Source of the DNA: Leptospiria bacterium
Lineage (GTDB): Bacteria > Spirochaetota > Leptospiria > Turneriellales > CBDBES01
DNA length: 64,000 nucleotides
Direction of reading: 5' to 3'
Assembly: GCA_965261485.1 (NCBI GenBank)
Contig: CBDHCY010000005.1
Span: 407,641-471,640 of the forward strand
Position 1 is the first letter of the stretch. The number at the start of each line of letters is the position of its first letter. The notes below the pieces were generated by a model, which ran no database searches, was not told the origin of the DNA, and saw nothing but the letters and a program-made list of their open reading frames with translations. Shown one piece after another: positions 1-64,000 of the stretch. A program made the position numbers and the translations under genes.

Positions 1-243
1 CTTTTTGGAAAAAGTCAAGAAACTTACAGTTATTATGGAATGCTTAGTCTTCCTTCACTTCATGTAGGGCATCATAGTGAACATCATGATTTTCCAACTA
101 TGCCGTGGAACTATTTACCGAAACTTAGAAGATTGGTTCCTGAGGTGTATGAGAGCATCCACTTTCATACTTCATGGAATAAGCTTATTTTTCAATTTAT
201 TTTTGATTCTAAAATCTCTTTATCTGATCGAATTATTCGTTAA
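1..243 (+). CDS. Fatty-acid/sphingolipid desaturase, C-terminal fragment (5' end outside window)
   Basis: Frame 1 is open from base 1 (LFGKSQETYSYYGMLS...). It carries the third His box HHSEHHDFP plus the ETYSYYG and SW..L..F.FD..IS motifs I recall from DEGS/Des1-type delta-4 desaturases. Stop TAA at 241-243. Confidence 0.7.
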   Translation, partial: LFGKSQETYSYYGMLSLPSLHVGHHSEHHDFPTMPWNYLPKLRRLVPEVYESIHFHTSWNKLIFQFIFDSKISLSDRIIR

Positions 244-318
244 AAAATGAATATATTTAGATAAAAATAATAATATCCGTTACAAATTGTTTGATAAAGT
301 TATTAAGCTAAATTTAAA

Positions 319-1419
319 ATGTCAACAGATCATCATAGTGGTTTAGAAGAAGTAAGAGTACTTTCTTCCAAAATAACCTTAATCGAAGGTTCACGGCTTT
401 TTTATAGAGGCATCGCTATTGAAGAATTGGCATTACATTCAAGTTTTGAAGATGTTGCCTATTTACTTTGGTATGGTCGTCTTCCTGGTTCTGAAGAGCT
501 TAAGCGATTTACTGAAGATATTCAATCAAATAGTGAGCTTTGTCGAGAGGTGAAAGAGTGTGTTTATCACCTACCTAGGGAGGCACATCCCCAAGGTGTT
601 TTAAGCTATTTAATCTCGGCGGTCGCTTTGCATGACCGTGGCATTGATAACAAGATTTCTTTTCGGATTTTTGCACAAGCGCCCATCTTGATGTGTGCTT
701 ATGAGAGATATCGAAAAGGTAAATCTATTATTGAGCCGAAAAAAAACCTTTCATTCGCTGGTAATTGTCTTTATATGTTATATGCTGAAGAGCCTGATGA
801 AGTTTCTGTTCAAGCTCTTAACACTTGTTTGATCTTATATGCCGAGCATGAGTTGAATGCCTCGACATTTGCAACCAGAATCACTACGGGCACTATGGCT
901 GATATGTATTCAGCAATTATTGTAGGAATTAATACTTTAAAGGGTATGCTACATGGTGGTGCAAATCAGCAAGCGATGGAAATGATTTTGAATATTCAAG
1001 ACCCAGAAAATGTTGATGAATGGGTTGAAAAAAAACTTACTCAAAAAGAAAAAATTATGGGTTTTGGCCATCGCGTTTATAAAAATGGTGATCCCAGAGC
1101 GATAATTTTAAAGAAAATTTGTAAAAAGCTTTGTGGAGATAAGAATTACGAGAAGTATTATTTGATTGCCGAAAAACTTGAAATTTATATGAAAAAAGAA
1201 AAAAAATTATTGCCAAATGTTGACTTTTATTCTGCTTTGATTTTATACGTTTTAGGATTTCCAATTGATATGTTTACGACTCTTTTTACAGTGAGTCGAA
1301 TTGCAGGTTGGGTTGCTCATATTACCGAACAATATGAAGATAATCGTTTGATTCGTCCTAGGGCTCAATATACTGGAAAACGAAATGTTAAATATATTTT
1401 TATGAAAGAGCGTATATGA
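319..1419 (+). CDS. Citrate synthase family protein (small type, 2-methylcitrate-synthase-like paralogue)
   Basis: 366 aa. Catalytic motifs are present: LHGGANQ, GFGHRVYK and NVDFYS. This is the second family member in the window. Confidence 0.85.
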   Translation: MSTDHHSGLEEVRVLSSKITLIEGSRLFYRGIAIEELALHSSFEDVAYLLWYGRLPGSEELKRFTEDIQSNSELCREVKECVYHLPREAHPQGVLSYLISAVALHDRGIDNKISFRIFAQAPILMCAYERYRKGKSIIEPKKNLSFAGNCLYMLYAEEPDEVSVQALNTCLILYAEHELNASTFATRITTGTMADMYSAIIVGINTLKGMLHGGANQQAMEMILNIQDPENVDEWVEKKLTQKEKIMGFGHRVYKNGDPRAIILKKICKKLCGDKNYEKYYLIAEKLEIYMKKEKKLLPNVDFYSALILYVLGFPIDMFTTLFTVSRIAGWVAHITEQYEDNRLIRPRAQYTGKRNVKYIFMKERI

Positions 1420-1880
1420 GTAATTATTTTAAAGAATTTGAAGTCTTATGGGTTGATCTTGATTTAAATGGTCATCTAGGTCACACCGCTTATTCTAGAT
1501 ATGCGAATAATGTGCGTGCTGCTTTTTTTACTGATCTTTTTAAAGTTACTCCTGAAAATTTTACTGAACAAAATATAGGACCTATTGTAATAAGAGAATT
1601 TATTGAATATAAAAGGGAGGTACGATTGAATGCTAAAATTATAATAGATATGGCTATCGCAGGACTTTCTCGAGACTATAGCCGTTGGGTGATTTGTCAT
1701 CATGTTTATATAAATGGAAAAGTTGCTTGTATAATTAATATGGAGGGTGCGTGGCTTAATTTAAAACTTCGAAAAATGATTTCACCAATAGAGCATATTA
1801 AAGGAGGGATAGATAAAGTTCCTAAGACAAAAAATTTTAAAATTATTGGTCAAAGAGATCGACTTAAAATGACTTTCTAG
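1416..1880 (+). CDS. Hotdog-fold acyl-CoA thioesterase (4HBT/YbgC-like)
   Basis: 154 aa. The N-terminal pattern VLWVDLDLNGHLGHTAYSRY is typical of 4HBT thioesterases. Its ATG overlaps the upstream TGA (ATGA at 1416-1419). Confidence 0.6.
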   Translation: MSNYFKEFEVLWVDLDLNGHLGHTAYSRYANNVRAAFFTDLFKVTPENFTEQNIGPIVIREFIEYKREVRLNAKIIIDMAIAGLSRDYSRWVICHHVYINGKVACIINMEGAWLNLKLRKMISPIEHIKGGIDKVPKTKNFKIIGQRDRLKMTF

Positions 1881-1927
1881 AGAAAAGTATTCGAGTATTT
1901 GAAATTATTGAACGATAATTTATAAAT

Positions 1928-2545
1928 ATGAACACTCTTTTTAAAAGAATCGACGAATTACTTGATCGAATTCCTGAGGATTTAAGAGATTTAATTCAAA
2001 AAGCAATGATTGCTTTGGGTGCAATCATTGCTTTATTTGGGATATTGTCAGGAATTATTCGGGGCATTCGAGATGCTGAGCCAGCTGGCTTTCAGGTTGC
2101 TAAAGATTCTAATAATTTATTTTATTTAGATCGGGTTAAAGAAGATAATAAAAGTAAAAATAGACTTGTAGAAGATATTGAATATGATATTGATCTGTTA
2201 ATGAAGAGTAAGTTGGAGAATAAGAAGCTTTATCGCTCGATGTCTCGTAATACCTTAGATCATCTAAAAGGTGAAAGAGATGAATTTATAGTCTCTGAGA
2301 ATAAATTAAGAACAAAATCTAATGTTCCTAATCTATTGGATGGAGAAGTTGATAATATCCTTTTGAAATTACCCGATGATCAATCTAAAGATATACATAG
2401 TAAAATGAGTGTTGATCCTGTTTTTAACGTTTCTTCCTCAGAAGGATATGAGACAATAGATAAGGTATATGATAAAATTAAAATAAAAGAAATAAAAGAT
2501 AATGTAAAATTTAATAAAAAATCAGATTTGAACTTTATTGAATGA
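1928..2545 (+). CDS. Hypothetical membrane-anchored protein
   Basis: 205-aa ORF with one hydrophobic helix (AMIALGAIIALFGILSGII) and a charged Lys/Asp-rich tail. No motif recognised. Confidence 0.45.
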   Translation: MNTLFKRIDELLDRIPEDLRDLIQKAMIALGAIIALFGILSGIIRGIRDAEPAGFQVAKDSNNLFYLDRVKEDNKSKNRLVEDIEYDIDLLMKSKLENKKLYRSMSRNTLDHLKGERDEFIVSENKLRTKSNVPNLLDGEVDNILLKLPDDQSKDIHSKMSVDPVFNVSSSEGYETIDKVYDKIKIKEIKDNVKFNKKSDLNFIE

Positions 2546-2561
2546 AGGTTATTAGAAGTCT

Positions 2562-3371
2562 GTGAATTCAAACTTTTTATATTTATTTTTTTATTTATTG
2601 TTATGGTTTGTTTCTTTACCTATTTTCTCTGCCGAAGAAGGTGATATCGTTGAAAATATTGATACATCAGAATTTGAAACAGTTATTGTTGGTCCTGATA
2701 TGGAAAAATCAAGTGTTTCTCAGGCATTTCTTAATATGGCCTATCAATTTTTAGAAAAAAATAATAAAAAAAAAGCAAAAGAGTATTTTGAAAAATGTGT
2801 GCTTGAAGAAGATGGTGAAATTTCAAGAAAAGCTCGTCTTGCTCTTATTCACTTGAAAGCTTCCTCTGGAGAAAAAAGTCTCCTTTTGGAAATAGAGGTT
2901 TTAGATGAAAATGAAAAATTAGAGGCATATTTTATGTTGGCAGATGGTTGGGAAAACTATTATTTTGAAAATCCTTACAAAATAGATTACCTTAATAAAG
3001 CCAAAGAATATTATGCTTTTTTAGTAGCTCGCTATAAAGGTTCAATTTTGGTACAGAAAGCAAGGCTTAAGCTGGCTTCTCTTTATATTGAAGAAAAAAA
3101 ATATAATTTTGCTTTAGATAATTTGTTACCTCTCTTGAAAAAAAGTAAAAAATATCAGAAACTTGATGTGTCTAAAATTGATAAAGGGAGTATTGGGTTT
3201 GATATGGCTTGGTTTTTACTAGGTCGTCTTCTTGAGGAATCAAATCAATACAAAGACTATGAACGTGCTGTTGATTCTTATTCAAAGGTCTTACATTTCA
3301 GTAATAGTCCTTTTATTGAAAGTGCCAAAAAACGTATTAAATATTTAAAAAAGACTTTTCTCTTGATTTAA
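2562..3371 (+). CDS. Hypothetical secreted TPR-like protein
   Basis: 269 aa with a GTG start. It has an N-terminal signal-like segment (LFFYLLLWFVSLPIFSAEE) and helical repeat-like composition. Confidence 0.45.
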   Translation: MNSNFLYLFFYLLLWFVSLPIFSAEEGDIVENIDTSEFETVIVGPDMEKSSVSQAFLNMAYQFLEKNNKKKAKEYFEKCVLEEDGEISRKARLALIHLKASSGEKSLLLEIEVLDENEKLEAYFMLADGWENYYFENPYKIDYLNKAKEYYAFLVARYKGSILVQKARLKLASLYIEEKKYNFALDNLLPLLKKSKKYQKLDVSKIDKGSIGFDMAWFLLGRLLEESNQYKDYERAVDSYSKVLHFSNSPFIESAKKRIKYLKKTFLLI

Positions 3372-3529
3372 TAATTTAATCTTTTGATGATCCTAAAAGG
3401 ATATTAATTTATATGATAATTTTTCTTGCTAGTTGTAAGTGAGCTGAGGTATCCATTAATTTATCAATAAATAATATTCGAAATATTCTCATTAGTCGAG
3501 TTGATAATATTGGTGATGTTCTTTTAAGT

Positions 3530-4411
3530 TTGCCTTTATGTGGTTTATTGAAAGAGGCAAATATCAATATAAAAATATTTTTTTTATGTACAGAATTTAC
3601 TCGATCTTTAGTAGAAAAATCTTCGCATGTAGATGAAATTGTTATTTGGAACTCTTTTGCAACGAGATTTCCTAAAGTCGATGTTATTATTCATGTCTAT
3701 CCTCAGCTAATAGTGGCGAGAGAGGCAAAGCGGCAAAAAATTAAATTTAGAATAGGAACAAATCGACGATTCTTTCATTGGATTTATTGTAATAAATTGG
3801 TAAGCTTAACTAGAAAAAATAGTAATGAACATGAAGCAATTTTAAATATAAAATTATTAAAACCTTTGGGTATTACCTCCAAGATTTCTAGAGACAGGCT
3901 CTGGAAATATTATGGATGGAAAATAGTAAAAAGGAATAAAAAATCTTATGAAAAGTTTAAATTAATATTTCATATAAAGTCAAGAGGACATGGAAAAGAG
4001 TGGGCTGTCAAAAATTATTTTCGTTTAGCAAAGTTACTTCCGCATAGTACTTTTCAAATTTATCTTACAGGAATAAAAGAAGAGGGAGCTTTAATACATG
4101 AAGAAGCTCCTGAATTGATCAATTTACCTCAAGTTTCCGACCTTACTGGTAAATTTAATCTTGATGAGTTGATTCAATTTATTCAATCTTCAGATGGGTT
4201 AGTTGGAGCGGGTACGGGTCCTCTTCATATTGCTGCGGCATCTGGGATATTTTGCTTAGGTTTGTTTCCTAATCAAAGACCAATTAATTCACTTAGGTGG
4301 GGCCCGATTGGTCAAAAAGTACAAGTTATATCAGAGTCTGACATGGCTAAAGAAACGACTTTGATTATAGAACCTAAAGACGTTTATGATATTATTAAAT
4401 CATGGATATAG
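3530..4411 (+). CDS. Glycosyltransferase family 9 (LPS heptosyltransferase-like)
   Basis: C-terminal GT9 motifs are present (DLTGKFNLDELIQFIQSSDGLVGAGTGPLHIAAA). The conserved N-terminal motif ILISRVDNIGDVLLSLP lies in frame upstream of the first canonical start (TTG 3530), so the true start is uncertain. Confidence 0.7.
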   Translation: MPLCGLLKEANINIKIFFLCTEFTRSLVEKSSHVDEIVIWNSFATRFPKVDVIIHVYPQLIVAREAKRQKIKFRIGTNRRFFHWIYCNKLVSLTRKNSNEHEAILNIKLLKPLGITSKISRDRLWKYYGWKIVKRNKKSYEKFKLIFHIKSRGHGKEWAVKNYFRLAKLLPHSTFQIYLTGIKEEGALIHEEAPELINLPQVSDLTGKFNLDELIQFIQSSDGLVGAGTGPLHIAAASGIFCLGLFPNQRPINSLRWGPIGQKVQVISESDMAKETTLIIEPKDVYDIIKSWI

Positions 4412-4416
4412 ATGTA

Positions 4417-5190
4417 TTATTGACAAAAAAAACTACTTTTATAATTTTTGACTACGCTTAATTTATTTAAATCTTTTATCTTTAGAAAAGAGTTTTTAAT
4501 TATTTTTTTATTTTGAATAGAAAGATATCCATTTTGTCTAAAAAGAGTATTTGCTTGCTTGTTTATTGATCTATAGCTGTTAGGTCGATATAATTTTTTC
4601 AGTAAATGATTAAAGGCAAGCTCTCCTTCTACAAAAGACAACAGAATTGGTTTGAGTTGACAATTTTTTATAGAATAGTGAAATAATTCCATGATCAAAA
4701 TAATTTTTCTAATTTTTTCTTCATTATTATTTAGGTAATCAAAAATAAATATGTGTGAAGGCTTCTGATTTGGCTGTGAGATCATTATATTTTTTAAACT
4801 TCTAATTGAATTATGAGCTTTATATAGATATGTATATTGATTTTTTATTGAGGTTATTAAATTATTGTGGTTTAATTTAAGTTGAACAAGTATTTTTTCT
4901 ACAGTTAGAATATAGTAATTTTTTTTTTGATTTTTTATTTTATTAAAACAGGTTTTTTCTGGTAAAAAGTGATCACATCTTAAAACTCCAATTTCAGCAA
5001 AGCTCCTTATTAAAAAAAAATATCTTCGGTTTGCTGGCCAACTGCTTGGCTTATCAATAATTTGTGAAGAATCCATAAATTGATCTTTTAAAAATATAAT
5101 ATCTTCTGAGGCGATAGATGGGCTGAGTTTGTAAAAACAGTTGAAATTAATAAAAAGAATAAGGAGAAAAAAGGGTAAGTGGTAGACCAT
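4417..5190 (-). CDS. Hypothetical protein with N-terminal signal-like segment
   Basis: 257-aa ORF with an ATG start and a hydrophobic N-terminus (FFLLILFINFNCF). No motif recognised. Confidence 0.4.
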   Translation of the reverse strand: MVYHLPFFLLILFINFNCFYKLSPSIASEDIIFLKDQFMDSSQIIDKPSSWPANRRYFFLIRSFAEIGVLRCDHFLPEKTCFNKIKNQKKNYYILTVEKILVQLKLNHNNLITSIKNQYTYLYKAHNSIRSLKNIMISQPNQKPSHIFIFDYLNNNEEKIRKIILIMELFHYSIKNCQLKPILLSFVEGELAFNHLLKKLYRPNSYRSINKQANTLFRQNGYLSIQNKKIIKNSFLKIKDLNKLSVVKNYKSSFFCQ

Positions 5191-5650
5191 AATATTTTAT
5201 ATGTATTTTAGAGAGTATTCTCAGTGTGAAGCTTTTTATATTTAAGCCTTAGAGATATGTATAAAAATGATTTACTGTTTAACTTGTGCGTGAAGTGTAA
5301 AAATTAAACAGTCATTTTTTTACTTTTAAAAATATTATTCCTCTTATTTTTGAAGAATAATCCATTTTAAGGTTAAATCTGGCGTTATTTACCGTTATAA
5401 CTTTGATTTGATGAGGGAATATCAATAAAAAATAAAAATATCTTGTCAAAATGTTAACTATCTAATCCGTGTAACCTTGATGATTTTAATTTTAAGTATC
5501 TATTATTTATGTTTTTATTGGAGGTTGAAATGTCGGTTCAAATTTATTTAGATTTGTTGCCATAATGTTGTTAAGTTTACGGCTATGGTTTGTTTGCAAT
5601 TTTTATAAATTATTTAAGGAAGAGGAGGGTGCAAAGGCACACTCTCATTT

Positions 5651-5679
5651 TTGACAACATATTACTGCAAGTCAGTAAT
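5651..5679 (+). promoter_or_regulatory. Candidate sigma-70 promoter for the 23S rRNA gene
   Basis: TTGACA (5651-5656), a 17-nt spacer, then AGTAAT (5674-5679), about 130 nt upstream of the mature 23S 5' end. Confidence 0.3.
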
Positions 5680-5791
5680 TACTAATTGTTCTTCAAAAAC
5701 TACTAAAAGAATGATTTTGCTAAATTTAATATTTTGAGTAATATTAAATTTTAGATTTGAGCACCATAGAGTACTTGTTTTAAGAGATAAG

Positions 5792-5806
5792 TATAAAACA
5801 TAATAT

Positions 5807-5813
<7 letters not shown>
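5792..5813 (+). other. 5' arm of the 23S rRNA processing stem
   Basis: tataaaacataatatggtcaag is perfectly complementary (22 bp) to 8786-8807, as expected for an RNase III-type processing helix that brackets the mature ends. Confidence 0.75.
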
Positions 5814-8785
<2,972 letters not shown>

Positions 8786-8792
<7 letters not shown>

Positions 8793-8807
8793 ATATTATG
8801 TTTTATA
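8786..8807 (+). other. 3' arm of the 23S rRNA processing stem
   Basis: cttgaccatattatgttttata is the reverse complement of 5792-5813. Confidence 0.75.
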
Positions 8808-9071
8808 TTAAAGGTAGTGATTCTTTTCGCCAATAAAAGTTAGTGGTATCTTTGAATTAATTTATCATTTTTTTGAATTTTGAAGTGATAAGATAAAAAT
8901 ATTTTAAATTTTAGTTCGTGAATTAAATTATTTTTGATTTAAAAATAAAAAAATTTAAGTTTTAAATTGACTTAGTATGTGGTACAAATATAAAATCAAA
9001 AAAATTGACTTTGATGAATATATGAAATTATTTAAAAGGCAAAAAAAAGGGTTTATATAAAATTTAATTGT

Positions 9072-10679
9072 ATGCTTTATCCTAAAACTTATAACTATAT
9101 ATTTTTAATTCCTTACTTATTATTTTATTCATGTGCTGCTGACTTTTTTGATATGTTCTTTCAAAAAAAAGCTTATAATAATACATTAGATATTGTAGCA
9201 GGTAGTTATCATACCTGTATGCTTTTTCGTGGCAAGGTTCGCTGTTGGGGTGATCAAGATATCAATGGATATGGAATACCTATTGGTTTAAAGCGTCTTC
9301 CTAACTCATTAGCTGATAATTTAACTTTTATAAATAAAGATTCTATTGTTAAACAAATCACCGCTGGGAAGAGGCATACCTGTGTTCTTTTTGAAGATAG
9401 TACTGTCCGGTGTTGGGGTGATAATAGTGTTGGTCAACTTGGATTAGGAAATACAATTAATATTACAGAAACTTCAAGGAGTGAATCTGATATTATATTT
9501 CAAGGGGTAAATGTTTTAGTCAAACAAATTGATGCTGGAAGTGATCATACTTGTGCTTTGAGCACAAAACATCAAATTTTTTGTTGGGGTTCTGGCAGTA
9601 ATGGTAAGCTTGGAAATAATACAACATTCAATATTGGTGATATCTCACCCATGAATCCTATTTCAACTGTTGTAACAAAAGTACAAAATAATTTTCCTGA
9701 AAATCAAAATCCTGTAAAAATAGCAGCTGGTGCTAACCATACATGTATTTATTTTGAAAATAATGATATAACCTGTTGGGGATTAATTACGGAATTAGGT
9801 GCTAATGGAGAGAATGCCACACGTAGTATGGCTGGCATTAATTTAGAGGGAAGTGCTGTGAGTGCCCCAGAATCTTCCTTAGTAAATTTATCAATTACTA
9901 ATATTGTATCTGGTGGAGGCGTAACATGTATTAAAATAAAAACAAATCGAGTTGTTTGTTGGGGAGTTGGTGTTGCTGGGAAACTAGGCTATGGTTGTGG
10001 CAGTGAAAATATAACAACCCATCATGTGGGAAGTAGCAATGTTTCGACAACAATATTCCCATCAAATGATGATGCTTTTCGAGTGGCCTATGATAACCAG
10101 CAGCCCATTACTGAGCCATTAAAAATGGATACAAATGATACAAATTGCCGTATGGATGGTAGTATCATTTCATATCAAAATTATACAGATATTTCTCAAG
10201 TTGTTATTGGGCCTGGCTCTTCTTATTCTTGTGTGTTAAGATTAAATGGAACAGTGCACTGCTTTGGTGCAAACTTTGGAGTTCATAACTTAACTCCAAG
10301 CGGGAGTATTAATCTCACAGCTATAAAAACAGCTAGTTGTACAAGAACAGCAGGAATAGATTATCCAGGTGGTAGTCCACTTGGATATAATATTCCTTCG
10401 TTCGAAAATAAGCTTACAGACATGAATAGTGAAGAAGAAGTGGAAACTCCAATAATTTCAACAAGAAATGAGCCTATACCTGTTGGAGGAACGGCAATCA
10501 GAATTGGTGCAGGAGAATCTCATGTTTGTGCACTTTTAGAAAATGATCAAATTAAATGCTGGGGAACCAACTGTACTGGACAATTAGGTCATGGAAATAA
10601 TATTGGTGAGGCTACAGGAGGAGGCGTATTAGGTTTTAAAAAACTTAGCTCTTATGGAACATTTAGTTTTCCATTTTGA
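9072..10679 (+). CDS. RCC1-repeat (seven-bladed beta-propeller) lipoprotein
   Basis: 535 aa. There are seven repeats of the RCC1 signature (H[TS]C.....V.CWG.N..GQLG). The N-terminus LLFYSCAADFF resembles a spirochaetal lipobox. Confidence 0.85.
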   Translation: MLYPKTYNYIFLIPYLLFYSCAADFFDMFFQKKAYNNTLDIVAGSYHTCMLFRGKVRCWGDQDINGYGIPIGLKRLPNSLADNLTFINKDSIVKQITAGKRHTCVLFEDSTVRCWGDNSVGQLGLGNTINITETSRSESDIIFQGVNVLVKQIDAGSDHTCALSTKHQIFCWGSGSNGKLGNNTTFNIGDISPMNPISTVVTKVQNNFPENQNPVKIAAGANHTCIYFENNDITCWGLITELGANGENATRSMAGINLEGSAVSAPESSLVNLSITNIVSGGGVTCIKIKTNRVVCWGVGVAGKLGYGCGSENITTHHVGSSNVSTTIFPSNDDAFRVAYDNQQPITEPLKMDTNDTNCRMDGSIISYQNYTDISQVVIGPGSSYSCVLRLNGTVHCFGANFGVHNLTPSGSINLTAIKTASCTRTAGIDYPGGSPLGYNIPSFENKLTDMNSEEEVETPIISTRNEPIPVGGTAIRIGAGESHVCALLENDQIKCWGTNCTGQLGHGNNIGEATGGGVLGFKKLSSYGTFSFPF

Positions 10680-10747
10680 ATATTTTATATTTTTTTTGAA
10701 TTTAAAGAATGTGAGTTGTAAGTTAGAACCAAGTATTTTTAGTGTAT

Positions 10748-11824
10748 ATGATAAGAAAAAATAAAATTATATGGAGTATTAGCTACTGGATTTTACCTCA
10801 GATTGGGTTTGCAAGTGTAGTTGCTGACTTTCCCCTTCATTTTCTTGAATCTGATAACCCGATCGAAAAAGCATTCTTAGCCCAAGTGAGACCCCGTATG
10901 AGGGAAGGATTACTTAACAAGGTACTTAGTTTGACTGATGTTAATTTGCCAAAAAATTTTAGTAAAGATTATGGAAATGGACGCTCTCTTGACGGTCATT
11001 TAGTATCGCCTATGGGTTCTGGATCTCTTAAAAGATCAAAGGTAATTCCAGTCGGTTTCGCTGTAGGTGTTGGTCTAATAAAAGCAAGCTCTCTTGCTTC
11101 ACTCCCTGGTCTAGAAGCTCTTCCTGTAAATATTTTACCTAGCGTTAATGTTGGAATAAACACAGGTTTTTCTTTTACACCTAATTTGGATGTTCGCTTT
11201 ACATACTTCCCTTTATCAGAAATTTTTTTACCTGGTCTCACTAGATACCGTTTAAAAAACGGTATTATAAGAATTGCGGCTAATTATTCTATACTAGATA
11301 ACGATCAAAGTCTATTTGGTTTCGGTTTAGCTTTTGGTATTTATTTGAGTCATTCAACTGGTGCCTTAGCTCTTACTATACCCATAGGTGCTACAGATGT
11401 TGCTATTAATGGTGCTGCTATAAATCTTAGTTTTCTTAATACACAATTTAATTCAAAATGGGTGCACTATGGTGGAGGTGCAGAAATTAGGTTACATTAT
11501 GCTTTACTTTTTTTTCTTCCATATTTTGGGTTTGGTCTTGGATTAGAGTATGGTAAAACAGAAAGTTTTTATGAGATTGACCTTAACATAAATGGTATCT
11601 ACAATTTAAAAGGAACGACGGGTATAACAGCAAAAATGGTTAATATTGTTCAAGAAAAAGGGAAAGTTTTAATTTTTGGAGATGCTCGAAGTGCTATTAT
11701 TCCTCTCCGAATTTTACTGGGTTTTGAATTTAATTTTTATAAATTATCTACAATTATAGAAATACAGTATTTATTAAATTCCGGTGTGATTGGCTTTTCT
11801 TATGGAATTAATTTTCTCATATGA
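10748..11824 (+). CDS. Hypothetical outer-membrane beta-barrel-like protein
   Basis: The N-terminus is signal-like. The sequence is Gly/aromatic-rich with alternating hydrophobic segments (GFGLAFGIYLS, FGFGLGLEYG) and ends GFSYGINFLI. The ATG at 10748 is preferred over the GTG at 10742. Confidence 0.5.
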   Translation: MIRKNKIIWSISYWILPQIGFASVVADFPLHFLESDNPIEKAFLAQVRPRMREGLLNKVLSLTDVNLPKNFSKDYGNGRSLDGHLVSPMGSGSLKRSKVIPVGFAVGVGLIKASSLASLPGLEALPVNILPSVNVGINTGFSFTPNLDVRFTYFPLSEIFLPGLTRYRLKNGIIRIAANYSILDNDQSLFGFGLAFGIYLSHSTGALALTIPIGATDVAINGAAINLSFLNTQFNSKWVHYGGGAEIRLHYALLFFLPYFGFGLGLEYGKTESFYEIDLNINGIYNLKGTTGITAKMVNIVQEKGKVLIFGDARSAIIPLRILLGFEFNFYKLSTIIEIQYLLNSGVIGFSYGINFLI

Positions 11825-11877
11825 TTGATCAGATTTTTAAATTTAATTTTTTTTGTTGATAGATAATAAAAATAACA

Positions 11878-12177
11878 ATGGTTCGAATTATTACTGATAT
11901 TTTTATCTATCTTTTACTTGGTTTTGGTTTAGCTTGGTTATTCTATTATCAAAGAAAGAAGGATATTATAGGTGGTTATTTTGGAGCAATGCTTATTGCT
12001 CTTACAGGTTGTATATTGGGGGCCTTTATTTTTAGTAATATTTTAAAAAAGATAATTGATTTATTGCAGGAAGGTTTTTATCTTTCAAATGTAAATATCA
12101 TCGCTAGTGTGATTGGTGGTTATCTCTTTCTTTACATATTTAATCGATTAAACGGTGACCGTGGAAGAAAAATATAA
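11878..12177 (+). CDS. GlsB/YeaQ/YmgE (transglycosylase-associated) family small membrane protein
   Basis: 99 aa with three Gly-rich transmembrane segments (GGYFGAMLIALTGCILGAFIF, ASVIGGYLFLYIF), the typical size and pattern for this family. Confidence 0.65.
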   Translation: MVRIITDIFIYLLLGFGLAWLFYYQRKKDIIGGYFGAMLIALTGCILGAFIFSNILKKIIDLLQEGFYLSNVNIIASVIGGYLFLYIFNRLNGDRGRKI

Positions 12178-12770
12178 AATTTATTAAATGCAATATGACT
12201 TTTCTTTCATATAAAAAAAAATTATCAAACATTTGAATGTGTACCTAACTTTTTTAGTGGTGGTAATAAATATTAGATGAGTTCTAAGAAAAAAAAATAT
12301 CTTGATATAAGGGTCAGAATTTATTAAAAAAATTATGATTATTGGAGCTGATATTATTACTAAAAAGTTTTTTTAGTAATAAAAATAGCTTTTTTCCAGA
12401 ATTCGATAAATTCAATTTTTATTTATTTATATTAATTTTCTTAATTGTTTAAAGTTTTCATTATTGAAATACATAATAACTACCTAATTCAATTTTTTAC
12501 TTATTTTATTCACTTTTGATTTATAATAATAAGTTAATCTTTTTTGCTTTATCGTTCTGTAATTTTTTTGTAATCTCAAACTTTAAATTGAGATTAATCT
12601 TGATAATTCCTTCAAATAAAATTTAAGGTCTCTTTCACTTTGATAATAAGGCAATTACAATTACCTTTTTTTTGAATATTTTCACCTTATCAGTTTGATA
12701 GCTACAAAGCTAATGACGATCTCTTTTATTTTTTGATATCGGCTTTAATTTTTTAAATTATAATCTTACC

Positions 12771-12809
12771 TAATTCTAGTAAAGTTTCACGGAGACTCTA
12801 CTAGAATTA
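12771..12809 (-). terminator. Hairpin downstream of the DUF2147 gene (possible terminator)
   Basis: An 11-bp perfect stem (taattctagta / tactagaatta) with a 17-nt loop sits 14 nt after the minus-strand stop. The following tract is A/U-rich but is not a clean U-run. Confidence 0.35.
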
Positions 12810-12822
12810 AGTTTGGGGGAAC

Positions 12823-13296
12823 CTACTTTGTTATCAAGTTAGGATTTTTTATTCTATACCAATATTGAGTGCGACCGAATAAAGAAAATCCAATATAGCC
12901 TCTAACTTTTAGTTTTTTGCCATTATCAAGAACCTTAATATAACATTTATATTCTTTTCCATTTTTTGGATCGAGTATCTTACCACCAGACCACTCATTA
13001 CCATCTTTTTTTAGGTTACTCAGTATCTTCATACCAATGATTGGTTGATTCTTTCTCAATTCATCAGTACATTTTTTGCATTTGGGATTAGGATCTTTGC
13101 CCTCTCTATCCAATAATTTAAGTATTTTTCCTTGTAAAGATCCATCAGTTTGCTTAATTTTAATTACTGACTTTGCTTTTCCTGTTTTATCATCTATCGA
13201 TTTCCAAAAACCAATAGGTGAAGCCTTATCACTAGGAAATATAAAGGAGCTAACAAAAATTGTTAGTAAAAACAAAAACGACAATATTTTTTTCAT
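12823..13296 (-). CDS. DUF2147 domain-containing secreted protein
   Basis: Matches the pattern GFWKSIDD.TGK.KS.I.I......GKI..L........C.KC.....P.IG..I......W.GG.I.DP..GK.Y.C.......L.VRGY.G.....RTQ.W.R. The ATG at 13296 is preceded by GAGGTG. Confidence 0.75.
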   Translation of the reverse strand: MKKILSFLFLLTIFVSSFIFPSDKASPIGFWKSIDDKTGKAKSVIKIKQTDGSLQGKILKLLDREGKDPNPKCKKCTDELRKNQPIIGMKILSNLKKDGNEWSGGKILDPKNGKEYKCYIKVLDNGKKLKVRGYIGFSLFGRTQYWYRIKNPNLITK

Positions 13297-13969
13297 AACA
13301 CACCTCAAAATTATATTAGACTAACTCTTGGATGAGGTACAAAAAATACTTTAAAGTATAGATAGCTAAACAAAAAATGCTAGAACTAAACTATATTAAA
13401 GCAAAGAGACCTTATCTAGATAAGCCCACTCAACAACCTTGACTTTAGATCAAGTTGTCAAGAAAAAAATGTATTAATTTAAATAGATGGTCAATTTTAC
13501 GATCATATGATAACCCCATCGATTGGGAGTGTATCACTATAGTTATCGGGTTTGTGTAGTTAGCACGGACAATGTGGTGTCATCGGGTGTTATAAAAACT
13601 CATAAATTTTTAGAGTCAGCAATAGCCTCGATGCTACACCAAGTGTATCTGTTTTTAAAGCCAGTTTAATCGCCTCACACTTAGTTTTTTGGGAACAAAA
13701 CTGGGCAAAGTCAATAGCCTGATGGTATCGCTCATTTTGATGTTAGTATTAAATACCAAATCTTTATTTATATGATAGAGGAGGCATTATTTAGCCTTTA
13801 ATTTTATCCTTTAAAATTAAAGTCATACTTGCCTTATTTTAATAAGATAAATAAATTTAATTAAGCTGTACAATTTGTTTAATTTTTTATTTATGCCCTC
13901 TGGGCACTGCTCGCTTTAAATCTTGATTTCTCTAAGAAATTTGGTGAGCAACCTTGTTTTGAGTAGATT

Positions 13970-15916
13970 ATGGAATTAGAACAGTTACCAGAAATTCAGA
14001 AAATTATCAATATTGGTAAGGCAAATGGTGAAATTACCTACGACGAAATTAATGATATTTTACCTGAAAAACTTACAAATTCAGATAAAATTGACGACGT
14101 TTTCATTCTTTTGAGTCAGTATGGAATTGAAATTATTGAAGAATACCAACATAGCTCTTCAAAACGAGGTCATGTCAAAGATCCTACTCAAGAGAATATT
14201 CGGCTTTTAGCTGAACAGCAATTACCTGAAAAAGGAATTGAAGAATTGAAGAAAATGGGTTATGAATTAACTCCTAATACTGGAGGAAGGCCATTCACAA
14301 TACAAGATGTCGCTATTCAGCTTATGAATAAGGGACACGACATTGAAATACTCGCTCAAGTTTTAAATCGTCCAGATTTGAGACCCCCCGTTGTTATTAC
14401 TAAAAAAAAAGGTAAAATTGTATCTGTTGCTGATGACCCAATCAAACTTTATTTAAGAGAAATTGGTAAAGTTTCTCTAATATCAGGGAGCAAAGAAGTC
14501 GAGTTGGCAAAACGTATTGAAGATGGTGAGTATATTATAGAAGATGCCATACTAGAATCTTCCCTGCTAAGAAGTTCTTTTTTGAGATATCATCCAAAAA
14601 TACAAGACGAAACAGCCCGAATTACAGATATTTGCCGAGCTTCTAAGACTTACTATATCTCTCAAACTGAAAAGAAAGAGTTGAAAAGAGTGTTTCTTTA
14701 CGAGATGGAGTTTGTTATTAAAATTGATAATGATATTAAAACACTTAAATCTAAGCTCAAAAGGTATACGTACAAAAGTAAAAAGCATGAAGAAATCTGG
14801 GCTGAGGTACTCAAATTTGAAGATAAGGCCAGTATCTACATGAAAAAAATTGGAGTTTCACAGAAAGAACTTATTAAGCACGTAAATAAAGTGAAAAGTA
14901 TGGTATTTCGAATCAAAGAGATAAAACGTCATTTTCTCCGCTTAAAAGAAAAACACGGGCATGATGTTAAAGAAGTTAAAGCTTTTAATCGGTATATTGA
15001 AAGACATGAAGAGTTAGATATGGTCGAAAAAAAAATGGGATGCTCAATTATTGATGTAAAAGAGGTGATTAAAGACATTCGTAATAATGAAAGAAAATTA
15101 CGTCGAATGGAGCAAGAAGCTGGTTCGCCGACTTTAATTATATTGTCTTGGGGCGAAAAGATTGCTAATGGTCAACGTGCGATTGAGATGGCTAAAAAAG
15201 AGTTAATTAACGCGAATCTTCGCTTAGTCGTCTCTATTGCAAAGCGATTTGCTAACAGAGGAATGCACTTTTTTGATTTAATTCAGGAAGGCAATATAGG
15301 GCTTATGAGAGCAGTTGAAAAATTTGAATATCGAAAAGGTTATAAGTTTTCTACCTATGCGACATGGTGGATCAGACAAGCCATTGCACGTTCAATTTCT
15401 GAACAGGCAAAAACAATACGTATTCCTAGTCATATGATTGAGCAAATTAATAAAGTGAATCGTGAGACTCGCCTTTTTTTACAGGAAATGGGACGCGAAC
15501 CTAATGATGACGAAATTGCGGAAAGACTTGGTTGGCCTTCTAATAAGGTCAAACAAGTAAAAGGTGTGGCCAAAGACCCTGTTTCTTTAGAAAGCCCAGT
15601 AGGTGAAGAAGAAGACTCTGAGTTGGGTGATTTTGTCGAAGATAAAAAAACGGATAGTCCTATTGCTGTCACTGCACAATCCATACTTGAAGAGCAGATT
15701 CAGCAAGTTTTAGCAACTCTTCCTGCAAGAGAACAAAAAGTTATTCGAATGCGTTTTGGTCTTGATGACGGTTATACTCACACATTAGAGGAAGTTGGCT
15801 ATGTGTTCAAGGTGACTCGTGAAAGAATTCGTCAGATTGAGGCCAAAGCTCTTAGAAGGCTTCGAGTTCCAACGAGAATGAGAAAGCTGAAGGATTTTCT
15901 TGACCAAACTCATTGA
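13970..15916 (+). CDS. rpoD: RNA polymerase primary sigma factor (sigma-70)
   Basis: 648 aa. Region 2 ([37 protein letters not shown]), region 3 and region 4 ([28 protein letters not shown]) are all present. Confidence 0.96.
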
Positions 15917-15921
15917 CAAAT

Positions 15922-17319
15922 ATGTCAATTACAAGAATAGAAAAAGATAGTTTTGGCGAGATAGAAGTTCCTTCTCATAGATATTGGGGGGCTCAAACAC
16001 AAAGATCACTTCAAAATTTTAAAATTGGCCGTCAAAAAATGCCTATCGAGGTGATTCATGCTTTCGCACTTTTAAAAAAAAGTGCCGCAATTACAAATCT
16101 CTCTTGTAAAATTTTATCTAAAAAAAAATCAGATATCATAGGAAAAGTCTGTGATGAAATATTATCAGAAAAATTAGATGATGAATTCCCTCTTGTTGTT
16201 TGGCAAACGGGTTCAGGTACTCAAAGTAATATGAACGTAAATGAGGTAATTGCAAATCGAGGTCATGTCCTTAATGGGGGGGCTTTGACTGATCATGATA
16301 AATTTCTTCATCCCAATGATGATATAAATAAATCACAGTCTTCAAATGATACTTTTCCAACAGCTATGCATATTGCCGCTTATAAAATAATGGTTGAAGT
16401 CACCATTCCTGAAGTAGAGAAATTAGCTAAAACATTTAAAAAAAAATCAGATCAATTTATGCATGTGGTGAAAATTGGTCGTACTCACTTTATGGATGCA
16501 ACTCCGTTGACATTAGGGCAAGAATTTTCAGGATATGTTTCCCAACTTGAACATAGTTTAAAAGCAATTAAGAACACACTCCCTCATTTATCTGAACTTG
16601 CTTTAGGTGGAACTGCTGTGGGTACCGGCATTAATACTCCCCCGTACTATGCTGAAAAAGTAGCTAAAGAGATAAAATATTGGAGTGGACTTCCCTTTCT
16701 TACAGCTCATAATAAATTTGAAGCTTTAGCTGCCCACGATGCAATTGTTGAAGCCTCTGGTGGGCTTAAAACTTTGGCAGTAAGTTTGCTAAAGATAGCG
16801 AATGATATAAGAATGCTTGCTTCAGGGCCCCGTTGTGGAATTGGTGAAATACTTATACCAGCAAATGAACCTGGCTCATCAATTATGCCGGGTAAGGTCA
16901 ATCCGACACAATGTGAAGCAATGACTATGGTGTGTGCACAAGTTATTGGAAATGATGTTGCTATTAACGTAGGTGGTATGAGTGGTCATTTCGAGCTAAA
17001 TGTATTCAAACCGATGATGATTTATAATTTTTTAATCTCTGCCCAAAATTTAGGAGATGCTGCTAAATCATTTAATGATAATTGTGTTATTGGTATTGAA
17101 CCCAACCATTCTGAGATCAATAAAAATTTGAATAATTCTTTAATGCTAATTACCGCTTTAAATACTCATATTGGTTACGATAATGCGACAAAGATCGCTA
17201 AAAAAGCATATGAAGAAAATATGACTCTAAAAGAGGCGGCTCTTTCATTAAGTTTACTTTCTTCTGAAGAATTTGATCGGTGGGTTATACCCAAAAATAT
17301 GGTTGGTAGTTTGGGTTGA
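15922..17319 (+). CDS. fumC: Class II fumarate hydratase
   Basis: Has the [16 protein letters not shown] signature and the N-terminus [29 protein letters not shown]. The ATG at 15922 fits the family N-terminus better than the TTG at 15913. Confidence 0.95.
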
Positions 17320-17576
17320 CTTTGAGGGAAAACTTAAGTTGGATTAATGGATTTACAGTTTTTCACTAGTTGTACGCATTTGTGTTGAATAGACGCTCAT
17401 TTATGCAAAAATTTTTGGCTTGATTGAATTATATGCTTGTATATCTTTTTTTTGTAACTTTATCAATCTTATTTACATAAAATATTTTATTTGTTTTAAT
17501 ATTTTATCTCGTGAGGCTTCCAAAAAAAATTAAGTAAAAAATAATAAATTTATATAGTTGTGAGCTGTTTGATTCT

Positions 17577-20500
17577 ATGTTATTGGAAGACTCTTTCCCT
17601 AAAACGATTGCTTCAATATTTTTAAAGTTTTTTTTTATTTACATAATATTTGTAGGAGGTCTTTTTTTAGCCCGGTATTATTTAAATGAAATTGAAATAT
17701 GGCCTTTTTTCTATTCTTGGTATGCAAAAGAGAGTGAAAAAAATACTAAGACATTTTTAAATGAACGACATCATTTAAATCAAAAAAAAAATTCCAAAGA
17801 TGTTCATAAAATTCTTTCTATAAGAAAATATTTAGAAAAAAAACCTAGATTTAATTTTGATATTCCAGAGTCTTCTTTTATTGAAAATTCTCTTGTCGAA
17901 GCATCAATTTACAAAGATAAAAATCTACCTAAAATTGATGAAGAATTTATAAAATCAGCTAAATATGATACCTCTGGAATTAGTGGAGGTCTTGATGGTA
18001 TCGAATTAAGAGTTTTTGGTAATTCTGGTGTTATTATGTCTTATGGTTTTTCTAACTATCTTACCAAAGAAGACTCACGAAATGATATTGTGTCGGCGAA
18101 TGCAATTAATATTAGAGAGGATTTTTTTTTAGAAGCGGGATTAAACTTAAACTTAAAAGGTAAGATTGGAAAAAGAGTTTTAATCGATGTTAACTATGAT
18201 CAAAATGAAAGGCTTCTAAATAATAAAATTCAACTTAAATATTTTGCCTTACATAAAAAAGAATTTGTTCGTGAAGTCACCGTTGGTAATGTCGGCTTTA
18301 ACTTCCCCAATGATGATTCAACGGAATTCAAAGGTTTTGAAAAAAAAGATAAAGAAACACTGGGAATTGAGGCAAAATTTAAAAAAGGGAAGTTAAGTTT
18401 TCACAGTGTTGCTACTTTGATAGGAGGGGAAACAGCAACAGAAATATTTACAGGTAATACTCATAATATAGAAACTATAATTCCTGAGTATACTTATAAA
18501 GCAAGAAAATATTTTCAGTTAGAGCCATTTATTTATTATGATAAAAAAAATATTTCGCCTATAATCACTAAGGCTTCCTATATAAGAAACAATTCAGATA
18601 GCCTTATTACTTTTACTTCAGTACCTTTAAATAAAAGTAATAAAAATTATCCAACTGCTGTTAATATTGATTCTGGTTCATTTGAAGTGTGGCTTGATGA
18701 TCAGGATGGAACAAATAATCGAATCTTAAATGCCCGAACAAAAAAAATTTTAGGTAATAATTTAGGTCACTATCATTTACTTCAAGAGTCTGATGATTAT
18801 CAAATAAATTATAAAAGTGGTAAACTTGAATTTATTAAATTTATTAGGAGTGATTCTCGTATCTATGTTCGTTACACACGGAATAGGAGTGATAAAGATA
18901 CGGCAGATCCGTCTGCTAGAACGGGTGTCAATGGCAAAATTGAAACTTTTATTTACTTTGGCTCTTCAATGAATGAAGATACAAATTTTGACGGCACTCA
19001 AAATATTACTATTATCAATGATGGTAAAGTAAATTATGATATCTATGAAGTAAGAAGCGTTTACAGCCTTGGTGCTTATAATTTACAAAAAAGTCAGCTT
19101 CAGCTCACCATTGTTGATAGAAATAGAAGTATTATTCCTGGTTTAAATGAGCAGTTAGGTGGTTATACCGTCGATTTTCAGCGAGGTCTTTTGAGCTTTT
19201 ATTTACGAGAACCTTTTAAAGCCCTTAAAAATCAAAATCAAGAATTTATATTGAATGATATGGAAGTAAAAGATATTTACTCTGAAATAAAAATTGATTC
19301 TTCAGAAATATCTCGATTGATGATTGAAGCGAGCTTAGTAGAAGAAATTCAAAATTATAAACTTCAGCATCCACAGATTATCCAAAATTCCGTACAAGTT
19401 ACAATTGATGGTATAAAAATTAAACCAACATTATATATCGTAGATTATTTATTGGGTTTTTTATCTTTCAGTGATAAAAGGAACCCTATAATTTCATCGG
19501 GTACAAGAATTGAAGTAACCTATCAATACTCACCTTTTGGACAAAAGACAAATGGCTTTATTTTAGGTTTAAGAAGTGAATATGAGATGAATCGCAATAT
19601 TAAGTTAGGAAATACACTTTTATATAATGCCCAACTAAAAAATAGTCAGGTACCAAAAATTGGTGAAGAGCCTGTAAGTCGCTTTATAATTGAAAATGAC
19701 CTAAAGGTAAACCTTGGGGAGAAAGAATTGACTAAATTTATAAATTATATTCCCGGTATTGATCTTGATCTTTTACCAGTGAGATATAATTTTTATGGGG
19801 AATATACTAAAAGTTTTTATAATCCAAATACAGTAAATATTGCCTTAGTTGATGATATGGAGTCATCTGAAGATAAAATAGAATTATCATTGAGTGACCG
19901 AGATTGGCAATTATCGAGTTTACCTCCTTCCTTAGGGCTTACTGAGTGTGATCGAGCTCCTTTACTTTACCGCTATTATCGTGATTTAAATAATCTTGAA
20001 TTGGGTCCTACTCGATTAAATACACCGATTCAAGCATCTCCTAATTATCGCCAACTTGCTGGCCCTTATAATGTTGCTGAAGGTCATTTAGATTTTAATC
20101 AGTTGAAACAAGCTGAAAGGCAAGTATCTTTGGTGATGGACTTTGATTTTTCTAGTGGTGGTAAGGTTGCAAGTATTGTTACTAGGCGTTTTTCTCCTGA
20201 AAGTAATGGGCAAAACCTTGCTCAGATAGAGTATATTGAATTTTCAGCTAAATTGATCGACCCCATTGCTCTGTCTGAAGGTGTTTCTATTCGTTTTGAT
20301 ATAGGTACTATTAATGAAGACTCCGATGCTGACTCTAAGTTAGATACAGAAGATGTGGGTTCAGATGGAATTAATAATGATTTGAATGGTGATGGTCTCC
20401 CAGATATTGGAACTTCTTTTTCTGGAGGTGAGCAGAATGGAAGAATTGATCAGGTTGTAGGAGGTTTTACGGAAGATAGAGGATACCATTTTAATGCACC

Positions 20501-23500
20501 TCGTATTTGTTCGGGGTTAAATACAAGAGTGGGTTCTGGCCCTGCTGTGTCTGGTAATCACAGAACAGATGGTAACGGAGTTTTGAATACAGAAGATTTA
20601 AATGGAGATGGTCGATTAGAAACGACTGAAAATGTGATCACATTTGATGAGTTAAACCGTAATTATATTAATTTTGACATTGCATCGGGGTTACACTCTT
20701 CTAATATAATTTTATCGGAAAATTGGCACTTAGTTAGAATGTATTTGAATCGAGAAGCTCTTAATGATACTCAAAAACAGCTACTACACCGTGTAAAAAG
20801 TATTCGTTTATATGTTGTTCCTAGTGGAGTGGGTTCAGCGAATGGAAAGGGACGTATTCTTATTGACAATATTAAATTAGGGCGATCTCTTTGGAGGCGT
20901 AAAAAACTACAAGTCAATAATGTTGAATCTGACTTAGAAGATACTAAAATATTGAATATCAGTACCATTGATAATCAAGACTCTAGGTCTGAATATGCAA
21001 ATGCTTCATTTATTGCTCAAGAAAGAAACGAATATGAAAAATTACATGGAATTCAAACAAATTTTGAACGAAGTCGTATGCGTGAGGCAGCTTTGAAGAT
21101 TAACTATAATTTTAATTCGAGTCTTTGCACTACAGGCGTATGTAAACACGCTTATGTTAGAAGAGTCTTTCTGAGATCACTTGATCTTAGTTCTTATAAT
21201 AAAATAAATATTTGGGTAAATTATCGTAAATTAAATACATCTGATGATTATTTCTTTTTTCGTTTTGGTTCTAGTGACAATAATTATGTGGAAGGCACTG
21301 AGAAGATGAATACTTTGGGATGGCATTTATTAAGTTTTGATATTCCTAAACAATCTGAAGGTGAGATTTGCCCAAAAATAAAACAATTTCATGGATGTCC
21401 CAATCTTAAGCGAGTGAATACAATGATTTTGGGAGTTCGTAATGAAAGCAGTACAGGAGGGAGTGAAGGTATAATTTGGGTCAATGATATTTTTGTGTCT
21501 GAATCAAATACTCAAAATGATGATTTTTATATGATAAAAAATGATATAAAAGTTATAAAACCATTTTATAAAACGAAAGGTGGCGTATCAATCTTTGATA
21601 ACTTCAAAGTCTCATATGATAAACGTTATCAAGGCAATAATTTTTTTACATTGAATCAAAATTTTAAGAATATTTCAATGGATGCGAATAACCTTAGTTT
21701 TACCTCTACATTACTCCCTTTTTTAGAGAGTGCTTATACTTTTTCTTATGTTACCTCTGAATCTTTTGACAATAAGCTTCAAGAACAAAAAGATTTTGAC
21801 GGCAAACTAACAAGGGTAACTCACAGCACACAATATGATTTTAAATTTGAGAATAAGTATTATCCCCGTGTTACAGTTAAATATGAATATCAAAATAAAA
21901 GTAGAGATAAGCAAAATCTTTTAAATAATGTTGTAGATACAGAAATCTTAAATCAATCTGTAGAGGAATATACATATGTACCTTATATTTCATTTTATCA
22001 AAAATTTTTAGATTTTGGGGGTCATAAACTTACTTTAGAGGCAAAAACAGGCATTCAATATTTTAAAAAAGAAGAAAATTTAATTTTGAGTGATTCTTTT
22101 GTAATACCAAAATCCACTCAAAATAAAAAATCAAAAGAACAAAAAGATGAAATGGACTCACATTTGATTTATCAATGGGGTGATTTTAGGTTGCAGACAT
22201 CTTATTTTTTTCGTCAAGTGCTTTTGGTAAATCAAAATTTTACAGATAATCAAATATCAAGTTTAATTAATGGTAATTTTTATTTTCCTTTTTATATAAC
22301 AGCTTCTGATTTTCGTTATGTTCAGAGGCTTAGTAAATATAAATTAGATTTAGAATATCGTAATTTTTGGATATTTTCACCCAAGTTAGAGTATTTATTT
22401 AATTATTTAGAAAATTCTTTTAGAGACAATTCAAGTTCAATAATATTTTCAGGCCTTTCTTTTCAAAGATATAAACAACCGAATAGTTATGCTCGAACAA
22501 ACTTTAGTCTCAATTTTGATCTCAAAAAAATATCTAAAAAACTTAGCTTCTTTAAAAAGATTTCAACTAGTTTTTTTCGAGAGGTCTCCGTAAATGAAAA
22601 CTTTGTTCCTTTCAGTGCAAAGACGGGGTTATTTGAAGATAAATATGGTTTATCAAGTCGTTTTCAAACTTTGTTTGTGAGAGTATATGATCTTTTTTCT
22701 TATCCATTTTGGCAACATTTTACCTCTAAAAATCGATCTCACAATAATTTTTCTGAGGGGAGAGCATATATACAAATGTTAAATTTTAGTCCGATTAGCC
22801 CTTCGATAGAATTTGAAGATGTTTTTTCGCAATATAGTCAAATAATTTTTTTGAAGGAACATATGAATATGGTTATAAATTGGAGTATATTTGATGGATT
22901 CCTTATTTTGAATGAAGCTCATTTAAGTCAGACAATCTCTCGCAGAGGGAATATTGGTGCTTTACCTCATCAAATTGTAAATTTGGGTGTAAGTGTTCGT
23001 CCAACAATTGATCTTATGAAAATTTTAAACTTTTGGTTTTGGTCTAAACCGTTAATAAACAAAAAAAATAATGGAGAATATTATCAAGAAAAAAGCTCTA
23101 ATTTAGATATTAACTTTCGTTATGAAAATCATTTGAAAGTAACCAGTAATATATCTCGCAAGCACTATATACCCGAGTTCAATCTTTCTTTCAATTGGCT
23201 GAATGAAAGAAGTGCTCTTCAATCATTACGTTTTCAGACAAATTTAGATTTTTCAAATGAGAATGAGAGTGATTTTTTTATTACAAATGGAAATCAAAAT
23301 GATATTTCAATATTTGAAAACATACAAAAAAGTGGTAACCGCTTTAAAAAAGAAAATATTAGTTTTGGTTTATCTATTTTATATGTTTTTGGTATTCCTT
23401 TATTGAGGGAGTGGCTGCAAGAACTAACTGGAATAAAATTAAAAAAAAATCCAAAATATAGAATTGAGTTTATATTTAATCTTAATCGCTTTAATTATGA

Positions 23501-23699
23501 TATTTATACTAATTTAAAAGAGTTCCCTTCTGATTTTTATATTCTTGCACAAAATTTAAGTATGAATATCCATACTAATATTATTGGAAAAATGCATTTT
23601 AAATCAGCACTTGAAATTCAGAGAGATCAAGAAACTAATCAAGAGCGTCAAAAAATTCTTGCTTTTGAAATTGGGCTTTCGATTCAAATTATTTTTTAA
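17577..23699 (+). CDS. Giant (2,040 aa) predicted outer-membrane protein, SprA-like
   Basis: Uninterrupted 6.1-kb ORF with an N-terminal hydrophobic anchor or signal. N-terminal motifs (KGKIGKRVLIDVNYDQN...REVTVGNVGFNFP, LGIEAKFKKGKLSF) resemble my recollection of SprA/Sov. It has Asp-rich Ca-binding-like inserts and a C-terminal beta-signal-like end (FEIGLSIQIIF). Confidence 0.55.
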   Translation: MLLEDSFPKTIASIFLKFFFIYIIFVGGLFLARYYLNEIEIWPFFYSWYAKESEKNTKTFLNERHHLNQKKNSKDVHKILSIRKYLEKKPRFNFDIPESSFIENSLVEASIYKDKNLPKIDEEFIKSAKYDTSGISGGLDGIELRVFGNSGVIMSYGFSNYLTKEDSRNDIVSANAINIREDFFLEAGLNLNLKGKIGKRVLIDVNYDQNERLLNNKIQLKYFALHKKEFVREVTVGNVGFNFPNDDSTEFKGFEKKDKETLGIEAKFKKGKLSFHSVATLIGGETATEIFTGNTHNIETIIPEYTYKARKYFQLEPFIYYDKKNISPIITKASYIRNNSDSLITFTSVPLNKSNKNYPTAVNIDSGSFEVWLDDQDGTNNRILNARTKKILGNNLGHYHLLQESDDYQINYKSGKLEFIKFIRSDSRIYVRYTRNRSDKDTADPSARTGVNGKIETFIYFGSSMNEDTNFDGTQNITIINDGKVNYDIYEVRSVYSLGAYNLQKSQLQLTIVDRNRSIIPGLNEQLGGYTVDFQRGLLSFYLREPFKALKNQNQEFILNDMEVKDIYSEIKIDSSEISRLMIEASLVEEIQNYKLQHPQIIQNSVQVTIDGIKIKPTLYIVDYLLGFLSFSDKRNPIISSGTRIEVTYQYSPFGQKTNGFILGLRSEYEMNRNIKLGNTLLYNAQLKNSQVPKIGEEPVSRFIIENDLKVNLGEKELTKFINYIPGIDLDLLPVRYNFYGEYTKSFYNPNTVNIALVDDMESSEDKIELSLSDRDWQLSSLPPSLGLTECDRAPLLYRYYRDLNNLELGPTRLNTPIQASPNYRQLAGPYNVAEGHLDFNQLKQAERQVSLVMDFDFSSGGKVASIVTRRFSPESNGQNLAQIEYIEFSAKLIDPIALSEGVSIRFDIGTINEDSDADSKLDTEDVGSDGINNDLNGDGLPDIGTSFSGGEQNGRIDQVVGGFTEDRGYHFNAPRICSGLNTRVGSGPAVSGNHRTDGNGVLNTEDLNGDGRLETTENVITFDELNRNYINFDIASGLHSSNIILSENWHLVRMYLNREALNDTQKQLLHRVKSIRLYVVPSGVGSANGKGRILIDNIKLGRSLWRRKKLQVNNVESDLEDTKILNISTIDNQDSRSEYANASFIAQERNEYEKLHGIQTNFERSRMREAALKINYNFNSSLCTTGVCKHAYVRRVFLRSLDLSSYNKINIWVNYRKLNTSDDYFFFRFGSSDNNYVEGTEKMNTLGWHLLSFDIPKQSEGEICPKIKQFHGCPNLKRVNTMILGVRNESSTGGSEGIIWVNDIFVSESNTQNDDFYMIKNDIKVIKPFYKTKGGVSIFDNFKVSYDKRYQGNNFFTLNQNFKNISMDANNLSFTSTLLPFLESAYTFSYVTSESFDNKLQEQKDFDGKLTRVTHSTQYDFKFENKYYPRVTVKYEYQNKSRDKQNLLNNVVDTEILNQSVEEYTYVPYISFYQKFLDFGGHKLTLEAKTGIQYFKKEENLILSDSFVIPKSTQNKKSKEQKDEMDSHLIYQWGDFRLQTSYFFRQVLLVNQNFTDNQISSLINGNFYFPFYITASDFRYVQRLSKYKLDLEYRNFWIFSPKLEYLFNYLENSFRDNSSSIIFSGLSFQRYKQPNSYARTNFSLNFDLKKISKKLSFFKKISTSFFREVSVNENFVPFSAKTGLFEDKYGLSSRFQTLFVRVYDLFSYPFWQHFTSKNRSHNNFSEGRAYIQMLNFSPISPSIEFEDVFSQYSQIIFLKEHMNMVINWSIFDGFLILNEAHLSQTISRRGNIGALPHQIVNLGVSVRPTIDLMKILNFWFWSKPLINKKNNGEYYQEKSSNLDINFRYENHLKVTSNISRKHYIPEFNLSFNWLNERSALQSLRFQTNLDFSNENESDFFITNGNQNDISIFENIQKSGNRFKKENISFGLSILYVFGIPLLREWLQELTGIKLKKNPKYRIEFIFNLNRFNYDIYTNLKEFPSDFYILAQNLSMNIHTNIIGKMHFKSALEIQRDQETNQERQKILAFEIGLSIQIIF

Positions 23700-23750
23700 T
23701 ATGATCAAGTAATTAAAAATAAGTTGCTAGTTTGATTCAATGAAGAATCC

Positions 23751-26132
23751 TTGGTTTCTTTTATTATGGGTATAAATGCATCGATCTTAACAAAAAATCG
23801 ATTATTTAATAGTTTATTATTATTGTTATTTGGATTCGTAGGGCTGATCGTTGAATTTTTATTGACTTCCAAAGAGCTTGGAGATACTTTTTCCTTTTTT
23901 TTATTTTTTTCTAAATTTATTGGTATTTGTGGCATTATTTATATTCTATATAACTTACTTATATATGTTAATTTTTTGGGTTTTGATCGTCTCAGGTCAG
24001 TTTCTCTTTTTTTTGGTATTACCGTTGGTATACTTTTTATTCTAGCAGACAAAAAATTAACTTTTTTTGAGCCGGTTAAAGAGTTTTCGATTGATGCTAG
24101 ATTTAGAATTTCCTCCATAGATTTTTCTCAAGAAGATATAGTACAAGGAGTTATAAGATATAGTGAAAATAAAAAGGCACATCCTTCACTTCAAATTATT
24201 GGCATTGATAATGCTACTGTGAATGAGTATCAAGAAGGTTTCCCCTTTACATGGAGACACTACTCAGATTTACTAAAAGCTCTTAATAAATCAAATTATA
24301 AGACCCTTCTTTTTGATATTTTTTTTCTTGATCAAAAAAAAGATAGTTTTGATCAAGAAAAAGGAAAAAAAGGTAAGCTGAGTACAGTTTTTCAAACTAA
24401 TCAAAAGGTTATGGCTGACTATCCTTTTGAAACTCAAGCGTATCCTTTATCTGAAGAACAGAGAATATTGTTTAAAAAAAAATTACGAATATTTAAAAAA
24501 AATGAAATCTTGAATGTGATACCTACTGAATATGATAGAAAAGCTGAATGGGTTAAGTTTCCAGAGCTTCTTCTTCTTGATATTTTGAAGAATTTATACG
24601 GTATTGGTTATGCAAATATTAGAAAGCAAGATACCGGAGTAAATCGAACTTTACCTTTGGTTATAAAGTGGCAGAATAAGATATATCCTTCTATTGATTT
24701 GGTTACCTTAGCACATTACTACAATATAAATATTCAAAAAGATATTGAGGTTAAACTTGGTTCTTATGTTAAATTAAAAAATATACCTGAAGCAACCATT
24801 CAAGTTTATGACAGAGATTCTAAAAATAACATCCTTGTAGATTCAAAAGGAAATTTTAAAAAAAAGTCGGTTGATATCATTGCAAAGCCTAACTCTGAGA
24901 GAAATATTACCATTCCTATTGATGGTGAAGGTTTTATGTATATTAATTTTATTGGTGGACCTTGGTCGTATCCTTCTATTTCATTTCATACAGTGGCTGA
25001 TTCAGGAGTAGGCTCTTTTTCTGGAAATAATGATCCATTCAAGGATAAAATTCTTTTGGTCGCCATTTACTATGCAACGGGGGTTGCGAAGGACGTTCAT
25101 GCCAGTCCTTTTGGTGATATTTCTGGTATCGAACATCATGCAAATGCCTTAAATACAATTTTGAAACAAGATTTTATCCGCTATGCACCCGCTTGGTTAA
25201 ATTACTTAATTTATGTTCTTACTGGGGCGATTTTAGGTTTTATTATTGCACGTTTTAAAATTACTTTAGTATTAGTAGGTATCTGTTTATTTTCTATATT
25301 ATTTGCTGTTGAATGTTTAATTGCTTTTAATCTTTTTAACTTTATACATGTCTTTTTTGTACCCTATATTGAGATTGCTATTGTGATGATTAGTGTTGTT
25401 GGATATAAAGTACTCAACGAAGAACAAAATGTAAAGTATATCGAATCAACTTTTTCAAAGTTTGTGTCTGCTGATGTTGTGCGAGAACTGTTAGAGAATC
25501 CAGAGTCCATTAGCTTAGGTGGTATCAGTAAAAATATAACTGTTTTTTTCTCTGACATAAGGGGTTTTACTACGATTTCTGAGTCATTGACACCCAAAGA
25601 TCTTGTCTCTCTTCTTAACGAATATTTTTCTGAAATGACAAAAATATGTCTCAGGTATTATGGAACAATTGATAAATATATGGGTGATGCGATTATGGCT
25701 TTTTGGGGGGCTCCTATTTATAATCAGCATCATCCATATCAAGCTTGTTTAACTGCTTTGGTCCAACTTGAAGTACTTAATAAGTTACAAAAAAAATGGA
25801 GGGCTGAAGGTAGACCTATTCTAGATATTGGAATTGGTTTAAATACTGGAAATGCTGTTGTTGGAAATATCGGCTCTTCTCTTCGTATGGATTATACTGT
25901 TATGGGTGATGTTGTAAATTTAGGCGCTCGTTTGGAAGGAATTAATAAGGTGTATGGAACAAAAATTATTATTTCTGAAAGTACTTACCAAGCAGTGAAA
26001 GATAAAGTTATTAGTAGAGAACTTGATTCCATACGAGTAAAAGGTAAAAGTCAACCCATTTTAGTCTATGAGCTTATTGACGTTAAAAATCAAGGAGATT
26101 TTATCTCTTTTGCAAAGAAAAAAAATAATTAA
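23751..26132 (+). CDS. CHASE2 sensor domain-containing class III adenylate/guanylate cyclase
   Basis: The C-terminal cyclase motifs are FFSDIRGFTTISE, GDAIMAFWGAP and GLNTGNAVVGNIGS..R.DYTVMGDVVNLGARLE. A long N-terminal periplasmic region is followed by three transmembrane helices (CHASE2 architecture). The start is either TTG 23751 or ATG 23766. Confidence 0.85.
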   Translation: MVSFIMGINASILTKNRLFNSLLLLLFGFVGLIVEFLLTSKELGDTFSFFLFFSKFIGICGIIYILYNLLIYVNFLGFDRLRSVSLFFGITVGILFILADKKLTFFEPVKEFSIDARFRISSIDFSQEDIVQGVIRYSENKKAHPSLQIIGIDNATVNEYQEGFPFTWRHYSDLLKALNKSNYKTLLFDIFFLDQKKDSFDQEKGKKGKLSTVFQTNQKVMADYPFETQAYPLSEEQRILFKKKLRIFKKNEILNVIPTEYDRKAEWVKFPELLLLDILKNLYGIGYANIRKQDTGVNRTLPLVIKWQNKIYPSIDLVTLAHYYNINIQKDIEVKLGSYVKLKNIPEATIQVYDRDSKNNILVDSKGNFKKKSVDIIAKPNSERNITIPIDGEGFMYINFIGGPWSYPSISFHTVADSGVGSFSGNNDPFKDKILLVAIYYATGVAKDVHASPFGDISGIEHHANALNTILKQDFIRYAPAWLNYLIYVLTGAILGFIIARFKITLVLVGICLFSILFAVECLIAFNLFNFIHVFFVPYIEIAIVMISVVGYKVLNEEQNVKYIESTFSKFVSADVVRELLENPESISLGGISKNITVFFSDIRGFTTISESLTPKDLVSLLNEYFSEMTKICLRYYGTIDKYMGDAIMAFWGAPIYNQHHPYQACLTALVQLEVLNKLQKKWRAEGRPILDIGIGLNTGNAVVGNIGSSLRMDYTVMGDVVNLGARLEGINKVYGTKIIISESTYQAVKDKVISRELDSIRVKGKSQPILVYELIDVKNQGDFISFAKKKNN

Positions 26133-26197
26133 AAGTAATATTATTATTTCAATTCTTAATAATTTATCTGTTAAGCATTATAATTAAATTTATTGAA

Positions 26198-26233
26198 TAA
26201 CTGACAATCTTTTTAAAAAAAGATTGTCAGTTA
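26198..26233 (+). terminator. Rho-independent terminator-like hairpin after the cyclase gene
   Basis: Long perfect inverted repeat taactgacaatcttttt / aaaaagattgtcagtta, followed a few nt later by TTTTTT. Confidence 0.55.
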
Positions 26234-26262
26234 GGTTCTGTTTTTTACTCTGATATTGAAAA

Positions 26263-26520
26263 ATGTTAGTGAAAAAAGATATTATTGATAAATTCAGTAA
26301 GCATAATGGGGATACGGGTTCCTCTGAAGTGCAAATTGCTCTTTTAACTAATCGTATTGATGGTCTAAAAACTCATTTTCAAGATCATAAAAAAGACCAT
26401 CATTCTCGATTGGGACTTCTCAAAATGGTTGGAAAAAGGCGACGTCTTTTAAGTTACTTGAAAAAAACAAATAATAGTTCTTATACAAGCTTAATTAATA
26501 AGCTTGGTTTACGTAAATAG
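26263..26520 (+). CDS. rpsO: 30S ribosomal protein S15
   Basis: 85 aa. Contains [39 protein letters not shown]. Confidence 0.95.
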
Positions 26521-26530
26521 AGATAGAAAA

Positions 26531-28633
26531 ATGCATACAATTGAAAAAACTCAGGTATTAAATAGTGAATATACTTTCGAAACAGGTAAATGGGCAAAGC
26601 AAGCGAATGGCTCAATTGTCCTTCGATGGAAAAATATAGTCTTGATGTCTAATGCGACATCGGCAAAAGAGGCTAAGGAGGGAGCGAGTTTTTTTCCTTT
26701 AACTGTTGATTTTCGAGAGAAATATTATGCTGCTGGTGAATTTGTAGGAGGTTTTCATAAAAGAGAAGGAAGGCCTTCAAATAAAGAAATTTTAATTTGT
26801 AGGCTTGTTGATCGTCCAATTCGGCCATTATTTCCAAAGAGTTTTTTAAATGAATTACAAATTTTTATTACACTTTTGAGTGCTGATCAAGAGTACCTAG
26901 CCGATGTTCATGCTATTACAGCTGCTTCGGCTTCTCTTATGGTTTCAAATATACCGTTTGACGGTCCTGTTGCTGGAGTTCGTGTCGGACGTATTGATGA
27001 AAAATTAATCTTATTTCCATCAAAAGAAGAGATTAAACAATCAGATTTGAATATTATTCTAGCTGGAACGGAGCAAGCTGTGACAATGATTGAGGGCTCT
27101 GCTTCAGAAGTAAGTGAAGAATTTATGCATGAAGCCATCCGTTTTGGGCATAAAGAGATTAAGAGACTTTGTGAGGTTCAAAAACCTCTTAAACGTCTCG
27201 TTAATTCCTCACCACTTCAAGTGCCTGAAAAAGAAGATCATTCATCTCTTGAAAAAAAAGTTAATGAAATCGGTTATAAAAAAATGAGTAAAGCGAGTGA
27301 AAGTGGAGATAAACATACTCGAAAAAAAAATATTGATATTGTTCAAGGAGAAATTATTGATGAATTTACAGATATCTTTCGTTCAGAGGGTTTTACGGAA
27401 GATGAAATTAGTAAAAAAAACTATACTGTAAAAAGTTTTATCAATAAAATTGAAGTAGATATTATTCGTAATCAAATTTTTAAAGATGGTATTCGTGCAG
27501 ATAAGCGTGGGCTTGATGAAGTACGACCTATTAGTATTGAATTAGGTATTTTACCTAGTACCCATGGTTCTGCAATTTTTACAAGAGGAGAAACTCAATC
27601 GCTAGGTGTCGTTACTCTTGGTTCAGAAGCAAATGCTCAAATTGTAGATGACGTTGATGGTGAAAATAAAGATCATTTTTATCTTCATTATAATTTTTTA
27701 CCTTTTAGTGTTGGTGAAGTTCGTCGCTATGGTGGTCCTGGTCGAAGAGAAATTGGACATGGAAAACTTGCTGAAAATGCTCTTCGCTCATCTATTCTTG
27801 AATTAGAGAAATTTCCATATGTAATTCGTATTGTTTCTGAAATACTTGAATCAAATGGTTCTTCTTCTATGGCTACTATTTGTTCTGGTTCTCTAGCTTT
27901 AATGGATGCAGGTGTACCTATCAAGCGAGCTGTTGCTGGTATTGCTATGGGTCTTATTATGGAAGGCAGTCAATATGCCATATTATCTGATATAGCAGGT
28001 TTAGAAGATCATTTTGGTGATATGGATTTTAAAGTAGCTGGAACAGAAAAAGGTATTACTGCTTTTCAATTAGATACGAAAGTACAAGGGATTAGTGATG
28101 AAATTATTAAAAATGCACTAGAACAAGCCAAGAAAGGTCGACTTGAAATTTTAAAGGCTATGGATCAAGTGATTCATAAATCTCGTCCTGATGTTTCAGA
28201 ACGAGCACCTGGAATTATTATAACTAAAATTGATAAGGCGAATATTGGTGGTCTTATTGGTCCTGGGGGTAATAATATTCGATCTCTCTCTGAACAAACT
28301 GGAGCTGAGATTATTGTAAAAGACGACGGTAGTGTGAGCATTTATTCACGAACAAAAGAAGCTGCTAAAAAAGCTAAAATGATGATTGATGGTCAATTTG
28401 CTGAAGCTAAAATAAACGAAATATATGATGGTACTGTTTTAACATTAAAAGACTTTGGTGCTTTTGTTGAAATATTACCTGGTAAATCTGGTCTTTGTCA
28501 TATTTCTAAAGTTTCACATGAAAGAGTGACTAATATTGAAGATTTTTTATCTGTTGGACAGAAAGTAAAAGTGAAGGTGCTTGATGTTGATCGTCAAGGA
28601 CGCCTTAATTTATCAATCAAAGACGCTCAGTGA
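26531..28633 (+). CDS. pnp: Polyribonucleotide nucleotidyltransferase (PNPase)
   Basis: Two RNase PH domains, a KH domain (IGGLIGPGGNNIRSL) and a C-terminal S1 domain (GTVLTLKDFGAFVEILPGKSGLCHISK), in conserved rpsO-pnp synteny. ATG 26531 is preferred over the overlapping upstream start. Confidence 0.95.
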   Translation: MHTIEKTQVLNSEYTFETGKWAKQANGSIVLRWKNIVLMSNATSAKEAKEGASFFPLTVDFREKYYAAGEFVGGFHKREGRPSNKEILICRLVDRPIRPLFPKSFLNELQIFITLLSADQEYLADVHAITAASASLMVSNIPFDGPVAGVRVGRIDEKLILFPSKEEIKQSDLNIILAGTEQAVTMIEGSASEVSEEFMHEAIRFGHKEIKRLCEVQKPLKRLVNSSPLQVPEKEDHSSLEKKVNEIGYKKMSKASESGDKHTRKKNIDIVQGEIIDEFTDIFRSEGFTEDEISKKNYTVKSFINKIEVDIIRNQIFKDGIRADKRGLDEVRPISIELGILPSTHGSAIFTRGETQSLGVVTLGSEANAQIVDDVDGENKDHFYLHYNFLPFSVGEVRRYGGPGRREIGHGKLAENALRSSILELEKFPYVIRIVSEILESNGSSSMATICSGSLALMDAGVPIKRAVAGIAMGLIMEGSQYAILSDIAGLEDHFGDMDFKVAGTEKGITAFQLDTKVQGISDEIIKNALEQAKKGRLEILKAMDQVIHKSRPDVSERAPGIIITKIDKANIGGLIGPGGNNIRSLSEQTGAEIIVKDDGSVSIYSRTKEAAKKAKMMIDGQFAEAKINEIYDGTVLTLKDFGAFVEILPGKSGLCHISKVSHERVTNIEDFLSVGQKVKVKVLDVDRQGRLNLSIKDAQ

Positions 28634-29955
28634 GCACTATTTTTCAATCTATTGAAAAATTTACTCTGGAAAATGGATTTCAGGTTGTTTTAGAGAATAT
28701 TCCTTATCGTAACTCTGCTTCTGTGGGTATATGGGTGCCTATTGGGTCGCGATGTGAATCAGAATTAGAAATGGGTTATTCTCATTTTACTGAGCATATG
28801 CTATTTAAAGGAACAAAAAAAAGAAATTATACACAAATATCTTTAGAAATTGATCGGTTAGGTGGTCATATGAATGCTTCCACCTCAAAGGAGATTACTA
28901 ATTATTATATAACTTTGAGCCCTAAATATATATCAATTGCTTTAGATACTTTATCTGATATATTTTTTGAATCTGTAATTCCGTCAAATGAGTTTGATAT
29001 TGAAAAAAAAGTAATTTTAGAAGAAATTAAAATGGGACAAGATAACCCAGATGATTATTTATTTGATCTTTTTTATCAGGATTTCTTTGGAAATACACCT
29101 TTAGGACGACCCATTCCAGGTACTTGTGAGTCAATAGCTAGTTCTTCAAGGGATATGTTATATACTTATTATACTAAACATTATAGTTCAAAAAGTTCCG
29201 TTTTATCTTTGGCGGGGGGGCTTTGGAATTCTGAATCAGATAAAATAAAATTAAAATCAATAATTCATAAACTTTTTGATAATCGCTATATTTTAAAAAA
29301 AGAAGCAAGTTTTCAAACAACTCATGAAAATAAAGCTAGAGAAAAAAGATTAGTACATCATCAAAATAAAAAATTAGAACAAGTTCATTTTGTTTTTGGT
29401 CTTCCAGGCATTTCACAAATGGAAAAAGATGACGTTTCTTTACAAATTTTTACCCATTTGTTGGGTGGTACAATGTCATCACGACTTTTTCGTAAATTAC
29501 GAGAAGAACATGGTCTTTGTTATTCTGTTGGTTCATTTCATTCACGATATTATCGCGAGGGTCTCTGGGGTATTTACTGCGGAACATCAAAAAAGTCTTT
29601 TTTTGATGCTATTCAACTTATGTTTGAAGTATTACAAAATTCCTTTTTAGAGGTTATTCCAGAAAAAGAAATTTTAGAAACCAAGGCAGGTTTAGCGGGT
29701 TCAATTGAGTTAGCTATGGAACTTCCTATCCAAAGAGCAAGCTATAATGCTAAATCTTTATTATACCATACCTCTTTACGTGATTGGAAACAAGAAATTC
29801 ATAAAATTGAAGAGATTCAATCTGAAAAAATTATGATGGATATTCATAGACTCTGGTCCAAAAAGGAATATACTCTTACTTCCTTAGGAAATCTTGACAG
29901 AGAAGAAATAGAAAATCATGTTACGTCATTGCATCCAGCTATTTTATTAAATTAG
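28630..29955 (+). CDS. M16 family (pitrilysin/insulinase-like) zinc peptidase
   Basis: Has the inverted zinc motif HFTEHMLFKGT. The GTG start overlaps the pnp stop. The pnp-M16 peptidase synteny is common. Confidence 0.85.
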   Translation: MSTIFQSIEKFTLENGFQVVLENIPYRNSASVGIWVPIGSRCESELEMGYSHFTEHMLFKGTKKRNYTQISLEIDRLGGHMNASTSKEITNYYITLSPKYISIALDTLSDIFFESVIPSNEFDIEKKVILEEIKMGQDNPDDYLFDLFYQDFFGNTPLGRPIPGTCESIASSSRDMLYTYYTKHYSSKSSVLSLAGGLWNSESDKIKLKSIIHKLFDNRYILKKEASFQTTHENKAREKRLVHHQNKKLEQVHFVFGLPGISQMEKDDVSLQIFTHLLGGTMSSRLFRKLREEHGLCYSVGSFHSRYYREGLWGIYCGTSKKSFFDAIQLMFEVLQNSFLEVIPEKEILETKAGLAGSIELAMELPIQRASYNAKSLLYHTSLRDWKQEIHKIEEIQSEKIMMDIHRLWSKKEYTLTSLGNLDREEIENHVTSLHPAILLN

Positions 29956-30018
29956 TTTTTATTATGGTATTTACTTGTTCCTAATAATTTTTTGTAAAAC
30001 TTTTTTGAATTGATATTT

Positions 30019-31194
30019 TTATGTTAAATAGTTGGCGTTAATTTTAACGTATTCTTCAGTTAGGTCACAGCCATAGACTCGCCAAGAGGCATTTCCAATA
30101 TTTAAATTAACTTCTAAAAATATTTCTTCATTTTTTTTTAAATAATGAGAAAGTGTTTGGTTTATATTTGAGTCATTTTTTTGCTTTTTCTCGCCCCAAG
30201 ATAATTGAATTTTATCGGGTATAATGTGTGCCTGAGAAGTTTTTCCAATCGCCATATAAATTCGTCCCCAATTTGGATTGCTTTTAGATATGGCTGTCTT
30301 AACTAAAGGAGAATTAATAATATTTTTGCCTACGCTTCGAGCATCATTTTCATTAACTGCACCTTTAACATCCACAATAAAAAGCTTACTAGCTCCCTCT
30401 CCATCACGGGCAAGCCATCGAGTCATTTGAATTGACATTTCTTCAAATGTTTTTGAGAATTTATTTTCATCTACTTCATGAGCTAATCCATTGGCCATAA
30501 TAAATAAAGTATCTGAAGTTGACATATCTGAGTCAATAGATAAACTATTAAATGTTTTGTCTATGATGGGTTGTGTGATTGTACGAAGACAGTCTGAGGA
30601 AATTTTAGCATCTGTGAAAAAATAAGATAACGTTGTTGCCATATTTGGCTCAATCATTCCTGAGCCCTTTGTTACTCCAACAATCTTTACTTTACCTATT
30701 TGTGATGATATATATTTAGGGAAGGTATCTGTTGTCATGATTGCTTTAGAAAAATTTTCAAAATTTGGTGGAGTTGTTAGCTGGGTCGATAAAGAGTTTA
30801 ATGCTGAGCATATTTTATCAACGGGTAAATTAATACCGATAGCACCAGTTGAAGATGGAAAAATAGAATGAAGAGGTATTTTCATTTGGCTAGCTACTTT
30901 TTGGCATACATTTATACAATTTTCATAACCTTGTTTTCCTGTAGAAACATTTGAGTTTTTTGAATTGACTACAAGTGCTCTAAAATTATTTTTTTGATAG
31001 TGTTTTTGTGCTACTTTAATTGGTTCACCTTTAATTTTATTTTTTGTAAAAAAAGCGGCTGATGTACAAACTTTTTCTGAAACAACGACACCCAAATCAA
31101 GAGATTTATCTTTTATACCACAATTAGTCACAAAAGTATGAAAGCCTTTAGGTAAATATTTTAAAGCTTTTGGTTTTTTAGAAAATGTTACCAC
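30019..31194 (-). CDS. argJ: Bifunctional glutamate N-acetyltransferase / amino-acid acetyltransferase
   Basis: 391 aa. N-terminus LPKGFHTFVTNCGIK, autoprocessing region PNMATTLSYFFTDA, and the typical C-terminal YVKINANYLT ending. The GTG start overlaps the DUF58 stop by 7 nt. Confidence 0.9.
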   Translation of the reverse strand: MVTFSKKPKALKYLPKGFHTFVTNCGIKDKSLDLGVVVSEKVCTSAAFFTKNKIKGEPIKVAQKHYQKNNFRALVVNSKNSNVSTGKQGYENCINVCQKVASQMKIPLHSIFPSSTGAIGINLPVDKICSALNSLSTQLTTPPNFENFSKAIMTTDTFPKYISSQIGKVKIVGVTKGSGMIEPNMATTLSYFFTDAKISSDCLRTITQPIIDKTFNSLSIDSDMSTSDTLFIMANGLAHEVDENKFSKTFEEMSIQMTRWLARDGEGASKLFIVDVKGAVNENDARSVGKNIINSPLVKTAISKSNPNWGRIYMAIGKTSQAHIIPDKIQLSWGEKKQKNDSNINQTLSHYLKKNEEIFLEVNLNIGNASWRVYGCDLTEEYVKINANYLT

Positions 31195-32465
31195 TTTAGT
31201 TCAAAATAATTAGTGATAATTTTTTGATATAAATTTTCAGGGTGATCATTTATGTATAATAAATGATTATGTTTAAAAAAAAGATCTTCACTTTTTTTCT
31301 CTTTTAGAAGGTGAATTCTCGCCCAAAGATAAGCAAGGTCATGAGAATTTTCATAATAATATTTGAAAAGTCGGATGGGATTTACCCAAATTATTTGATA
31401 ATTTTTACTTAAAAGATAAATTACCTCCCTTTGAGCATAAATTTGCTCAAAATTTAAAAATGGAGATAACAAAATTAAAATACTTTTTTTTTGTAATTTA
31501 TTCTTTACAAAATTATAAAGCTCCATTAGGTTCATATGCTCATAACTTTCTTCAACACGTTGTAGCCTTTTAAAAATAGAAGATAAGTTTCTTTTAGAAA
31601 GGTCTGGTGGAATATATAAATCAATTTTATCTGAAAATGTGAGTAGACCAGTCTCATCTTGATTTTTTATAAAAGTAGAAGCTAATTGAAAAGCAAGTGC
31701 TGTCTGATAATCAGTATATTGATATTTTTTATAATCAAAGCGACTTGAAATACCTGTATTTAATATAATTAGAGTTTTACGATTTTGCTCTTTTTGATAT
31801 TCGTTCACATAAATTTCATTGAAACTCCCGGCAGTTTTTTGCCAATTAATATTTTTAAGAGAATCACCAAATTGATATAAACGGATTCCATAAAAATCAC
31901 TTTCTCCAGATATATGATATCGTTGATTTATTCTTCCTACTTTTTTTTTCTCTTGATTAACTAAATGAAGAATGGGTGGTGCTATAAAAATTTTATGTTT
32001 GTGAATAAGTTTACGATATCGGGTAAATATACCCAACCTTGTTTGATATCCTATATAAAATTCAATATCATGATAAGTACCTTTGCTTTTACCTTTAAAT
32101 TTGAAAAAAGTATCAGATTTGTATAATGTATATATACGGGGAGAAAATTCGGCAGGCAAAAAAATTTTCAAAAAGAATTCTGAATTAAATTGATTCCAAT
32201 CAATAGTAATTTCTTGAAAACGGTTAAGTTCCATAAAATTAGGCCAATTGATATCAAAAGAAATTTTGTTAAATTCTTTTTCTAAGCAAATATTGCTATG
32301 GCGTAGGTCATAAATGAGTACATATATGAGTAATATAATATAAGGGATAAAAATTTTTGGAATAAGAATAGGTATTAAACTTGAAAGCCAAAGTAGACTT
32401 AAAATTTTTCGATCTCCAGGAAAAAAATATTTTTTAGATGTAATTTGCTTTGCTGAATAATGCAT
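31188..32465 (-). CDS. DUF58 domain-containing membrane protein
   Basis: 425 aa with two N-terminal transmembrane helices and the DUF58 core motif IRLYQFGDSLKNINWQKTA. It lies directly downstream of the MoxR ATPase, the usual pairing. Confidence 0.8.
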   Translation of the reverse strand: MHYSAKQITSKKYFFPGDRKILSLLWLSSLIPILIPKIFIPYIILLIYVLIYDLRHSNICLEKEFNKISFDINWPNFMELNRFQEITIDWNQFNSEFFLKIFLPAEFSPRIYTLYKSDTFFKFKGKSKGTYHDIEFYIGYQTRLGIFTRYRKLIHKHKIFIAPPILHLVNQEKKKVGRINQRYHISGESDFYGIRLYQFGDSLKNINWQKTAGSFNEIYVNEYQKEQNRKTLIILNTGISSRFDYKKYQYTDYQTALAFQLASTFIKNQDETGLLTFSDKIDLYIPPDLSKRNLSSIFKRLQRVEESYEHMNLMELYNFVKNKLQKKSILILLSPFLNFEQIYAQREVIYLLSKNYQIIWVNPIRLFKYYYENSHDLAYLWARIHLLKEKKSEDLFFKHNHLLYINDHPENLYQKIITNYFELKW

Positions 32466-32537
32466 ATTAGTTATTTTATGAAAGAGGCTGTGCTTACCTC
32501 ATGTTTGGGTTAAATCTCCTTATAAAAAAAATATATT

Positions 32538-33479
32538 TTATCGAGGAACTTCCTCAGAGGCTAATATTTTATCTAATACAGAACCAGCATCTATATTTTC
32601 CATTTGAGCTTCTGTGGAAAGTATTATACGATGTTGAAGAACATATTTGTAAAGTATTTGGATATCATCAGGAATAACAAAATCACGATCTTCTTTGAAA
32701 CCCCATACACGTGCTAATTGAAGTAAATGTACAGACGCTCTTGGACTCGCCCCATATTCAATATATTTATTTTGACGTGTTTTACGAATTAAGCGTAAAA
32801 GATAGTCTATAATATTTTCACTCACTGTGACCTTGAATGCTTCTTCTTTTAATTTAGAAATTTCTTGAGTACTTGTAATTTGTTTTATTTGAGAAAAATC
32901 TATATTTTTACTGTCTTTACCTTGAATAGCATTTGATAAAATTTTCTCTTCTTCACTAAATTTAGGGAAATTAACTCGAATCATGATCATAAATCGGTCT
33001 AATTGAGCTTCAGGTAGGGGATAGGTACCAGCCAACTCAATTGGATTTTGAGTTGCTAGAACAAAGAATAGATCACCTAGAGAATAGCTTTTTCGTTCCA
33101 CTGTGACTTGATATTCTTCCATTGCCTCAAGAAGTGCTGCCTGAGTTTTAGGAGGTGTACGATTTATTTCATCAGCAAGAATAATATTTGAAAAGATGGG
33201 ACCTTTTCGAAAAGAGAAACTTGTATTATTTTTATTATAGTAAATATGCCCTAAAATATCAGAAGGTAGGAGATCAGGAGTAAACTGAATACGCTCAAAA
33301 TTAAGACCAAGTAATTTAGCCAAAACTTTAACACTAAAAGTCTTTCCAGTTCCGGGTAGACCTTCAAGAATAACATGACCACTAGCAAGGAAGCTTGCTA
33401 AAAGGAGCTCTAATGTTTCATCGTAACCTATAATATATTCGGAAAATTTATTTTGAATATTTTTAAACCACGAATTCAT
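32538..33479 (-). CDS. MoxR-family AAA+ ATPase
   Basis: 313 aa. Walker A is GLPGTGKT and Walker B is ILADEINRTPPKTQAALLEAMEE. Typical MoxR length and C-terminal lid. Confidence 0.9.
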   Translation of the reverse strand: MNSWFKNIQNKFSEYIIGYDETLELLLASFLASGHVILEGLPGTGKTFSVKVLAKLLGLNFERIQFTPDLLPSDILGHIYYNKNNTSFSFRKGPIFSNIILADEINRTPPKTQAALLEAMEEYQVTVERKSYSLGDLFFVLATQNPIELAGTYPLPEAQLDRFMIMIRVNFPKFSEEEKILSNAIQGKDSKNIDFSQIKQITSTQEISKLKEEAFKVTVSENIIDYLLRLIRKTRQNKYIEYGASPRASVHLLQLARVWGFKEDRDFVIPDDIQILYKYVLQHRIILSTEAQMENIDAGSVLDKILASEEVPR

Positions 33480-33598
33480 GATGCAAGGCTTCTTAAAGGA
33501 AACATTCTGTCTATCAATATAGAAACTAATAATGACAAAATATAAAGTTTAGCTAGATTATTCCATAGTGATGATTGAATAATAAATTCAAAATATAT

Positions 33599-36121
33599 TT
33601 AGATGTTTTCACTTGTACTAAAAATTTCCGCACTTTGGATGATTGTACTGGCATGTGCAGCTTCAAAATCGACTCTTTTCATCTTATTTATGTTTGAAGT
33701 AACAGTAGTATTTAAAGCATAGATTTTAAAATAGTAGTTATGCACACCAGTGCCACTTGGAGGGCAGGGGCCTCCCCAACCAGTATCTGGTCTTTCTCCA
33801 CGACCTGACCAACTGTTCTGACCAACTGTCCAGTTCATGGGAAAACTTGGTTCTTCAGACGTTGTCGTGAGTGTCGATGCCGGAGTTGGAACAGTCAATT
33901 TAGCCAATTCAGTGGGTAAATTGACCGTTCCTATTTTATTATACCAAGCATTTAAATGTACCCAAGGACTACTACTGTGGGTGTCTTCAACAATCAAAAC
34001 AAGTGCTTTGGCATTTGCAGGGATATTTGACCAAGTGAGTTTAGGGAAATCATTATTACCACTGCATTGAGAAGCCGGCATTCCTATACCGTTGACGCGA
34101 GGTAGCCTCTCTTTAAAATTATCAGGAATCATCCCTCCTGGTGTGAAACCATCATCACTGAGACTTGAAGTTAATGAGAATGATATCATAGGATTACCGC
34201 TATTACTATTTTCACTTGTACTAAAAATTTCCGCACTTTGGATGATTGTACTGGCATGTGCAGCTTCAAAATCGACTCTTTTCATCTTATTTATGTTTGA
34301 AGTAACAGTAGTATTTAAAGCATAGATTTTAAAATAGTAGTTATGCACACCAGTGCCACTTGGAGGGCAGGGGCCTCCCCAACCAGTATCTGGTCTTTCT
34401 CCACGACCTGACCAACTGTTCTGACCAACTGTCCAGTTCATGGGAAAACTTGGTTCTTCAGACGTTGTCGTGAGTGTCGATGCCGGAGTTGGAACAGTCA
34501 ATTTAGCCAATTCAGTGGGTAAATTGACCGTTCCTATTTTATTATACCAAGCATTTAAATGTACCCAAGGACTACTACTGTGGGTGTCTTCAACAATCAA
34601 AACAAGTGCTTTGGCATTTGCAGGGATATTTGACCAAGTGAGTTTAGGGAAATCATTATTACCACTGCATTGAGAAGCCGGCATTCCTATACCGTTGACG
34701 CGAGGTAGCCTCTCTTTAAAATTATCAGGAATCATCCCTCCTGGTGTGAAACCATCATCACTGAGACTTGAAGTTAATGAGAATGATATCATAGGATTAC
34801 CGCTATTACTATTCTCACTTGTACCAAAAATTTCTGCATTTTGGATGATTTTACTGGCATGTGCAGCTTCAAAATCGACTCTTTTCATCTTATTTATGTT
34901 TGAAGTAACAGTAGTATTTAAAGCGTAGATTTTAAAATAGTAGTTATGCACACCAGTGCCACTTGGAGGGCAGGGGCCTCCCCAACCAGTATCTGGTCTT
35001 TCTCCACGACCTGACCAACTGTTCTGACCAACTGTCCAGTTCATGGGAAAACTCGGTTCTTCGGACGTTGTCGTGAGTGTCGATGCCGGAGTTGGAACAG
35101 TCAATTTAGCCAATTCAGTGGGTAAATTGACCGTTCCTATTTTATTATACCAAGCATTTAAATGTACCCAAGGACTACTACTGTGGGTGTCTTCAACAAT
35201 CAAAACAAGTGCTTCGGCATTTGCAGGGATATTTGACCAAGTGAGTTTAGGGAAATCATTATTACCACTGCATTGAGAAGCCGGCATTCCTATACCGTTG
35301 ACGCGAGGTAGCCTCTCTTTAAAATTATCAGGAATCATCCCTCCTGGTGTGAAACCATCATCACTGAGACTTGAAGTTAATGAGAATGATATCATAGGAT
35401 TACCGCTATTACTATTCCCACTTTTATTCTCATTAGTAACGGTGCCAAAAATTGTTGCACTGGCTATGATTTGAGACTCATTACTAGACTCAAAGACTGA
35501 CCCTAGTGTGTTGTTTATAGGAGTAGTAATTTTTGCATTCATGGCATATATTTTGAAATAGTAGCGATAGGTAGTCTCATTCGGTGGGCATGGCCCACCC
35601 CAACCATCGTTGGGTCTATCTCCAGTACCTGACCAACTATTATCACCAACTGTCCAACCATTAGAAAAGGTCGGTTCGACGGCTGTTATATTAAATGTGT
35701 TGGGTCCAGATAATTTATCTATCCCATTAGGTAATTGTTCATTCATTGTTCGGTTGTAGTAAGCATTTAGGTGCACCCATTGAGGTTGAGCATCTATATT
35801 CTCCACGATTAAAACAAGGGCTTGAGTCTCTTCAGGAATATTTGACCAAGTGAGTTTAGGAAAGTTATTACCGCCAGAGCACTGGGCACCTGTATCACGA
35901 GGCAATTTTTCTTTAAAATTATTGGGGATTACATCTCCTGGATTAAAGCCATCATCACTGCTACTGGAAGTTATAAAAAATCTTGTTGAACCACCATTTT
36001 TTTTTGAAATTGTTTCTTGACCATTTAAGCGATCACTCATATTTTGCTCAAAAGGACAACGCATTGTTAGAAAGAAGATACAAAATATAAAGTACAAGAA
36101 TTTATAAAATACATTGAGCAT
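33599..36121 (-). CDS. Secreted/lipoprotein with four tandem PEBP (YbhB/YbcL-like) domains
   Basis: 840 aa with an N-terminal signal containing Cys (FFLTMRC). The motif C(S)G.N.FPKLTWSNIP...ALVLIVE......WVHLNA.YN ... GWGGPCPP.....YYFKIYA.N occurs four times and corresponds to the YbhB/YbcL PEBP pattern. Confidence 0.75.
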   Translation of the reverse strand: MLNVFYKFLYFIFCIFFLTMRCPFEQNMSDRLNGQETISKKNGGSTRFFITSSSSDDGFNPGDVIPNNFKEKLPRDTGAQCSGGNNFPKLTWSNIPEETQALVLIVENIDAQPQWVHLNAYYNRTMNEQLPNGIDKLSGPNTFNITAVEPTFSNGWTVGDNSWSGTGDRPNDGWGGPCPPNETTYRYYFKIYAMNAKITTPINNTLGSVFESSNESQIIASATIFGTVTNENKSGNSNSGNPMISFSLTSSLSDDGFTPGGMIPDNFKERLPRVNGIGMPASQCSGNNDFPKLTWSNIPANAEALVLIVEDTHSSSPWVHLNAWYNKIGTVNLPTELAKLTVPTPASTLTTTSEEPSFPMNWTVGQNSWSGRGERPDTGWGGPCPPSGTGVHNYYFKIYALNTTVTSNINKMKRVDFEAAHASKIIQNAEIFGTSENSNSGNPMISFSLTSSLSDDGFTPGGMIPDNFKERLPRVNGIGMPASQCSGNNDFPKLTWSNIPANAKALVLIVEDTHSSSPWVHLNAWYNKIGTVNLPTELAKLTVPTPASTLTTTSEEPSFPMNWTVGQNSWSGRGERPDTGWGGPCPPSGTGVHNYYFKIYALNTTVTSNINKMKRVDFEAAHASTIIQSAEIFSTSENSNSGNPMISFSLTSSLSDDGFTPGGMIPDNFKERLPRVNGIGMPASQCSGNNDFPKLTWSNIPANAKALVLIVEDTHSSSPWVHLNAWYNKIGTVNLPTELAKLTVPTPASTLTTTSEEPSFPMNWTVGQNSWSGRGERPDTGWGGPCPPSGTGVHNYYFKIYALNTTVTSNINKMKRVDFEAAHASTIIQSAEIFSTSENI
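33605..35425. repeat. 603-bp in-frame tandem repeat, three copies
   Basis: The units at about 33608-34210 and 34211-34813 are identical as far as I can read. The unit at 34814-35416 differs at about ten positions. Antisense ORFs in the track recur at exactly 603-bp spacing (33837/34440/35043 and 34092/34695). Confidence 0.95.
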
Positions 36122-36250
36122 ACCGGTACATAATAATACTTGGTGCTCCTATATCAACTATATTTTAAATACCTCAATTGGATATTTAAAGAAATTTAAA
36201 AAATTAAAACTTTATTTACACTGATTCATTTAAAATAAATTATTGATATT

Positions 36251-37372
36251 ATGAGTGTAATGAAGTCAACACATCTCTATCAAGAACATCAAAAGTTAAA
36301 TGCAAAAATGATTTCTTTCGCTGGTTTTAAAATGCCCATTTCTTATAGTGGAGTAAAAGAGGAATATTGGGCAACTCGAAAAAAAACAGGTTTGTTTGAT
36401 ATCTCGCATATGTCTCCTATTTTAGTCAAATCAAAAATTAATGGTGAAATTATTCGGTATCTTAACCACATTACTTGTCGCGATTTAAAAAATCTTAAAC
36501 CATCTCAGGTTCAATATAACGCATTAGTAAATAATAAAGGAGGCATTGTTGATGATATCACGATTTATATGCTAAACTCTTCATTATTTATGTTAATTGT
36601 TAACGCCTCTAACAAAGAGAGTGTGATTGAGCATCTGCAAAAATATCAGGATAAATTTAGTTATTCATGTAAGATTTATCCTCTTGAAGAATATATTCTA
36701 TTAGCTCTTCAAGGGCCTTTATCTGAATCTATTATGACAACAATTAAAACGATTACTTATCAGCTCAATCAACTTTATTATTATGAATGTACTCTTCTAA
36801 ATTCTAAAGTAAAAAATGTGCCATATGTAATTTCAAGAACAGGTTATACGGGTGAAGATGGCTTTGAAGTGTTGCTCCCTAAAAAATCGGGTTTGCTCCT
36901 TTGGAAAGAAATGATCAGCTTAGGAGCTCAACCATGTGGCTTGGCGAGTCGAGATTTACTTCGTATGGAAGTATTTTATCCTTTATATGGTAAGGAACTT
37001 ACAATAGATAAAACACCAGCAGAGAGTGGTATTGGCTGGTTGGTGAGTTCCAATAAAACATTTATAGGTAAAGATAGAATTTTATTAGAGAAAAATAAGC
37101 CAACAAAAAAAACAAAAGGGTTTCAATTATTAGAGGAGGGTATTCCGAGAACTGGCTATGAAATTTTTACAAGTGATAAGAAAAAAGTAGGTATTGTAAC
37201 TAGTGGCAGCTATTCATTTCAATGGAAAAAAGGATTTGGTATAGCCTATTTAGACGCAACTTATGCGAATGATCAGCAAGAACTTTTTTTAAAAATTCGA
37301 GATCAAAATAAAAGAATAAGAGTTCTTTCTAAAAGCCCCCATAAGGGCAGTATTCAAAAAAGACCATGTTAA
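36251..37372 (+). CDS. gcvT: Glycine cleavage system aminomethyltransferase (T protein)
   Basis: 373 aa. Motifs: TPLY..H..L.AKM..FAG..MP..Y-like N-terminus, GLFDISHM, ISRTGYTGEDGFEV, GLASRDLLRME. Confidence 0.9.
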   Translation: MSVMKSTHLYQEHQKLNAKMISFAGFKMPISYSGVKEEYWATRKKTGLFDISHMSPILVKSKINGEIIRYLNHITCRDLKNLKPSQVQYNALVNNKGGIVDDITIYMLNSSLFMLIVNASNKESVIEHLQKYQDKFSYSCKIYPLEEYILLALQGPLSESIMTTIKTITYQLNQLYYYECTLLNSKVKNVPYVISRTGYTGEDGFEVLLPKKSGLLLWKEMISLGAQPCGLASRDLLRMEVFYPLYGKELTIDKTPAESGIGWLVSSNKTFIGKDRILLEKNKPTKKTKGFQLLEEGIPRTGYEIFTSDKKKVGIVTSGSYSFQWKKGFGIAYLDATYANDQQELFLKIRDQNKRIRVLSKSPHKGSIQKRPC

Positions 37373-37539
37373 GTCATATTAAGCTCATGGCTCAGTTAAA
37401 TTAAGACTTTTATCTCCAAATTTACAATAAAATAAAATTTAATTATAAATATGTCATTATTAATTTTTATATTCTTTGATCAAAAACAACTTGTCATTTT
37501 TAATAATGTATTAACCCTGACTTATGGATTTTTATCTTG

Positions 37540-38202
37540 ATGGAAAGGAGTAAAGAAGAAGTGCCTACACCGAAGTTTAAAAATTTTCGTGAGAGAGTTA
37601 ATGAGCAATTTATTAAAAATCGGCAAGTATTTCTTTGGGGTGCTGTTAGCGATAAGAGCGCAGAGCAAATCGTTGAGAAACTTTTTTATCTTGAATATAC
37701 GGAACCAAATAAGCCAATTTATTTATTTATTAACTCTCCTGGTGGTGTTATTACATCAGGTATGGCTATTTATGATGTAATGCACGCAATAAGCTCTCCT
37801 ATTTATACGATTACGATTGGTATTGCTGCTTCTATGGGTGCAATCTTATTTTGTGCTGGTGTCAAAGGGCATCGTTATATATTAGAGCATGCGAAAGTAA
37901 TGATTCATCAACCGCTTATCTCTGGTCAAATTATTGCTCCAGCTATTGATATCAAAATTAGAGCTGAAGAAATAAAAAAAACAAGAGATGAAATAAATCA
38001 AATATTAGCTAAAGCTACTGGAAAATCAATGGCTCAGATTCAGAAGGATACTGATCGCGATTTTTATATGTCAGCAAATGAATCACTTAAATATGGAATC
38101 GCCGATATTTTAATAAAAGACATGAAACAATTATTTGAATTGAGTAAATTTAAAAAAAAGTCTAAAAAGACGATATCTGAGAAAGATACTAAAAAAATTT
38201 GA
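37540..38202 (+). CDS. clpP: ATP-dependent Clp protease proteolytic subunit
   Basis: Catalytic Ser context GIAASMGA, His context MIHQP and Asp context DTDRDFYMSA are present. There is a Lys-rich C-terminal tail and no adjacent clpX. Confidence 0.9.
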   Translation: MERSKEEVPTPKFKNFRERVNEQFIKNRQVFLWGAVSDKSAEQIVEKLFYLEYTEPNKPIYLFINSPGGVITSGMAIYDVMHAISSPIYTITIGIAASMGAILFCAGVKGHRYILEHAKVMIHQPLISGQIIAPAIDIKIRAEEIKKTRDEINQILAKATGKSMAQIQKDTDRDFYMSANESLKYGIADILIKDMKQLFELSKFKKKSKKTISEKDTKKI

Positions 38203-38389
38203 AAAAATTATGATCTATAATTTTAAAATAATTGAATTTTTTAATTTTAATTGAATATATAAAATGTGGTCATAATTTTTATTTTGAGATGAATAATATC
38301 TTTCAAAATATTTTATGTAGATGAGCTAACTATTTAATGTTCTTGCTATTTCGCAAGGTACTTGTAGGCTGGTTGTCTCTTAACTAACG

Positions 38390-39328
38390 ATGAAAGAAAT
38401 TTTATTGGCGAGCCCTAGGGGGTTTTGTGCTGGTGTGAATCGTGCTGTAGATATTGTAGAGACTGCCCTAAAAATTTATACTGCCCCTCTTTATGTTAAG
38501 CACGAGATCGTACATAATAAATATGTAGTTAAAAAACTTGAAAAAAAAGGAGTTATCTTTGTTGAAAATATTAATGATATTCCCCGGGGTAATACTGTTG
38601 TTTTTAGTGCTCACGGTGTACCTCCTATATCATGGGAGGAGGCAAAAAAAAGAAACTTAGAGGTGATTGATGCCACATGTCCTCTTGTTACGAAGGTTCA
38701 CTTAGAGTTAAAACGTTATGCTAGAGAAGGTTATCATATTCTTCTTATTGGACATATTGATCATGTCGAAACAATTGGAACTTTTGGAGAAGCTCCTGAC
38801 AAAACAACGATTATTGAATCAATTGAAGATGTTGAAAATCTTTTTTTCTCTGATGGAATAAAACTTGCTTATCTTACTCAAACGACTTTATCGCTTTTAG
38901 ATACTCAAAAAATTATAGATTTAATCGAAGAAAAATTTCCATGGATAGAATCTCCTCATAAAAGTGATATTTGTTATGCAACGACAAATCGGCAAAATGC
39001 AGTACAAAAAATTGCTAATCGTGTTTCTTTATTTTTAGTCATTGGTTCTCAAAACTCTTCAAATTCCAATCGACTCCGAGAATTAGCTGAAAAAATGAAA
39101 GTCAATTCATATTTGATCGAAAATGCCAAGACAATTAATAAAGCTTGGTTTGATGAAAGTGTGCAAAAAATTGGCTTAACTTCCGGGGCATCTGTGCCTG
39201 CTATATTAGTGGAGGAGAGCATTAATCGCCTGAAAAATGAATTTGGTTTTTCAAAAGTAACGGAGATAAATGTAGTTTATGAGGATGTTGTTTTTCAAAT
39301 GCCTAAAAAATTAAAAAAAATTGGTTGA
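38390..39328 (+). CDS. ispH: 4-hydroxy-3-methylbut-2-enyl diphosphate reductase
   Basis: 312 aa. N-terminus PRGFCAGVNRAV, motifs HEIVHN, DATCPLVTKVH, SDICYATTNRQ and GS.NSSNSNRL. Confidence 0.93.
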   Translation: MKEILLASPRGFCAGVNRAVDIVETALKIYTAPLYVKHEIVHNKYVVKKLEKKGVIFVENINDIPRGNTVVFSAHGVPPISWEEAKKRNLEVIDATCPLVTKVHLELKRYAREGYHILLIGHIDHVETIGTFGEAPDKTTIIESIEDVENLFFSDGIKLAYLTQTTLSLLDTQKIIDLIEEKFPWIESPHKSDICYATTNRQNAVQKIANRVSLFLVIGSQNSSNSNRLRELAEKMKVNSYLIENAKTINKAWFDESVQKIGLTSGASVPAILVEESINRLKNEFGFSKVTEINVVYEDVVFQMPKKLKKIG

Positions 39329-39365
39329 ATTTATTTTAATTTTTTGAGGTGGCTGAGCTTTTACC

Positions 39366-41225
39366 ATGAAATTTCCATTTTTAATTTTATTATTTATCTC
39401 AGTTTCTTTTAATGTTTTATTCGCTTCTTTTAAACTTGATTCTAGCATTGGTGATCAAAAAAAATATCTGGAAGGCCAAGCGTTATTTTTTCAGAAGCGT
39501 TATAAAAAAGCAATAGATATTTTTATAGAATTGACTGAAAGATATCCTGATCACAAAAAATTTCAGTATTATTACTCGCTTTCTTTAATCTCTTATCTTC
39601 AATTTAAAATTTGGCTAGAGCGTGCAGAAGTACTTTATAAATTTAAGCGTTTTAATCATGCACTTATCTTTTTGAGGAAGGCAGAATCTATTTATCCTTT
39701 TGGCGATAGTATTAATAATTTAAAAAGTGAAATAAAATCTGTAAAAAATTCACATACTCCTCTTGAGCATCTTAATAAAAAAGAACATAAACTTTTTACA
39801 GATGTTATAAAAAGAGGTGCAAAAAAACTTAAAATAGGGAGTAGCGAAGGAGCTTTTCAACTATTTTCTAAAGCCCTTAATTTAGCTCCTCAATCAACAA
39901 CTGCACTTGAAGGCTATAATGAGGCTCAAAAAAGGTATTTAGCAGGTCAGTATGAGACTAAAATTAATATTTTTTTGAAACAGGCAAGGAGTTTTAATAA
40001 GGTAGGTAAGTTCATACGGGCGTTGGCAAAGTATAAAGCAGTATTACGGTTTGATCCTGCAAATCAAGAATCAATTAATGAAATAAGTAAATTAAAAAAT
40101 AATATTAATATTGCAAAAACTTTAGCGGCAAAAAAAACGTTACTTAAGCAATATCGAAATACAGGTAAAAAATTTATTAAAGAAAAAAAAATTAATGAAG
40201 GGGTAGAACAATATGAGTTAGGCAAGTCTCTTTCAAAAAATTTTATTAATTGGGATGGGTTGATAAAAGAAGCCTATCTTTTACAAAAAATTGCTAATAA
40301 AAAAGAAAAGCAAAAATTAAACCAAAAAATTGAGAGAAATTATAATCGTGGTTTAGCTTTTATTGCATCAAAAAAGTATAGGTATGCAATTACGGCATTT
40401 CAGCAAGTGGTTACTGATGCAACTAAAATTCAACGAACTTTTATGGTAGAACAGGCTATGGATATTTTAAAAAAAATAACGAAAGCTTTGTTTAAAGAAG
40501 ATGAAGAGAAAGTGAACCGTGAATCACCTTATTATAATTTGATGCAAAGTTTGAAAGTATTGGGTTTGAAAAATATTGCCAATAAAAATTTTAAATTAGC
40601 TGGAAGTTATTTTGAGCAAATTATTTCTATTTTTCCTTATAATAAATTTGCTAACCAATATCTTGCTGTTTGTCAAATTAAAAGTGATCCTCAAAAAAAA
40701 AATGGAATAATGCAAGACTTTATTCGAGAAGCAAAAGAATCTTTAGTTCTTAAAAAAAGAATTAAGGCAGAAAGAATTCTCGATGTTCTTCTTTTTATTG
40801 ATAAACATTATAAAGGTGTAAAAAAATTACAGCAACTTATTGGAAGAAATAAGCAAAAAGTGATTGATGGTAGTGCTTCAAAAAAACAGTTAGATATTTT
40901 ATGGAATCAGGCACTTGTCGCCCAAAGGCAAGCGAATCGTAAAAAAGCACTTCGTATCTCTAGGCAGATACTTCGCTTGAATCCATCTCACACAAATGCA
41001 CGAAGTCTTTTGGGGCGTTTAGAGTCTGGCAATATCATTAACAGAGCTCCTACTAGTGTTCCTGTAAGAGCTAAAAAAGAGTATACCAAAGGAATTCTGC
41101 ATTATAATACGGGAGCTCTTCAATTAGCATTGAATTCATTTAAAACAGCTGTGGAAATCCATCCAAATTATCGTAAGGCTTCCATCGCTTTGCACAAATG
41201 TCGTAAATATTTAGCCTCTCGTTAA
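39366..41225 (+). CDS. TPR-repeat protein with signal peptide
   Basis: 619 aa with an N-terminal signal (FLILLFISVSFNVLFA). TPR-like A..Y..AL..DP.N motifs recur throughout. Confidence 0.6.
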   Translation: MKFPFLILLFISVSFNVLFASFKLDSSIGDQKKYLEGQALFFQKRYKKAIDIFIELTERYPDHKKFQYYYSLSLISYLQFKIWLERAEVLYKFKRFNHALIFLRKAESIYPFGDSINNLKSEIKSVKNSHTPLEHLNKKEHKLFTDVIKRGAKKLKIGSSEGAFQLFSKALNLAPQSTTALEGYNEAQKRYLAGQYETKINIFLKQARSFNKVGKFIRALAKYKAVLRFDPANQESINEISKLKNNINIAKTLAAKKTLLKQYRNTGKKFIKEKKINEGVEQYELGKSLSKNFINWDGLIKEAYLLQKIANKKEKQKLNQKIERNYNRGLAFIASKKYRYAITAFQQVVTDATKIQRTFMVEQAMDILKKITKALFKEDEEKVNRESPYYNLMQSLKVLGLKNIANKNFKLAGSYFEQIISIFPYNKFANQYLAVCQIKSDPQKKNGIMQDFIREAKESLVLKKRIKAERILDVLLFIDKHYKGVKKLQQLIGRNKQKVIDGSASKKQLDILWNQALVAQRQANRKKALRISRQILRLNPSHTNARSLLGRLESGNIINRAPTSVPVRAKKEYTKGILHYNTGALQLALNSFKTAVEIHPNYRKASIALHKCRKYLASR

Positions 41226-41340
41226 AGTCAAGTTTAATGAAGATAGATGTATTAACGCTATTGTCAATTAATTCTAAAATAAAATAGTATCAAAATAATG
41301 CAGACAAGATATATTAAATTTATTTAATAGTTTTACTGAT

Positions 41341-42348
41341 ATGCATGGAAAAAAGAAACTTAAAATTGGTGTGATTGGTGTTGGTCATATGGGACAATAT
41401 CATGTTAATGTTCTGGTAAATATGCTCACACATAAATTTATTGGTATATATGATACTGATAAAAAACGAGTTCGCCAAATTGCTGAGAAATATGAGGTTA
41501 AATATTTCGATAGGGTAGAAGCCCTTCTTGATAAGCTGGATGCCGTTGTTATAGCGGCTCCAACAAAATATCATTATGCATATACTAAGTTGGCTCTTGA
41601 AAGTAATTGCCATGTATTAGTTGAAAAACCAATTACACAAACACTTCGTCAGGCGGAATTATTGATTGCCTTAGCTAAACAACATCAAAAATTATTACAA
41701 GTAGGACATATTGAGAGATTTAATGGAGCAGTGATTGAGCTCAATAAAATTGTGACGGATCCAATAATTATTGAGAGTAGAAGAGTTTCACCCTTTGTTT
41801 CGAGAATTAAAGATGTTGGTGTAGTTCTCGATATGCTGATTCATGATTTGGATATTGTGCTTAATCTTGTCAAATCTTCCGTTGTTTCTTTTCAAAGTTT
41901 GGGGAGAATTATTGAATCTGAACATGAAGATATTTGTACTATGAATATAAATTTTAAAAATGGTTGTTTGGCTACTTTAATGGCTTCGCGAGTTAGTCAA
42001 AAAAAAGAAAGGACACTTACAGTCACCCAAAGTCAAAATTTAATATTTTTAAATTATACTAACCAAGATATTGAAATTTATCGACGGGCAAGTGCTGCTT
42101 ACTTAATTACAAGAGAAGAATTAAAATATTCTCAAGAATCTTTTGTCGAAAAACTTTATGTTCATAAGGAGAATCCTTTAAAAAGTGGGCATCAGCATTT
42201 TTATGAATGTATTATTGAAGAAAAAACTCCTATAGTCTCTAACTCTCAAGACCTTGAAACTCTTTCTATTGCTTTAGATTCAATTCAGAAAATTAAAAGA
42301 AATAATGAAACTGATTTTGCTGCTCAGGTCAAAACAGATACTGTTTAA
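41341..42348 (+). CDS. Gfo/Idh/MocA family NAD(P)-dependent oxidoreductase
   Basis: N-terminal Rossmann motif KIGVIGVGHMG, plus the EKP motif (HVLVEKPIT) and the GHIERFN motif. Confidence 0.85.
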   Translation: MHGKKKLKIGVIGVGHMGQYHVNVLVNMLTHKFIGIYDTDKKRVRQIAEKYEVKYFDRVEALLDKLDAVVIAAPTKYHYAYTKLALESNCHVLVEKPITQTLRQAELLIALAKQHQKLLQVGHIERFNGAVIELNKIVTDPIIIESRRVSPFVSRIKDVGVVLDMLIHDLDIVLNLVKSSVVSFQSLGRIIESEHEDICTMNINFKNGCLATLMASRVSQKKERTLTVTQSQNLIFLNYTNQDIEIYRRASAAYLITREELKYSQESFVEKLYVHKENPLKSGHQHFYECIIEEKTPIVSNSQDLETLSIALDSIQKIKRNNETDFAAQVKTDTV

Positions 42349-42366
42349 ATCAGTATCTAAAAAATT

Positions 42367-42627
42367 ATGAAGTTAAAAAATAAAACTATTGAGCTGAATG
42401 TTCCTAATATTGGAGATGCAGATTCAATTGAATTGATGAGGTGGTGCAAAAATCAAGGAGATACTTTTAAAAAAGGAGATGAGATTTGTGAACTTATGAG
42501 TGATAAAGCGGCCTTTTCTCTTGAAGCCCCTCAAGATGGTAAGCTTGTAGAAATTATTGTTTCAGAAAAAAAAATAGTCAAAGTGGGGGAGCTTTTAGCA
42601 AAAGCAGAAGTTAGTACTATAAAATAA
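42367..42627 (+). CDS. Stand-alone lipoyl/biotinyl attachment domain protein
   Basis: 86 aa. The E2-type lipoyl domain pattern is present (GD.I.ELMSDKAAFSLEAPQDGKLVEIIV), with the candidate modified Lys in SDKA. Confidence 0.7.
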   Translation: MKLKNKTIELNVPNIGDADSIELMRWCKNQGDTFKKGDEICELMSDKAAFSLEAPQDGKLVEIIVSEKKIVKVGELLAKAEVSTIK

Positions 42628-42685
42628 ATTTAACTAATAAAGTAAAGAAATTCTAATTACTTAAATTCTTTGAAGTGATAAAATT

Positions 42686-43555
42686 TCAAACTTTTCTTCC
42701 ACATACAAATCTATTTTTTTTTGATAAATCTTTGTGAATTGAAATCTTTTGAAAGCCAATATTTTGCATTATCTGAGCAAGATGAGGTATTTGCTTAGGG
42801 TTATTTTCTAAATAAAGCCAGCCGCCTTTTGTTAATTTTTTAAATGACTTTTGTAATAATACTTCACAAAAATTTGGGTAAGGAACTTTAAGGGCAATAA
42901 TTGGTTCGTATTCACCGACTTCAGGTATAAGAGAGCTCATTTCTTCAGGTTCTACATAAGGAGGATTACTCACAATAAAGTCAAATTTTTGATTTTTAAA
43001 ATTAGAGGAATCAAAAAGGTTAGAACAAATAAATACCGATTGTATTGATGAGTTTACCAAGTGGTTCAATTCATTGAAGAGTAATTTAGCATTTTTTTGA
43101 GAAATGGAGAGTGCGTCAGAATTAATTTCACTAAAAAATATTTTTTTGATAGGTATTTCTAAAGCTAAAGTAATTCCAATGCAACCTGAGCCAGAACCTA
43201 AGTCAAGTAAGGTATTTATTAATTTATGGCGATTTAAAATAAGCTCAATAAGTTCTTCTGTTTCAGGTCTAGGGATGAGAGTGTTAAGATTTACAAAAAA
43301 ATTTCTACCAAAAAACTCCTTTGAGTTTGTTATGTAAGCCGTTGGCATTCCATTTTTTTTCAATTGTACCATCTTTTTTATTTGAGTATATTCTTTTTTT
43401 GAAATTTTATAATTTTCTCGTATATAAAGTTCATGTGTTTCTACTTTCAGCACATGACTAATAAAAATTAGTGATTCGAGTTTAGGTAAATTTACTTCTG
43501 ATTTACGCAAATCATTTTCAATCTGCTCTTGAACTTTTTTTATGGTTAAGGACAT
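42686..43555 (-). CDS. prmC: Peptide chain release factor N5-glutamine methyltransferase
   Basis: SAM motif LDLGSGSGCIG and catalytic motif NPPY (VSNPPYV). Typical HemK/PrmC length. Confidence 0.85.
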   Translation of the reverse strand: MSLTIKKVQEQIENDLRKSEVNLPKLESLIFISHVLKVETHELYIRENYKISKKEYTQIKKMVQLKKNGMPTAYITNSKEFFGRNFFVNLNTLIPRPETEELIELILNRHKLINTLLDLGSGSGCIGITLALEIPIKKIFFSEINSDALSISQKNAKLLFNELNHLVNSSIQSVFICSNLFDSSNFKNQKFDFIVSNPPYVEPEEMSSLIPEVGEYEPIIALKVPYPNFCEVLLQKSFKKLTKGGWLYLENNPKQIPHLAQIMQNIGFQKISIHKDLSKKNRFVCGRKV

Positions 43556-43578
43556 TTTGTGTCATTTGAAGTAAGTCG

Positions 43579-44421
43579 TTATTGTCGAAGAGATTTAGAA
43601 CGAAATTTAGGAATAAAAATTGATAAAATATATACCCGCAGTAAATACCAAATAATACTTCTTTCGAGCAATGATTTATCAATTTTAGTTTCTAAATTTT
43701 TATGAATTTTTGGAAGTTCACTCCAGTGAGAAGACATTTTTTTGTGATGAGCAGTGTGTAGTCCGTTATTGAGCATAAATTTATTTCCGAGACCACCAAA
43801 ATTTCGAGAATTATTATATTTAGAGTTTTCATCGGTATGAACGTGTTGAATATAATTGATAACTAAGACAGAAAAAAGACAAGAGACTTGAGGTATCAAG
43901 ATGTATAGTAGAGCTTTTTGGGCATCAAGAAAAAAAAATGAAATTAAATAAAATATCAGAAATACATATTGAGCGATACAGTAATAAAATCTTTTGGAAT
44001 TAACCTTCCATTGTTTCCGTAAATAATTTTTAATTGCTTCTGACTGATAAAAACTACTAATAAAAGGATAAGCCAATAAAGTGAGTAAATTATTATTATT
44101 TTTAAAGCGATAAGTAATTGTATAATCACCTTTTTTATTGATATATTTATGGTGATTTAAATTATGAGTGGGTATCCAAACAAAGACAGGATAACCATAA
44201 AAGGCAACTTGCCAAAAATCGGTCAAACTATTTAAAATACGTGACCTCCACATGGAAAGATGATTATGATTGTGAGCCATGACAAATGTTGTTGGCATCA
44301 TTAAAATGGTGCAACTGTAGAGAAGCCAATTGAAGCTAGATAAATACCATTGAACTATAAGAAGGGAGGTAATTATAAACATATATCCTAAACTAATTAA
44401 ATCAGCTTTATTTCTTAGCAT
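43579..44421 (-). CDS. Membrane fatty acid desaturase family protein
   Basis: 280 aa and polytopic. Three His boxes are present: HNHNH, HNLNHH and HTAHH. Confidence 0.75.
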   Translation of the reverse strand: MLRNKADLISLGYMFIITSLLIVQWYLSSFNWLLYSCTILMMPTTFVMAHNHNHLSMWRSRILNSLTDFWQVAFYGYPVFVWIPTHNLNHHKYINKKGDYTITYRFKNNNNLLTLLAYPFISSFYQSEAIKNYLRKQWKVNSKRFYYCIAQYVFLIFYLISFFFLDAQKALLYILIPQVSCLFSVLVINYIQHVHTDENSKYNNSRNFGGLGNKFMLNNGLHTAHHKKMSSHWSELPKIHKNLETKIDKSLLERSIIWYLLRVYILSIFIPKFRSKSLRQ

Positions 44422-44866
44422 ACATTATCCATCTGAATTCTCTTGCAGAGGTAATAAAGCTTGATATTTGATCAAGTTAATTTTATTATTGTAACTATCT
44501 TTTATTTTAAAATTTAGATTTTGATTTAACCTCAAGAAACTGGATATTTTATTATATTAAATTTAGAAGGAAAAGTGAGTAAAATAAATTTGTTAGGCAA
44601 AAAAATGAGAAATAAGCATAGACAGGCGGTCGATTTAAAGATATCTAGGGATATCTATTTGATAAATTTATTATTAAATCAATGGAACATTTTTCTAGAT
44701 ATTGTTTTAATATCGAGAGGTCTTTTGTAATATTTCAGATATTACGTTTGTAATTTTAAATTTGAGTGTCAGATCAATAAATGATTATTCAATAATTGAT
44801 GCTTTCTTTTAAATAAGAAGGGTGAGTGGGTCTTCCTTTAGAGTCAAGTAATTTGTAAGAAGAGAT

Positions 44867-45688
44867 ATGGGAGTTGTCATAGACAATTTATTTGAATACA
44901 CTGGTGATATTTTTTGTAAAATACCTCTATCAGGGGGAGATATCAATGACGTTTATAAAATCGAAACAAGTCGTGGAGTTTTTGTGATTAAAGAAAATAA
45001 TAATTCACCATCACAAATGTTTGAAAAAGAAGCGAAAGGTCTTGAAGAGCTTTCTGCATTAGAATTACCTGTTCCAAAAGTATATTGTTATTCAAAAAAA
45101 TATTTACTTATGGAGTATCTTTCTCCTGGATGCCCCCGTCCCTCTGAAGCGGGTGAGCTATTGGGTAGATTACACGTCCAAAAAAAGAGTTACTTTGGTC
45201 TTAACTATGATAACTATATAGGTAAACTTTATCAAAAAAATTCACCCCATCAAAATTGGGTGAATTTTTTTTCTACAAATAGGCTTGATTATCCATTAAA
45301 AGCTTTAAAAAGACAAACAGAACAATTAGAAAATCTTGATATTTGGGAAAAATTTAAAAAAAAACTTCCAGACTTAATTCCTCCATGTGAGCCTGCTCTT
45401 ATACATGGTGATCTTTGGAGTGGCAATCTTTATTGGGGAGAAAAAAAACCATATTTTATTGATCCTGCTATTTATTATGCTGATCCTATGATTGAATTAG
45501 CTTTTATTGAGTTTTTTGGAAATTTTGGAAAAAAATTTATTGATGCTTATTGTCAAGAAAATCCTATAAATAAAGAATATAAAAGTTTGAAATCTCTTTA
45601 TATTATTTATCCATTACTTGTTCATGCCAATCTTTTTGGTGGTGATTATTATGCCTCTGCCTTAAGAAATGCTAAATATTATATTTAA
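44867..45688 (+). CDS. Fructosamine/ketosamine kinase family protein
   Basis: 273 aa. N-terminal motif SGGDINDVYKI and catalytic loop ALIHGDLWSGN. Confidence 0.8.
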   Translation: MGVVIDNLFEYTGDIFCKIPLSGGDINDVYKIETSRGVFVIKENNNSPSQMFEKEAKGLEELSALELPVPKVYCYSKKYLLMEYLSPGCPRPSEAGELLGRLHVQKKSYFGLNYDNYIGKLYQKNSPHQNWVNFFSTNRLDYPLKALKRQTEQLENLDIWEKFKKKLPDLIPPCEPALIHGDLWSGNLYWGEKKPYFIDPAIYYADPMIELAFIEFFGNFGKKFIDAYCQENPINKEYKSLKSLYIIYPLLVHANLFGGDYYASALRNAKYYI

Positions 45689-45697
45689 AATATCTTT

Positions 45698-46723
45698 ATG
45701 AAAGTTATTTTTCTTGATCGTGATGGTACTTTAAATGATGACTCAGGATACTTAAGTGATCCTAATAAACTATTTTTAAAAAAAGGAGTCATTGAAGGTT
45801 TAAATTTACTTAAATTTGCCAATTTTCAATTTATTATTTTAACCAATCAATCGGGTATTTCAAGAGGTCTTATTTCAGAAGAAGAGCTAGAGAGGATACA
45901 TGCGAGATTAAGGAAAATATTAGCTAAAGATGCTCTTTTTATAAAAAAAATTTACTATTGCCCAGATAAAGATGACAAATCACTCTGTCGAAAACCAAAT
46001 TCACAGATGATTTATGAGGCTTTGAAAGATTTTTCTATTGATCTTGATAATTCTTATATTATTGGTGATCGATATCGAGATATTTTAACAGGAAGTAGCC
46101 TTAAAATTCCAGGAATTTTAATAAAAGGGAATACTATCAATAATGGAGGTCAACAACCTAAAAACTTAATTAAGGAGGCGGATAGTTTTTTAGAAGCTGC
46201 TCAATATGTTCTTCAATATGAATCTGAAAAAATCTGGAAATCTAAAATTTATTATAAAGCAGAAAAGACTTTTCTACAAAAAATTAATAAACTGAAACAA
46301 AGTAAATCAAGACTCGTATTTACAAATGGATGTTTTGATTTGTGGCATAGTGGTCATTTACAATATTTAGCACAAGCAGCTCAGCTTGGGAGTGATTTAA
46401 TTGTCGGACTTAATTCTGATGTTAGTGTTCAGAAAATTAAGGGCTCTCACCGGCCCATTTTATCAGAAAAAGAAAGAGCGATTAAGTTAGCACACCTAGC
46501 TTTTATTAGTATGGTTATTATTTTTAACGAAGATACGCCCATTGAGCTTATACAACAGGTTAGGCCAGATATTCATGTGAAAGGAGGTGACTACAAGGCA
46601 GAGAGCCTCCCTGAATATACGGTCTTAAATCAAATAAAAGCTCAGATTATCATTCTTCCTTTCAAAGAAGGACATTCTACAAGTTCTATTATTAATCGTA
46701 TTTATGAAGAAAAATCGACTTAA
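45698..46723 (+). CDS. Fusion protein: D,D-heptose 1,7-bisphosphate phosphatase (GmhB) + heptose 1-phosphate adenylyltransferase (RfaE domain II/HldC)
   Basis: The N-terminal half has HAD motifs (FLDRDGTLN, LTNQSGISRG, CPDK...LCRKPN, IGDRYRD). The C-terminal half has cytidylyltransferase motifs (VFTNGCFDLWHSGH, GLNSD.SV...KG..RP, HVKGGDY). Confidence 0.8.
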   Translation: MKVIFLDRDGTLNDDSGYLSDPNKLFLKKGVIEGLNLLKFANFQFIILTNQSGISRGLISEEELERIHARLRKILAKDALFIKKIYYCPDKDDKSLCRKPNSQMIYEALKDFSIDLDNSYIIGDRYRDILTGSSLKIPGILIKGNTINNGGQQPKNLIKEADSFLEAAQYVLQYESEKIWKSKIYYKAEKTFLQKINKLKQSKSRLVFTNGCFDLWHSGHLQYLAQAAQLGSDLIVGLNSDVSVQKIKGSHRPILSEKERAIKLAHLAFISMVIIFNEDTPIELIQQVRPDIHVKGGDYKAESLPEYTVLNQIKAQIIILPFKEGHSTSSIINRIYEEKST

Positions 46724-47577
46724 TTATCTTGATTATCTTCGATCAATTTTTTATGATAATTACTTTGATTATTTTTGTATCCTGTCTCTTTTTGGTCAAA
46801 ACTCATATCAATTCCATCAAAATAGAAATCGCGAATGGTACTTAAAACTTTTAGACTGTCTAGAAATACCACTATAGATCCTTTCAAGGAGGCCGTGGGT
46901 TTTGATCTAATTACGAGCTTTTTTAAAACCATACTTTTTTCTTGAGGAAAAAACAATGTTTTTTGTAGAAAATATGAAGGTATCTTTACTATGAGAGGTC
47001 TCCAGCCAATATAGTTAAGTGAGCCAAAATGACCAATAAATGTTTCACCTCTCCAGTCTTCCAACCAAACCTCTAGTGAAACATCGTTGCCTCTACCTAA
47101 AGCCCATATACTTAGGGAGTCAATGCGTCCAGGCAACTCAATACCAGGCACAGTCATATATTTTGGCTGATTTTTTGAGTCAAGTTGCCCTGTAGGTCTT
47201 CTAATCTTTTTATCTTTTGGTGGAGTAAGTACCACTGAATTATGACCTTGGTAAACAAAATTAAAACGAATTCCCATTGACTTCTTATTTTTACTATTAT
47301 TGCCTAGGTTTATGGGGCGTCCATCAACAAGTTTTGATTCGGCAATGCCCGCAGGAGGACCAGGAATAGATTCAATATCCCAAGCTACTTTTTCCCAACC
47401 TTCAACTATGATGGAACGTAGTTGCTTCGCTCCTACATCTTCACTTTGAAAGGTATTGATTTGACTATCCAGAGATTTTAGTATAAAAAAAGCTCCTATC
47501 ACAAGAAAAAATAAATTCTTGAAGAGGGACAATTTTATTAGTTTATTGAAATGATTCATTATTTTAGTCTTTTTCAT
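46720..47577 (-). CDS. flaA: Flagellar filament outer layer (sheath) protein FlaA
   Basis: Matches the FlaA family pattern (SLSIWALGRGNDVSLEVWLEDWRGETFIGHFGSLNYIGWRPLIVKIP) and has a signal peptide. ATG 47577 is preceded by AGGAGA and is preferred over TTG 47598. Confidence 0.8.
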   Translation of the reverse strand: MKKTKIMNHFNKLIKLSLFKNLFFLVIGAFFILKSLDSQINTFQSEDVGAKQLRSIIVEGWEKVAWDIESIPGPPAGIAESKLVDGRPINLGNNSKNKKSMGIRFNFVYQGHNSVVLTPPKDKKIRRPTGQLDSKNQPKYMTVPGIELPGRIDSLSIWALGRGNDVSLEVWLEDWRGETFIGHFGSLNYIGWRPLIVKIPSYFLQKTLFFPQEKSMVLKKLVIRSKPTASLKGSIVVFLDSLKVLSTIRDFYFDGIDMSFDQKETGYKNNQSNYHKKLIEDNQDN

Positions 47578-47591
47578 CTTATTTTTCTCTC

Positions 47592-48338
47592 CTACCAAAT
47601 ATCCTTGATCTGACTACCTGGATAATCTAATCCAGCTCTATCTATCTTAATTGCGAGCTGATCAAGGTAAAAATAAAAATCTCCACCAACTTCAAGCTTG
47701 TCTGACGTTATATAGAGGGATACAAACTTTAAATTTCTATCAAAAATAGAAAAACGAGCACTTTGCCTAACCCAACCTGGGATTGCTACAGTGAGCTTCC
47801 TCCAACCAAAATAATCAAGTCTACCAACTTTAATTTTATAAATTTTACCTCGATAGTCTTTTAATTTGATACTGAGAGTGTGTCTAAAATTTCTACCTAA
47901 CACCCAAACAGATATTTGTCTTCCTATTCCTTTGATAACATATTGGTGAGGTGGTCTAACTTCAATTCGATCAAAGCCCCTGTCCTTAATAAAACCTCTT
48001 ACACCCAACACATGATTCTCTCCAGGTATGAAAAGATTTTTTTCTTCATCAGTTAGGTTTTGAGGGTCATAAACATCTTCAATTTGACCTCGTTGAACTC
48101 TTTTTTGTGCTTTTGTAACACCCAATGGAGATGTCGCAAAAGCTCTCCAGTCTTCAGCGTTCTCGAAATTATTTAAAGTCTTATCAATCAGATCTCCACT
48201 TCTCTTTGTTTTTGGTTGTTGACTCGAATTTACAACAGGTTGATCTTTTTGTTGAGAGATCACCTGACCAGAAGCCAAAATAATCAAAAAGAGTACCGTA
48301 ACCTTACTTAAGAAAAAATAATTTTTATCAAAACACAT
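47592..48338 (-). CDS. flaA: Flagellar filament outer layer (sheath) protein FlaA, second paralogue
   Basis: Matches the FlaA pattern (VLGVRGFIKDRGFDRIEVRPP...QISVWVLGRNFRHTLSIKLKDYRGKIYKIKVGRLDYFGWRKLTVAIP) and has a signal peptide. The two flaA genes are tandem, as in Leptospira. Confidence 0.8.
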   Translation of the reverse strand: MCFDKNYFFLSKVTVLFLIILASGQVISQQKDQPVVNSSQQPKTKRSGDLIDKTLNNFENAEDWRAFATSPLGVTKAQKRVQRGQIEDVYDPQNLTDEEKNLFIPGENHVLGVRGFIKDRGFDRIEVRPPHQYVIKGIGRQISVWVLGRNFRHTLSIKLKDYRGKIYKIKVGRLDYFGWRKLTVAIPGWVRQSARFSIFDRNLKFVSLYITSDKLEVGGDFYFYLDQLAIKIDRAGLDYPGSQIKDIW

Positions 48339-48526
48339 AAATTAACTCCTATCAATAAACATAATACGGTAGGTATCGGAACTATTCTCTGTTTTCTTGA
48401 AGTATCGCTTCATTAATTTTTTATATCTACCTACCAAACAGAGTAGCACTTCTTCACTATACTCAAGTGATAAAGTATGGTCAAACTTGTAGTCAAGCTA
48501 TTAAATTGCAAGTTAAATATTATAAA

Positions 48527-49414
48527 TTAATTTATATTAATAAAATTTTTATATGTATTGTACATAAGCATTGCAATCGTCATAGGTCCTACTCCACCGG
48601 GAACTGGTGTTGCAAAATTTTTATTTTTTATAAAGTGTTTATGATCTAAATCTCCAGTGATTCCTTGTTTGGTTCGATGAATTCCTACATCAATAATAAT
48701 GGCTCCTTTCTTTATATCTTGCATTTGAACGATATCACGCTTTCCTATCGCAGAAACTAAAATGTCGGCATCTCTCACATAGTTAGAAATATTTTTTGTT
48801 TTTGAATGGCATATCGTAATTGTGCAATGTGAGTAATCAAGTAAAAGTTGAGCCATTGGTTTTCCTACAATATTTGATCGTCCCAGTATTACGGCGTGTT
48901 TACCTTCTAAAGGCTCGTTTAACTCATTTAAAATAATGATAATTCCAAGAGGTGTACAAGGTATATTTCCATTATGATTAGATAATAACCTTCCCATATT
49001 TTCAAAGTGAAAGCCGTCAGCATCCTTATGTATAGAAATCGCTGATAAAACTTCTTGAGCATCTATTGATTTTGGTAAAGGAAGTTGTACTAAAATACCG
49101 TGAATTAGGTCGTTTTGATTCCAGTCTTTAATAATTTGAATTATTTCTTCTTTTGATGTCTCTTGTTGTAATCTTTTTATTTCTGAATAAAAACCTAAAG
49201 ATTTAGCTTTTTTCCTTTTACTCTCTATGTAGATGGTGCTCGCAGGGTCATCACCTACAATAAGTACCGCAAGACCGGGTTTCTTATTAAATTTAACTAG
49301 TTTGGCTGTAATTTGATCACAAATAAGCTGAGAAAGTTTGCGTCCATTTAGAGAATAGTTTTCTACCCACTGAGAACGATCAAAATTAAACTTTGGTATT
49401 TCAATCAAAATCAA
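48527..49414 (-). CDS. folD: Bifunctional methylenetetrahydrofolate dehydrogenase/cyclohydrolase
   Basis: Motifs PGLAVLIVGDDPAS.IY, VQLPLP, KDADGFH, GRSNIVGKP and TPVPGGVGPMT. The start codon is uncertain (TTG 49414 or 49408). Confidence 0.9.
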   Translation of the reverse strand: MILIEIPKFNFDRSQWVENYSLNGRKLSQLICDQITAKLVKFNKKPGLAVLIVGDDPASTIYIESKRKKAKSLGFYSEIKRLQQETSKEEIIQIIKDWNQNDLIHGILVQLPLPKSIDAQEVLSAISIHKDADGFHFENMGRLLSNHNGNIPCTPLGIIIILNELNEPLEGKHAVILGRSNIVGKPMAQLLLDYSHCTITICHSKTKNISNYVRDADILVSAIGKRDIVQMQDIKKGAIIIDVGIHRTKQGITGDLDHKHFIKNKNFATPVPGGVGPMTIAMLMYNTYKNFININ

Positions 49415-49897
49415 ACCTTGTTGTAGTGAGTTCTATTAAAATATTTATGATTATTCTTGAAAAATAGGTTATTGATAAAAGCATAACGACACGCTATATT
49501 ACTATTGAGTTATTGAGGTCTCTGGCAAAGTATTTTTTTATTTATTTGTTTCCTTGTCTTGTAAAAAACAAGATATCTTTTTGTGAGCATCTAGTTTAGT
49601 TTCCACTTGTGTAGAAAACGTGAAAACTGAACACTTTACTGTGTTTAATTTAGAAGGTAAAACTATGACCGAAAGGAATAAATATAATAAATAATAGAAA
49701 GAGAAGTTGATTTTGGATGTAATTTTAGGTTAAAATAGTACGGGAGAAATATCTATTTTTGGAGTTAAACTAATATTTACTAAATTGAGTTATTGATAGT
49801 CAGGGGATTAAATTAATCTGTCATCTTAGATTTTTAAAAATATTAGAAATTTTAAAAAATAAGATGACCTGTTGTGGGGTGTATTTATTCAGTATCA

Positions 49898-51040
49898 ATG
49901 TCTGAATCTAAATTAAAGCCTGGTTTAGCAGGAGTCCCTGTTGCCATTTCTAAGATTAGTGATATTAATAGTCAAGATGGAATTTTGACATACCGCGGAT
50001 ATTCTATAGAGACTTTATGTGCAAAAAGTAATTTTGCTGAATCTGCTTATCTTCTTGTTTATGGTAATCTACCAACTCAAAAAGAATATGAAACCTTTGT
50101 ATATGAGCTGAGGAGTCATCGACGTCTTAAATATAAAATTATTGATCTAATTAAACATTTGCCTGAAAATGGGCATCCAATGGATGCCACACAGGCCATT
50201 GTGGCTGTCCTTGGTATGTTTTATCCTTTTGACAATAGAGATTTTACTGATCCTGTCATCCAGCGGATTGCAATTACTCGTCTTATTGCTAAGATGCCTA
50301 CTTTGGTTGCCGCTTATCACCGTATGCGTTATGGTGATTTAGCAATTTCTCCTAGAGATGATTTAGGTCAGTCAGCTAACTTTCTTTATATGTTAAATGA
50401 ATCAGTGGCTCCTGAAGATAAGGTACGTATTTTAGACCAGACCTTGATACTTCATATGGAGCATACTATGAATGCTTCAACTTTTAGTGCACGAGTGACT
50501 GGCTCTACCCTTTGTGATCCTTTTACTGTTATTTCTTCTGCTGTTGGAACTTTAACAGGGCCTTTACATGGTGGAGCTAATGAAAGAGTCTTAACTATGT
50601 TAGAGGAAATTGGTGATAAAAAGAATGTAGAGAAATACTTAATTGCAAAATTAGCCCGAAAAGAAAAAATAATGGGGTTTGGTCATCGTGAATATAAAGT
50701 GAAAGATCCGCGAGCTACAATACTTCAAAAATTGGGCGAAAAACTTTTTAGTAAATATGGTGTTAATCCTCTCTATGAGGTTGCCCTTGAGGTCGAAAAA
50801 GTTATGAAAAAATTAGGAGAAGAAAAGGGAATTTATCCGAATGTTGATTTTTATTCAGGTTTAGTATATGATAAACTTGATATCAAAGTCGATATTTTTA
50901 CTCCTCTTTTTGCTATAGCTAGAGTAGTTGGTTGGCTAGCCCACTGGGTAGAACAAATTTCTGACAATAAAATTTATCGTCCTACAGCTTTTTATGAAGG
51001 CAATGTATCTCAAAAATATATTCCAATGAACCAGAGATAG
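49898..51040 (+). CDS. gltA: Citrate synthase
   Basis: Motifs GLAGVPVA.S.IS.I....G.L.YRGY, GPLHGGANE, GFGHREYK and NVDFYS. ATG 49898 (MSESKLKPGL) is preferred over GTG 49874. Confidence 0.9.
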   Translation: MSESKLKPGLAGVPVAISKISDINSQDGILTYRGYSIETLCAKSNFAESAYLLVYGNLPTQKEYETFVYELRSHRRLKYKIIDLIKHLPENGHPMDATQAIVAVLGMFYPFDNRDFTDPVIQRIAITRLIAKMPTLVAAYHRMRYGDLAISPRDDLGQSANFLYMLNESVAPEDKVRILDQTLILHMEHTMNASTFSARVTGSTLCDPFTVISSAVGTLTGPLHGGANERVLTMLEEIGDKKNVEKYLIAKLARKEKIMGFGHREYKVKDPRATILQKLGEKLFSKYGVNPLYEVALEVEKVMKKLGEEKGIYPNVDFYSGLVYDKLDIKVDIFTPLFAIARVVGWLAHWVEQISDNKIYRPTAFYEGNVSQKYIPMNQR

Positions 51041-51606
51041 TGAGTTTTATATTATTTATCATCTTTCTGGCTCTCTCTGCTTCTTTGATTTTAATCGCTA
51101 ATTATTATCGGAAGCTCTTTTCGCTTTCAAAAGAGAGTTTTAAAAGAGATGAAATTTTATATTTCAAAAATATTATCACTGCTGAATTTAATGCTTTGCT
51201 TGGTTCCCATCTCCCTTCTGCCTATGTGGTAATCGCTGCAGGATGTGCTCTTGGTTTTATTTCTAATCATATGGGTGGCCTGTATGGAGCTTACTATGAA
51301 AGTTATTTTTTTAATTCAATCGCAGTACCTAGTATCATTGTTGTGGCACTTCCTTACCTTCGAGATAATTTTTATCCGAGTATTCAAGGAATTGCTTTTA
51401 TGAAAAAAATATTTGCTCAAGATACACTCTTTTTATATGCGGTATCTGCTACAATTATGACACAAATTATAGTAACTTTTGGTATTTATCATTCAATTAA
51501 TTTTTTATGGGTTATTTTAAATTATACAGGCATACTTTTGCTTGTTCTGTATTATATTTATTCCAAAGAAAAAATCATAACTTTGGAAAACTTTGACCAA
51601 AATTAA
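51040..51606 (+). CDS. Hypothetical polytopic membrane protein
   Basis: 188 aa with about five hydrophobic helices. The GTG start abuts the gltA stop. No motif recognised. Confidence 0.45.
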   Translation: MSFILFIIFLALSASLILIANYYRKLFSLSKESFKRDEILYFKNIITAEFNALLGSHLPSAYVVIAAGCALGFISNHMGGLYGAYYESYFFNSIAVPSIIVVALPYLRDNFYPSIQGIAFMKKIFAQDTLFLYAVSATIMTQIIVTFGIYHSINFLWVILNYTGILLLVLYYIYSKEKIITLENFDQN

Positions 51607-51616
51607 TCGTTATTTC

Positions 51617-52825
51617 ATGAGAAAGGCCTATGAAGAGGCCTTCCATGCTATTGGATTGTCTGACCCTAATCCAGCTGTTGGAGCTGTTTTGGTTAAAAAT
51701 AACAAAATCTTAGCTAAAGGTTCGACGATGCCTGTCGGTTTAGATCATGCCGAAATTGTCGCTATACAATACGCACAAAAAAAATATGGAAAAGATATTA
51801 CAGATGGTGCTACTTTGTATGTTAGCTTGGAACCATGCTGTCATTATGGAAAAAAACCACCCTGTGTAGATCAAATTATTAAATCTGGAATTTCAGATGT
51901 ATATATTGATCAAATTGATATTTCTGAAAAAGTTAATGGAAAAGGAATACAAATACTCAAGAAAAATGGTATTAATGTAAATCTTAGCAATAATTCTGCT
52001 TTTAGATTAGAAAAGTTGTTCACTCTAGACCCTTTTTTAAAATTACAAAATAGTGGATTCCCGCTGTGTATTTTAAAATGGGCACAAACAAAAGAAGGTT
52101 GGTTGGCACCTCTTCGAGGAGCTTCGGGGCTTATTACCTCCAAAGCTACGATTGAAATTGTTCATCGATTAAGACATTTTTTTAGAGCAGGTCTTGTAAC
52201 ACCCGGTACAGTTGCCATTGATTGGCCAAGAATGAATGTTAGAGCAAATTTAAATCAATTAAAACAGGCAAAGGCAAAGGATATGCAATCGTATTTATTT
52301 ACAGAATTAATTCAACGTTATGAAATTATAAGAAATCAGGATGTCTTAGAAATGCTTTTATCACTAAAAAACTATCGTTATTTTATTTTACCTCCTTCAT
52401 GGGGGAAAAATAATTTAATTAAATTCTATAATCAACAAGTTGGTCTTGACAAACAATTTCACTTGATTACGTACTCCGAGCTACAAGAAAACCTAATGAC
52501 TGAAATATCTATTCCTCATATACGGTTAACTAAAAACAGACTGTTTAAAGAAGTATTTAAAATTATTGGAGCTCATGGCCATAATCAAGTCATGATTGAG
52601 GCTGGGCCAAAATCAGCTGAATATTTAGCTAATTCTGGAATACTTGATGTTTTAATTTGTATTAAAAGTAAATGCATGGCTCTTTTTCGAGGTGGCCTTG
52701 ACTTTTCATTTAGTAGGGCCATAAGTTATGGCAACGATTTAAATGACTATGGTTATCATAAAATAATGGAATTTGATTATGATACAGATACGGTACTTAT
52801 TTTTTCAACTAAACGTAATCTTTAA
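51617..52825 (+). CDS. ribD: Riboflavin biosynthesis protein RibD (deaminase/reductase)
   Basis: Deaminase motifs PNPAVGAVLV, HAEIVAI and LEPCCHYGKKPPC. The C-terminal reductase-like half is divergent. ATG 51617 fits the family N-terminus. Confidence 0.8.
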   Translation: MRKAYEEAFHAIGLSDPNPAVGAVLVKNNKILAKGSTMPVGLDHAEIVAIQYAQKKYGKDITDGATLYVSLEPCCHYGKKPPCVDQIIKSGISDVYIDQIDISEKVNGKGIQILKKNGINVNLSNNSAFRLEKLFTLDPFLKLQNSGFPLCILKWAQTKEGWLAPLRGASGLITSKATIEIVHRLRHFFRAGLVTPGTVAIDWPRMNVRANLNQLKQAKAKDMQSYLFTELIQRYEIIRNQDVLEMLLSLKNYRYFILPPSWGKNNLIKFYNQQVGLDKQFHLITYSELQENLMTEISIPHIRLTKNRLFKEVFKIIGAHGHNQVMIEAGPKSAEYLANSGILDVLICIKSKCMALFRGGLDFSFSRAISYGNDLNDYGYHKIMEFDYDTDTVLIFSTKRNL

Positions 52826-53288
52826 GCTCTCTTTGAAAATCTCTTTCCATATTTCTTTCTTTCAAAACGTGGCGTTTATCATGCTTTTTTTTACCTTTAC
52901 ATATTCCTAAAAGTACTTTCACCCACTGTTTGTCAAAATAAAATTTTAAAGGAATAATAACGATACCCTTTTCTTTAACTTTACCGATAAGGCGATGAAT
53001 TTCTTTTTTTTTCAACAATAATTTACGAGGTCTAGTTGATTCATGATTAAAATATGATGCATTTTGATAAGGTTCAATTCTTAGATTTGTAATAAAAATT
53101 TCGCCTGATTTAAATGTCGCAAAAGAATCGACAATATTAATCTTTTTTTCACGAATTGATTTAATTTCACTGCCTTGAAGCATGATACCTGCTTCAATTT
53201 TATTTAATATTTCATAATTAAAGTGTGCTTTTTTATTCGTAATAATTGGATTAGTGGGTTGGTATTTTTTATTATGTTTATTTGGCAT
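52809..53288 (-). CDS. smpB: SsrA-binding protein
   Basis: 159 aa. Motifs NKKA.FNYEI....AGI.L.G.EIKS.R, HE..R.RKLLL.K.EI and KG....PL..Y. Confidence 0.93.
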   Translation of the reverse strand: MPNKHNKKYQPTNPIITNKKAHFNYEILNKIEAGIMLQGSEIKSIREKKINIVDSFATFKSGEIFITNLRIEPYQNASYFNHESTRPRKLLLKKKEIHRLIGKVKEKGIVIIPLKFYFDKQWVKVLLGICKGKKKHDKRHVLKERNMERDFQRELKDYV

Positions 53289-53378
53289 CGTTAAAGTTAT
53301 TTTATTTTTTTGATCTTAGCTATTTTTATTTAAAATATAAAAAAGGCCATTCTAAATTTTAAAATTATGATGCTCCAA

Positions 53379-55070
53379 TTACTGTAAAATAATTTTAAAT
53401 TCTGAAAAAACAGAGTTTTTTCTTTGAAAACTGTGAATAAGTAAAGTTTTTACTCTTCTAATATAACTTAAATATTGAGGGAAAAGAGCTCCCAAGCCAC
53501 TTTTATTGATAATATCATAAAGCTGATTTACATCAACCAAGATTAAACCTGAGCTTTCTTGAGTATTCGCGGAGAGAATATTATTATGTTTTTTAATAAC
53601 ATTTTTTCCGCTATTATTTAGTACTTTATCTATATTTTCTCTTTTGGATAAAATACTTAGTTGAGCATTATGAAAAAGTAAAAAAAATGTCTTTGAAATT
53701 ATTTGTCCTTTTATTCGCTCATTCCAGTGAAATTTCCATAGGTCGTGTTTATTTTTATAAGTCTCTTTGATAAATTGAAATTTATAATTAGTTAACATCT
53801 TTTGTAAAAGATATTCAAGTCTTTTTTTAGTTTTCTTTGATAATATTTGTTTAAGTCCTATATTTGCGATAAAATGAGTGTCTTGTAAATGTAAAGGGAG
53901 TCTTTGGGCTAAAGGTTTGATAATGATGATACTTATATTACCTCTAAGATAAAATTGGAGCATCTTTTTGAGAGGTTGTGCTATCTTGTTTTTTGGAAAT
54001 ATTTTATAAAGATTAATAAATGGAATTTTATTTTGATAGTGCCAAATATATTTAGGGTTAAAAAGACCTGTAAAGTGAAGTATCTTTTTATCTGTATTTT
54101 TATCAAGCTTGAGGCTACCTATTTTTACAGAATAATCTCCTTGCTTTTTTTTAAAAAAGTCTAATTCAAAATCAAATATTTGTTTGTCTCCCTGTTCAAG
54201 AAATGTTGTTTCAAATAGATGCTGTATCGATAAATTAAATTGATTTGAAGTTACAGCAACTTCTCCGCTGATGAGCTTTGTATTTGCAAGAAGAAGCTTA
54301 GTTTTTGGAGTATATGATTTAAAAAAAGGAAACCAGCGTATTTTTTTAATATAGTTAAATAATCCAGAATTAGCAAAAAAACTAGCCAAGTGCCCTTTTC
54401 TTTTTACAGAAGACTCTTTTTTAAAAAGTTGGTATATTGTTGATTTATATAAATTATTTTTTTGAATTTGAGTACTTTTGAGTGCCATTTTTTTATTATT
54501 GCCAAGTATAATATGATGCGTACCTTTTACAAGATAGAAAAGGTGTCTTCCAATAGAGAGCTCCAATAATTTATTTTTTTGTAATTCTCTCACTTTGTCT
54601 AGAATTTTGATATTACTTTGTGTTCTATTATATAAATATTTTTTCAAATATTTATATAATTTATTTGAATTTAACGCAGGAATTAGTAATTGAATGGTAC
54701 CTTGTATTTTTATGGGTGATTTATATAAAATAAGGCAAAATTTGAGATGATTATCAATACCCATTTTTTGAATTTTTTTATTTTCAAACAGGCTTAGGCC
54801 AGTTTTAGAATTGATCCACCGCACCAAAGAGTTCCATTCAATGGTCTTATTTCTGCTTCCTCGTCTTAAGGAAAAATAAAATAATTTTAATTGTTTTGTG
54901 AAGCTTTTCAAATTTTTACCTTCTAAAAATAAAAATATATTTTTGTCTTTTGGGGTGATATTTTCTATATATTTTGCTGGTTCAAAGGTAGGTGCAGAAG
55001 CAATAATTTTAGCACTACATAAGATAAAAATTATAGTATTTAAAAAAAACTTGTAACAAAAAGAGAACAT
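53379..55070 (-). CDS. Hypothetical secreted protein
   Basis: 563-aa Lys-rich ORF with an N-terminal signal (IIFILCSAKIIASA). No motif recognised. Confidence 0.45.
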   Translation of the reverse strand: MFSFCYKFFLNTIIFILCSAKIIASAPTFEPAKYIENITPKDKNIFLFLEGKNLKSFTKQLKLFYFSLRRGSRNKTIEWNSLVRWINSKTGLSLFENKKIQKMGIDNHLKFCLILYKSPIKIQGTIQLLIPALNSNKLYKYLKKYLYNRTQSNIKILDKVRELQKNKLLELSIGRHLFYLVKGTHHIILGNNKKMALKSTQIQKNNLYKSTIYQLFKKESSVKRKGHLASFFANSGLFNYIKKIRWFPFFKSYTPKTKLLLANTKLISGEVAVTSNQFNLSIQHLFETTFLEQGDKQIFDFELDFFKKKQGDYSVKIGSLKLDKNTDKKILHFTGLFNPKYIWHYQNKIPFINLYKIFPKNKIAQPLKKMLQFYLRGNISIIIIKPLAQRLPLHLQDTHFIANIGLKQILSKKTKKRLEYLLQKMLTNYKFQFIKETYKNKHDLWKFHWNERIKGQIISKTFFLLFHNAQLSILSKRENIDKVLNNSGKNVIKKHNNILSANTQESSGLILVDVNQLYDIINKSGLGALFPQYLSYIRRVKTLLIHSFQRKNSVFSEFKIILQ

Positions 55071-55174
55071 GGTACCTCTTAAATAATGAGATGCTATTAA
55101 GAGGGCTTATTTGTAAATAAAAATTTATTAAAATTAGATAAAATAAGTCGATACGAAACCACGAGGTTTATTAA

Positions 55175-56074
55175 ATGACATTTAAAAAAAAAGAAACTAT
55201 ATTTGAAAATTTTGAGAAATATCTTACAATGGAGAGGGGCTTATCACAAAATAGTATTTTCTCTTATATGTTGGATGTATCTAAACTTGATCGTTTTCTT
55301 ACCAAAGGAGAACGAGGACTTATAAAATCAACTCAGCAAGATATTAGTAATTTTTTGAGAGAAGAAACAAGAAAAAAAAGGTCAAATCGAACAAAGGCTA
55401 GAGTTATTGCTTCTTTACGTCAATTTTATAATTATTTAATTTATAATAATCTAATCATAAAAAATCCAATGGAAAATGTGAATGCTCCTAAGATTGAAAA
55501 AACTTTACCTGATTTTTTAACGAAGAAGGAAATTCAAAAATTATTTAGTATATTTGATGAGAGCAATGTGCTTGAATTACGCGATAAATCATTGTTTGAA
55601 CTATTATATACCTCTGGGCTTAGAATATCAGAAGCTTGTAATCTTCTTCTTCTTGATATTGATATGAATCACATGATGATTCAAGTTAAAGGTAAAGGGG
55701 GACGTGAAAGGTTGGTTCCTTTTGGTGAAATTGCTAAAGATTTACTTATCCGCTATTTAAATATCTCAAGAGAAAATATTCTTAGACATAAGAGTTCCAA
55801 TTTTTTATTTGTTTCAAAAAAAGGTGCTTCAATTAATCGCAAGAGTGTTTGGAGACTTTTTAAAAAATATATAGAAAGAGCTAAAATTGATAAAAAAATA
55901 ACCCCCCACACGCTAAGGCATTCCTTTGCTACTCATTTACTTCAAAATAATGTGGACTTGCGATCTGTTCAAGAGCTTTTGGGTCATATTGATGTATCAA
56001 CTACACAAATATATACCCATGTTATTCCAGAACAACTTAAGCAGGTTCATCAAAAGCACCATCCAAGAGCTTAA
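55175..56074 (+). CDS. xerD: Site-specific tyrosine recombinase XerD/XerC
   Basis: 299 aa. Has an N-terminal SAM-like domain and the catalytic residues GLRISEA, HTLRHSFATHLL and LGHIDVSTTQIYTH. Confidence 0.85.
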   Translation: MTFKKKETIFENFEKYLTMERGLSQNSIFSYMLDVSKLDRFLTKGERGLIKSTQQDISNFLREETRKKRSNRTKARVIASLRQFYNYLIYNNLIIKNPMENVNAPKIEKTLPDFLTKKEIQKLFSIFDESNVLELRDKSLFELLYTSGLRISEACNLLLLDIDMNHMMIQVKGKGGRERLVPFGEIAKDLLIRYLNISRENILRHKSSNFLFVSKKGASINRKSVWRLFKKYIERAKIDKKITPHTLRHSFATHLLQNNVDLRSVQELLGHIDVSTTQIYTHVIPEQLKQVHQKHHPRA

Positions 56075-56091
56075 TTACTCTAAATATACGC

Positions 56092-57534
56092 ATGCTAAAT
56101 AAGAGAAATAATACTTTTTCTGAAAAGGAAGATAATTTTGTACATATTATCATCACTCCTCAGCATAAAAATATGATAGTCTTTTGTACATTAAAAGGGG
56201 TTTCCGGGTTAAATATTAGTGAGAGTCAAATTCAACTTGAATTAAATGAAAAAAATATTAAATATGGGATTGACCAAAGTGCAATATCTAAACTAGTTAA
56301 AGCTTATAAAAGTGCCAGCAAAAAATTTATAAATTTAAGTGGGATAGTTGCAAAAGGCCTTTCTGTAACTTCGAGTAAAAATGGGTATATTGAAATTTTT
56401 ATTGCTCCAACTGAAAAAGTCAAGATTCAGAAAGATGGTTCTGCAGACTTTCGAAATATTAATATATTCAAGCAAGTTAAAAAGGGAGATATTCTTGCCA
56501 AAAAACATCCTCCGGTGCCAGGTAAAAATGGGATTGATATTTTTAATAAAGTTGTATTCGCAGAAATTTCTTCGGAAGGAAGCATTGAATATGGAAAAAA
56601 TATTCAGTTTAACTTAGAAACTCAAGAATATATTGCTTTAGAAGATGGCTTTTTTGAAGAGAGAGAAAATTGGATTGATGTTAAGTCGGTTTTACAAATA
56701 AAATCTAATGTTGGCTTAGAAACAGGCAATATTGATTATGACGGGAAAGTTCATATTTTTGGTAATATTGAAAGAGTGGCCTCTGTAAAGGTAAAAGGTG
56801 ATATTATTGTTGATGGAATTATTGAATCTGGAGCAGTGAGTTCAGGCAGTTCAATTTTTTCTAAATTAGGAATTAATACTAAGAGAGAGCATGAGGTGGT
56901 TGCTTTGAAAAATATTCGAACGAATTATGTTGAAAATTCATGTATTATGGCTCATCAAGATATTCTAGTACAAAATTCAATTTTAGGGAGTAAAGTTATT
57001 TCATTGAAAAATATTCTCATGTCTTCCGCAATATCTAGCATTGCTGGTAGTCAAATTTTTGCCTATGGTAATATTGAGGTTGGTGTAATTGGTAATTCAT
57101 CAGGATCTAACGTGCAGCTTACTCTTGGTAAACACATGCTTTATGCAGAAAAGTATAAGATAGTCAAGAATGAGCTCCTGGCAATTCAAAAAGAATTTTA
57201 TAAAAAGCTTGAAAAGGTTAAGGAATTTAAAATACAAATAAAACGACCACAGAGTAGACTGACTAAAGGGCAAATTATAAATATGAAAAAACAATTTAAT
57301 GACTATAAAATTATTGCAAATAAAAGAGATGATTATCAAAAACGAGAGAAAGTCTATCGAGAGGGTATGTATAACCATCAGCCAGTGAAACTTATTGTTA
57401 AATCTAAGATATATCCTGGTGTGGAGATTATTTATAATAATAATGTAATCAATATTGACTCTGAGTACACAAATGTAGTATTTACTTTTGATCCAAAAAC
57501 AGGCGGCTATCATATTAGTCCTATTCAAAAATAA
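56092..57534 (+). CDS. FapA (DUF342) family protein
   Basis: 480 aa. Beta-helix repeats with GN I/V motifs (GNIDYDGKVHIFGNIERVASVKVKGDIIVDGII) are followed by a C-terminal coiled coil, directly upstream of the flagellin genes. Confidence 0.7.
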   Translation: MLNKRNNTFSEKEDNFVHIIITPQHKNMIVFCTLKGVSGLNISESQIQLELNEKNIKYGIDQSAISKLVKAYKSASKKFINLSGIVAKGLSVTSSKNGYIEIFIAPTEKVKIQKDGSADFRNINIFKQVKKGDILAKKHPPVPGKNGIDIFNKVVFAEISSEGSIEYGKNIQFNLETQEYIALEDGFFEERENWIDVKSVLQIKSNVGLETGNIDYDGKVHIFGNIERVASVKVKGDIIVDGIIESGAVSSGSSIFSKLGINTKREHEVVALKNIRTNYVENSCIMAHQDILVQNSILGSKVISLKNILMSSAISSIAGSQIFAYGNIEVGVIGNSSGSNVQLTLGKHMLYAEKYKIVKNELLAIQKEFYKKLEKVKEFKIQIKRPQSRLTKGQIINMKKQFNDYKIIANKRDDYQKREKVYREGMYNHQPVKLIVKSKIYPGVEIIYNNNVINIDSEYTNVVFTFDPKTGGYHISPIQK

Positions 57535-57875
57535 TAATTAATTCATCATTTTTTACTTTTTATCTTAATGGGGTCATTTGATGCTATATTTGCTATCAAA
57601 TTAAATTAATCAAAGGAAATCAAGGCTAATGAGACTTAATCCAGCTTAATTTAGTCTTATCGATTGACCGAGGTTTGATTCGGGGTATGGTCTCTTAAAA
57701 ATAAGAGGTTGTATTCGTGCCAGAGGGCATTTATTGTTTGAAATCAAATAAAACACACCTGTTTTGATGTTTGTGGTGTCATTCTTCCGTGGGGGGTAGC
57801 TTTGTTGATCTTTAGAATCAAGAAGGCTATCCTCTACGGAAATATTTGCCTGAAAATTTAAGTAGGAGAAAAAAA

Positions 57876-58712
57876 ATGATTATAAACCACAACATGAGTT
57901 CAATTAATACTCACAGAGTGTTGAAGTTTAGAGGTTGGGATGTAAATAAATCTATAGCAAAGCTTGCTTCTGGCGAAAGAATCACTAAATCGAGCGATGA
58001 CGCTTCAGGTTTAGCTGTTTCAGAAAAAATGAGAGCCCAAATCAGAGGTCTGCGTCAGGCAGAAAGAAACACTGAGAATGGGTTGAGTTTTATCCAGACA
58101 GCAGATGGTTTTTTGGATCAAGTAGCTAACGTTTTGCAGCGTGTTCGTGTTCTTGCGGTGCAGTCTGCGAATGGTATTTACAGTGATGAAGACCGTCAAT
58201 TGATGCAAGTTGAAGTTTCACAGCTAGTGGATGAGCTTGATCGGGTAGCATCTCAGGCAGAATTTAATCACTTCAAGATGTTTCTTGGTGATTATGCACG
58301 AGGTTCTAGAGTTAGTTCTATGTGGTTTCACATGGGGCCAAACAAAGATCAACGTGAGCGAGCCTATATTGGCACGATAACAGCACTTGCTTTGAAAATT
58401 AATCAAGCAAGTGTGAAAACTGCTTCTGAGTCAAATAATTCAATCGGAATAGTTGACAATGCATTGAATCAGCTTTTAAAGCAAAGAGCCGATTTGGGTG
58501 CTTACGCCAATAGATTGGAGATATCAGCCAAGGGTTTGATGAGTGCCTATGAAAATATACAGGCAGCTGAAAGTCAAATCAGAGATGCAGATATGGCAGA
58601 AGAGATGATTGAGTTTACGAGAAATCAGATACTTGAGACAGCTGCTATGTCTATGTTAGCACAGGCCAACCTCAGAGGACAGAGTGTGTTTCGGTTGTTG
58701 AATGGCATTTAA
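57876..58712 (+). CDS. flaB: Flagellar filament core protein FlaB (flagellin)
   Basis: N-terminus [14 protein letters not shown], then [32 protein letters not shown]-terminus [23 protein letters not shown]. An AGGAG sits 8 nt upstream of ATG 57876. Confidence 0.95.
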
Positions 58713-58933
58713 TTTTTCTTGTGAAAGTAAGAAGTATGTCTTAATGGTTCAACTATTTGGTTAAACAAGTGGTTCTTTGAAGTGGTATTAATCTTCTTTC
58801 TTTAGATAATTTCTGAGTTACGCCAGGGGTTGATAAAGTTATCTTCTAGTCTTAAAAAATAAAGTTTATTGAGTTTAAGATATCTTTATCAATCCCTGGA
58901 ACAAGTGCTCCGGGATAGATTGAAGGAGAGAAG

Positions 58934-59782
58934 ATGAAAATTAACAATAACCTTAGTGCGATGTTTGCACATCGACAACTTAAAATTGGTTCTACGAAAA
59001 TGGAGAAGTCAATTGAAAGGCTGTCGACTGGGATGCGAATTAACAAAGCCGGGGATGATGCTACTAATCTTGCTGTATCTGAAAAGATGCGTGCGCAGAT
59101 TAATGGTTTAAAGCAAGCCGAACAAAATGCATTGAACGGATTATCTTTCATTCAGGTAGCTGAAAGTGGGATGACCCAAGTAAATAACATGTTACAAAGA
59201 GTAAGACAACTTTCTGTACAAGCGGCGAATGGGATATACTCTGACACAGATCGATTACAGATTCAAGTGGAAGTTTCTCAGCTCATCGATGAGATTGATC
59301 GAATTTCTACAACAGTCGAGTTTAATCGAAGAAAAGTTCTTACGGGAGACTATGCTAGAGGTTCAGATAGAGCTTCAATGTTCTTTCATGTAGGTCCAAA
59401 TCAAAATCAGAGAATTAAAGCCTATATTGCTACCATGAGTGCTCGTGCCCTAGGCTTATATGAGGCAAATGAAAAAAAGAAGGTTAGCACCGTAGGGGAT
59501 GCCAATGATATGATCGGCACTATTGATGTAGGTTTAGACCGTCTAAACCGAGAGAGAGCCGATTTAGGGGCATACTATAATCGTATTGAGTCTACAACTC
59601 AGGCTCTCGGCAGTGCCTACGAAAATATGGTTTCTGCGGAAAGTCGAGTTCGCGACGCGGATATGGCCGAGGAGTTAATTGAATTTACCAAGAATCAGGT
59701 TGTCTTACGGAGTGGTACAGCGATGCTAGCTCAGGCAAATGCTTTGTCGAGAATAGTGTTTAAACTTATAGACAACCTATAA
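58934..59782 (+). CDS. flaB: Flagellar filament core protein FlaB (flagellin), second paralogue
   Basis: N-terminus MKINNNLSAMFAHRQL. It shares the conserved N- and C-terminal flagellin blocks with the first copy. An AAGGAGAG RBS is present. Confidence 0.95.
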   Translation: MKINNNLSAMFAHRQLKIGSTKMEKSIERLSTGMRINKAGDDATNLAVSEKMRAQINGLKQAEQNALNGLSFIQVAESGMTQVNNMLQRVRQLSVQAANGIYSDTDRLQIQVEVSQLIDEIDRISTTVEFNRRKVLTGDYARGSDRASMFFHVGPNQNQRIKAYIATMSARALGLYEANEKKKVSTVGDANDMIGTIDVGLDRLNRERADLGAYYNRIESTTQALGSAYENMVSAESRVRDADMAEELIEFTKNQVVLRSGTAMLAQANALSRIVFKLIDNL

Positions 59783-59811
59783 AAAATAAACATATATTAG
59801 GGAGAAATTTT

Positions 59812-59833
59812 GGGGCGAGTAGCCCCTTTTTTT
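59812..59833 (+). terminator. Rho-independent terminator after flaB
   Basis: GGGGC-gagta-GCCCC followed by TTTTTTT, 30 nt after the flaB stop. Confidence 0.8.
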
Positions 59834-59987
59834 ATATAAGTACTAATGAATGTTATTTTATATGACTTATATTCCTTAGTATTGCATTTTAAATCGCTCA
59901 ACTGTAATTAATAATTTTTCAAAAAGCAAATTTGAATTGACATCCATTTTCTAATTTGAAGATACTTTGGCAGTCGAATTTCTATTG

Positions 59988-60052
59988 ATCTTATTTTTCC
60001 GTGAAAAGGCTTATCATTGCTTTTTCGGATGTATCTTTTGGAAAAATAAGAT
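59988..60052. repeat. 13-bp perfect inverted repeat with 39-nt spacer
   Basis: atcttatttttcc (59988-60000) pairs with ggaaaaataagat (60040-60052). The spacer contains a smaller imperfect hairpin (gaaaaggc...gctttttc). Confidence 0.8.
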
Positions 60053-60146
60053 TTATTAGGAGTTTGACAGGGTAGCCTTTATAAGTGTAAATGTGCTTAC
60101 TTTAATTTGACTTTCTTCTAAATTTAACAAATAGGCAGGAAAAAAT

Positions 60147-60582
60147 ATGAGAAAAAATAATTTTGGGAACAGAAATGGTTTAAGTATCATGAAGAGAGTT
60201 TTGATGATTTTTCTCATTACGATGTTGACTTATTGTAGTAACACAGGTACTTAGTCCACCATCATGGATAATTGGAACGTGGTTAAGTGAGATTGGCACA
60301 TTTAAGTTTGTTTTTTCAGAAGACAATATTGTGCAAACTGTTGATACAATAAGTGTTGACTTTAAAAAGACTTATCTCAATAATGAAAATAAATATGCAA
60401 CTTACACTGTCACAGATATGTCGAAAGATGATTCTTATACTGTTGAGATTCAAGTTGAGAGCGTGATATCGCTCACGGTAGAGCATGACTTTGTTAAAAA
60501 GAGTGCAAATAATCTAGAGTATACACTAAAATTGGGCGGTGAATCATTGGGCGATGCCATCGTACTGACGAAAGAAGAGTAA
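60147..60582 (+). pseudogene. Small lipoprotein gene interrupted by a frameshift
   Basis: ATG 60147 (or 60189) encodes a signal peptide plus Cys (MKRVLMIFLITMLTYCSNTGT) and ends at TAG 60252. The mature-protein frame (LSPPSWIIGTWLSE...LTKEE*) is open from 60229 in the +1 frame. Removing one nt near 60250 joins the two. Confidence 0.5.
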
Positions 60583-60839
60583 CTTTTTATGAAAAAAACC
60601 ACTGATTAATGCAACACAGGCTACAAGTGACTAACTCGGGGCGTTTGGTTTGTTGAATAATTTTATCTCAATCCAAGAAGTGTGATATCTAGGCACCAAC
60701 ATGCAATTACCCTCGATTAAGCTGTGTGTTAACACCACGATCGTAAATTGTGTGACAAAATGTATATCACATGGTGCTCTGTTCTATGGGTAAAGATAAA
60801 TTATATTTTGTTTTTTTTTAAAATAAAATACTGATCTTC

Positions 60840-60868
60840 TTGACGTATGATACCTTGTTCATGATAAT
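60840..60868 (+). promoter_or_regulatory. Candidate sigma-70 promoter for the rpmC-led ribosomal protein operon
   Basis: TTGACG (60840-60845), a 17-nt spacer, then GATAAT (60863-60868). The first ATG of the rpmC ORF is only 9 nt after the -10 hexamer. Confidence 0.4.
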
Positions 60869-60876
60869 GCCTCGTC

Positions 60877-61212
60877 ATGAAGATGTTTGGTAAAAATCGA
60901 GGAAGAATTGGCGAAAAAAAGATGAGCAGTTTAGCTGTTACAAAATCAAAGGTTAGTGTATCAGATAAGGTATTAAAACAAAGTAAAAGTAAAAAAAAAA
61001 ATACTTGGAGTGATCTTGAAAATAAAGAACTAGATAAAAGTTATAATGAGCTTAAAAAAGAATTGCAGGAGCTCCGTTTTCAAAAAGTGACATCACATCT
61101 TGCTAATCCAAGGCGAATTCGGTTTATTAAGAGGTCTATTGCTCGTGTTCTCACCTGCAAAAGGGAGAAAGAACTTAATAAAGTTAAAGCTCTTCCAGTA
61201 AAATCAATATGA
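60877..61212 (+). CDS. rpmC: 50S ribosomal protein L29 with N-terminal extension
   Basis: The L29 core (LENKELDKSYNELKKELQELRFQKVTSHLANPRRIRFIKRSIARVLT) occupies the C-terminal two-thirds. About 45 extra Lys/Ser-rich residues precede it. The ATGA overlap with rpsQ supports the frame. The start (60877, 60883 or 60922) is uncertain. Confidence 0.8.
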   Translation: MKMFGKNRGRIGEKKMSSLAVTKSKVSVSDKVLKQSKSKKKNTWSDLENKELDKSYNELKKELQELRFQKVTSHLANPRRIRFIKRSIARVLTCKREKELNKVKALPVKSI

Positions 61213-61460
61213 AAAATAAAGGAAAATCTTTGCAGGGTATCGTTGTTTCTGACTCAATGGATAAAAGTATTGTTGTTCAGGTTGATTCTCAAAAGCGAGA
61301 TAGACGCTTTAAAAAAACGCAGAAAATACATAAAAAAATAATGGTTCATGATGATCAGAATCAGGCTAAGGTTGGTAATAAAGTTTCTATTCAAGAGGGT
61401 AGGCCTTGGTCAAAAAAGAAAACCTTTTATTTGTTTAATATAGTAGATCCACTTAAGTAA
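61209..61460 (+). CDS. rpsQ: 30S ribosomal protein S17
   Basis: Matches the pattern LQGIVVSDSMDKSIVVQV...HDDQNQAKVGNKVSIQEGRPWSKKK. Synteny supports the call. Confidence 0.93.
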   Translation: MKNKGKSLQGIVVSDSMDKSIVVQVDSQKRDRRFKKTQKIHKKIMVHDDQNQAKVGNKVSIQEGRPWSKKKTFYLFNIVDPLK

Positions 61461-61477
61461 GATAAGGGAATAATAAG

Positions 61478-61870
61478 ATGCTTCAAATGCAATCAATGAT
61501 GGCTGTTGCTGATAATTCAGGTGCTAAAAAAGTTCAGCTTGTTAAAGTTTTGGGTGATTCTCGTAGACGTTATGCTCGAATTGGAGATGTAGTTGTTGTT
61601 GCTGTGAAATTAGCTGTGCCCGCTTATTCTTTGAAAGACTCAATGGATAAGAAAGATCATAAAAAAGCAGTCTCTCGAGCTGTTATTGTTCGCACAAGAA
61701 AAGAAATAAGACGATCAGATGGAAGTTATATTCGATTCAGTGAAAATGCTTGTGCTTTGATTGATAATCAGGGTAATCCTAAGGGGACTCGCATATTTGG
61801 TCCTGTTGGGAGGGAGCTTCGAGAAAAACAATTTATGAAAATTGTTTCCCTTGCTCCTGAGGTTCTATGA
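61478..61870 (+). CDS. rplN: 50S ribosomal protein L14
   Basis: N-terminus [18 protein letters not shown], then [22 protein letters not shown] and [11 protein letters not shown]. Confidence 0.95.
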
Positions 61871-61893
61871 GTCTTTGATTTTTATTGGATTAA

Positions 61894-62253
61894 ATGATGA
61901 GTGATTTAAAAAATAGAAAAAAAATAAAACTTAAGATAAAGAGTAAGCTTCGCTTAGGGGATGAGGTTGTTGTGATTTCTGGTAAAGCTAAGGGTTCTCG
62001 AGGTAAAATATTAGCGATGAGCTTACGGTCAGGTAAGGTTATTGTCAAAGGAGTAAATGTGAAGAGTAAATTTACTCGACCTTCTCAAGAGATGCCTAAG
62101 GGTGGTTCGATTCAAGTTGAGTCTCCTATGCAACTTTCGAATATTCAGTATTGGGACATAAAATCTAAAAAACCGACGAGGTTGCGTTATCAGATAAATC
62201 AGGCGAAACAAAAGATAAGAGTAACTGTAAAATCAGGTACTGAAATTATATGA
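61894..62253 (+). CDS. rplX: 50S ribosomal protein L24
   Basis: KOW motif [22 protein letters not shown]. Synteny supports the call. Confidence 0.9.
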
Positions 62254-62816
62254 TAGCATCTCCTATGGTAAAGCGTCCTAGACTTCAAGAGTCTTACTAT
62301 TCCGAATTGCGTCCTTTGTTGAAAAAAGATCTTGCTCTATCTTCAATTATGGAAGTTCCATTTATCGATAAAATTGTTTTAAATGTGGGAGCTGGTATTG
62401 CTGTGACAAACTCTAAGGCTGTTGATGGAATCGTTAAAGAGATTTCATTGATTACTGGGCAAGCTTCAGTGAAAACGAAGGCAAAGAAATCAATAGCGGG
62501 TTTTAAGTTGAGAGAAGGAGTTTCTATTGGCGTTATGGTTACTTTAAGGGGAGCTCGAATGTATGAATTTTTAGATCGGCTGATTAATGTTGTCTTGCCT
62601 AGGGTGAGAGATTTTAATGGTCTTAGTTTGAAATCTTTTGATATGGGTGGAAACTATACTATTGGAATTAAAGAGCAGATAATATTTCCAGAGATTGACT
62701 TTGATAAAGTAGATGATGTGAGGGGTATGGATATTACTTTGGTTATTCGATCTAAAAAAACAGAGCATTCAATTTCTCTTTTGAGAAAATTTGGTTTTCC
62801 TCTTCGAAAAAAATAA
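62250..62816 (+). CDS. rplE: 50S ribosomal protein L5
   Basis: Motifs PRLQE.Y....[34 protein letters not shown]...LPR.RDF.G and GMDIT.V. Confidence 0.95.
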
Positions 62817-62837
62817 GGAATATATTAATTAAACTCT

Positions 62838-63026
62838 ATGGCTAAAAAATCTTGGATTGAAAAACAAAAACTCTCTGGTTCCAAATTTGTCGTTAGAGGA
62901 TATAGTCGTTGTCCTCTCTGTGGGCGGTCTAGGGCATATATGAGAAGATTTTCTATGTGTCGTATTTGTTTTCGAAAGGCTGCTTCAGAAGGTTTGATTC
63001 CTGGTGTTACGAAGTCTTCTTGGTAA
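62838..63026 (+). CDS. rpsN: 30S ribosomal protein S14, short zinc-ribbon (type Z) form
   Basis: 62 aa. CPLCGR...MCRICFR supplies the CxxC...CxxC motif, and the protein ends G..KSSW. Confidence 0.93.
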
Positions 63027-63038
63027 GAGGTATTTAAT

Positions 63039-63434
63039 ATGAGTCATTCAGATCCCATTTCAGATATGCTTACGCGAATTAGAAATGCAATTCAGGCTTC
63101 GCATGATTTTGTTTATGTACCTATTAATCGTACTATTCGTTCTATTCTTGATATACTTATAGAAGAAGGATTTATTGATAAAGTGGGTGAAGTAGAGAAT
63201 AGCCGTGATTTACTAGTTTGTGTTAATTTAAAATACTATAAAGGTGAACCTGTTATAAGGGGGTTGCAAAAAATTTCAAAACCTGGAAGGCGTGTTTATG
63301 TAAGAAGAACAAAGATTCGCTCTACTCTAAATCATGTTGGGGTGGGTATTCTTACAACTTCTAAGGGTGTTCTTTCTGATAAAGAGGCTAGGTATCAGAA
63401 AGTTGGGGGAGAATATCTTTGTCAGGTATGGTAG
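63039..63434 (+). CDS. rpsH: 30S ribosomal protein S8
   Basis: N-terminus SDPISDMLTRIRNA, then ISKPGRRVY and GVGILTTSKGV.SD.EAR...VGGE.LC.VW. Confidence 0.95.
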   Translation: MSHSDPISDMLTRIRNAIQASHDFVYVPINRTIRSILDILIEEGFIDKVGEVENSRDLLVCVNLKYYKGEPVIRGLQKISKPGRRVYVRRTKIRSTLNHVGVGILTTSKGVLSDKEARYQKVGGEYLCQVW

Positions 63435-63441
63435 TTGATCT

Positions 63442-63981
63442 ATGTCTAGGATAGGAAATCAGCCAATTATGATACCTGATGGTGTTAGTGTAATTCTTGA
63501 AGATTCTGTTGTTCGTGTAAAAGGTCCTAAGGGAGAATTAGTTACTCAGACTTTTAATGGTATTTTAGTGAGTATAAAAAATCAACAAATAGTTGTTAAG
63601 AGAGAGAGTGATCTTAAATCAATTAAAGCCAAACACGGTCTGGTGCGTGCATTATTGGCCAATTGTATATTGGGTTCTTCTCAGGGGTTTACAAAAACTT
63701 TAATCCTTCAAGGGGTTGGCTATCGGGCGGTAAAAAAGGAGAGTCAACTTGTTTTCTCTTTGGGGTTTTCTCATGATGTCCTTTTTGATGAACCTAAAGA
63801 TGTTAAAATTGATGTGAAAGATGCAACGAAACTTCTCATCTCAGGAATCGATAAACAAAGAGTTGGGCAAGTGGCTGCTCAAATTAGAAGTTTTCGTTTA
63901 CCAGAGCCTTACAAGGGAAAGGGTATTCGCTACGAAGATGAGCATGTTCGGAGAAAAGCTGGTAAAGCTGGTAAGAAATAA
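63442..63981 (+). CDS. rplF: 50S ribosomal protein L6
   Basis: N-terminus MSRIGNQPI.IP.GV, then V.VKGPKGEL and L.L.GVGYRA, ending PEPYKGKGIRY..E.V.RK.GK. Confidence 0.95.
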   Translation: MSRIGNQPIMIPDGVSVILEDSVVRVKGPKGELVTQTFNGILVSIKNQQIVVKRESDLKSIKAKHGLVRALLANCILGSSQGFTKTLILQGVGYRAVKKESQLVFSLGFSHDVLFDEPKDVKIDVKDATKLLISGIDKQRVGQVAAQIRSFRLPEPYKGKGIRYEDEHVRRKAGKAGKK

Positions 63982-64000
63982 ATGAATCCAGCTAAGTTGG
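63982..64000 (+). CDS. rplR: 50S ribosomal protein L18, first codons only (runs off window)
   Basis: An ATG immediately follows the rplF stop (MNPAKL...). The call rests only on the conserved rplF-rplR order. Confidence 0.4.

Follow-up and report, generated by a model that had tools for sequence, protein, structure and literature searches.

A 64-kb stretch of spirochaete DNA (the window) encodes a protein of 2,040 aa that we regard, with little reservation, as a true giant barrel of the SprA/Sov family. SprA of Flavobacterium johnsoniae and Sov of Porphyromonas gingivalis are the outer-membrane translocons of the T9SS (type IX secretion system). Sequence comparisons and structure models establish the homology and the fold class of the product, and an outer-membrane channel or secretion role is, by analogy, its most likely function. 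Our full reading, to which we assign a probability of roughly 60%, is that the protein is a divergent SprA/Sov member acting as an outer-membrane channel outside the canonical T9SS, and that it belongs to an old clade, vertically inherited in uncultured Leptospiria/Leptospirales rather than recently imported from Bacteroidota.

Similarity to SprA along the sequence

The gene occupies positions 17577..23699 on the plus strand as an uninterrupted ORF with an ATG start, stop codon included; because an in-frame stop ends at 17537, the ORF cannot begin before 17538. The original prediction had described exactly this single 6.1-kb ORF and had proposed a SprA-like giant outer-membrane protein, quoting two peptides, KGKIGKRVLIDVNYDQNERLLNNKIQLKYFALHKKEFVREVTVGNVGFNFP and LGIEAKFKKGKLSFHSVATLIGGETATEIF, and the C-terminus FEIGLSIQIIF, all of which we find verbatim in the translation. 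The SprA motifs that it had cited also agree with those of F. johnsoniae SprA in the family-profile alignment (GKIGTRLEVNANYDTQSTFAFQNLFKLAYTP-SEDDIIQKVEVGNVSMPLN; LFGVKTQLQFGR). The F. johnsoniae protein is Fjoh_1653, with structures 6H3I/6H3J/8GL6/8GL8 in the PDB, and the family is represented by the NCBIfam model TIGR04189 and the Pfam model PF14349 (SprA_N).

Searches with the SprA models, on which the original prediction had staked its claim, gave a divided answer. TIGR04189 (Sov/SprA) matches the protein in four stretches with high significance (E=3.6e-51), yet its 173.7 bits fall under the curated cutoff of 200 bits. The Pfam search of the protein returned nothing, SprA_N being absent even at E<=0.1, and the precomputed SprA_N annotation is found on no member of the clade. 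It is for these two reasons, the score under the cutoff and the missing SprA_N, that database rules do not call the protein SprA. The comparison of families is much clearer. A family profile matches F. johnsoniae SprA (6H3I_A) at E=2.2e-20 in collinear, ordered segments; the profile is needed for this match, as a single-sequence phmmer search of the PDB found none. Alignment of the family with bona fide SprAs by hhalign covers 1,122 columns (Prob 100%, E=4e-81) and pairs residues 121-1360 of the query with SprA consensus columns 149-1475. At the level of sequence, the homology to the SprA/Sov superfamily across this conserved core is secure and collinear.

The core (aa 121-1360; 17937..21656, plus strand, as are all features below) would, according to the AF2 models and Foldseek, comprise the first barrel strands together with inserted domains, and it carries the hallmark motifs GKIGKR, GNV/GNID, VDY..G, DDMESS, GPYN, INEDSD, TEDLN.DG, DLR.Y, GSS..Y.E and IWVNDI in blocks collinear with those of SprA/Sov, which are likewise single chains some 2,000 aa in length or longer. 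Within the core lies an acidic segment rich in D, G and N (11.3%, 14.0% and 9.3%, respectively; aa 881-1030, 20217..20666) with DxDxDG-like repeats, in which the motifs INEDSDGDG..LDTED and GNGVLNTEDLN.DG are conserved. It is predicted to be flexible, with pLDDT below 50 at residues 804-853 of the N-part model, and may possibly bind Ca2+.

The regions outside the core are different. A Kyte-Doolittle scan finds windows above 1.6 starting at residues 7-18 only, and this sole TM-like stretch of the protein (about aa 10-32, in 17577..17681) is probably a Sec signal or an anchor. It is followed by a variable linker (aa 36-120; 17682..17936). F. johnsoniae SprA (2,403 aa) is longer than the spirochaete protein by about 360 aa, and aa 1-140 of the latter hold no counterpart of the SprA N-terminal extension: hhalign pairs them with the initial 125 residues of the SprA alignment at a Prob of 0.07%. 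In this N-terminal region the column identity averages 0.15-0.26 in the spirochaete clade as against 0.36-0.49 in SprA, whose periplasmic extension is conserved, folds within the trimer formed by SkpA and makes contact with SprE (PMC10994853). At the other end, the C-terminal third (aa 1361-2040; 21657..23696) is unlike SprA in sequence: hhalign of aa 1340-2040 against the C-terminal 960 aa of SprA yields a best Prob of 1.3%. Its last residues, FEIGLSIQIIF (23664..23696), are a candidate BAM beta-signal. In outer-membrane proteins generally, a motif with a C-terminal Phe serves as such a signal, and here F2040 is invariant in 22/22 aligned family members and the consensus E.G.S..IIF is shared by the family, which fits an outer-membrane beta-signal.

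Predicted fold

[quoted passage not shown] Our models were built as two fragments and give modest TM-scores (0.33-0.49), so that they speak for the fold class rather than for details such as barrel closure, the number of strands, a cap or a lateral opening. For the N-part (pLDDT 72.6), the top four PDB matches found by Foldseek are SprA chains (E=2.2e-43 to 4.2e-29, TMq 0.41-0.49), with the next match at 2e-5; the model also contains beta-sandwich domains, whose matches to carbohydrate-binding modules are of low significance. For aa 1272-2040 (pLDDT 80.9, pTM 0.70), 25 strands of at least 10 residues are predicted, forming a putative barrel wall of long antiparallel strands, and the top four matches are again SprA chains (E=1.7e-7 to 1.3e-5, TMq 0.33-0.38). 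Both modelled parts support a SprA-like predicted fold, as had been proposed, and in the C-terminal third the likeness to SprA is one of predicted fold, not of sequence.

Other very large outer-membrane barrels resemble the C-part model as generic large beta-barrels, namely LptD, TonB-dependent transporters/SusC, MtrB and Deinococcus SlpA (E=6e-5 to 1e-3). However, they rank under all four SprA chains, and none of them matches the N-terminal 1,200 aa; the Pfam and NCBIfam searches gave no match to the TonB-dependent receptor, LptD or plug-domain families. A TamB/AsmA-like or fibrous adhesin fold, considered in the original prediction as the alternative to a giant barrel, was rejected, as no such Pfam or NCBIfam families and no such Foldseek matches were found.

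Host, relatives and descent

The spirochaete context of the gene, suggested at the outset, is borne out by the markers found in the window: two genes each for the FlaA sheath protein and for flagellin, FapA, a LIC_11485-family domain and a lone 23S rRNA gene. The gene is flanked, as had been stated, by a class II fumarase gene (fumC, 15913-17319) upstream and a CHASE2 adenylate/guanylate cyclase gene (23751-26132) downstream, in the order rpoD-fumC-gene-cyclase-rpsO-pnp. This order is not conserved in two related loci (L001, L002), and the neighbours conserved across 81 related loci are housekeeping genes only. The sole tight neighbour is an M23 peptidase gene, which lies upstream at a distance of about 74 nt in some 45 related loci; we rejected it as part of a system, as the window lacks it and its surroundings are housekeeping genes. 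Three unannotated ORFs of the window have no PDB match, and the promoter/terminator scan, with counts equal to the shuffled expectation, was uninformative.

Relatives are numerous. A search with a subclade profile (A6) found at least 148 clusters at 90% identity with E<=1e-40, while a search with another profile (A3) had been swamped by SprAs of Bacteroidota and added no new clade members. Similarly, an exact-peptide scan of contigs found no relative, but an alignment-based scan yielded 111 stretches, confirmed by tblastn, in GTDB species genomes. Among 79 listed loci, nearly all bear the label Spirochaetota, Leptospirales, Leptospiraceae or Turneriellaceae, and the carriers comprise more than 100 independent MAGs labelled Spirochaetota/Leptospirales, including Mb-scale contigs and complete chromosomes. 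Complete or near-complete carriers include OZ253494.1, OY760686.1, OW818666.1, a 4.8-Mb contig of CAVSFD01 and the 2.13-Mb contig to which the window belongs. The phyletic distribution lies almost entirely within this group. The genome had been called Leptospira-like, which holds in so far as the carriers are Leptospiria/Leptospirales MAGs, uncultured and with small low-GC genomes, but no relative in a cultured Leptospira was seen. Since 72/78 copies are of full length and 22 sequences have about 80 invariant residues in common, the gene is evidently maintained. PF27067 is precomputed on a few clade members; our own Pfam search did not reproduce it.

A neighbor-joining tree places the spirochaete clade as a monophyletic group outside all FCB SprAs. 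Its nearest classical relatives are the "short" SprAs of non-Bacteroidota, for example P0018 (2,119 aa), P0020 (1,835 aa, candidate division WOR-3) and P0227 (1,938 aa); the spirochaete profile scores P0018 and P0020 at 236-280 bits. They share with the spirochaete family a length of 1.8-2.1 kaa and housekeeping-type gene contexts. Further SprA-like proteins that stay under the threshold are P0202, P0206, P0209 and P0211. On the other hand, the short SprAs still match Pfam SprA_N, P0227 passes the SprA cutoff (776 bits with TIGR04189), and its locus encodes cargo proteins with Por_Secre_tail. Two classical short-SprA loci (L084 and L085) also differ from the spirochaete ones in having an lptF/lptG pair directly upstream.

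A gene of Bacteroidota or another FCB lineage could in principle have reached this contig by mis-assembly, mis-binning or very recent horizontal transfer, and a few related loci do carry bin labels such as Caldithrix, Hydrogenedentota or Bacteroidetes. Nonetheless, the presence on this contig of FlaA genes, which are specific to spirochaetes, the GC content of the gene (0.27-0.33, the same as that of the window) and the monophyly of the clade effectively refute contamination or recent transfer, and the large number of independent carriers adds to the case against such an artefact, which we consider extremely improbable.

Partners, cargo and possible roles

The original prediction had noted no other T9SS component in the window, and indeed GldK/L/M/N (PorK/L/M/N), PorV, SprE/PorW, PorU and SprT are all absent from the window ORFs of at least 150 aa. 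T9SS genes are equally absent from the conserved neighbours in the 81 related loci, and none of the 268 non-redundant ORFs that flank the gene in spirochaete loci carries a sorting domain of type A (Por_Secre_tail) or type B (CHU_C). This sample corresponds to about 1.6 Mb, and the positive controls from L085 were detected; the search used Pfam models, which highly diverged signals would escape. If 1-2% of proteins had a sorting domain (a rough figure of our own), finding 0/268 would have a probability of roughly 0.005-0.07. The "orphan" status of the gene thus holds within the window and the flanks of its relatives, although absent linkage is weak evidence, since T9SS genes are scattered in Bacteroidota as well.

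This scatter is one argument for regarding the protein as the translocon of a spirochaete T9SS that is complete but has diverged strongly, and whose PorV-like, GldKLMN-like and SprE genes and cargo would lie elsewhere in the genome. Four T9SS components were modelled as "loners" by Abby et al. 2016 (PMC4793230), the annotation of at least one spirochaete, Brachyspira, includes OMPs of the PorV/PorQ family (bioRxiv 10.1101/2025.01.03.631275), and the SprA core motifs are strongly conserved in our family. However, our protein has no equivalent of the SkpA/SprE-docking extension, the 64-kb window holds no T9SS family, the absence of sorting domains from all neighbouring ORFs contrasts with two sorting-domain genes among about 20 at L085, and surveys that included spirochaete genomes saw no T9SS outside Bacteroidetes (PMC4793230). 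We consider a hidden T9SS of this kind quite improbable. A canonical T9SS role is unlikely for the same lack of the SkpA/SprE extension, of linked partner genes and of sorting domains on the neighbours. It is also conceivable, if unlikely, that a barrel derived from SprA no longer moves proteins, and serves instead as a pore through which large nutrients are taken up, or as a structural or surface-organizing OMP in which the large extracellular domains carry the function. Such a role would accord with the lack of detected secretion partners and cargo, with the beta-sandwich domains resembling carbohydrate-binding modules, with the conserved acidic, possibly Ca2+-binding segment, and with a barrel wall whose sequence is not conserved with SprA. 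Against it, the best-conserved blocks in common with SprA lie in the 1,122-column core, which argues for the retention of a common mechanism, and neither a TonB-box or plug-domain signal nor linked nutrient-uptake genes were found.

We therefore return to the SprA-type channel outside the canonical T9SS as our preferred reading. In this scenario the protein would probably be exported by Sec via its single N-terminal hydrophobic segment and inserted by BAM via the invariant C-terminal Phe, to form a giant outer-membrane beta-barrel of roughly the size of SprA, with large inserted domains that share homology with SprA's regions outside the barrel. By analogy with SprA, it would provide a wide conduit for large, possibly folded substrates, of which exported proteins are the most plausible. 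It is tempting, but still doubtful, to see in such a stand-alone barrel an unrecognized export route of Leptospira-related spirochaetes that dispenses with the GldLM/PorKN motor-hub, with PorV carriers and with T9SS sorting domains; a barrel of this kind might resemble an ancestral translocon that predates the FCB-specific T9SS machinery.

Our literature searches on SprA and the T9SS in spirochaetes, Leptospira included, retrieved no report of this SprA-like family. A large, conserved clade of SprA-type proteins in Spirochaetota, if vertically inherited as we propose, contradicts the distribution restricted to Bacteroidetes/FCB that emerged from T9SS surveys (PMC4793230). It raises the questions of whether the translocon is older than the rest of the T9SS, whether a SprA-type barrel is able to function where PorV, SkpA/SprE and the proton-driven hub are missing, and how the BAM of a non-FCB bacterium builds a barrel of about 36 strands. 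Because all carriers seen are uncultured, experimental work would depend on a cultivable relative or on expression in another host. At the level of annotation the gain is immediate: every named cluster among the 120 listed is labelled "hypothetical protein", and more than 100 such database entries can now receive a family assignment.

Relationship of the giant protein to SprA/Sov

The giant reading frame of the original prediction is indeed single and uninterrupted in the ORF listing (17577..23699 on the + strand, ATG start, 2,040 aa), and since an in-frame stop upstream ends at 17537, its start cannot be placed much further upstream. Both N-terminal peptides singled out earlier, as well as the terminal FEIGLSIQIIF, are present in the translation. 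Comparison with Pfam returned nothing meaningful, and SprA_N was without a match. TIGR04189, the full-length Sov/SprA model of NCBIfam, matches the protein in four stretches (E=3.6e-51, 173.7 bits); the protein is detectable as SprA-like with standard models, and the suggested search with SprA models gives a significant match, though one below the curated cutoff of 200 bits. It belongs to the homologous superfamily of SprA/Sov, the closest known protein, and falls outside the curated SprA equivalog. The score under the cutoff also explains why its spirochaete relatives are named "hypothetical protein" at NCBI.

A single-sequence phmmer search with the protein did not reach the solved SprA structure. 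A profile of 15 relatives matched Flavobacterium johnsoniae SprA (6H3I_A) with E=2.2e-20 and collinear segments, and the SprA motifs initially cited for comparison (GKIG.R...NYD, GNVS, LFGVK..LQFG) are visible in this alignment. Profile-profile comparison with 14 bona fide SprAs, all carrying PF14349, gave Prob 100% and E=4e-81 over 1,122 columns, pairing aa 121-1360 with SprA consensus columns 149-1475. On the strength of these profile and profile-profile matches, homology to SprA over the N-terminal two-thirds can be regarded as secure at the sequence level. On the other hand, aa 1-140, weakly conserved inside the clade, do not resemble the N-terminus of SprA at all (Prob 0.07%), and the sequence of aa 1340-2040 is not similar to that of the C-terminal third of SprA (best Prob 1.3%). 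The protein therefore differs from SprA in lacking the N-terminal extension, which in F. johnsoniae folds inside the SkpA trimer, touches SprE and so links the translocon with its partners in the periplasm (PMC10994853).

Structure prediction in segments, also proposed at the outset, placed SprA chains first for both of two overlapping fragments modelled with AlphaFold2. For aa 121-1320 (pLDDT 72.6, pTM 0.60) the best four Foldseek matches in the PDB are the SprA chains 8GL6, 8GL8, 6H3I and 6H3J (E=2.2e-43 to 4.2e-29, TMq 0.41-0.49), followed by a match at 2e-5; the architecture of SprA is recovered in the N-terminal 1,200 residues. For aa 1272-2040 (pLDDT 80.9, pTM 0.70) the same four chains rank on top (E=1.7e-7 to 1.3e-5, TMq 0.33-0.38), followed by generic large barrels: TonB-dependent transporters, LptD, MtrB and SlpA. 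In this model there are 25 beta-strands, each 10-23 residues long, and the C-terminal 770 residues are predicted to form a wall of long antiparallel strands. The sole hydrophobic stretch lies at the N-terminus (~aa 10-32), with no further TM-like helix in the protein, and the terminal Phe is invariant throughout the family, which is consistent with a Sec-exported, BAM-inserted outer-membrane protein.

Genomic context and spread among spirochaetes

Family matches bear out the originally proposed flanks, namely fumC, a class II fumarase gene (15913-17319; TIGR00979, 768 bits), and a gene for a CHASE2 + adenylate/guanylate-cyclase protein (23751-26132). Upstream, beyond the fumarase, lies rpoD; downstream, beyond the cyclase, lie rpsO, pnp and an M16 peptidase gene. 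The spirochaete context is likewise corroborated. Two tandem genes for FlaA, which in spirochaetes is the sheath protein of the periplasmic flagella (46720-48338, - strand), together with FapA and two flagellin genes (56092-59782, + strand), make up a periplasmic-flagellum set and identify the host as a spirochaete. The window also encodes a LIC_11485-family domain and a complete 23S rRNA gene (5807-8794, + strand) with no adjoining 16S or 5S; unlinked rRNA genes are typical of Leptospiraceae.

Several other genes of the window deserve mention. An 840-aa protein (33599-36121, - strand) contains four tandem PEBP/YbhB (Raf-kinase-inhibitor-like) domains, an unusual arrangement for this family, and its gene sits in a stretch of higher GC (0.41 vs ~0.31). 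Two citrate synthase paralogues lie less than 50 kb apart (319-1419 and 49874-51040, both + strand). A 535-aa RCC1-repeat (beta-propeller) protein (9072-10679, + strand) is followed by a 360-aa ORF (10742-11824, + strand) without a match in Pfam, NCBIfam or the PDB, and a MoxR-type AAA ATPase adjoins a DUF58/VWA protein (31188-33479, - strand).

The protein itself is on record from one 2.13-Mb contig only. When one genome per GTDB species was scanned by alignment, 111 tblastn-confirmed stretches of relatives were obtained; nearly all of the 79 loci listed come from MAGs titled Spirochaetota, Leptospirales, Leptospiraceae, Leptospiria or Turneriellaceae, with several located on Mb-scale contigs or complete chromosomes, and a few bins bear other taxon labels. 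With a subclade profile, 148 clusters (90% identity) were matched at E<=1e-40. Among the 120 listed, lengths are 1.57-1.93 kaa, all those with a name are called "hypothetical protein" and derive from uncultured spirochaetes, and none is from cultured Leptospira, Leptonema or Turneriella; all known carriers of the gene are uncultured. PF27067 is precomputed on a few clade members (P0375, P0413, P0420, P0422 and others) and was not reproduced by our Pfam scan. The gene is under constraint, since full-length copies account for 72 of 78 and ~80 positions do not vary among 22 sequences with 26-65% identity to the window protein. The NJ tree places the spirochaete sequences in a single clade that falls outside all the remaining SprAs. 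Together with the spirochaete genes of the window, the matching GC (~0.31 across the window, SprA-like gene included) and the distribution, this excludes contamination and recent transfer from FCB for practical purposes.

The searchable literature yielded no account of SprA homologues from Spirochaetota, and in a 2025 Nature paper SprA was explicitly termed FCB-specific, its assembly being tied to FCB-type BAM subunits (PMC12611786). The spirochaete proteins are therefore a newly recognised variant of SprA/Sov, which should surprise a T9SS specialist and is relevant to how the translocon arose and what it minimally requires.

T9SS partners, cargo and possible function

We scanned all window ORFs of at least 150 aa with Pfam, and the unannotated ones also with NCBIfam; as originally stated, no other T9SS component was found among them, and for three unannotated ORFs no relative was found in the PDB. 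Clustering of 1,353 ORFs from the window and 81 related loci revealed no T9SS partner among the recurrent neighbours, which comprise only M23 peptidase, DHH phosphoesterase, SpoIIE-type phosphatase, RadA, IspE, MlaD, GlmU, Prs, L25 and Pth, and represent housekeeping synteny. The M23 (LytM-type) peptidase gene lies ~74 nt upstream on the same strand across the whole 27-30%-identity subclade, to which its ~45 loci (e.g. L075:8681-9676) all belong, and is absent from the window. The gene of the divergent homologue P0209 likewise has a LysM-M23 peptidase gene two genes away (L088:7179-8687).

On the basis of the window and the 81 loci, the protein is probably an orphan without T9SS partners. It would form a giant outer-membrane barrel carrying large inserted domains and conduct large substrates, proteins being the most plausible, independently of the canonical SkpA/SprE/PorV/GldKLMN machinery. 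In Bacteroidota, too, T9SS genes are dispersed over the genome (PMC4793230), and lack of linkage is thus weak evidence against a complete but cryptic T9SS. Por_Secre_tail or CHU_C, the type A and type B sorting domains (CTDs), were found by Pfam in the C-terminal 100 aa of none of 268 non-redundant flank ORFs, while both positive controls, known CTD proteins from locus L085, were matched. Were a CTD present on 1-2% of proteins, our rough figure for T9SS-positive organisms, the probability of 0/268 would be ~0.005-0.07. We consider a cryptic T9SS rather improbable. A non-secretory channel or a structural role is unlikely, and an artefact is extremely improbable. The SprA-like reading of the giant ORF holds both as observation and as interpretation.

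Divergent SprA-like proteins beyond the clade

Full-length clade members score at least 2,000 bits against the clade profile and two partial sequences 1,500-1,900 bits, compared to 280 bits for the best classical SprA. In an exhaustive phmmer search of 1.84 billion representatives with aa 140-1300, 842 matches reached E<=1e-3 and 92 reached E<=1e-30, those below the tight family forming a continuum of 1.5-2.2-kaa proteins. Among those sampled, P0227 belongs to the classical short SprAs (TIGR04189, 776 bits), and its locus, L085, holds two Por_Secre_tail cargo genes. P0202, P0206, P0209 and P0211 (1.6-2.0 kaa) score 81-199 bits, all under the TIGR04189 cutoff, so divergent SprA-like barrels are probably not unique to spirochaetes. 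P0202 (L087:4929-10694) and P0209 (L088:467-6394) lack Pfam annotation, and there are no T9SS genes among their neighbours. These data suggest that divergent, unannotated SprA-type barrels occur outside FCB as well as outside the spirochaete clade. Directly upstream of the genes for the short classical SprAs P0018 and P0227, an lptF/lptG pair is found on the opposite strand (L084:1489-3958 and L085:7268-9693), and the sprA-lptFG linkage may be conserved outside Bacteroidota.

Follow-up and report, generated by a model that had tools for sequence, protein, structure and literature searches.

An 840-aa minus-strand ORF in the 64,000-nt stretch of DNA analysed here (the window) encodes four tandem PEBP domains, three of which form a nearly identical array. 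The protein would be exported, and recombination would homogenise the array. The same recombination would also shift domain number between lineages. We assign this reading as a whole a probability of about 0.8.

A repeat search and a position-by-position comparison show that the ORF contains three tandem, in-frame units of 603 bp. The copies at 33606-34208 and 34209-34811 (window coordinates) are the same base for base and, at an offset of 603, the match extends over 605 consecutive positions (33606-34210 against 34209-34813). Chance is no candidate explanation for 603 identical bases. Nine nucleotides distinguish the copy at 34812-35414 from each of the other two, five of them within its first 40 nt on the plus strand, i.e., at the C-terminal end of the unit. 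These observations bear out the first-pass annotation, which had described a three-copy, in-frame repeat with two identical copies. The blocks that it delimited are the same array in codon register (units 1 to 3 in Table 1), and the strings that it gave as an example of the divergence are located at 33615 and 34218 in the identical copies and at 34821 in the variant copy. The variant copy encodes exactly the four amino-acid changes claimed (E/K, K/T, N/S, and G/S); the divergence of this copy also stands, though the count of roughly ten differences is corrected to nine. Antisense ORFs of 77 aa do recur at 603-bp spacing, as had been noted (33837, 34440, and 35043; 34092, 34695, and also 35298), which is a trivial by-product of the repeat.

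The array, with spacings of 603 and 603, is the sole long repeat that the repeat search detected in the 64-kb window. It is absent from the output of TRF, whose longest period of 500 is below the length of the unit and which listed just a 13-nt motif occurring once per 603-bp unit. A search for internal transcription signals yielded promoter- and terminator-like matches that are the same weak consensus hits in each of the three units, with nothing suggestive among them.

The first-pass annotation recognised the three repeat domains but overlooked a diverged fourth PEBP domain upstream of them in the protein. This older domain 1 shares 54% amino-acid and 62% nucleotide identity with the 603-bp units. 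Each unit comprises one complete PEBP domain and a short linker, as first described; the linker itself is rich in Ser and Asn (TSENSNSGNPMISFSLTSS) instead of Ser, Thr, and Pro. A public gene call (P0001) on a 2.13-Mb contig is 100% identical to the window protein, with its start placed 19 codons further in (821 aa, beginning MRCPF...).

Table 1. Layout of the multi-PEBP gene in window coordinates.
Feature	Position	Strand	Basis
ORF, 840 aa, four tandem YbhB/YbcL-type PEBP domains	33599..36121	-	ORF listing, PF01161, TIGR00481
Probable signal/anchor segment MLNVFYKFLYFIFCIFFLTMRC, hydrophobic, Cys at end	36056..36121	-	Inferred on reading the sequence
Domain 1, older diverged PEBP, aa 40-231, outside array	35429..36004	-	hmmsearch envelope 40-231
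Repeat unit 1, aa 236-436, 9 nt (4 aa) different from units 2 and 3	34814..35416	-	
Repeat unit 2, aa 437-637, every base the same as unit 3	34211..34813	-	
Repeat unit 3, aa 638-838, no base different from unit 2; Asn-Ile-stop follows (33599-33607)	33608..34210	-	

Family profiles matched four stretches of the window protein, with 271.5 bits for PF01161 (Pfam; cutoff 24) and 213.3 bits for TIGR00481 (NCBIfam; cutoff 57.75). Scores against the equivalog models fell below their cutoffs, both for YbcL (NF007330; 130.3 vs. 277) and for YbhB (NF007609; 82.7 vs. 226). By these profiles, the protein belongs to the YbcL/YbhB superfamily and is an orthologue of neither. Its sequence matches in the PDB included YbcL (1fux) and CT736 (3n08). 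We modelled unit 2 with AF2 (pLDDT 83.4, pTM 0.84) and compared the model with the PDB using Foldseek: the top 15 matches were all PEBPs, and the best of these (3n08, 1fux, 4beg, and 1fjj), all bacterial PEBPs, had a probability of 1.0, E values of 1e-11 to 1e-9, and target-normalised TM-scores of 0.67-0.82. Each repeat unit is predicted on this model to adopt the PEBP fold.

Classical PEBP pocket motifs are DPDxP...H and GxHRY. The domains keep the first Asp (D76), the invariant His of W-x-H (H85), and the sequence G-W-x-G-P-C-P-P, and most of them contain the second pocket His. In contrast to the Raf-kinase-inhibitor-like E. coli proteins YbcL (1fux) and YbhB (1fjj), Chlamydia CT736 (3n08), and M. 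tuberculosis Rv2140c (4beg), with which the units share family and fold, the domains of the window protein lack the second Asp and the Pro of DPDxP (they read E-D-T-H-S-S-S-P, so that the motif is reduced to E-D-T-H...P) and have Asn in place of the Arg of HRY (H-N-Y). These four proteins consist of one domain of ~160 aa, whereas the window protein has four in tandem behind a hydrophobic N-terminus. Each of its domains also has two loops that are additional to those of single-domain PEBPs, at approximately aa 34-47 and 92-132, and both loops have low pLDDT. The Cys pair C49/C149 is invariant across domains and matches the pair in YbcL in position; in both proteins these Cys lie in the motifs ...C-x-G-x-N... 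and ...G-x-C-P-P.... A further likeness is location, since YbcL is periplasmic (PMC4810123) and the window protein is predicted to reside outside the cytoplasm. Prokaryotic homologues of YbhB are mostly stand-alone according to a review (PMC8793217).

We infer export from the hydrophobic N-terminus, the lipoboxes of related proteins, and the Cys pair that every domain retains. At the N-terminus of the window protein (FFLTMRC), hydrophobic residues lead up to a Cys that has Met at -2 and Arg at -1; read against the pattern [LVI][ASTVI][GAS]C, this would be a non-canonical lipobox (T-M-R-C). Among multi-PEBP relatives, LITAC in P0006 fits this pattern, IYSC in P0003 and P0005 is near-canonical, and LTTSC in P0004 has Leu only at -4. 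The N-terminal segment is identical in the orthologue L001. The window protein is probably membrane- or lipid-anchored, and it may plausibly be surface-exposed or secreted.

L001 is the only close orthologue. It contains two units of 594 bp compared to three of 603 bp in the window, a comparison between the two genomes of this lineage in the collections searched, with the L001 contig labelled as 2x coverage. A protein scan of GTDB species genomes and JGI metagenomes recovered merely remote single-domain relatives (27-31% identity) and no third genome of the lineage. L001 and the window are syntenic (gcvT, clpP, ispH, TPR, GFO, and prmC) and share 96.2% nucleotide identity over 9.9 kb, with the flanks at 96-99% and domain 1 at 97.2%. 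Units share 98.5-100% identity inside the window array and 97% inside L001, compared to 90.5-91.8% between the genomes. In 48 alignment columns, nine of them within a single 9-nt indel, every window unit differs from every L001 unit, while no column supports positional orthology of the units. The first-pass annotation had named three-unit orthologues that had diverged normally as the outcome that would speak against ongoing homogenisation or expansion; the opposite is seen, as the units group by genome and not by position. This grouping points to either concerted evolution or independent duplication of the units.

Independent duplication would require no ongoing homogenisation: a single ancestral unit after domain 1 would have undergone one duplication in L001 and two in the window lineage, the later of these very recent. 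This history predicts exactly the observed grouping by genome, shared 9-nt indel included. Within the window array, unit 1 retains the state of the L001 units at seven of the nine variable sites while units 2 and 3 share the other state (pattern 'abbaa', seven columns), which fits a stepwise series of duplications in which unit 1 has kept ancestral states and units 2 and 3 share derived ones. Against it, parallel duplications with identical boundaries would be needed in both lineages, and the differences between units cluster at the unit 3' end in both genomes (in L001, 13 of 18 are in columns 502-562), a pattern resembling partial conversion tracts. Moreover, a chimeric unit is directly seen in a relative, L008, described below. 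We regard independent duplication as possible but on balance unlikely. Homogenisation and independent duplication nonetheless share the same substrate and the same outcome, namely a variable domain number.

Under the preferred reading, homologous recombination between units, through unequal crossing-over and/or gene conversion, would keep the array nearly identical and would alter domain number between lineages, giving three units here and two in L001. The most recent event would postdate by far the divergence from the closest sequenced relative and would have rendered units 2 and 3 identical, either by duplicating a whole unit or by a conversion tract that extended to where the homology stops. 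We rejected a simple unequal crossover between units 1 and 2 as the source of unit 3, since the middle unit should then be a hybrid, whereas units 2 and 3 match up to their final base. The event therefore calls for conversion of a whole unit, a duplication with its breakpoint at a unit boundary, or a more protracted history.

Several relatives have an organisation like that of the window protein, with a signal or lipobox followed by three to six tandem PEBP domains (P0002, P0003, P0004, P0005/P0050, P0006, P0172, and P0007); P0004 and P0006 have an extra C-terminal repeat region. These proteins share the loops and the Cys pair of the window protein, as well as its tendency to gain and lose units. 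All except P0002 are 34-52% identical overall to the window protein and occur in other genomic contexts, and their domains, unlike the window array, have mostly diverged (60-82% identity). In the loci L007 and L008, which are syntenic with flanks 97-100% identical, the proteins have three and four domains, respectively. In the extra unit of L008, the first 60 nt are those of the unit that follows, and the remainder is 93-100% identical to the unit that precedes; such a chimera of two neighbouring units is the signature that unequal crossing-over leaves. Further cases of altered domain number are P0004 (four) versus P0006 (three) and P0172, in which domains 1 and 2 share 96% identity. The earlier prediction that domain number is variable holds between lineages, both for the window and L001 (three units vs. 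two) and for L007 and L008 (three domains vs. four).

These independent assemblies of relatives, which also differ by one unit, bear on whether the copy number in the window is an assembly artefact and the true count differs, e.g., two as in L001. An assembler error would yield two units that match base for base, as units 2 and 3 do; the closest relative carries just two copies, and the window count is that of the assembly. Nevertheless, the length of the contig carrying the gene suggests that long reads were used, and such reads far exceed the 1.8 kb of the array. Perfect tandem repeats tend to be collapsed in assembly, not expanded, which also counts against an artefact. In addition, the reading frame is intact, the unit boundaries are exact, and the seven derived states common to units 2 and 3 and absent from unit 1 show that at least two unit types are real. 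An artefactual copy number is highly improbable on this evidence.

The units evolve fast, mostly in two loops. Between the window and L001, the units have a dN of 0.075-0.095 and a dN/dS of 0.50-0.94, compared to 0.002-0.022 and 0.04-0.21, respectively, for seven flanking genes. Thirty-six of the 48 fixed columns lie within 55 of the 201 residues, corresponding to the low-pLDDT loops, with the loop boundaries used for this enrichment (aa 34-47 and 92-132) picked after the data had been seen. A dN/dS below 1 is compatible with relaxed constraint and diversifying selection alike.

Fast amino-acid change in the loops is also what would be expected of a contingency-type locus, in which unit number changes at high frequency, by RecA-dependent recombination or slippage, and generates size variants of a surface antigen under pressure from immunity or predators. 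A perfect direct repeat of 1.2 kb is in keeping with this, as are the copy-number differences between very close genomes at two separate loci of the family, in one case between genomes that both come from sample ERZ25068043. Ordinary, rare unequal recombination is also compatible with two or three events across 1-4% nucleotide divergence, however, and dN/dS is below 1. We consider a contingency function quite unlikely; the preferred reading is a real but fairly ordinary turnover of domain number by recombination, acting on an unusual domain.

By its sequence, the host is an uncultured low-GC spirochaete, with two FlaA genes and an unlinked 23S in its genome. The GC content of the PEBP gene exceeds that of the genome (40% vs. 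31%), mainly through codon positions 1 and 2, and the relatives show the same excess of gene over genome. Horizontal transfer is unsupported as its cause: the GC3 of the gene (0.30) is within the range of the other ORFs (mean 0.215, sd 0.046, maximum 0.35 in a flagellin). No PEBP gene was present in the gcvT neighbourhood of more distant relatives (GcvT 64-67% identical); its position is therefore lineage-specific, and synteny provides no functional clue. The MoxR and DUF58 neighbours are on the same strand as the PEBP gene and are housekeeping-like.

Tandem-repeat surface proteins with a variable number of units include alpha C and Rib of group B streptococci. Their long, identical or near-identical in-frame DNA units, which each encode one folded domain and are homogenised within the gene, resemble the window array, and their unit number differs between close strains as it does between the window and L001. 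They have no relation to the PEBP unit in sequence or fold, and the window array has only three units. The array shows two features of this class, namely near-identical in-frame units and a unit number that differs between close genomes (one comparison genome here).

Bacterial PEBPs are widespread, almost always single-domain, and without an agreed biochemical function. To our knowledge, no multi-PEBP protein has been assigned a function, and a literature search on multi-domain or spirochaete PEBPs found nothing relevant. The locus provides a clean, datable example of intragenic concerted evolution and unequal crossing-over, a phenomenon that is itself well known, and the array marks a place where assemblies should be checked. 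A domain that is exported, multiplied three- to six-fold, remodelled in its loops, and variable in copy number suggests action outside the cell where valency matters, and the window protein could be an extracytoplasmic multivalent binder or inhibitor. In our working model, PEBP modules binding small ligands or proteins would be displayed outside the cytoplasm, domain number would set valency or reach, and the fast-changing loops would face the environment. It is a long shot that multi-PEBP lipoproteins form an undescribed class of spirochaete surface proteins, in which recombination often switches domain number to tune the binding or inhibition of an external target and the hypervariable loops are the interaction or antigenic face. 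If so, candidates for the target to which valency or reach is tuned would include proteases, kinase-like host factors, and lipid head-groups. The multi-PEBP family offers a handle for studying what PEBPs do.

Compared base by base at a shift of 603, positions 33606–34210 match 34209–34813 without a mismatch, in agreement with the first-pass annotation, which had described two identical blocks of a 603-bp in-frame repeat in this minus-strand gene. The copy at 34812–35414 differs from the other two at nine positions, five of them inside the unit's first 40 nt as read on the plus strand; the description of three copies with a slightly different third one thus stands, with nine differences instead of "about ten". 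The strings quoted as examples, the four residue substitutions, and the 603-bp periodicity of antisense ORFs were likewise recovered. A repeat search returned three copies with spacings of 603 and 603, together with a weak fourth copy further upstream (70–76% over short stretches). The array is the sole long direct repeat in the whole 64-kb window, across which long inverted repeats were not found; TRF, limited to periods of up to 500, did not report it. The repeat finding is therefore real.

The annotation described the repeat correctly but missed a fourth PEBP domain of the gene. Both PF01161 (PBP/PEBP, Pfam; 271.5 bits versus a cutoff of 24) and TIGR00481 (YbhB/YbcL subfamily, NCBIfam; 213.3 versus 57.75) matched four stretches of the ORF, which scores under the cutoffs of the E. 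coli YbcL and YbhB equivalogs. The domain borders, placed with a profile built from the units, indicate that the 201-codon unit comprises one whole domain and a short Ser/Asn-rich linker. Domain 1, ahead of the array, shares 54% amino-acid and 62% nucleotide identity with the units and is an older paralogue.

Features of the PEBP-array gene and its surroundings
Feature	Position (nt)	Strand	Protein
PEBP-array ORF	33599–36121	minus	840 aa
PEBP domain 1			aa 40–231
PEBP domain, unit 1	34814–35416	minus	aa 236–436
PEBP domain, unit 2	34211–34813	minus	aa 437–637
PEBP domain, unit 3	33608–34210	minus	aa 638–838
Citrate-synthase paralogue	319–1419	plus	
23S rRNA, complete, solitary	5807–8794	plus	
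RCC1-repeat (beta-propeller) protein	9072–10679	plus	
ORF between fumarase and CHASE2-adenylate/guanylate cyclase genes	17577–23699	plus	2040 aa
FlaA	46720–47598	minus	
FlaA	47592–48338	minus	
Citrate-synthase paralogue	49874–51040	plus	
FapA	56092–57534		
Flagellin	58934–59782		

An AlphaFold2 model of unit 2, built from an alignment of 12 family domains, had a pLDDT of 83.4 and a pTM of 0.84, with low confidence at approximately residues 31–50 and 111–120. Its nearest PDB neighbors were all PEBPs, namely CT736, YbcL, Rv2140c, and YbhB (probability 1.0; target-normalised TM-score 0.67–0.82), and a single unit aligns across the entire domain of periplasmic E. coli YbcL (1fux). The family alignment contains 28 invariant columns, including H85, G144-W145, P148, and the Cys pair C49/C149. 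Of the classical PEBP motifs, DPDxP survives only as E-D-T-H-S-S-S-P and HRY as H-N-Y.

Besides the window's own protein (P0001), the protein database contained one close relative, P0002 (614 aa, 87% identity). Its locus, L001, is syntenic with the window and 96.2% identical over 9.9 kb, but its array contains only two units of 594 bp, compared to three of 603 bp in the window; the first-pass interpretation that domain number is variable therefore holds between genomes. Nucleotide identity between the genomes was 97.2% for domain 1 and 90.5–91.8% for the units, compared to 98.5–100% among units within the window and 97.0% within L001. When the five units were aligned, 48 columns, a 9-nt indel among them, set every window unit apart from every L001 unit, and no column supported positional orthology. 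This by-genome pattern points to concerted evolution of the units or to their independent duplication in each lineage; the latter is a live alternative to conversion, and domain-number turnover holds under either.

At seven columns, units 2 and 3 have a common derived state and unit 1 has the L001 state. The identity of units 2 and 3 stems from the most recent event: they show no differences in 603 bp versus 1–4% nucleotide divergence of the flanking genes. Simple crossing-over of unit 1 with unit 2 was ruled out as this last event, since the middle and last units agree down to the final base; whole-unit conversion or boundary duplication would be required. In the window and L001 alike, inter-unit differences are concentrated at the unit's 3′ end, which suggests partial conversion tracts.

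Rates of change between the window and L001 were calculated by the Nei-Gojobori method. For seven flanking genes, dS was 0.03–0.11, dN 0.002–0.022, and dN/dS 0.04–0.21; corresponding values were 0.037, 0.026, and 0.70 for domain 1, and 0.10–0.16, 0.075–0.095, and 0.50–0.94 for the units. Two family-specific loops of low model confidence, aa 34–47 and 92–132 (55 of 201 residues), hold 36 of the 48 fixed columns (binomial p about 1e-11, with loop limits set post hoc and the indel counted as nine columns). The pattern is consistent with relaxed or with diversifying selection on exposed loops, and a dN/dS below 1 does not discriminate between the two.

Searched exhaustively without a profile, 1.84 billion representatives yielded 2656 PEBP matches at E ≤ 1e-3; only 11 of them reached E ≤ 1e-30, including a handful of multi-domain proteins. 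Multi-PEBP relatives contain six (P0003), four (P0004, P0050), or three (P0005, P0006, P0007, P0172) domains. A C-terminal repeat region follows the PEBP domains in P0004 and P0006. Three such proteins (P0003, P0050, and P0006) are encoded on one 968-kb contig, ctg12572_14x_l (ERZ25068043; loci L004 and L008), indicating expanded paralogues in this relative; one such gene was seen in the window.

Loci L007 (encoding P0005) and L008 (P0050) are syntenic, lie on two contigs of one sample, and have flanks 97–100% identical. Three domains are 99–100% identical between the two proteins, and L008 has one additional unit, of which the first 60 nt are 100% identical to the following unit and the rest 93–100% identical to the preceding one. 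This unit is the hybrid expected of unequal crossing-over between adjacent units. A second indel separates these loci: CotH and LTD-domain genes lie between a TonB_C gene and recA in L007 (8778–10698) and are absent from L008. P0004 and P0006 likewise differ by one domain, and P0172 contains two domains at 96% identity. Together, these cases make the gaining and losing of entire PEBP domains through homologous recombination a recurrent property of the family. Contingency-like high-frequency switching of unit number is possible. Mis-assembly of the copy number is unlikely, given that the gene lies on a 2.13-Mb contig, the array is short, its two unit types are genuinely distinct, and analogous one-unit differences occur in independent assemblies.

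The longest ORF starts with MLNVFYKFLYFIFCIFFLTMRC, a hydrophobic segment with a terminal Cys that is identical in the orthologue; at the equivalent position, relatives carry LTTSC, LITAC, or IYSC. The lipobox of the window protein is non-canonical. This segment, the Cys motifs of relatives, and the pair of invariant Cys residues that every domain carries indicate that the protein is probably exported and lipid-anchored.

The gene has a GC content of 40%, versus 31% for the window outside the rRNA and PEBP genes, and L001 and L004 show a similar excess (roughly 7–10 points). Recent horizontal transfer was not invoked, because the excess lies mostly at codon positions 1 and 2 and GC3 (0.30, about 1.9 sd over the ORF mean) falls among the values of other ORFs. 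The repeats may conceivably have undergone GC-biased gene conversion.

The gene is flanked by housekeeping genes: ArgJ, DUF58, and MoxR follow it downstream in the same orientation, and upstream gcvT, clpP, and ispH are transcribed divergently. In more distant relatives (GcvT 64–67%), no PEBP gene lies beside gcvT. Among named relatives, those of "Spirochaetia bacterium" MAGs (47%) and of Leptospira (40%) are closest to the window's GcvT. The two adjacent, slightly overlapping FlaA genes encode a flagellar-sheath (filament outer-layer) protein characteristic of spirochaetes, which marks the host as an uncultured member of that group; the flagellin and FapA genes are close by. No 16S, 5S (Rfam gathering score), or tRNA gene was found in the 64-kb window, so the rRNA genes are unlinked, as in Leptospira. 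The 2040-aa ORF had no Pfam match at E ≤ 1e-5, and the two citrate-synthase paralogues lie within 50 kb. Elsewhere in the database, P0014 fuses RCC1 repeats, also present in a window gene, to a PEBP domain.

No studied multi-PEBP protein was found in the literature on multi-domain or spirochaete PEBPs. Prokaryotic YbhB homologues are mostly stand-alone, with infrequent fusions and an unsettled biochemical role (PMC8793217). E. coli YbcL is periplasmic and, after release, inhibits the migration of neutrophils through a mechanism not yet defined (PMC4810123). A modest model has the best support, in which the protein would present a PEBP module for binding or inhibition multivalently outside the cytoplasm, with both its loops and its valency variable. 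In-frame domain duplication and concerted evolution in an exported protein are well known; what is unusual is that the domain involved is PEBP, and that uncultured spirochaete-related bacteria carry a small family, not previously described, of lipoprotein-like proteins with tandem PEBP domains.

Follow-up and report, generated by a model that had tools for sequence, protein, structure and literature searches.

The window (the whole 64,000-nucleotide stretch of DNA analysed here) contains a minus-strand open reading frame of 840 aa whose exact coordinates, 33599..36121, were confirmed in the ORF listing. It lies upstream of a moxR gene and a DUF58 gene that are read in the same direction, and next to a divergent gcvT. 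The features are given below; the domain envelopes and signature residues were taken from a purpose-built family profile.

33599..36121, minus strand: whole open reading frame, encoding a multi-PEBP repeat protein (Pfam PBP, E=2e-81; TIGR00481, 1.1e-63; four stretches each)
36056..36121, minus strand: N-terminal hydrophobic segment MLNVFYKFLYFIFCIFFLTMRC, aa 1-22, which may be a signal peptide or anchor; its lipobox is atypical
35441..35989, minus strand: PEBP unit 1, diverged, aa 45-227 (profile envelope; signature N,D,H,Y,R)
34820..35398, minus strand: PEBP unit 2, aa 242-434 (profile envelope; signature D,H,H,H,N)
34217..34795, minus strand: PEBP unit 3, aa 443-635, the unit used for modelling (AlphaFold2 and Foldseek)
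33614..34192, minus strand: PEBP unit 4, aa 644-836 (profile envelope), differing from unit 3 at 1/597 nt
33606..35414, no strand assigned: three head-to-tail 603-bp DNA repeats (33606-34208, 34209-34811 and 34812-35414) found by repeat search
33480..33598, minus strand: AT-rich 119-bp spacer from the PEBP stop to the moxR start, in which no terminator-like hairpin was detected
31188..33479, minus strand: moxR (AAA_3; 32538-33479) and a DUF58/VWA-like gene (31188-32465), assigned with Pfam and given for context only
36251..37372, plus strand: gcvT, divergent neighbour, which adjoins a multi-PEBP gene in two related genomes too

The product of this frame is a chain of four PEBP modules of the YbhB/YbcL type. 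The Pfam family PF01161 (PBP) was matched at 271.5 bits against a cut-off of 24, and TIGR00481 (YbhB/YbcL) at 213.3 bits against a cut-off of 57.75, both above the curated cut-off and with four matched stretches. The E. coli equivalog models were missed, with 130.3 bits against 277 for NF007330 (YbcL) and 82.7 against 226 for NF007609 (YbhB). An AlphaFold2 model of unit 3 (pLDDT 84.8, pTM 0.86) was compared with the PDB using Foldseek. All of the best matches were PEBPs, with E as low as 6e-12, and the top ones were CT736 (3n08), YbcL (1fux) and YbhB (1fjj) at a target-normalised TM of 0.78-0.81, which places the unit in the PEBP beta-fold. An earlier note, made from the letters alone, had described a four-domain PEBP/YbhB-like protein; the motif strings that it quoted are present, and both the profile match and the predicted structure that it called for agree with its reading. 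It had also thought the architecture unusual, in keeping with a review in which prokaryotic YbhB homologues are mostly stand-alone and only rarely fused (PMC8793217).

PEBPs share five near-invariant polar residues, which are Asp71, Asp73, His87, His118 and Arg119 in FT numbering (PMC8793217). None of the four units carries the full set; each keeps three of the five, with the proviso that the residue assigned to Asp73 depends on how a shortened loop is aligned. Both Asp71 and His118 are missing from unit 1 (N,D,H,Y,R at these positions), while units 2-4 (D,H,H,H,N) keep D71, H87 and H118, and with them the Asp-His-His rim seen in classical PEBP cavities. The signature residues retained in unit 1 and in units 2-4 are complementary subsets. 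The signature table and an alignment with YbcL and YbhB bear out the non-canonical pocket noticed earlier, including the change from H-W to H-L. The claim that DPDAP is replaced was too strong, in that the loop is altered but its first Asp stays in units 2-4 (VE-D-THSSSP) and its second in unit 1 (VEN-I-D-AQP). With two of the five near-invariant residues missing from each unit, the pocket may have kept its canonical chemistry only in altered form, or not at all.

These substitutions bear directly on the Mushegian hypothesis, according to which each PEBP unit would catalyse a reaction on a small metabolite that contains a sugar or nucleoside, making the array a multi-active-site exoenzyme. The conserved Asp/His/His/Asp/Arg set has been likened to an active centre, and fusions to modules of carbohydrate metabolism have been noted (PMC8793217). 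Units 2-4 do keep the Asp and the two His residues, and PEBP-GH88 fusions were recovered in our homologue search. Set against this are the two replaced signature residues per unit, the double loss in unit 1 and the fact that enzymatic activity has been demonstrated for no PEBP, and we consider a catalytic array unlikely.

C46 and C146 are invariant across 15 aligned units and correspond in position to the two Cys residues paired in periplasmic YbcL; YbhB is without Cys at these positions. Besides this pair, the units share an insertion of ~20-25 residues and W-V-H-L instead of W-H-W; their DPDAP loop is shortened, and the 'shoulder' salt bridge between Asp73 and Arg119 is lost. This signature is common to single-domain lipoproteins such as P0058. 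WVHL, the missing Arg119 and the degenerate DPDAP characterise the whole Cys-pair-bearing PEBP subfamily and are not a peculiarity of this protein. The window units fall within this distinct bacterial PEBP subfamily, most of whose members have lipoprotein-type N-termini.

Read from the ATG at 36121, which it needs, the hydrophobic segment of the window protein has a 12-residue Kyte-Doolittle maximum of 2.59, compared with 1.9-3.3 for the lipoprotein-type N-termini of homologues, and aa 1-22 are identical in the conspecific strain L005. The start codon is uncertain (36121 versus 36064): the public gene models P0001 and P0002 begin 19 codons downstream at Met20 (nt 36064, MRCPFEQ) and exclude the segment, P0001 being 100% identical over 821 aa. 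The 'FFLTMRC' signal or lipobox proposed in the earlier note is present from the upstream ATG, as a hydrophobic core followed by Cys22, but it falls outside these public models and has Arg at -1, which is not a canonical lipobox residue. Acceptable lipoboxes are found at the lipoprotein-type N-termini of homologues with 3-6 units (LTTSC, LITAC and CIYSC). On the basis of these homologous N-termini, the Cys pair shared with YbcL and missing from YbhB, and the hydrophobic N-terminus itself, an extracytoplasmic location is likely, and the product is probably membrane-anchored or lipid-modified.

The gene is one of a small and hitherto undescribed family of tandem-PEBP proteins. P0003-P0006 and P0050 have 3-6 PEBP units, and P0003-P0006 are ~50% identical to the window protein. 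P0053, P0055 and P0056 are lipoproteins of 2,672-6,038 aa with 12-23 recognisable but degenerate PEBP units that have neither the Cys pair nor the pocket residues; in the 6,038-aa protein, 31 PEBP stretches were matched. Most multi-PEBP relatives have a spirochaete-style lipoprotein-type N-terminus, which the gene model of P0007 is without; in some, a beta-propeller-like region (PF25852, faint) lies at the C-terminus, or fn3 and BACON modules are present. A scan of the genome collection gave only two distant, single-domain matches, one in a MAG of the Woesearchaeota and the other in one of the Desulfobacteraceae, and nothing relevant to PEBP lipoproteins of Leptospira or to tandem bacterial PEBP domains came out of literature searches. 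Placement of the organism in the Leptospirales, the group named in the earlier note, is reasonable: it was made through PNPase, for which the best named matches are MAGs of Leptospiraceae and Turneriella at 62%.

Units 2-4 are encoded by tandem repeats spaced 603/603 bp, each comprising one PEBP unit and a Ser/Asn-rich linker. They are 97-100% identical in the repeat search and 98.3-99.8% identical pairwise, with 1, 9 and 10 nt differences (1/597 for D3/D4 and 9/603 for D2/D3). This near-identity is absent from the earlier note. The DNA of unit 1 is only ~70-76% identical to that of units 2-4, and its dS relative to unit 2 is ~1.5. The copy number of four comes from one assembly spanning three near-identical repeats; the L005 gene has three PEBP units. 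The L005 repeats are ~90% identical to those of the window and closer to each other than to the window repeats, although the neighbouring genes of the two strains are 96.3-99.2% identical at the nucleotide level. Between the strains, the repeats have a dN of 0.075-0.096 and a dN/dS of 0.5-0.87 (0.57 for unit 1), against a dN of 0.002-0.022 and a dN/dS of 0.05-0.21 for the flanking genes. The changes cluster at aa 91-128 of the unit (17/31 changes in 38 positions), whereas the motif blocks at aa 42-90 and aa 129-166 have one change each. There was no correlation between the between-strain substitutions and model confidence, as might mark low-confidence loops (Spearman -0.08, p=0.74). The comparison points to a changed copy number, to concerted evolution and to fast divergence; a dN/dS of 0.5-0.9 is as compatible with relaxed constraint as it is with diversifying selection.

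The same variability would be expected of an array that serves chiefly as a structural element or as a variable component of the surface, such as a spacer or an antigenically variable coat, with pockets that have no function, as in the giant relatives. PEBP arrays can indeed serve a purely structural role, to judge from the degenerate units of those 2,672-6,038-aa lipoproteins, and both the fast divergence and the strain-dependent copy number fit such a role. The pattern of conservation speaks for a retained pocket instead: here and in the relatives with 3-6 units, the variation falls in other segments, while the Cys pair and the blocks that form the pocket stay strongly conserved. We give a mainly structural or variable surface array a low probability.

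The earlier note was right that the gene is locally raised in G+C (0.401, against 0.322 for the window), and its GC3 is 0.30 against 0.216 +/- 0.045. Most of the excess lies at codon position 2 (GC2 0.48), that is, in the amino-acid composition: amino-acid content and bulk codon usage predict a G+C of 0.376. A smaller GC3 excess remains after amino-acid correction (+0.077, z=2.0), and it matches the codon usage of the two flagellin genes in the window, with C fractions in NNY codons of 0.30-0.32 here, 0.27-0.32 in the flagellins and 0.145 +/- 0.047 in bulk genes. The PEBP genes of relatives have a high GC2 and an ordinary GC3. The high G+C thus reflects a composition rich in Gly, Pro, Ser, Thr, Ala and Trp together with flagellin-like codon usage typical of well-expressed genes. 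Foreign origin had been offered as the other explanation, and recent horizontal acquisition from a more G+C-rich genome would agree with the raised G+C, with the corrected GC3 excess and with the 44-49% G+C of the genomes in which the known relatives sit. It fits poorly with an excess that is mainly in GC2 and a residual bias that is that of native flagellin genes. Moreover, no integrase, transposase or tRNA was found next to the gene, the closest homologues outside the species are just ~50% identical, and the gcvT adjacency is common to two related genomes. The gene does not look like part of a horizontally acquired island, and we regard its recent acquisition as very unlikely.

The coordinates confirm that the PEBP gene is co-directional with moxR across a 119-bp gap and that the DUF58 gene follows. 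On this arrangement, the multi-PEBP protein could be a co-transcribed partner, as substrate or cofactor, of the downstream MoxR AAA+ ATPase and the DUF58/VWA-like protein; the spacer is without a terminator-like hairpin, and the arrangement is repeated in L005. Since L005 is of the same species, however, its adjacency is not independent evidence, and at none of the five multi-PEBP loci in other genomes (L003, L004, L006, L007 and L008) is MoxR or DUF58 found within 10 kb. In addition, MoxR is cytoplasmic whereas the PEBP family is apparently exported. The functional link to MoxR-DUF58 suggested by the earlier note finds no echo at these five loci and is, in our estimation, very improbable; the position upstream of these genes appears to be lineage-specific. 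The other flank, where a divergent region of 129 bp separates the PEBP gene from gcvT, is shared more widely: in L004 and L006, though not in L010 and L011, the PEBP gene lies immediately upstream of an orthologue of gcvT (60-61% identity). At the two closest gcvT loci, the small genes that lie upstream of gcvT were checked and are not cryptic PEBPs. Promoter and terminator scans gave only consensus-level matches that recur in each unit, and were uninformative.

We think it probable, with some reserve, that the protein is an exported PEBP array of varying module number that binds an anionic ligand. In outline, a putative hydrophobic export segment at the N-terminus is followed by one older PEBP module and then by three near-identical modules arising from recent tandem duplication, or gene conversion, of the 603-bp unit. 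The modules would form a beads-on-a-string array outside the cytoplasm, binding a small anionic group, such as phosphoryl, sulfate or carboxylate, that is carried by a ligand of polymeric or membrane nature, with an avidity set by their number. That number and the insertion segment would change quickly between strains via unequal recombination. Anion binding is suggested by the known PEBP cavity (PMC8793217). A link to glycans is suggested by extracellular PEBP domains, which in our homologue search were often fused to GH88, BACON, Calx-beta and CHB_HEX_C modules, and by actinobacterial PEBP domains fused to carbohydrate modules (PMC8793217).

Binding of a quite different kind would be expected of a multi-headed protease inhibitor, by comparison with yeast Tfs1p and carboxypeptidase Y or with mammalian PEBP and serine proteases. 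The model has a distant structural match in the carboxypeptidase Y inhibitor complex (1wpx), and the paralogue P0003 is encoded ~0.9 kb upstream of a Peptidase_C1 gene; yet the match is weak (TM 0.40) and the protease neighbour is not conserved across loci. Nor is the inhibitory N-terminal segment of Tfs1p known to have a counterpart here. Protease inhibition is accordingly the explanation to which we give least credence.

The anionic-ligand array can be extended to a broader reading that we advance only tentatively, as a whole. Tandem PEBP arrays would then be an undescribed class of spirochaetal cell-envelope repeat proteins with 3 to >20 units and 0.6-6.6 thousand residues, the short forms having a working Asp-His-His cavity and acting as multivalent receptors whose ligand is an anionic polymer or a lipid head group. 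Concerted evolution would rapidly diversify both the number of units and the inserted loop, much as adhesins diversify when under pressure from hosts or phages. Along with mitoribosomal mL38 and plant PYBHB, the subfamily would also be a third PEBP lineage to be without the supposedly invariant Asp73-Arg119 pair.

The finding by itself reveals no new system or mechanism. PEBP is an ancient and ubiquitous domain (RKIP, florigen FT, YbhB/YbcL) whose biochemical function is still disputed, and probably exported proteins bearing 3-6 pocket-bearing units (elsewhere 12-23 degenerate ones) are a natural case of multivalency. The complementary signature subsets of unit 1 and units 2-4 are in effect natural 'mutants' of the five residues, and together with the multivalency could help in judging if the cavity serves as a binding site or as an active centre. 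The strain pair is also an example of how repeats evolve in concert, and copy number changes, in the envelope protein of a Leptospirales group that is uncultured.

Among solved structures, YbcL (1fux) matches best in sequence (E=4e-14 by the family profile). The two share the fold (target-normalised TM 0.78-0.79), an extracytoplasmic setting, the Cys pair (C.G.N ... G.CPP) and the motifs G.N.(S/F)P.L.W, GG.CPP loop and H.Y.F.(V/I)(W/Y)AL. YbcL is nonetheless a single 166-aa domain with canonical DPDAP, WWHW and His-His, whereas the window units are ~200 aa long, four per chain, with the ~20-25-residue insertion, a shortened or altered DPDAP loop, H-L for H-W and no Arg119-type residue. YbhB (1fjj, 1vi3) and Chlamydia CT736 (3n08) likewise have the PEBP fold at a TM of ~0.8, and CT736 also has the 'LVLIVEDPD' and 'PPCPP..HRYYFY.YAL' motifs; both are single-domain proteins, and YbhB is cytoplasmic and without the Cys pair. 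The subfamily signature recurs in the single-domain WVHL lipoproteins from metagenomes, none of them characterised, which share FTLTSS..DGF, QC.G.NNFPKLTWSN, (E/A)DSTNPWVHLNLYN and GPCPP..HTY.FKLYAL; P0058 (228 aa) has the lipoprotein-type N-terminus LTFAHC and one unit rather than four. The multi-PEBP MAG proteins have tandem units as here but differ in unit number. Finally, although their repeats are Big_2 immunoglobulin-like domains with no known relationship in sequence to PEBPs, the leptospiral Lig-type surface proteins offer an analogy for the organisation as a whole, being lipoproteins that carry tandem, recently homogenised repeats outside the cytoplasm.

The minus-strand ORF that an earlier note had described as a four-domain PEBP/YbhB-like protein is matched by the Pfam PBP model (PF01161; E=2e-81) and by the NCBIfam YbhB/YbcL subfamily model (TIGR00481; 1.1e-63), each in four separate stretches. 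The family profile delimits the units as follows.

33599-36121, minus strand: PEBP ORF, 840 aa
aa 45-227: PEBP unit 1
aa 242-434: PEBP unit 2
aa 443-635: PEBP unit 3
aa 644-836: PEBP unit 4

Unit 3 was modelled with AlphaFold2 from an alignment of 15 units (mean pLDDT 84.8, pTM 0.86), and the PDB structures closest to the model are without exception PEBPs (CT736, YbcL, YbhB, Rv2140c and HP0218; target-normalised TM <=0.81). Four profile matches and structural matches to PEBPs only therefore make the four-domain observation real and far beyond chance. Scores against the E. coli YbcL and YbhB equivalog models fall far under the cut-offs; these are therefore PEBP domains, yet orthologous to neither protein.

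Five polar residues are near-invariant across the whole PEBP superfamily (Asp71, Asp73, His87, His118 and Arg119 in FT numbering), and multiple replacements among them have been reported in two groups only, mitoribosomal L35/L38 and plant PYBHB (PMC8793217). The five sites were tabulated after aligning the units to YbcL, YbhB and CT736.

Residues at the five signature sites
Unit 1: Asp71=N, Asp73=D, His87=H, His118=Y, Arg119=R
Units 2-4: Asp71=D, Asp73=H, His87=H, His118=H, Arg119=N
Most units of relatives: Asp71=D, Asp73=T, His87=H, His118=H, Arg119=T

The DPDAP motif, said earlier to be replaced, is altered in every unit, but units 2-4 keep its first Asp and unit 1 its second; because the loop from Asp71 to His87 lacks 2-3 residues relative to YbcL, which residue counts as Asp73 depends on the alignment. 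The same alignment bears out the reported change from H-W to H-L. Unit 1 and units 2-4 retain complementary subsets of the signature, namely the Asp73/Arg119 salt-bridge pair in the former and the Asp71/His87/His118 cavity rim in the latter. Among the best 34 50%-identity representatives from a library of 1.84 billion proteins, W-V-H-L with His-Thr/Asn and a Cys pair is the dominant pattern, and it recurs in many single-domain proteins, such as the 228-aa P0058 with its lipoprotein-type N-terminus; the canonical D.D...HW...HR pattern appears in more distant matches. The altered pocket motifs are traits of a subfamily and no peculiarity of the window gene.

At the DNA level, units 2-4 are head-to-tail repeats of 603 bp starting at 33606, 34209 and 34812, a near-identity that the earlier note does not mention. 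Units 3 and 4 differ at 1/597 nt and units 2 and 3 at 9/603 nt, whereas unit 1 is only 70-76% identical to the others (dS to unit 2 ~1.5); the array thus consists of one old PEBP module and three very recent copies. An ENA contig from a second strain of the species (L005) has the same neighbourhood (gcvT, clpP, ispH/lytB, a TPR gene and moxR), with 96.3-99.2% nucleotide identity in the neighbouring genes and 99% identity in the MoxR protein. Its PEBP gene has three units against four in the window, and its two repeated units are near-identical to each other and ~90% identical to the window repeats. Such a pattern is the mark of repeats that have evolved in concert or been re-amplified independently, and copy number has changed as well. 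By Nei-Gojobori estimates between the strains, dN is 0.002-0.022 and dN/dS 0.05-0.21 in five flanking genes, 0.026 and 0.57 in unit 1, and 0.075-0.096 and 0.5-0.87 in the repeated units, where dS is likewise elevated (0.10-0.16). The PEBP gene thus diverges fast and changes in unit number between strains. Residues 91-128 of the unit, a subfamily-specific insertion separating two conserved motif blocks, hold 17/31 between-strain changes including a 3-residue indel, and the blocks themselves (aa 42-90 and 129-166) have one each; no tracking of these changes with AlphaFold2 confidence was found within the unit.

The gene is indeed more G+C-rich than its surroundings, as had been noted by eye (0.401 against 0.322 for the 36 long ORFs of the window, PEBP gene included). 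GC1 is 0.42 against 0.43, GC2 0.48, the highest of the 36, against 0.32, and GC3 0.30 against 0.216 +/- 0.045. The protein's amino-acid content combined with the window's bulk codon usage gives an expected G+C of 0.376, so that composition accounts for roughly two-thirds of the excess. There remains a GC3 excess of +0.077 (z=2.0), with GC3 also raised in the non-repeated unit 1 (0.288). Only two genes exceed the PEBP gene in GC3, with the highest values of the window (0.35 versus a mean of 0.216), and these two were taken to represent the codon usage of highly expressed genes.

57846-58712, plus strand: FlaB-type flagellin, in tandem with the next
58934-59782, plus strand: FlaB-type flagellin

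The C fraction at two-fold NNY codons is 0.30-0.32 in the PEBP gene and 0.27-0.32 in the flagellins, against 0.145 +/- 0.047 in the bulk (maximum 0.24), and the PEBP gene's flagellin-versus-bulk log-likelihood per codon exceeds that of all 33 other genes. The residual GC3 excess is most simply read as codon bias linked to expression; biased gene conversion and incomplete amelioration are possible alternatives. The PEBP genes of relatives, in flanking DNA of 44-49% G+C, are G+C-rich at position 2 only and have ordinary GC3. Of the two origins proposed earlier, composition thus holds for most of the excess, but horizontal acquisition is given lower weight and is not supported, since the residue is flagellin-like and no mobility genes were found near the PEBP gene in the window.

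The earlier note also linked the gene to the co-directional moxR and DUF58 genes. No terminator-like hairpin was found in the 119-bp spacer before moxR, so co-transcription is possible, and this would suit a PEBP protein acting as a MoxR partner. However, neither MoxR nor DUF58 occurs within 10 kb of the multi-PEBP homologue at any of five loci (L003, L004, L006, L007 and L008), the outcome that the earlier note itself had named as refuting such a link, and the link is not supported; a MoxR partner carries lower weight. The DUF58 gene overlaps the downstream argJ (ArgJ family, 30019-31194) by 7 nt (31188-31194), and a single transcription unit may therefore span moxR, DUF58 and argJ, perhaps with the PEBP gene as well, an odd functional mix. 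At L004 and L006, a multi-PEBP gene instead sits immediately upstream of a gcvT orthologue (60-61% identity). The two genes are co-directional there and divergent in the window, a difference which implies either that the PEBP gene alone was inverted locally or that insertions next to gcvT took place independently. Where gcvT is most similar to that of the window (two loci, 67% and 64% identity), an unrelated 217-aa gene takes the place of the multi-PEBP gene, and the adjacency is thus patchy synteny. At one related gcvT locus (L011:10016-14348), a Type ISP restriction-modification gene adjoins gcvT, and an IS3-type transposase pair (rve, HTH_Tnp_1) either interrupts this gene or comes after it.

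The DNA comes from a Leptospirales lineage that is uncultured and AT-rich. For the PNPase encoded in the window, identity is 62% with MAG proteins from Leptospiraceae and Turneriella, 51% with the Leptospira and Leptonema proteins and up to 78-80% with further relatives, and FlaB-type flagellins and loose spirochaete-style lipoboxes are further spirochaete-type traits. Unlinked rRNA genes, as in the 23S gene here, are known in Leptospira. Other features of the window are listed below; the first two ORFs illustrate the loose lipobox usage of the genome.

5807-8794, plus strand: complete 23S rRNA gene, no 16S or 5S rRNA gene beside it
53379-55070, minus strand: 563-aa ORF, lipoprotein-like N-terminus (IFILC), no Pfam match
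4417-5190, minus strand: ORF, lipoprotein-like N-terminus (INFNC)
9072-10679, plus strand: RCC1-repeat protein, lipoprotein-like N-terminus (LFYSC)
17577-23699, plus strand: 2,040-aa ORF, no Pfam match at E<=1e-5, hydrophobic segment near residue 20

Prokaryotic YbhB homologues mostly stand alone and fusions are rare (PMC8793217), and literature searches turned up no account of bacterial proteins with PEBP domains in tandem. The architecture is therefore unusual, as first suggested, but not unique. A word-based search recovered multi-PEBP homologues of ~50% identity with six (P0003), four (P0004, P0050) or three units (P0005, P0006, P0007), and an exhaustive profile search added P0052 (three units), P0054 (three fn3 plus three PBP) and the giant lipoproteins P0053 (6,038 aa), P0055 (2,672 aa) and P0056 (3,401 aa), the last with a cluster-mate of 6,581 aa (P0314). 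All are from metagenome assemblies. The giants have 12-23 recognisable PEBP-like units; P0053 (23, with 31 matched stretches) and P0055 (12) carry degenerate units plus fn3 and BACON modules, and their genes adjoin (L008:1-18019; ENA ERZ26695388, a 2.42-Mb contig). Giants are without the Cys pair and signature residues, so their units are probably structural. The homologues at L004:10001-13387 and L006:10001-12736 end in a Gly/Thr/Ser-rich region of ~280 aa with 'GT(I/V)..S.DG..W' repeats, beta-propeller-like in appearance (faint PF25852 DUF6242_C) and absent from the window protein; in P0014, a distant PEBP homologue, the PEBP domain is joined to RCC1 repeats. The window protein is genuine and somewhat unusual, adding a new architecture to a known domain family; it is one of a small group of uncharacterised proteins from uncultured spirochaetes.

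A hydrophobic N-terminal segment with a spirochaete-style lipobox is found in P0004, P0006, P0003/P0005, P0053-P0056, P0058 and P0009 (LTTSC, LITAC, CIYSC, LLLYC, FFQNC, IFINC, TFAHC, LIINC). The longest form of the window ORF begins MLNVFYKFLYFIFCIFFLTMRC, and this segment is as hydrophobic as those of the homologues and identical in L005. The signal- or lipobox-like reading holds to that extent, but Arg directly precedes the Cys and public gene models begin at Met20; no Shine-Dalgarno was found near the upstream ATG. Given the homologues' lipoprotein-type N-termini, export of the protein is likely and lipid anchoring possible. We envisage the units strung out like beads, with units 2-4 retaining a PEBP-type polar cavity rimmed by Asp-His-His; this cavity would accommodate a phosphoryl, sulfate or carboxylate group, and unit number would set valency. 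Extracellular PEBP domains occur fused to GH88, BACON, Calx-beta, chitobiase-C and fn3 modules, which weakly suggests anionic glycans as ligands. We give lower weight to an enzyme, a protease inhibitor, or a purely structural or variable coat protein. Two Cys are invariant in 15/15 aligned units and may form a disulfide; the pair aligns with that of periplasmic YbcL, whereas YbhB has no Cys at either position.
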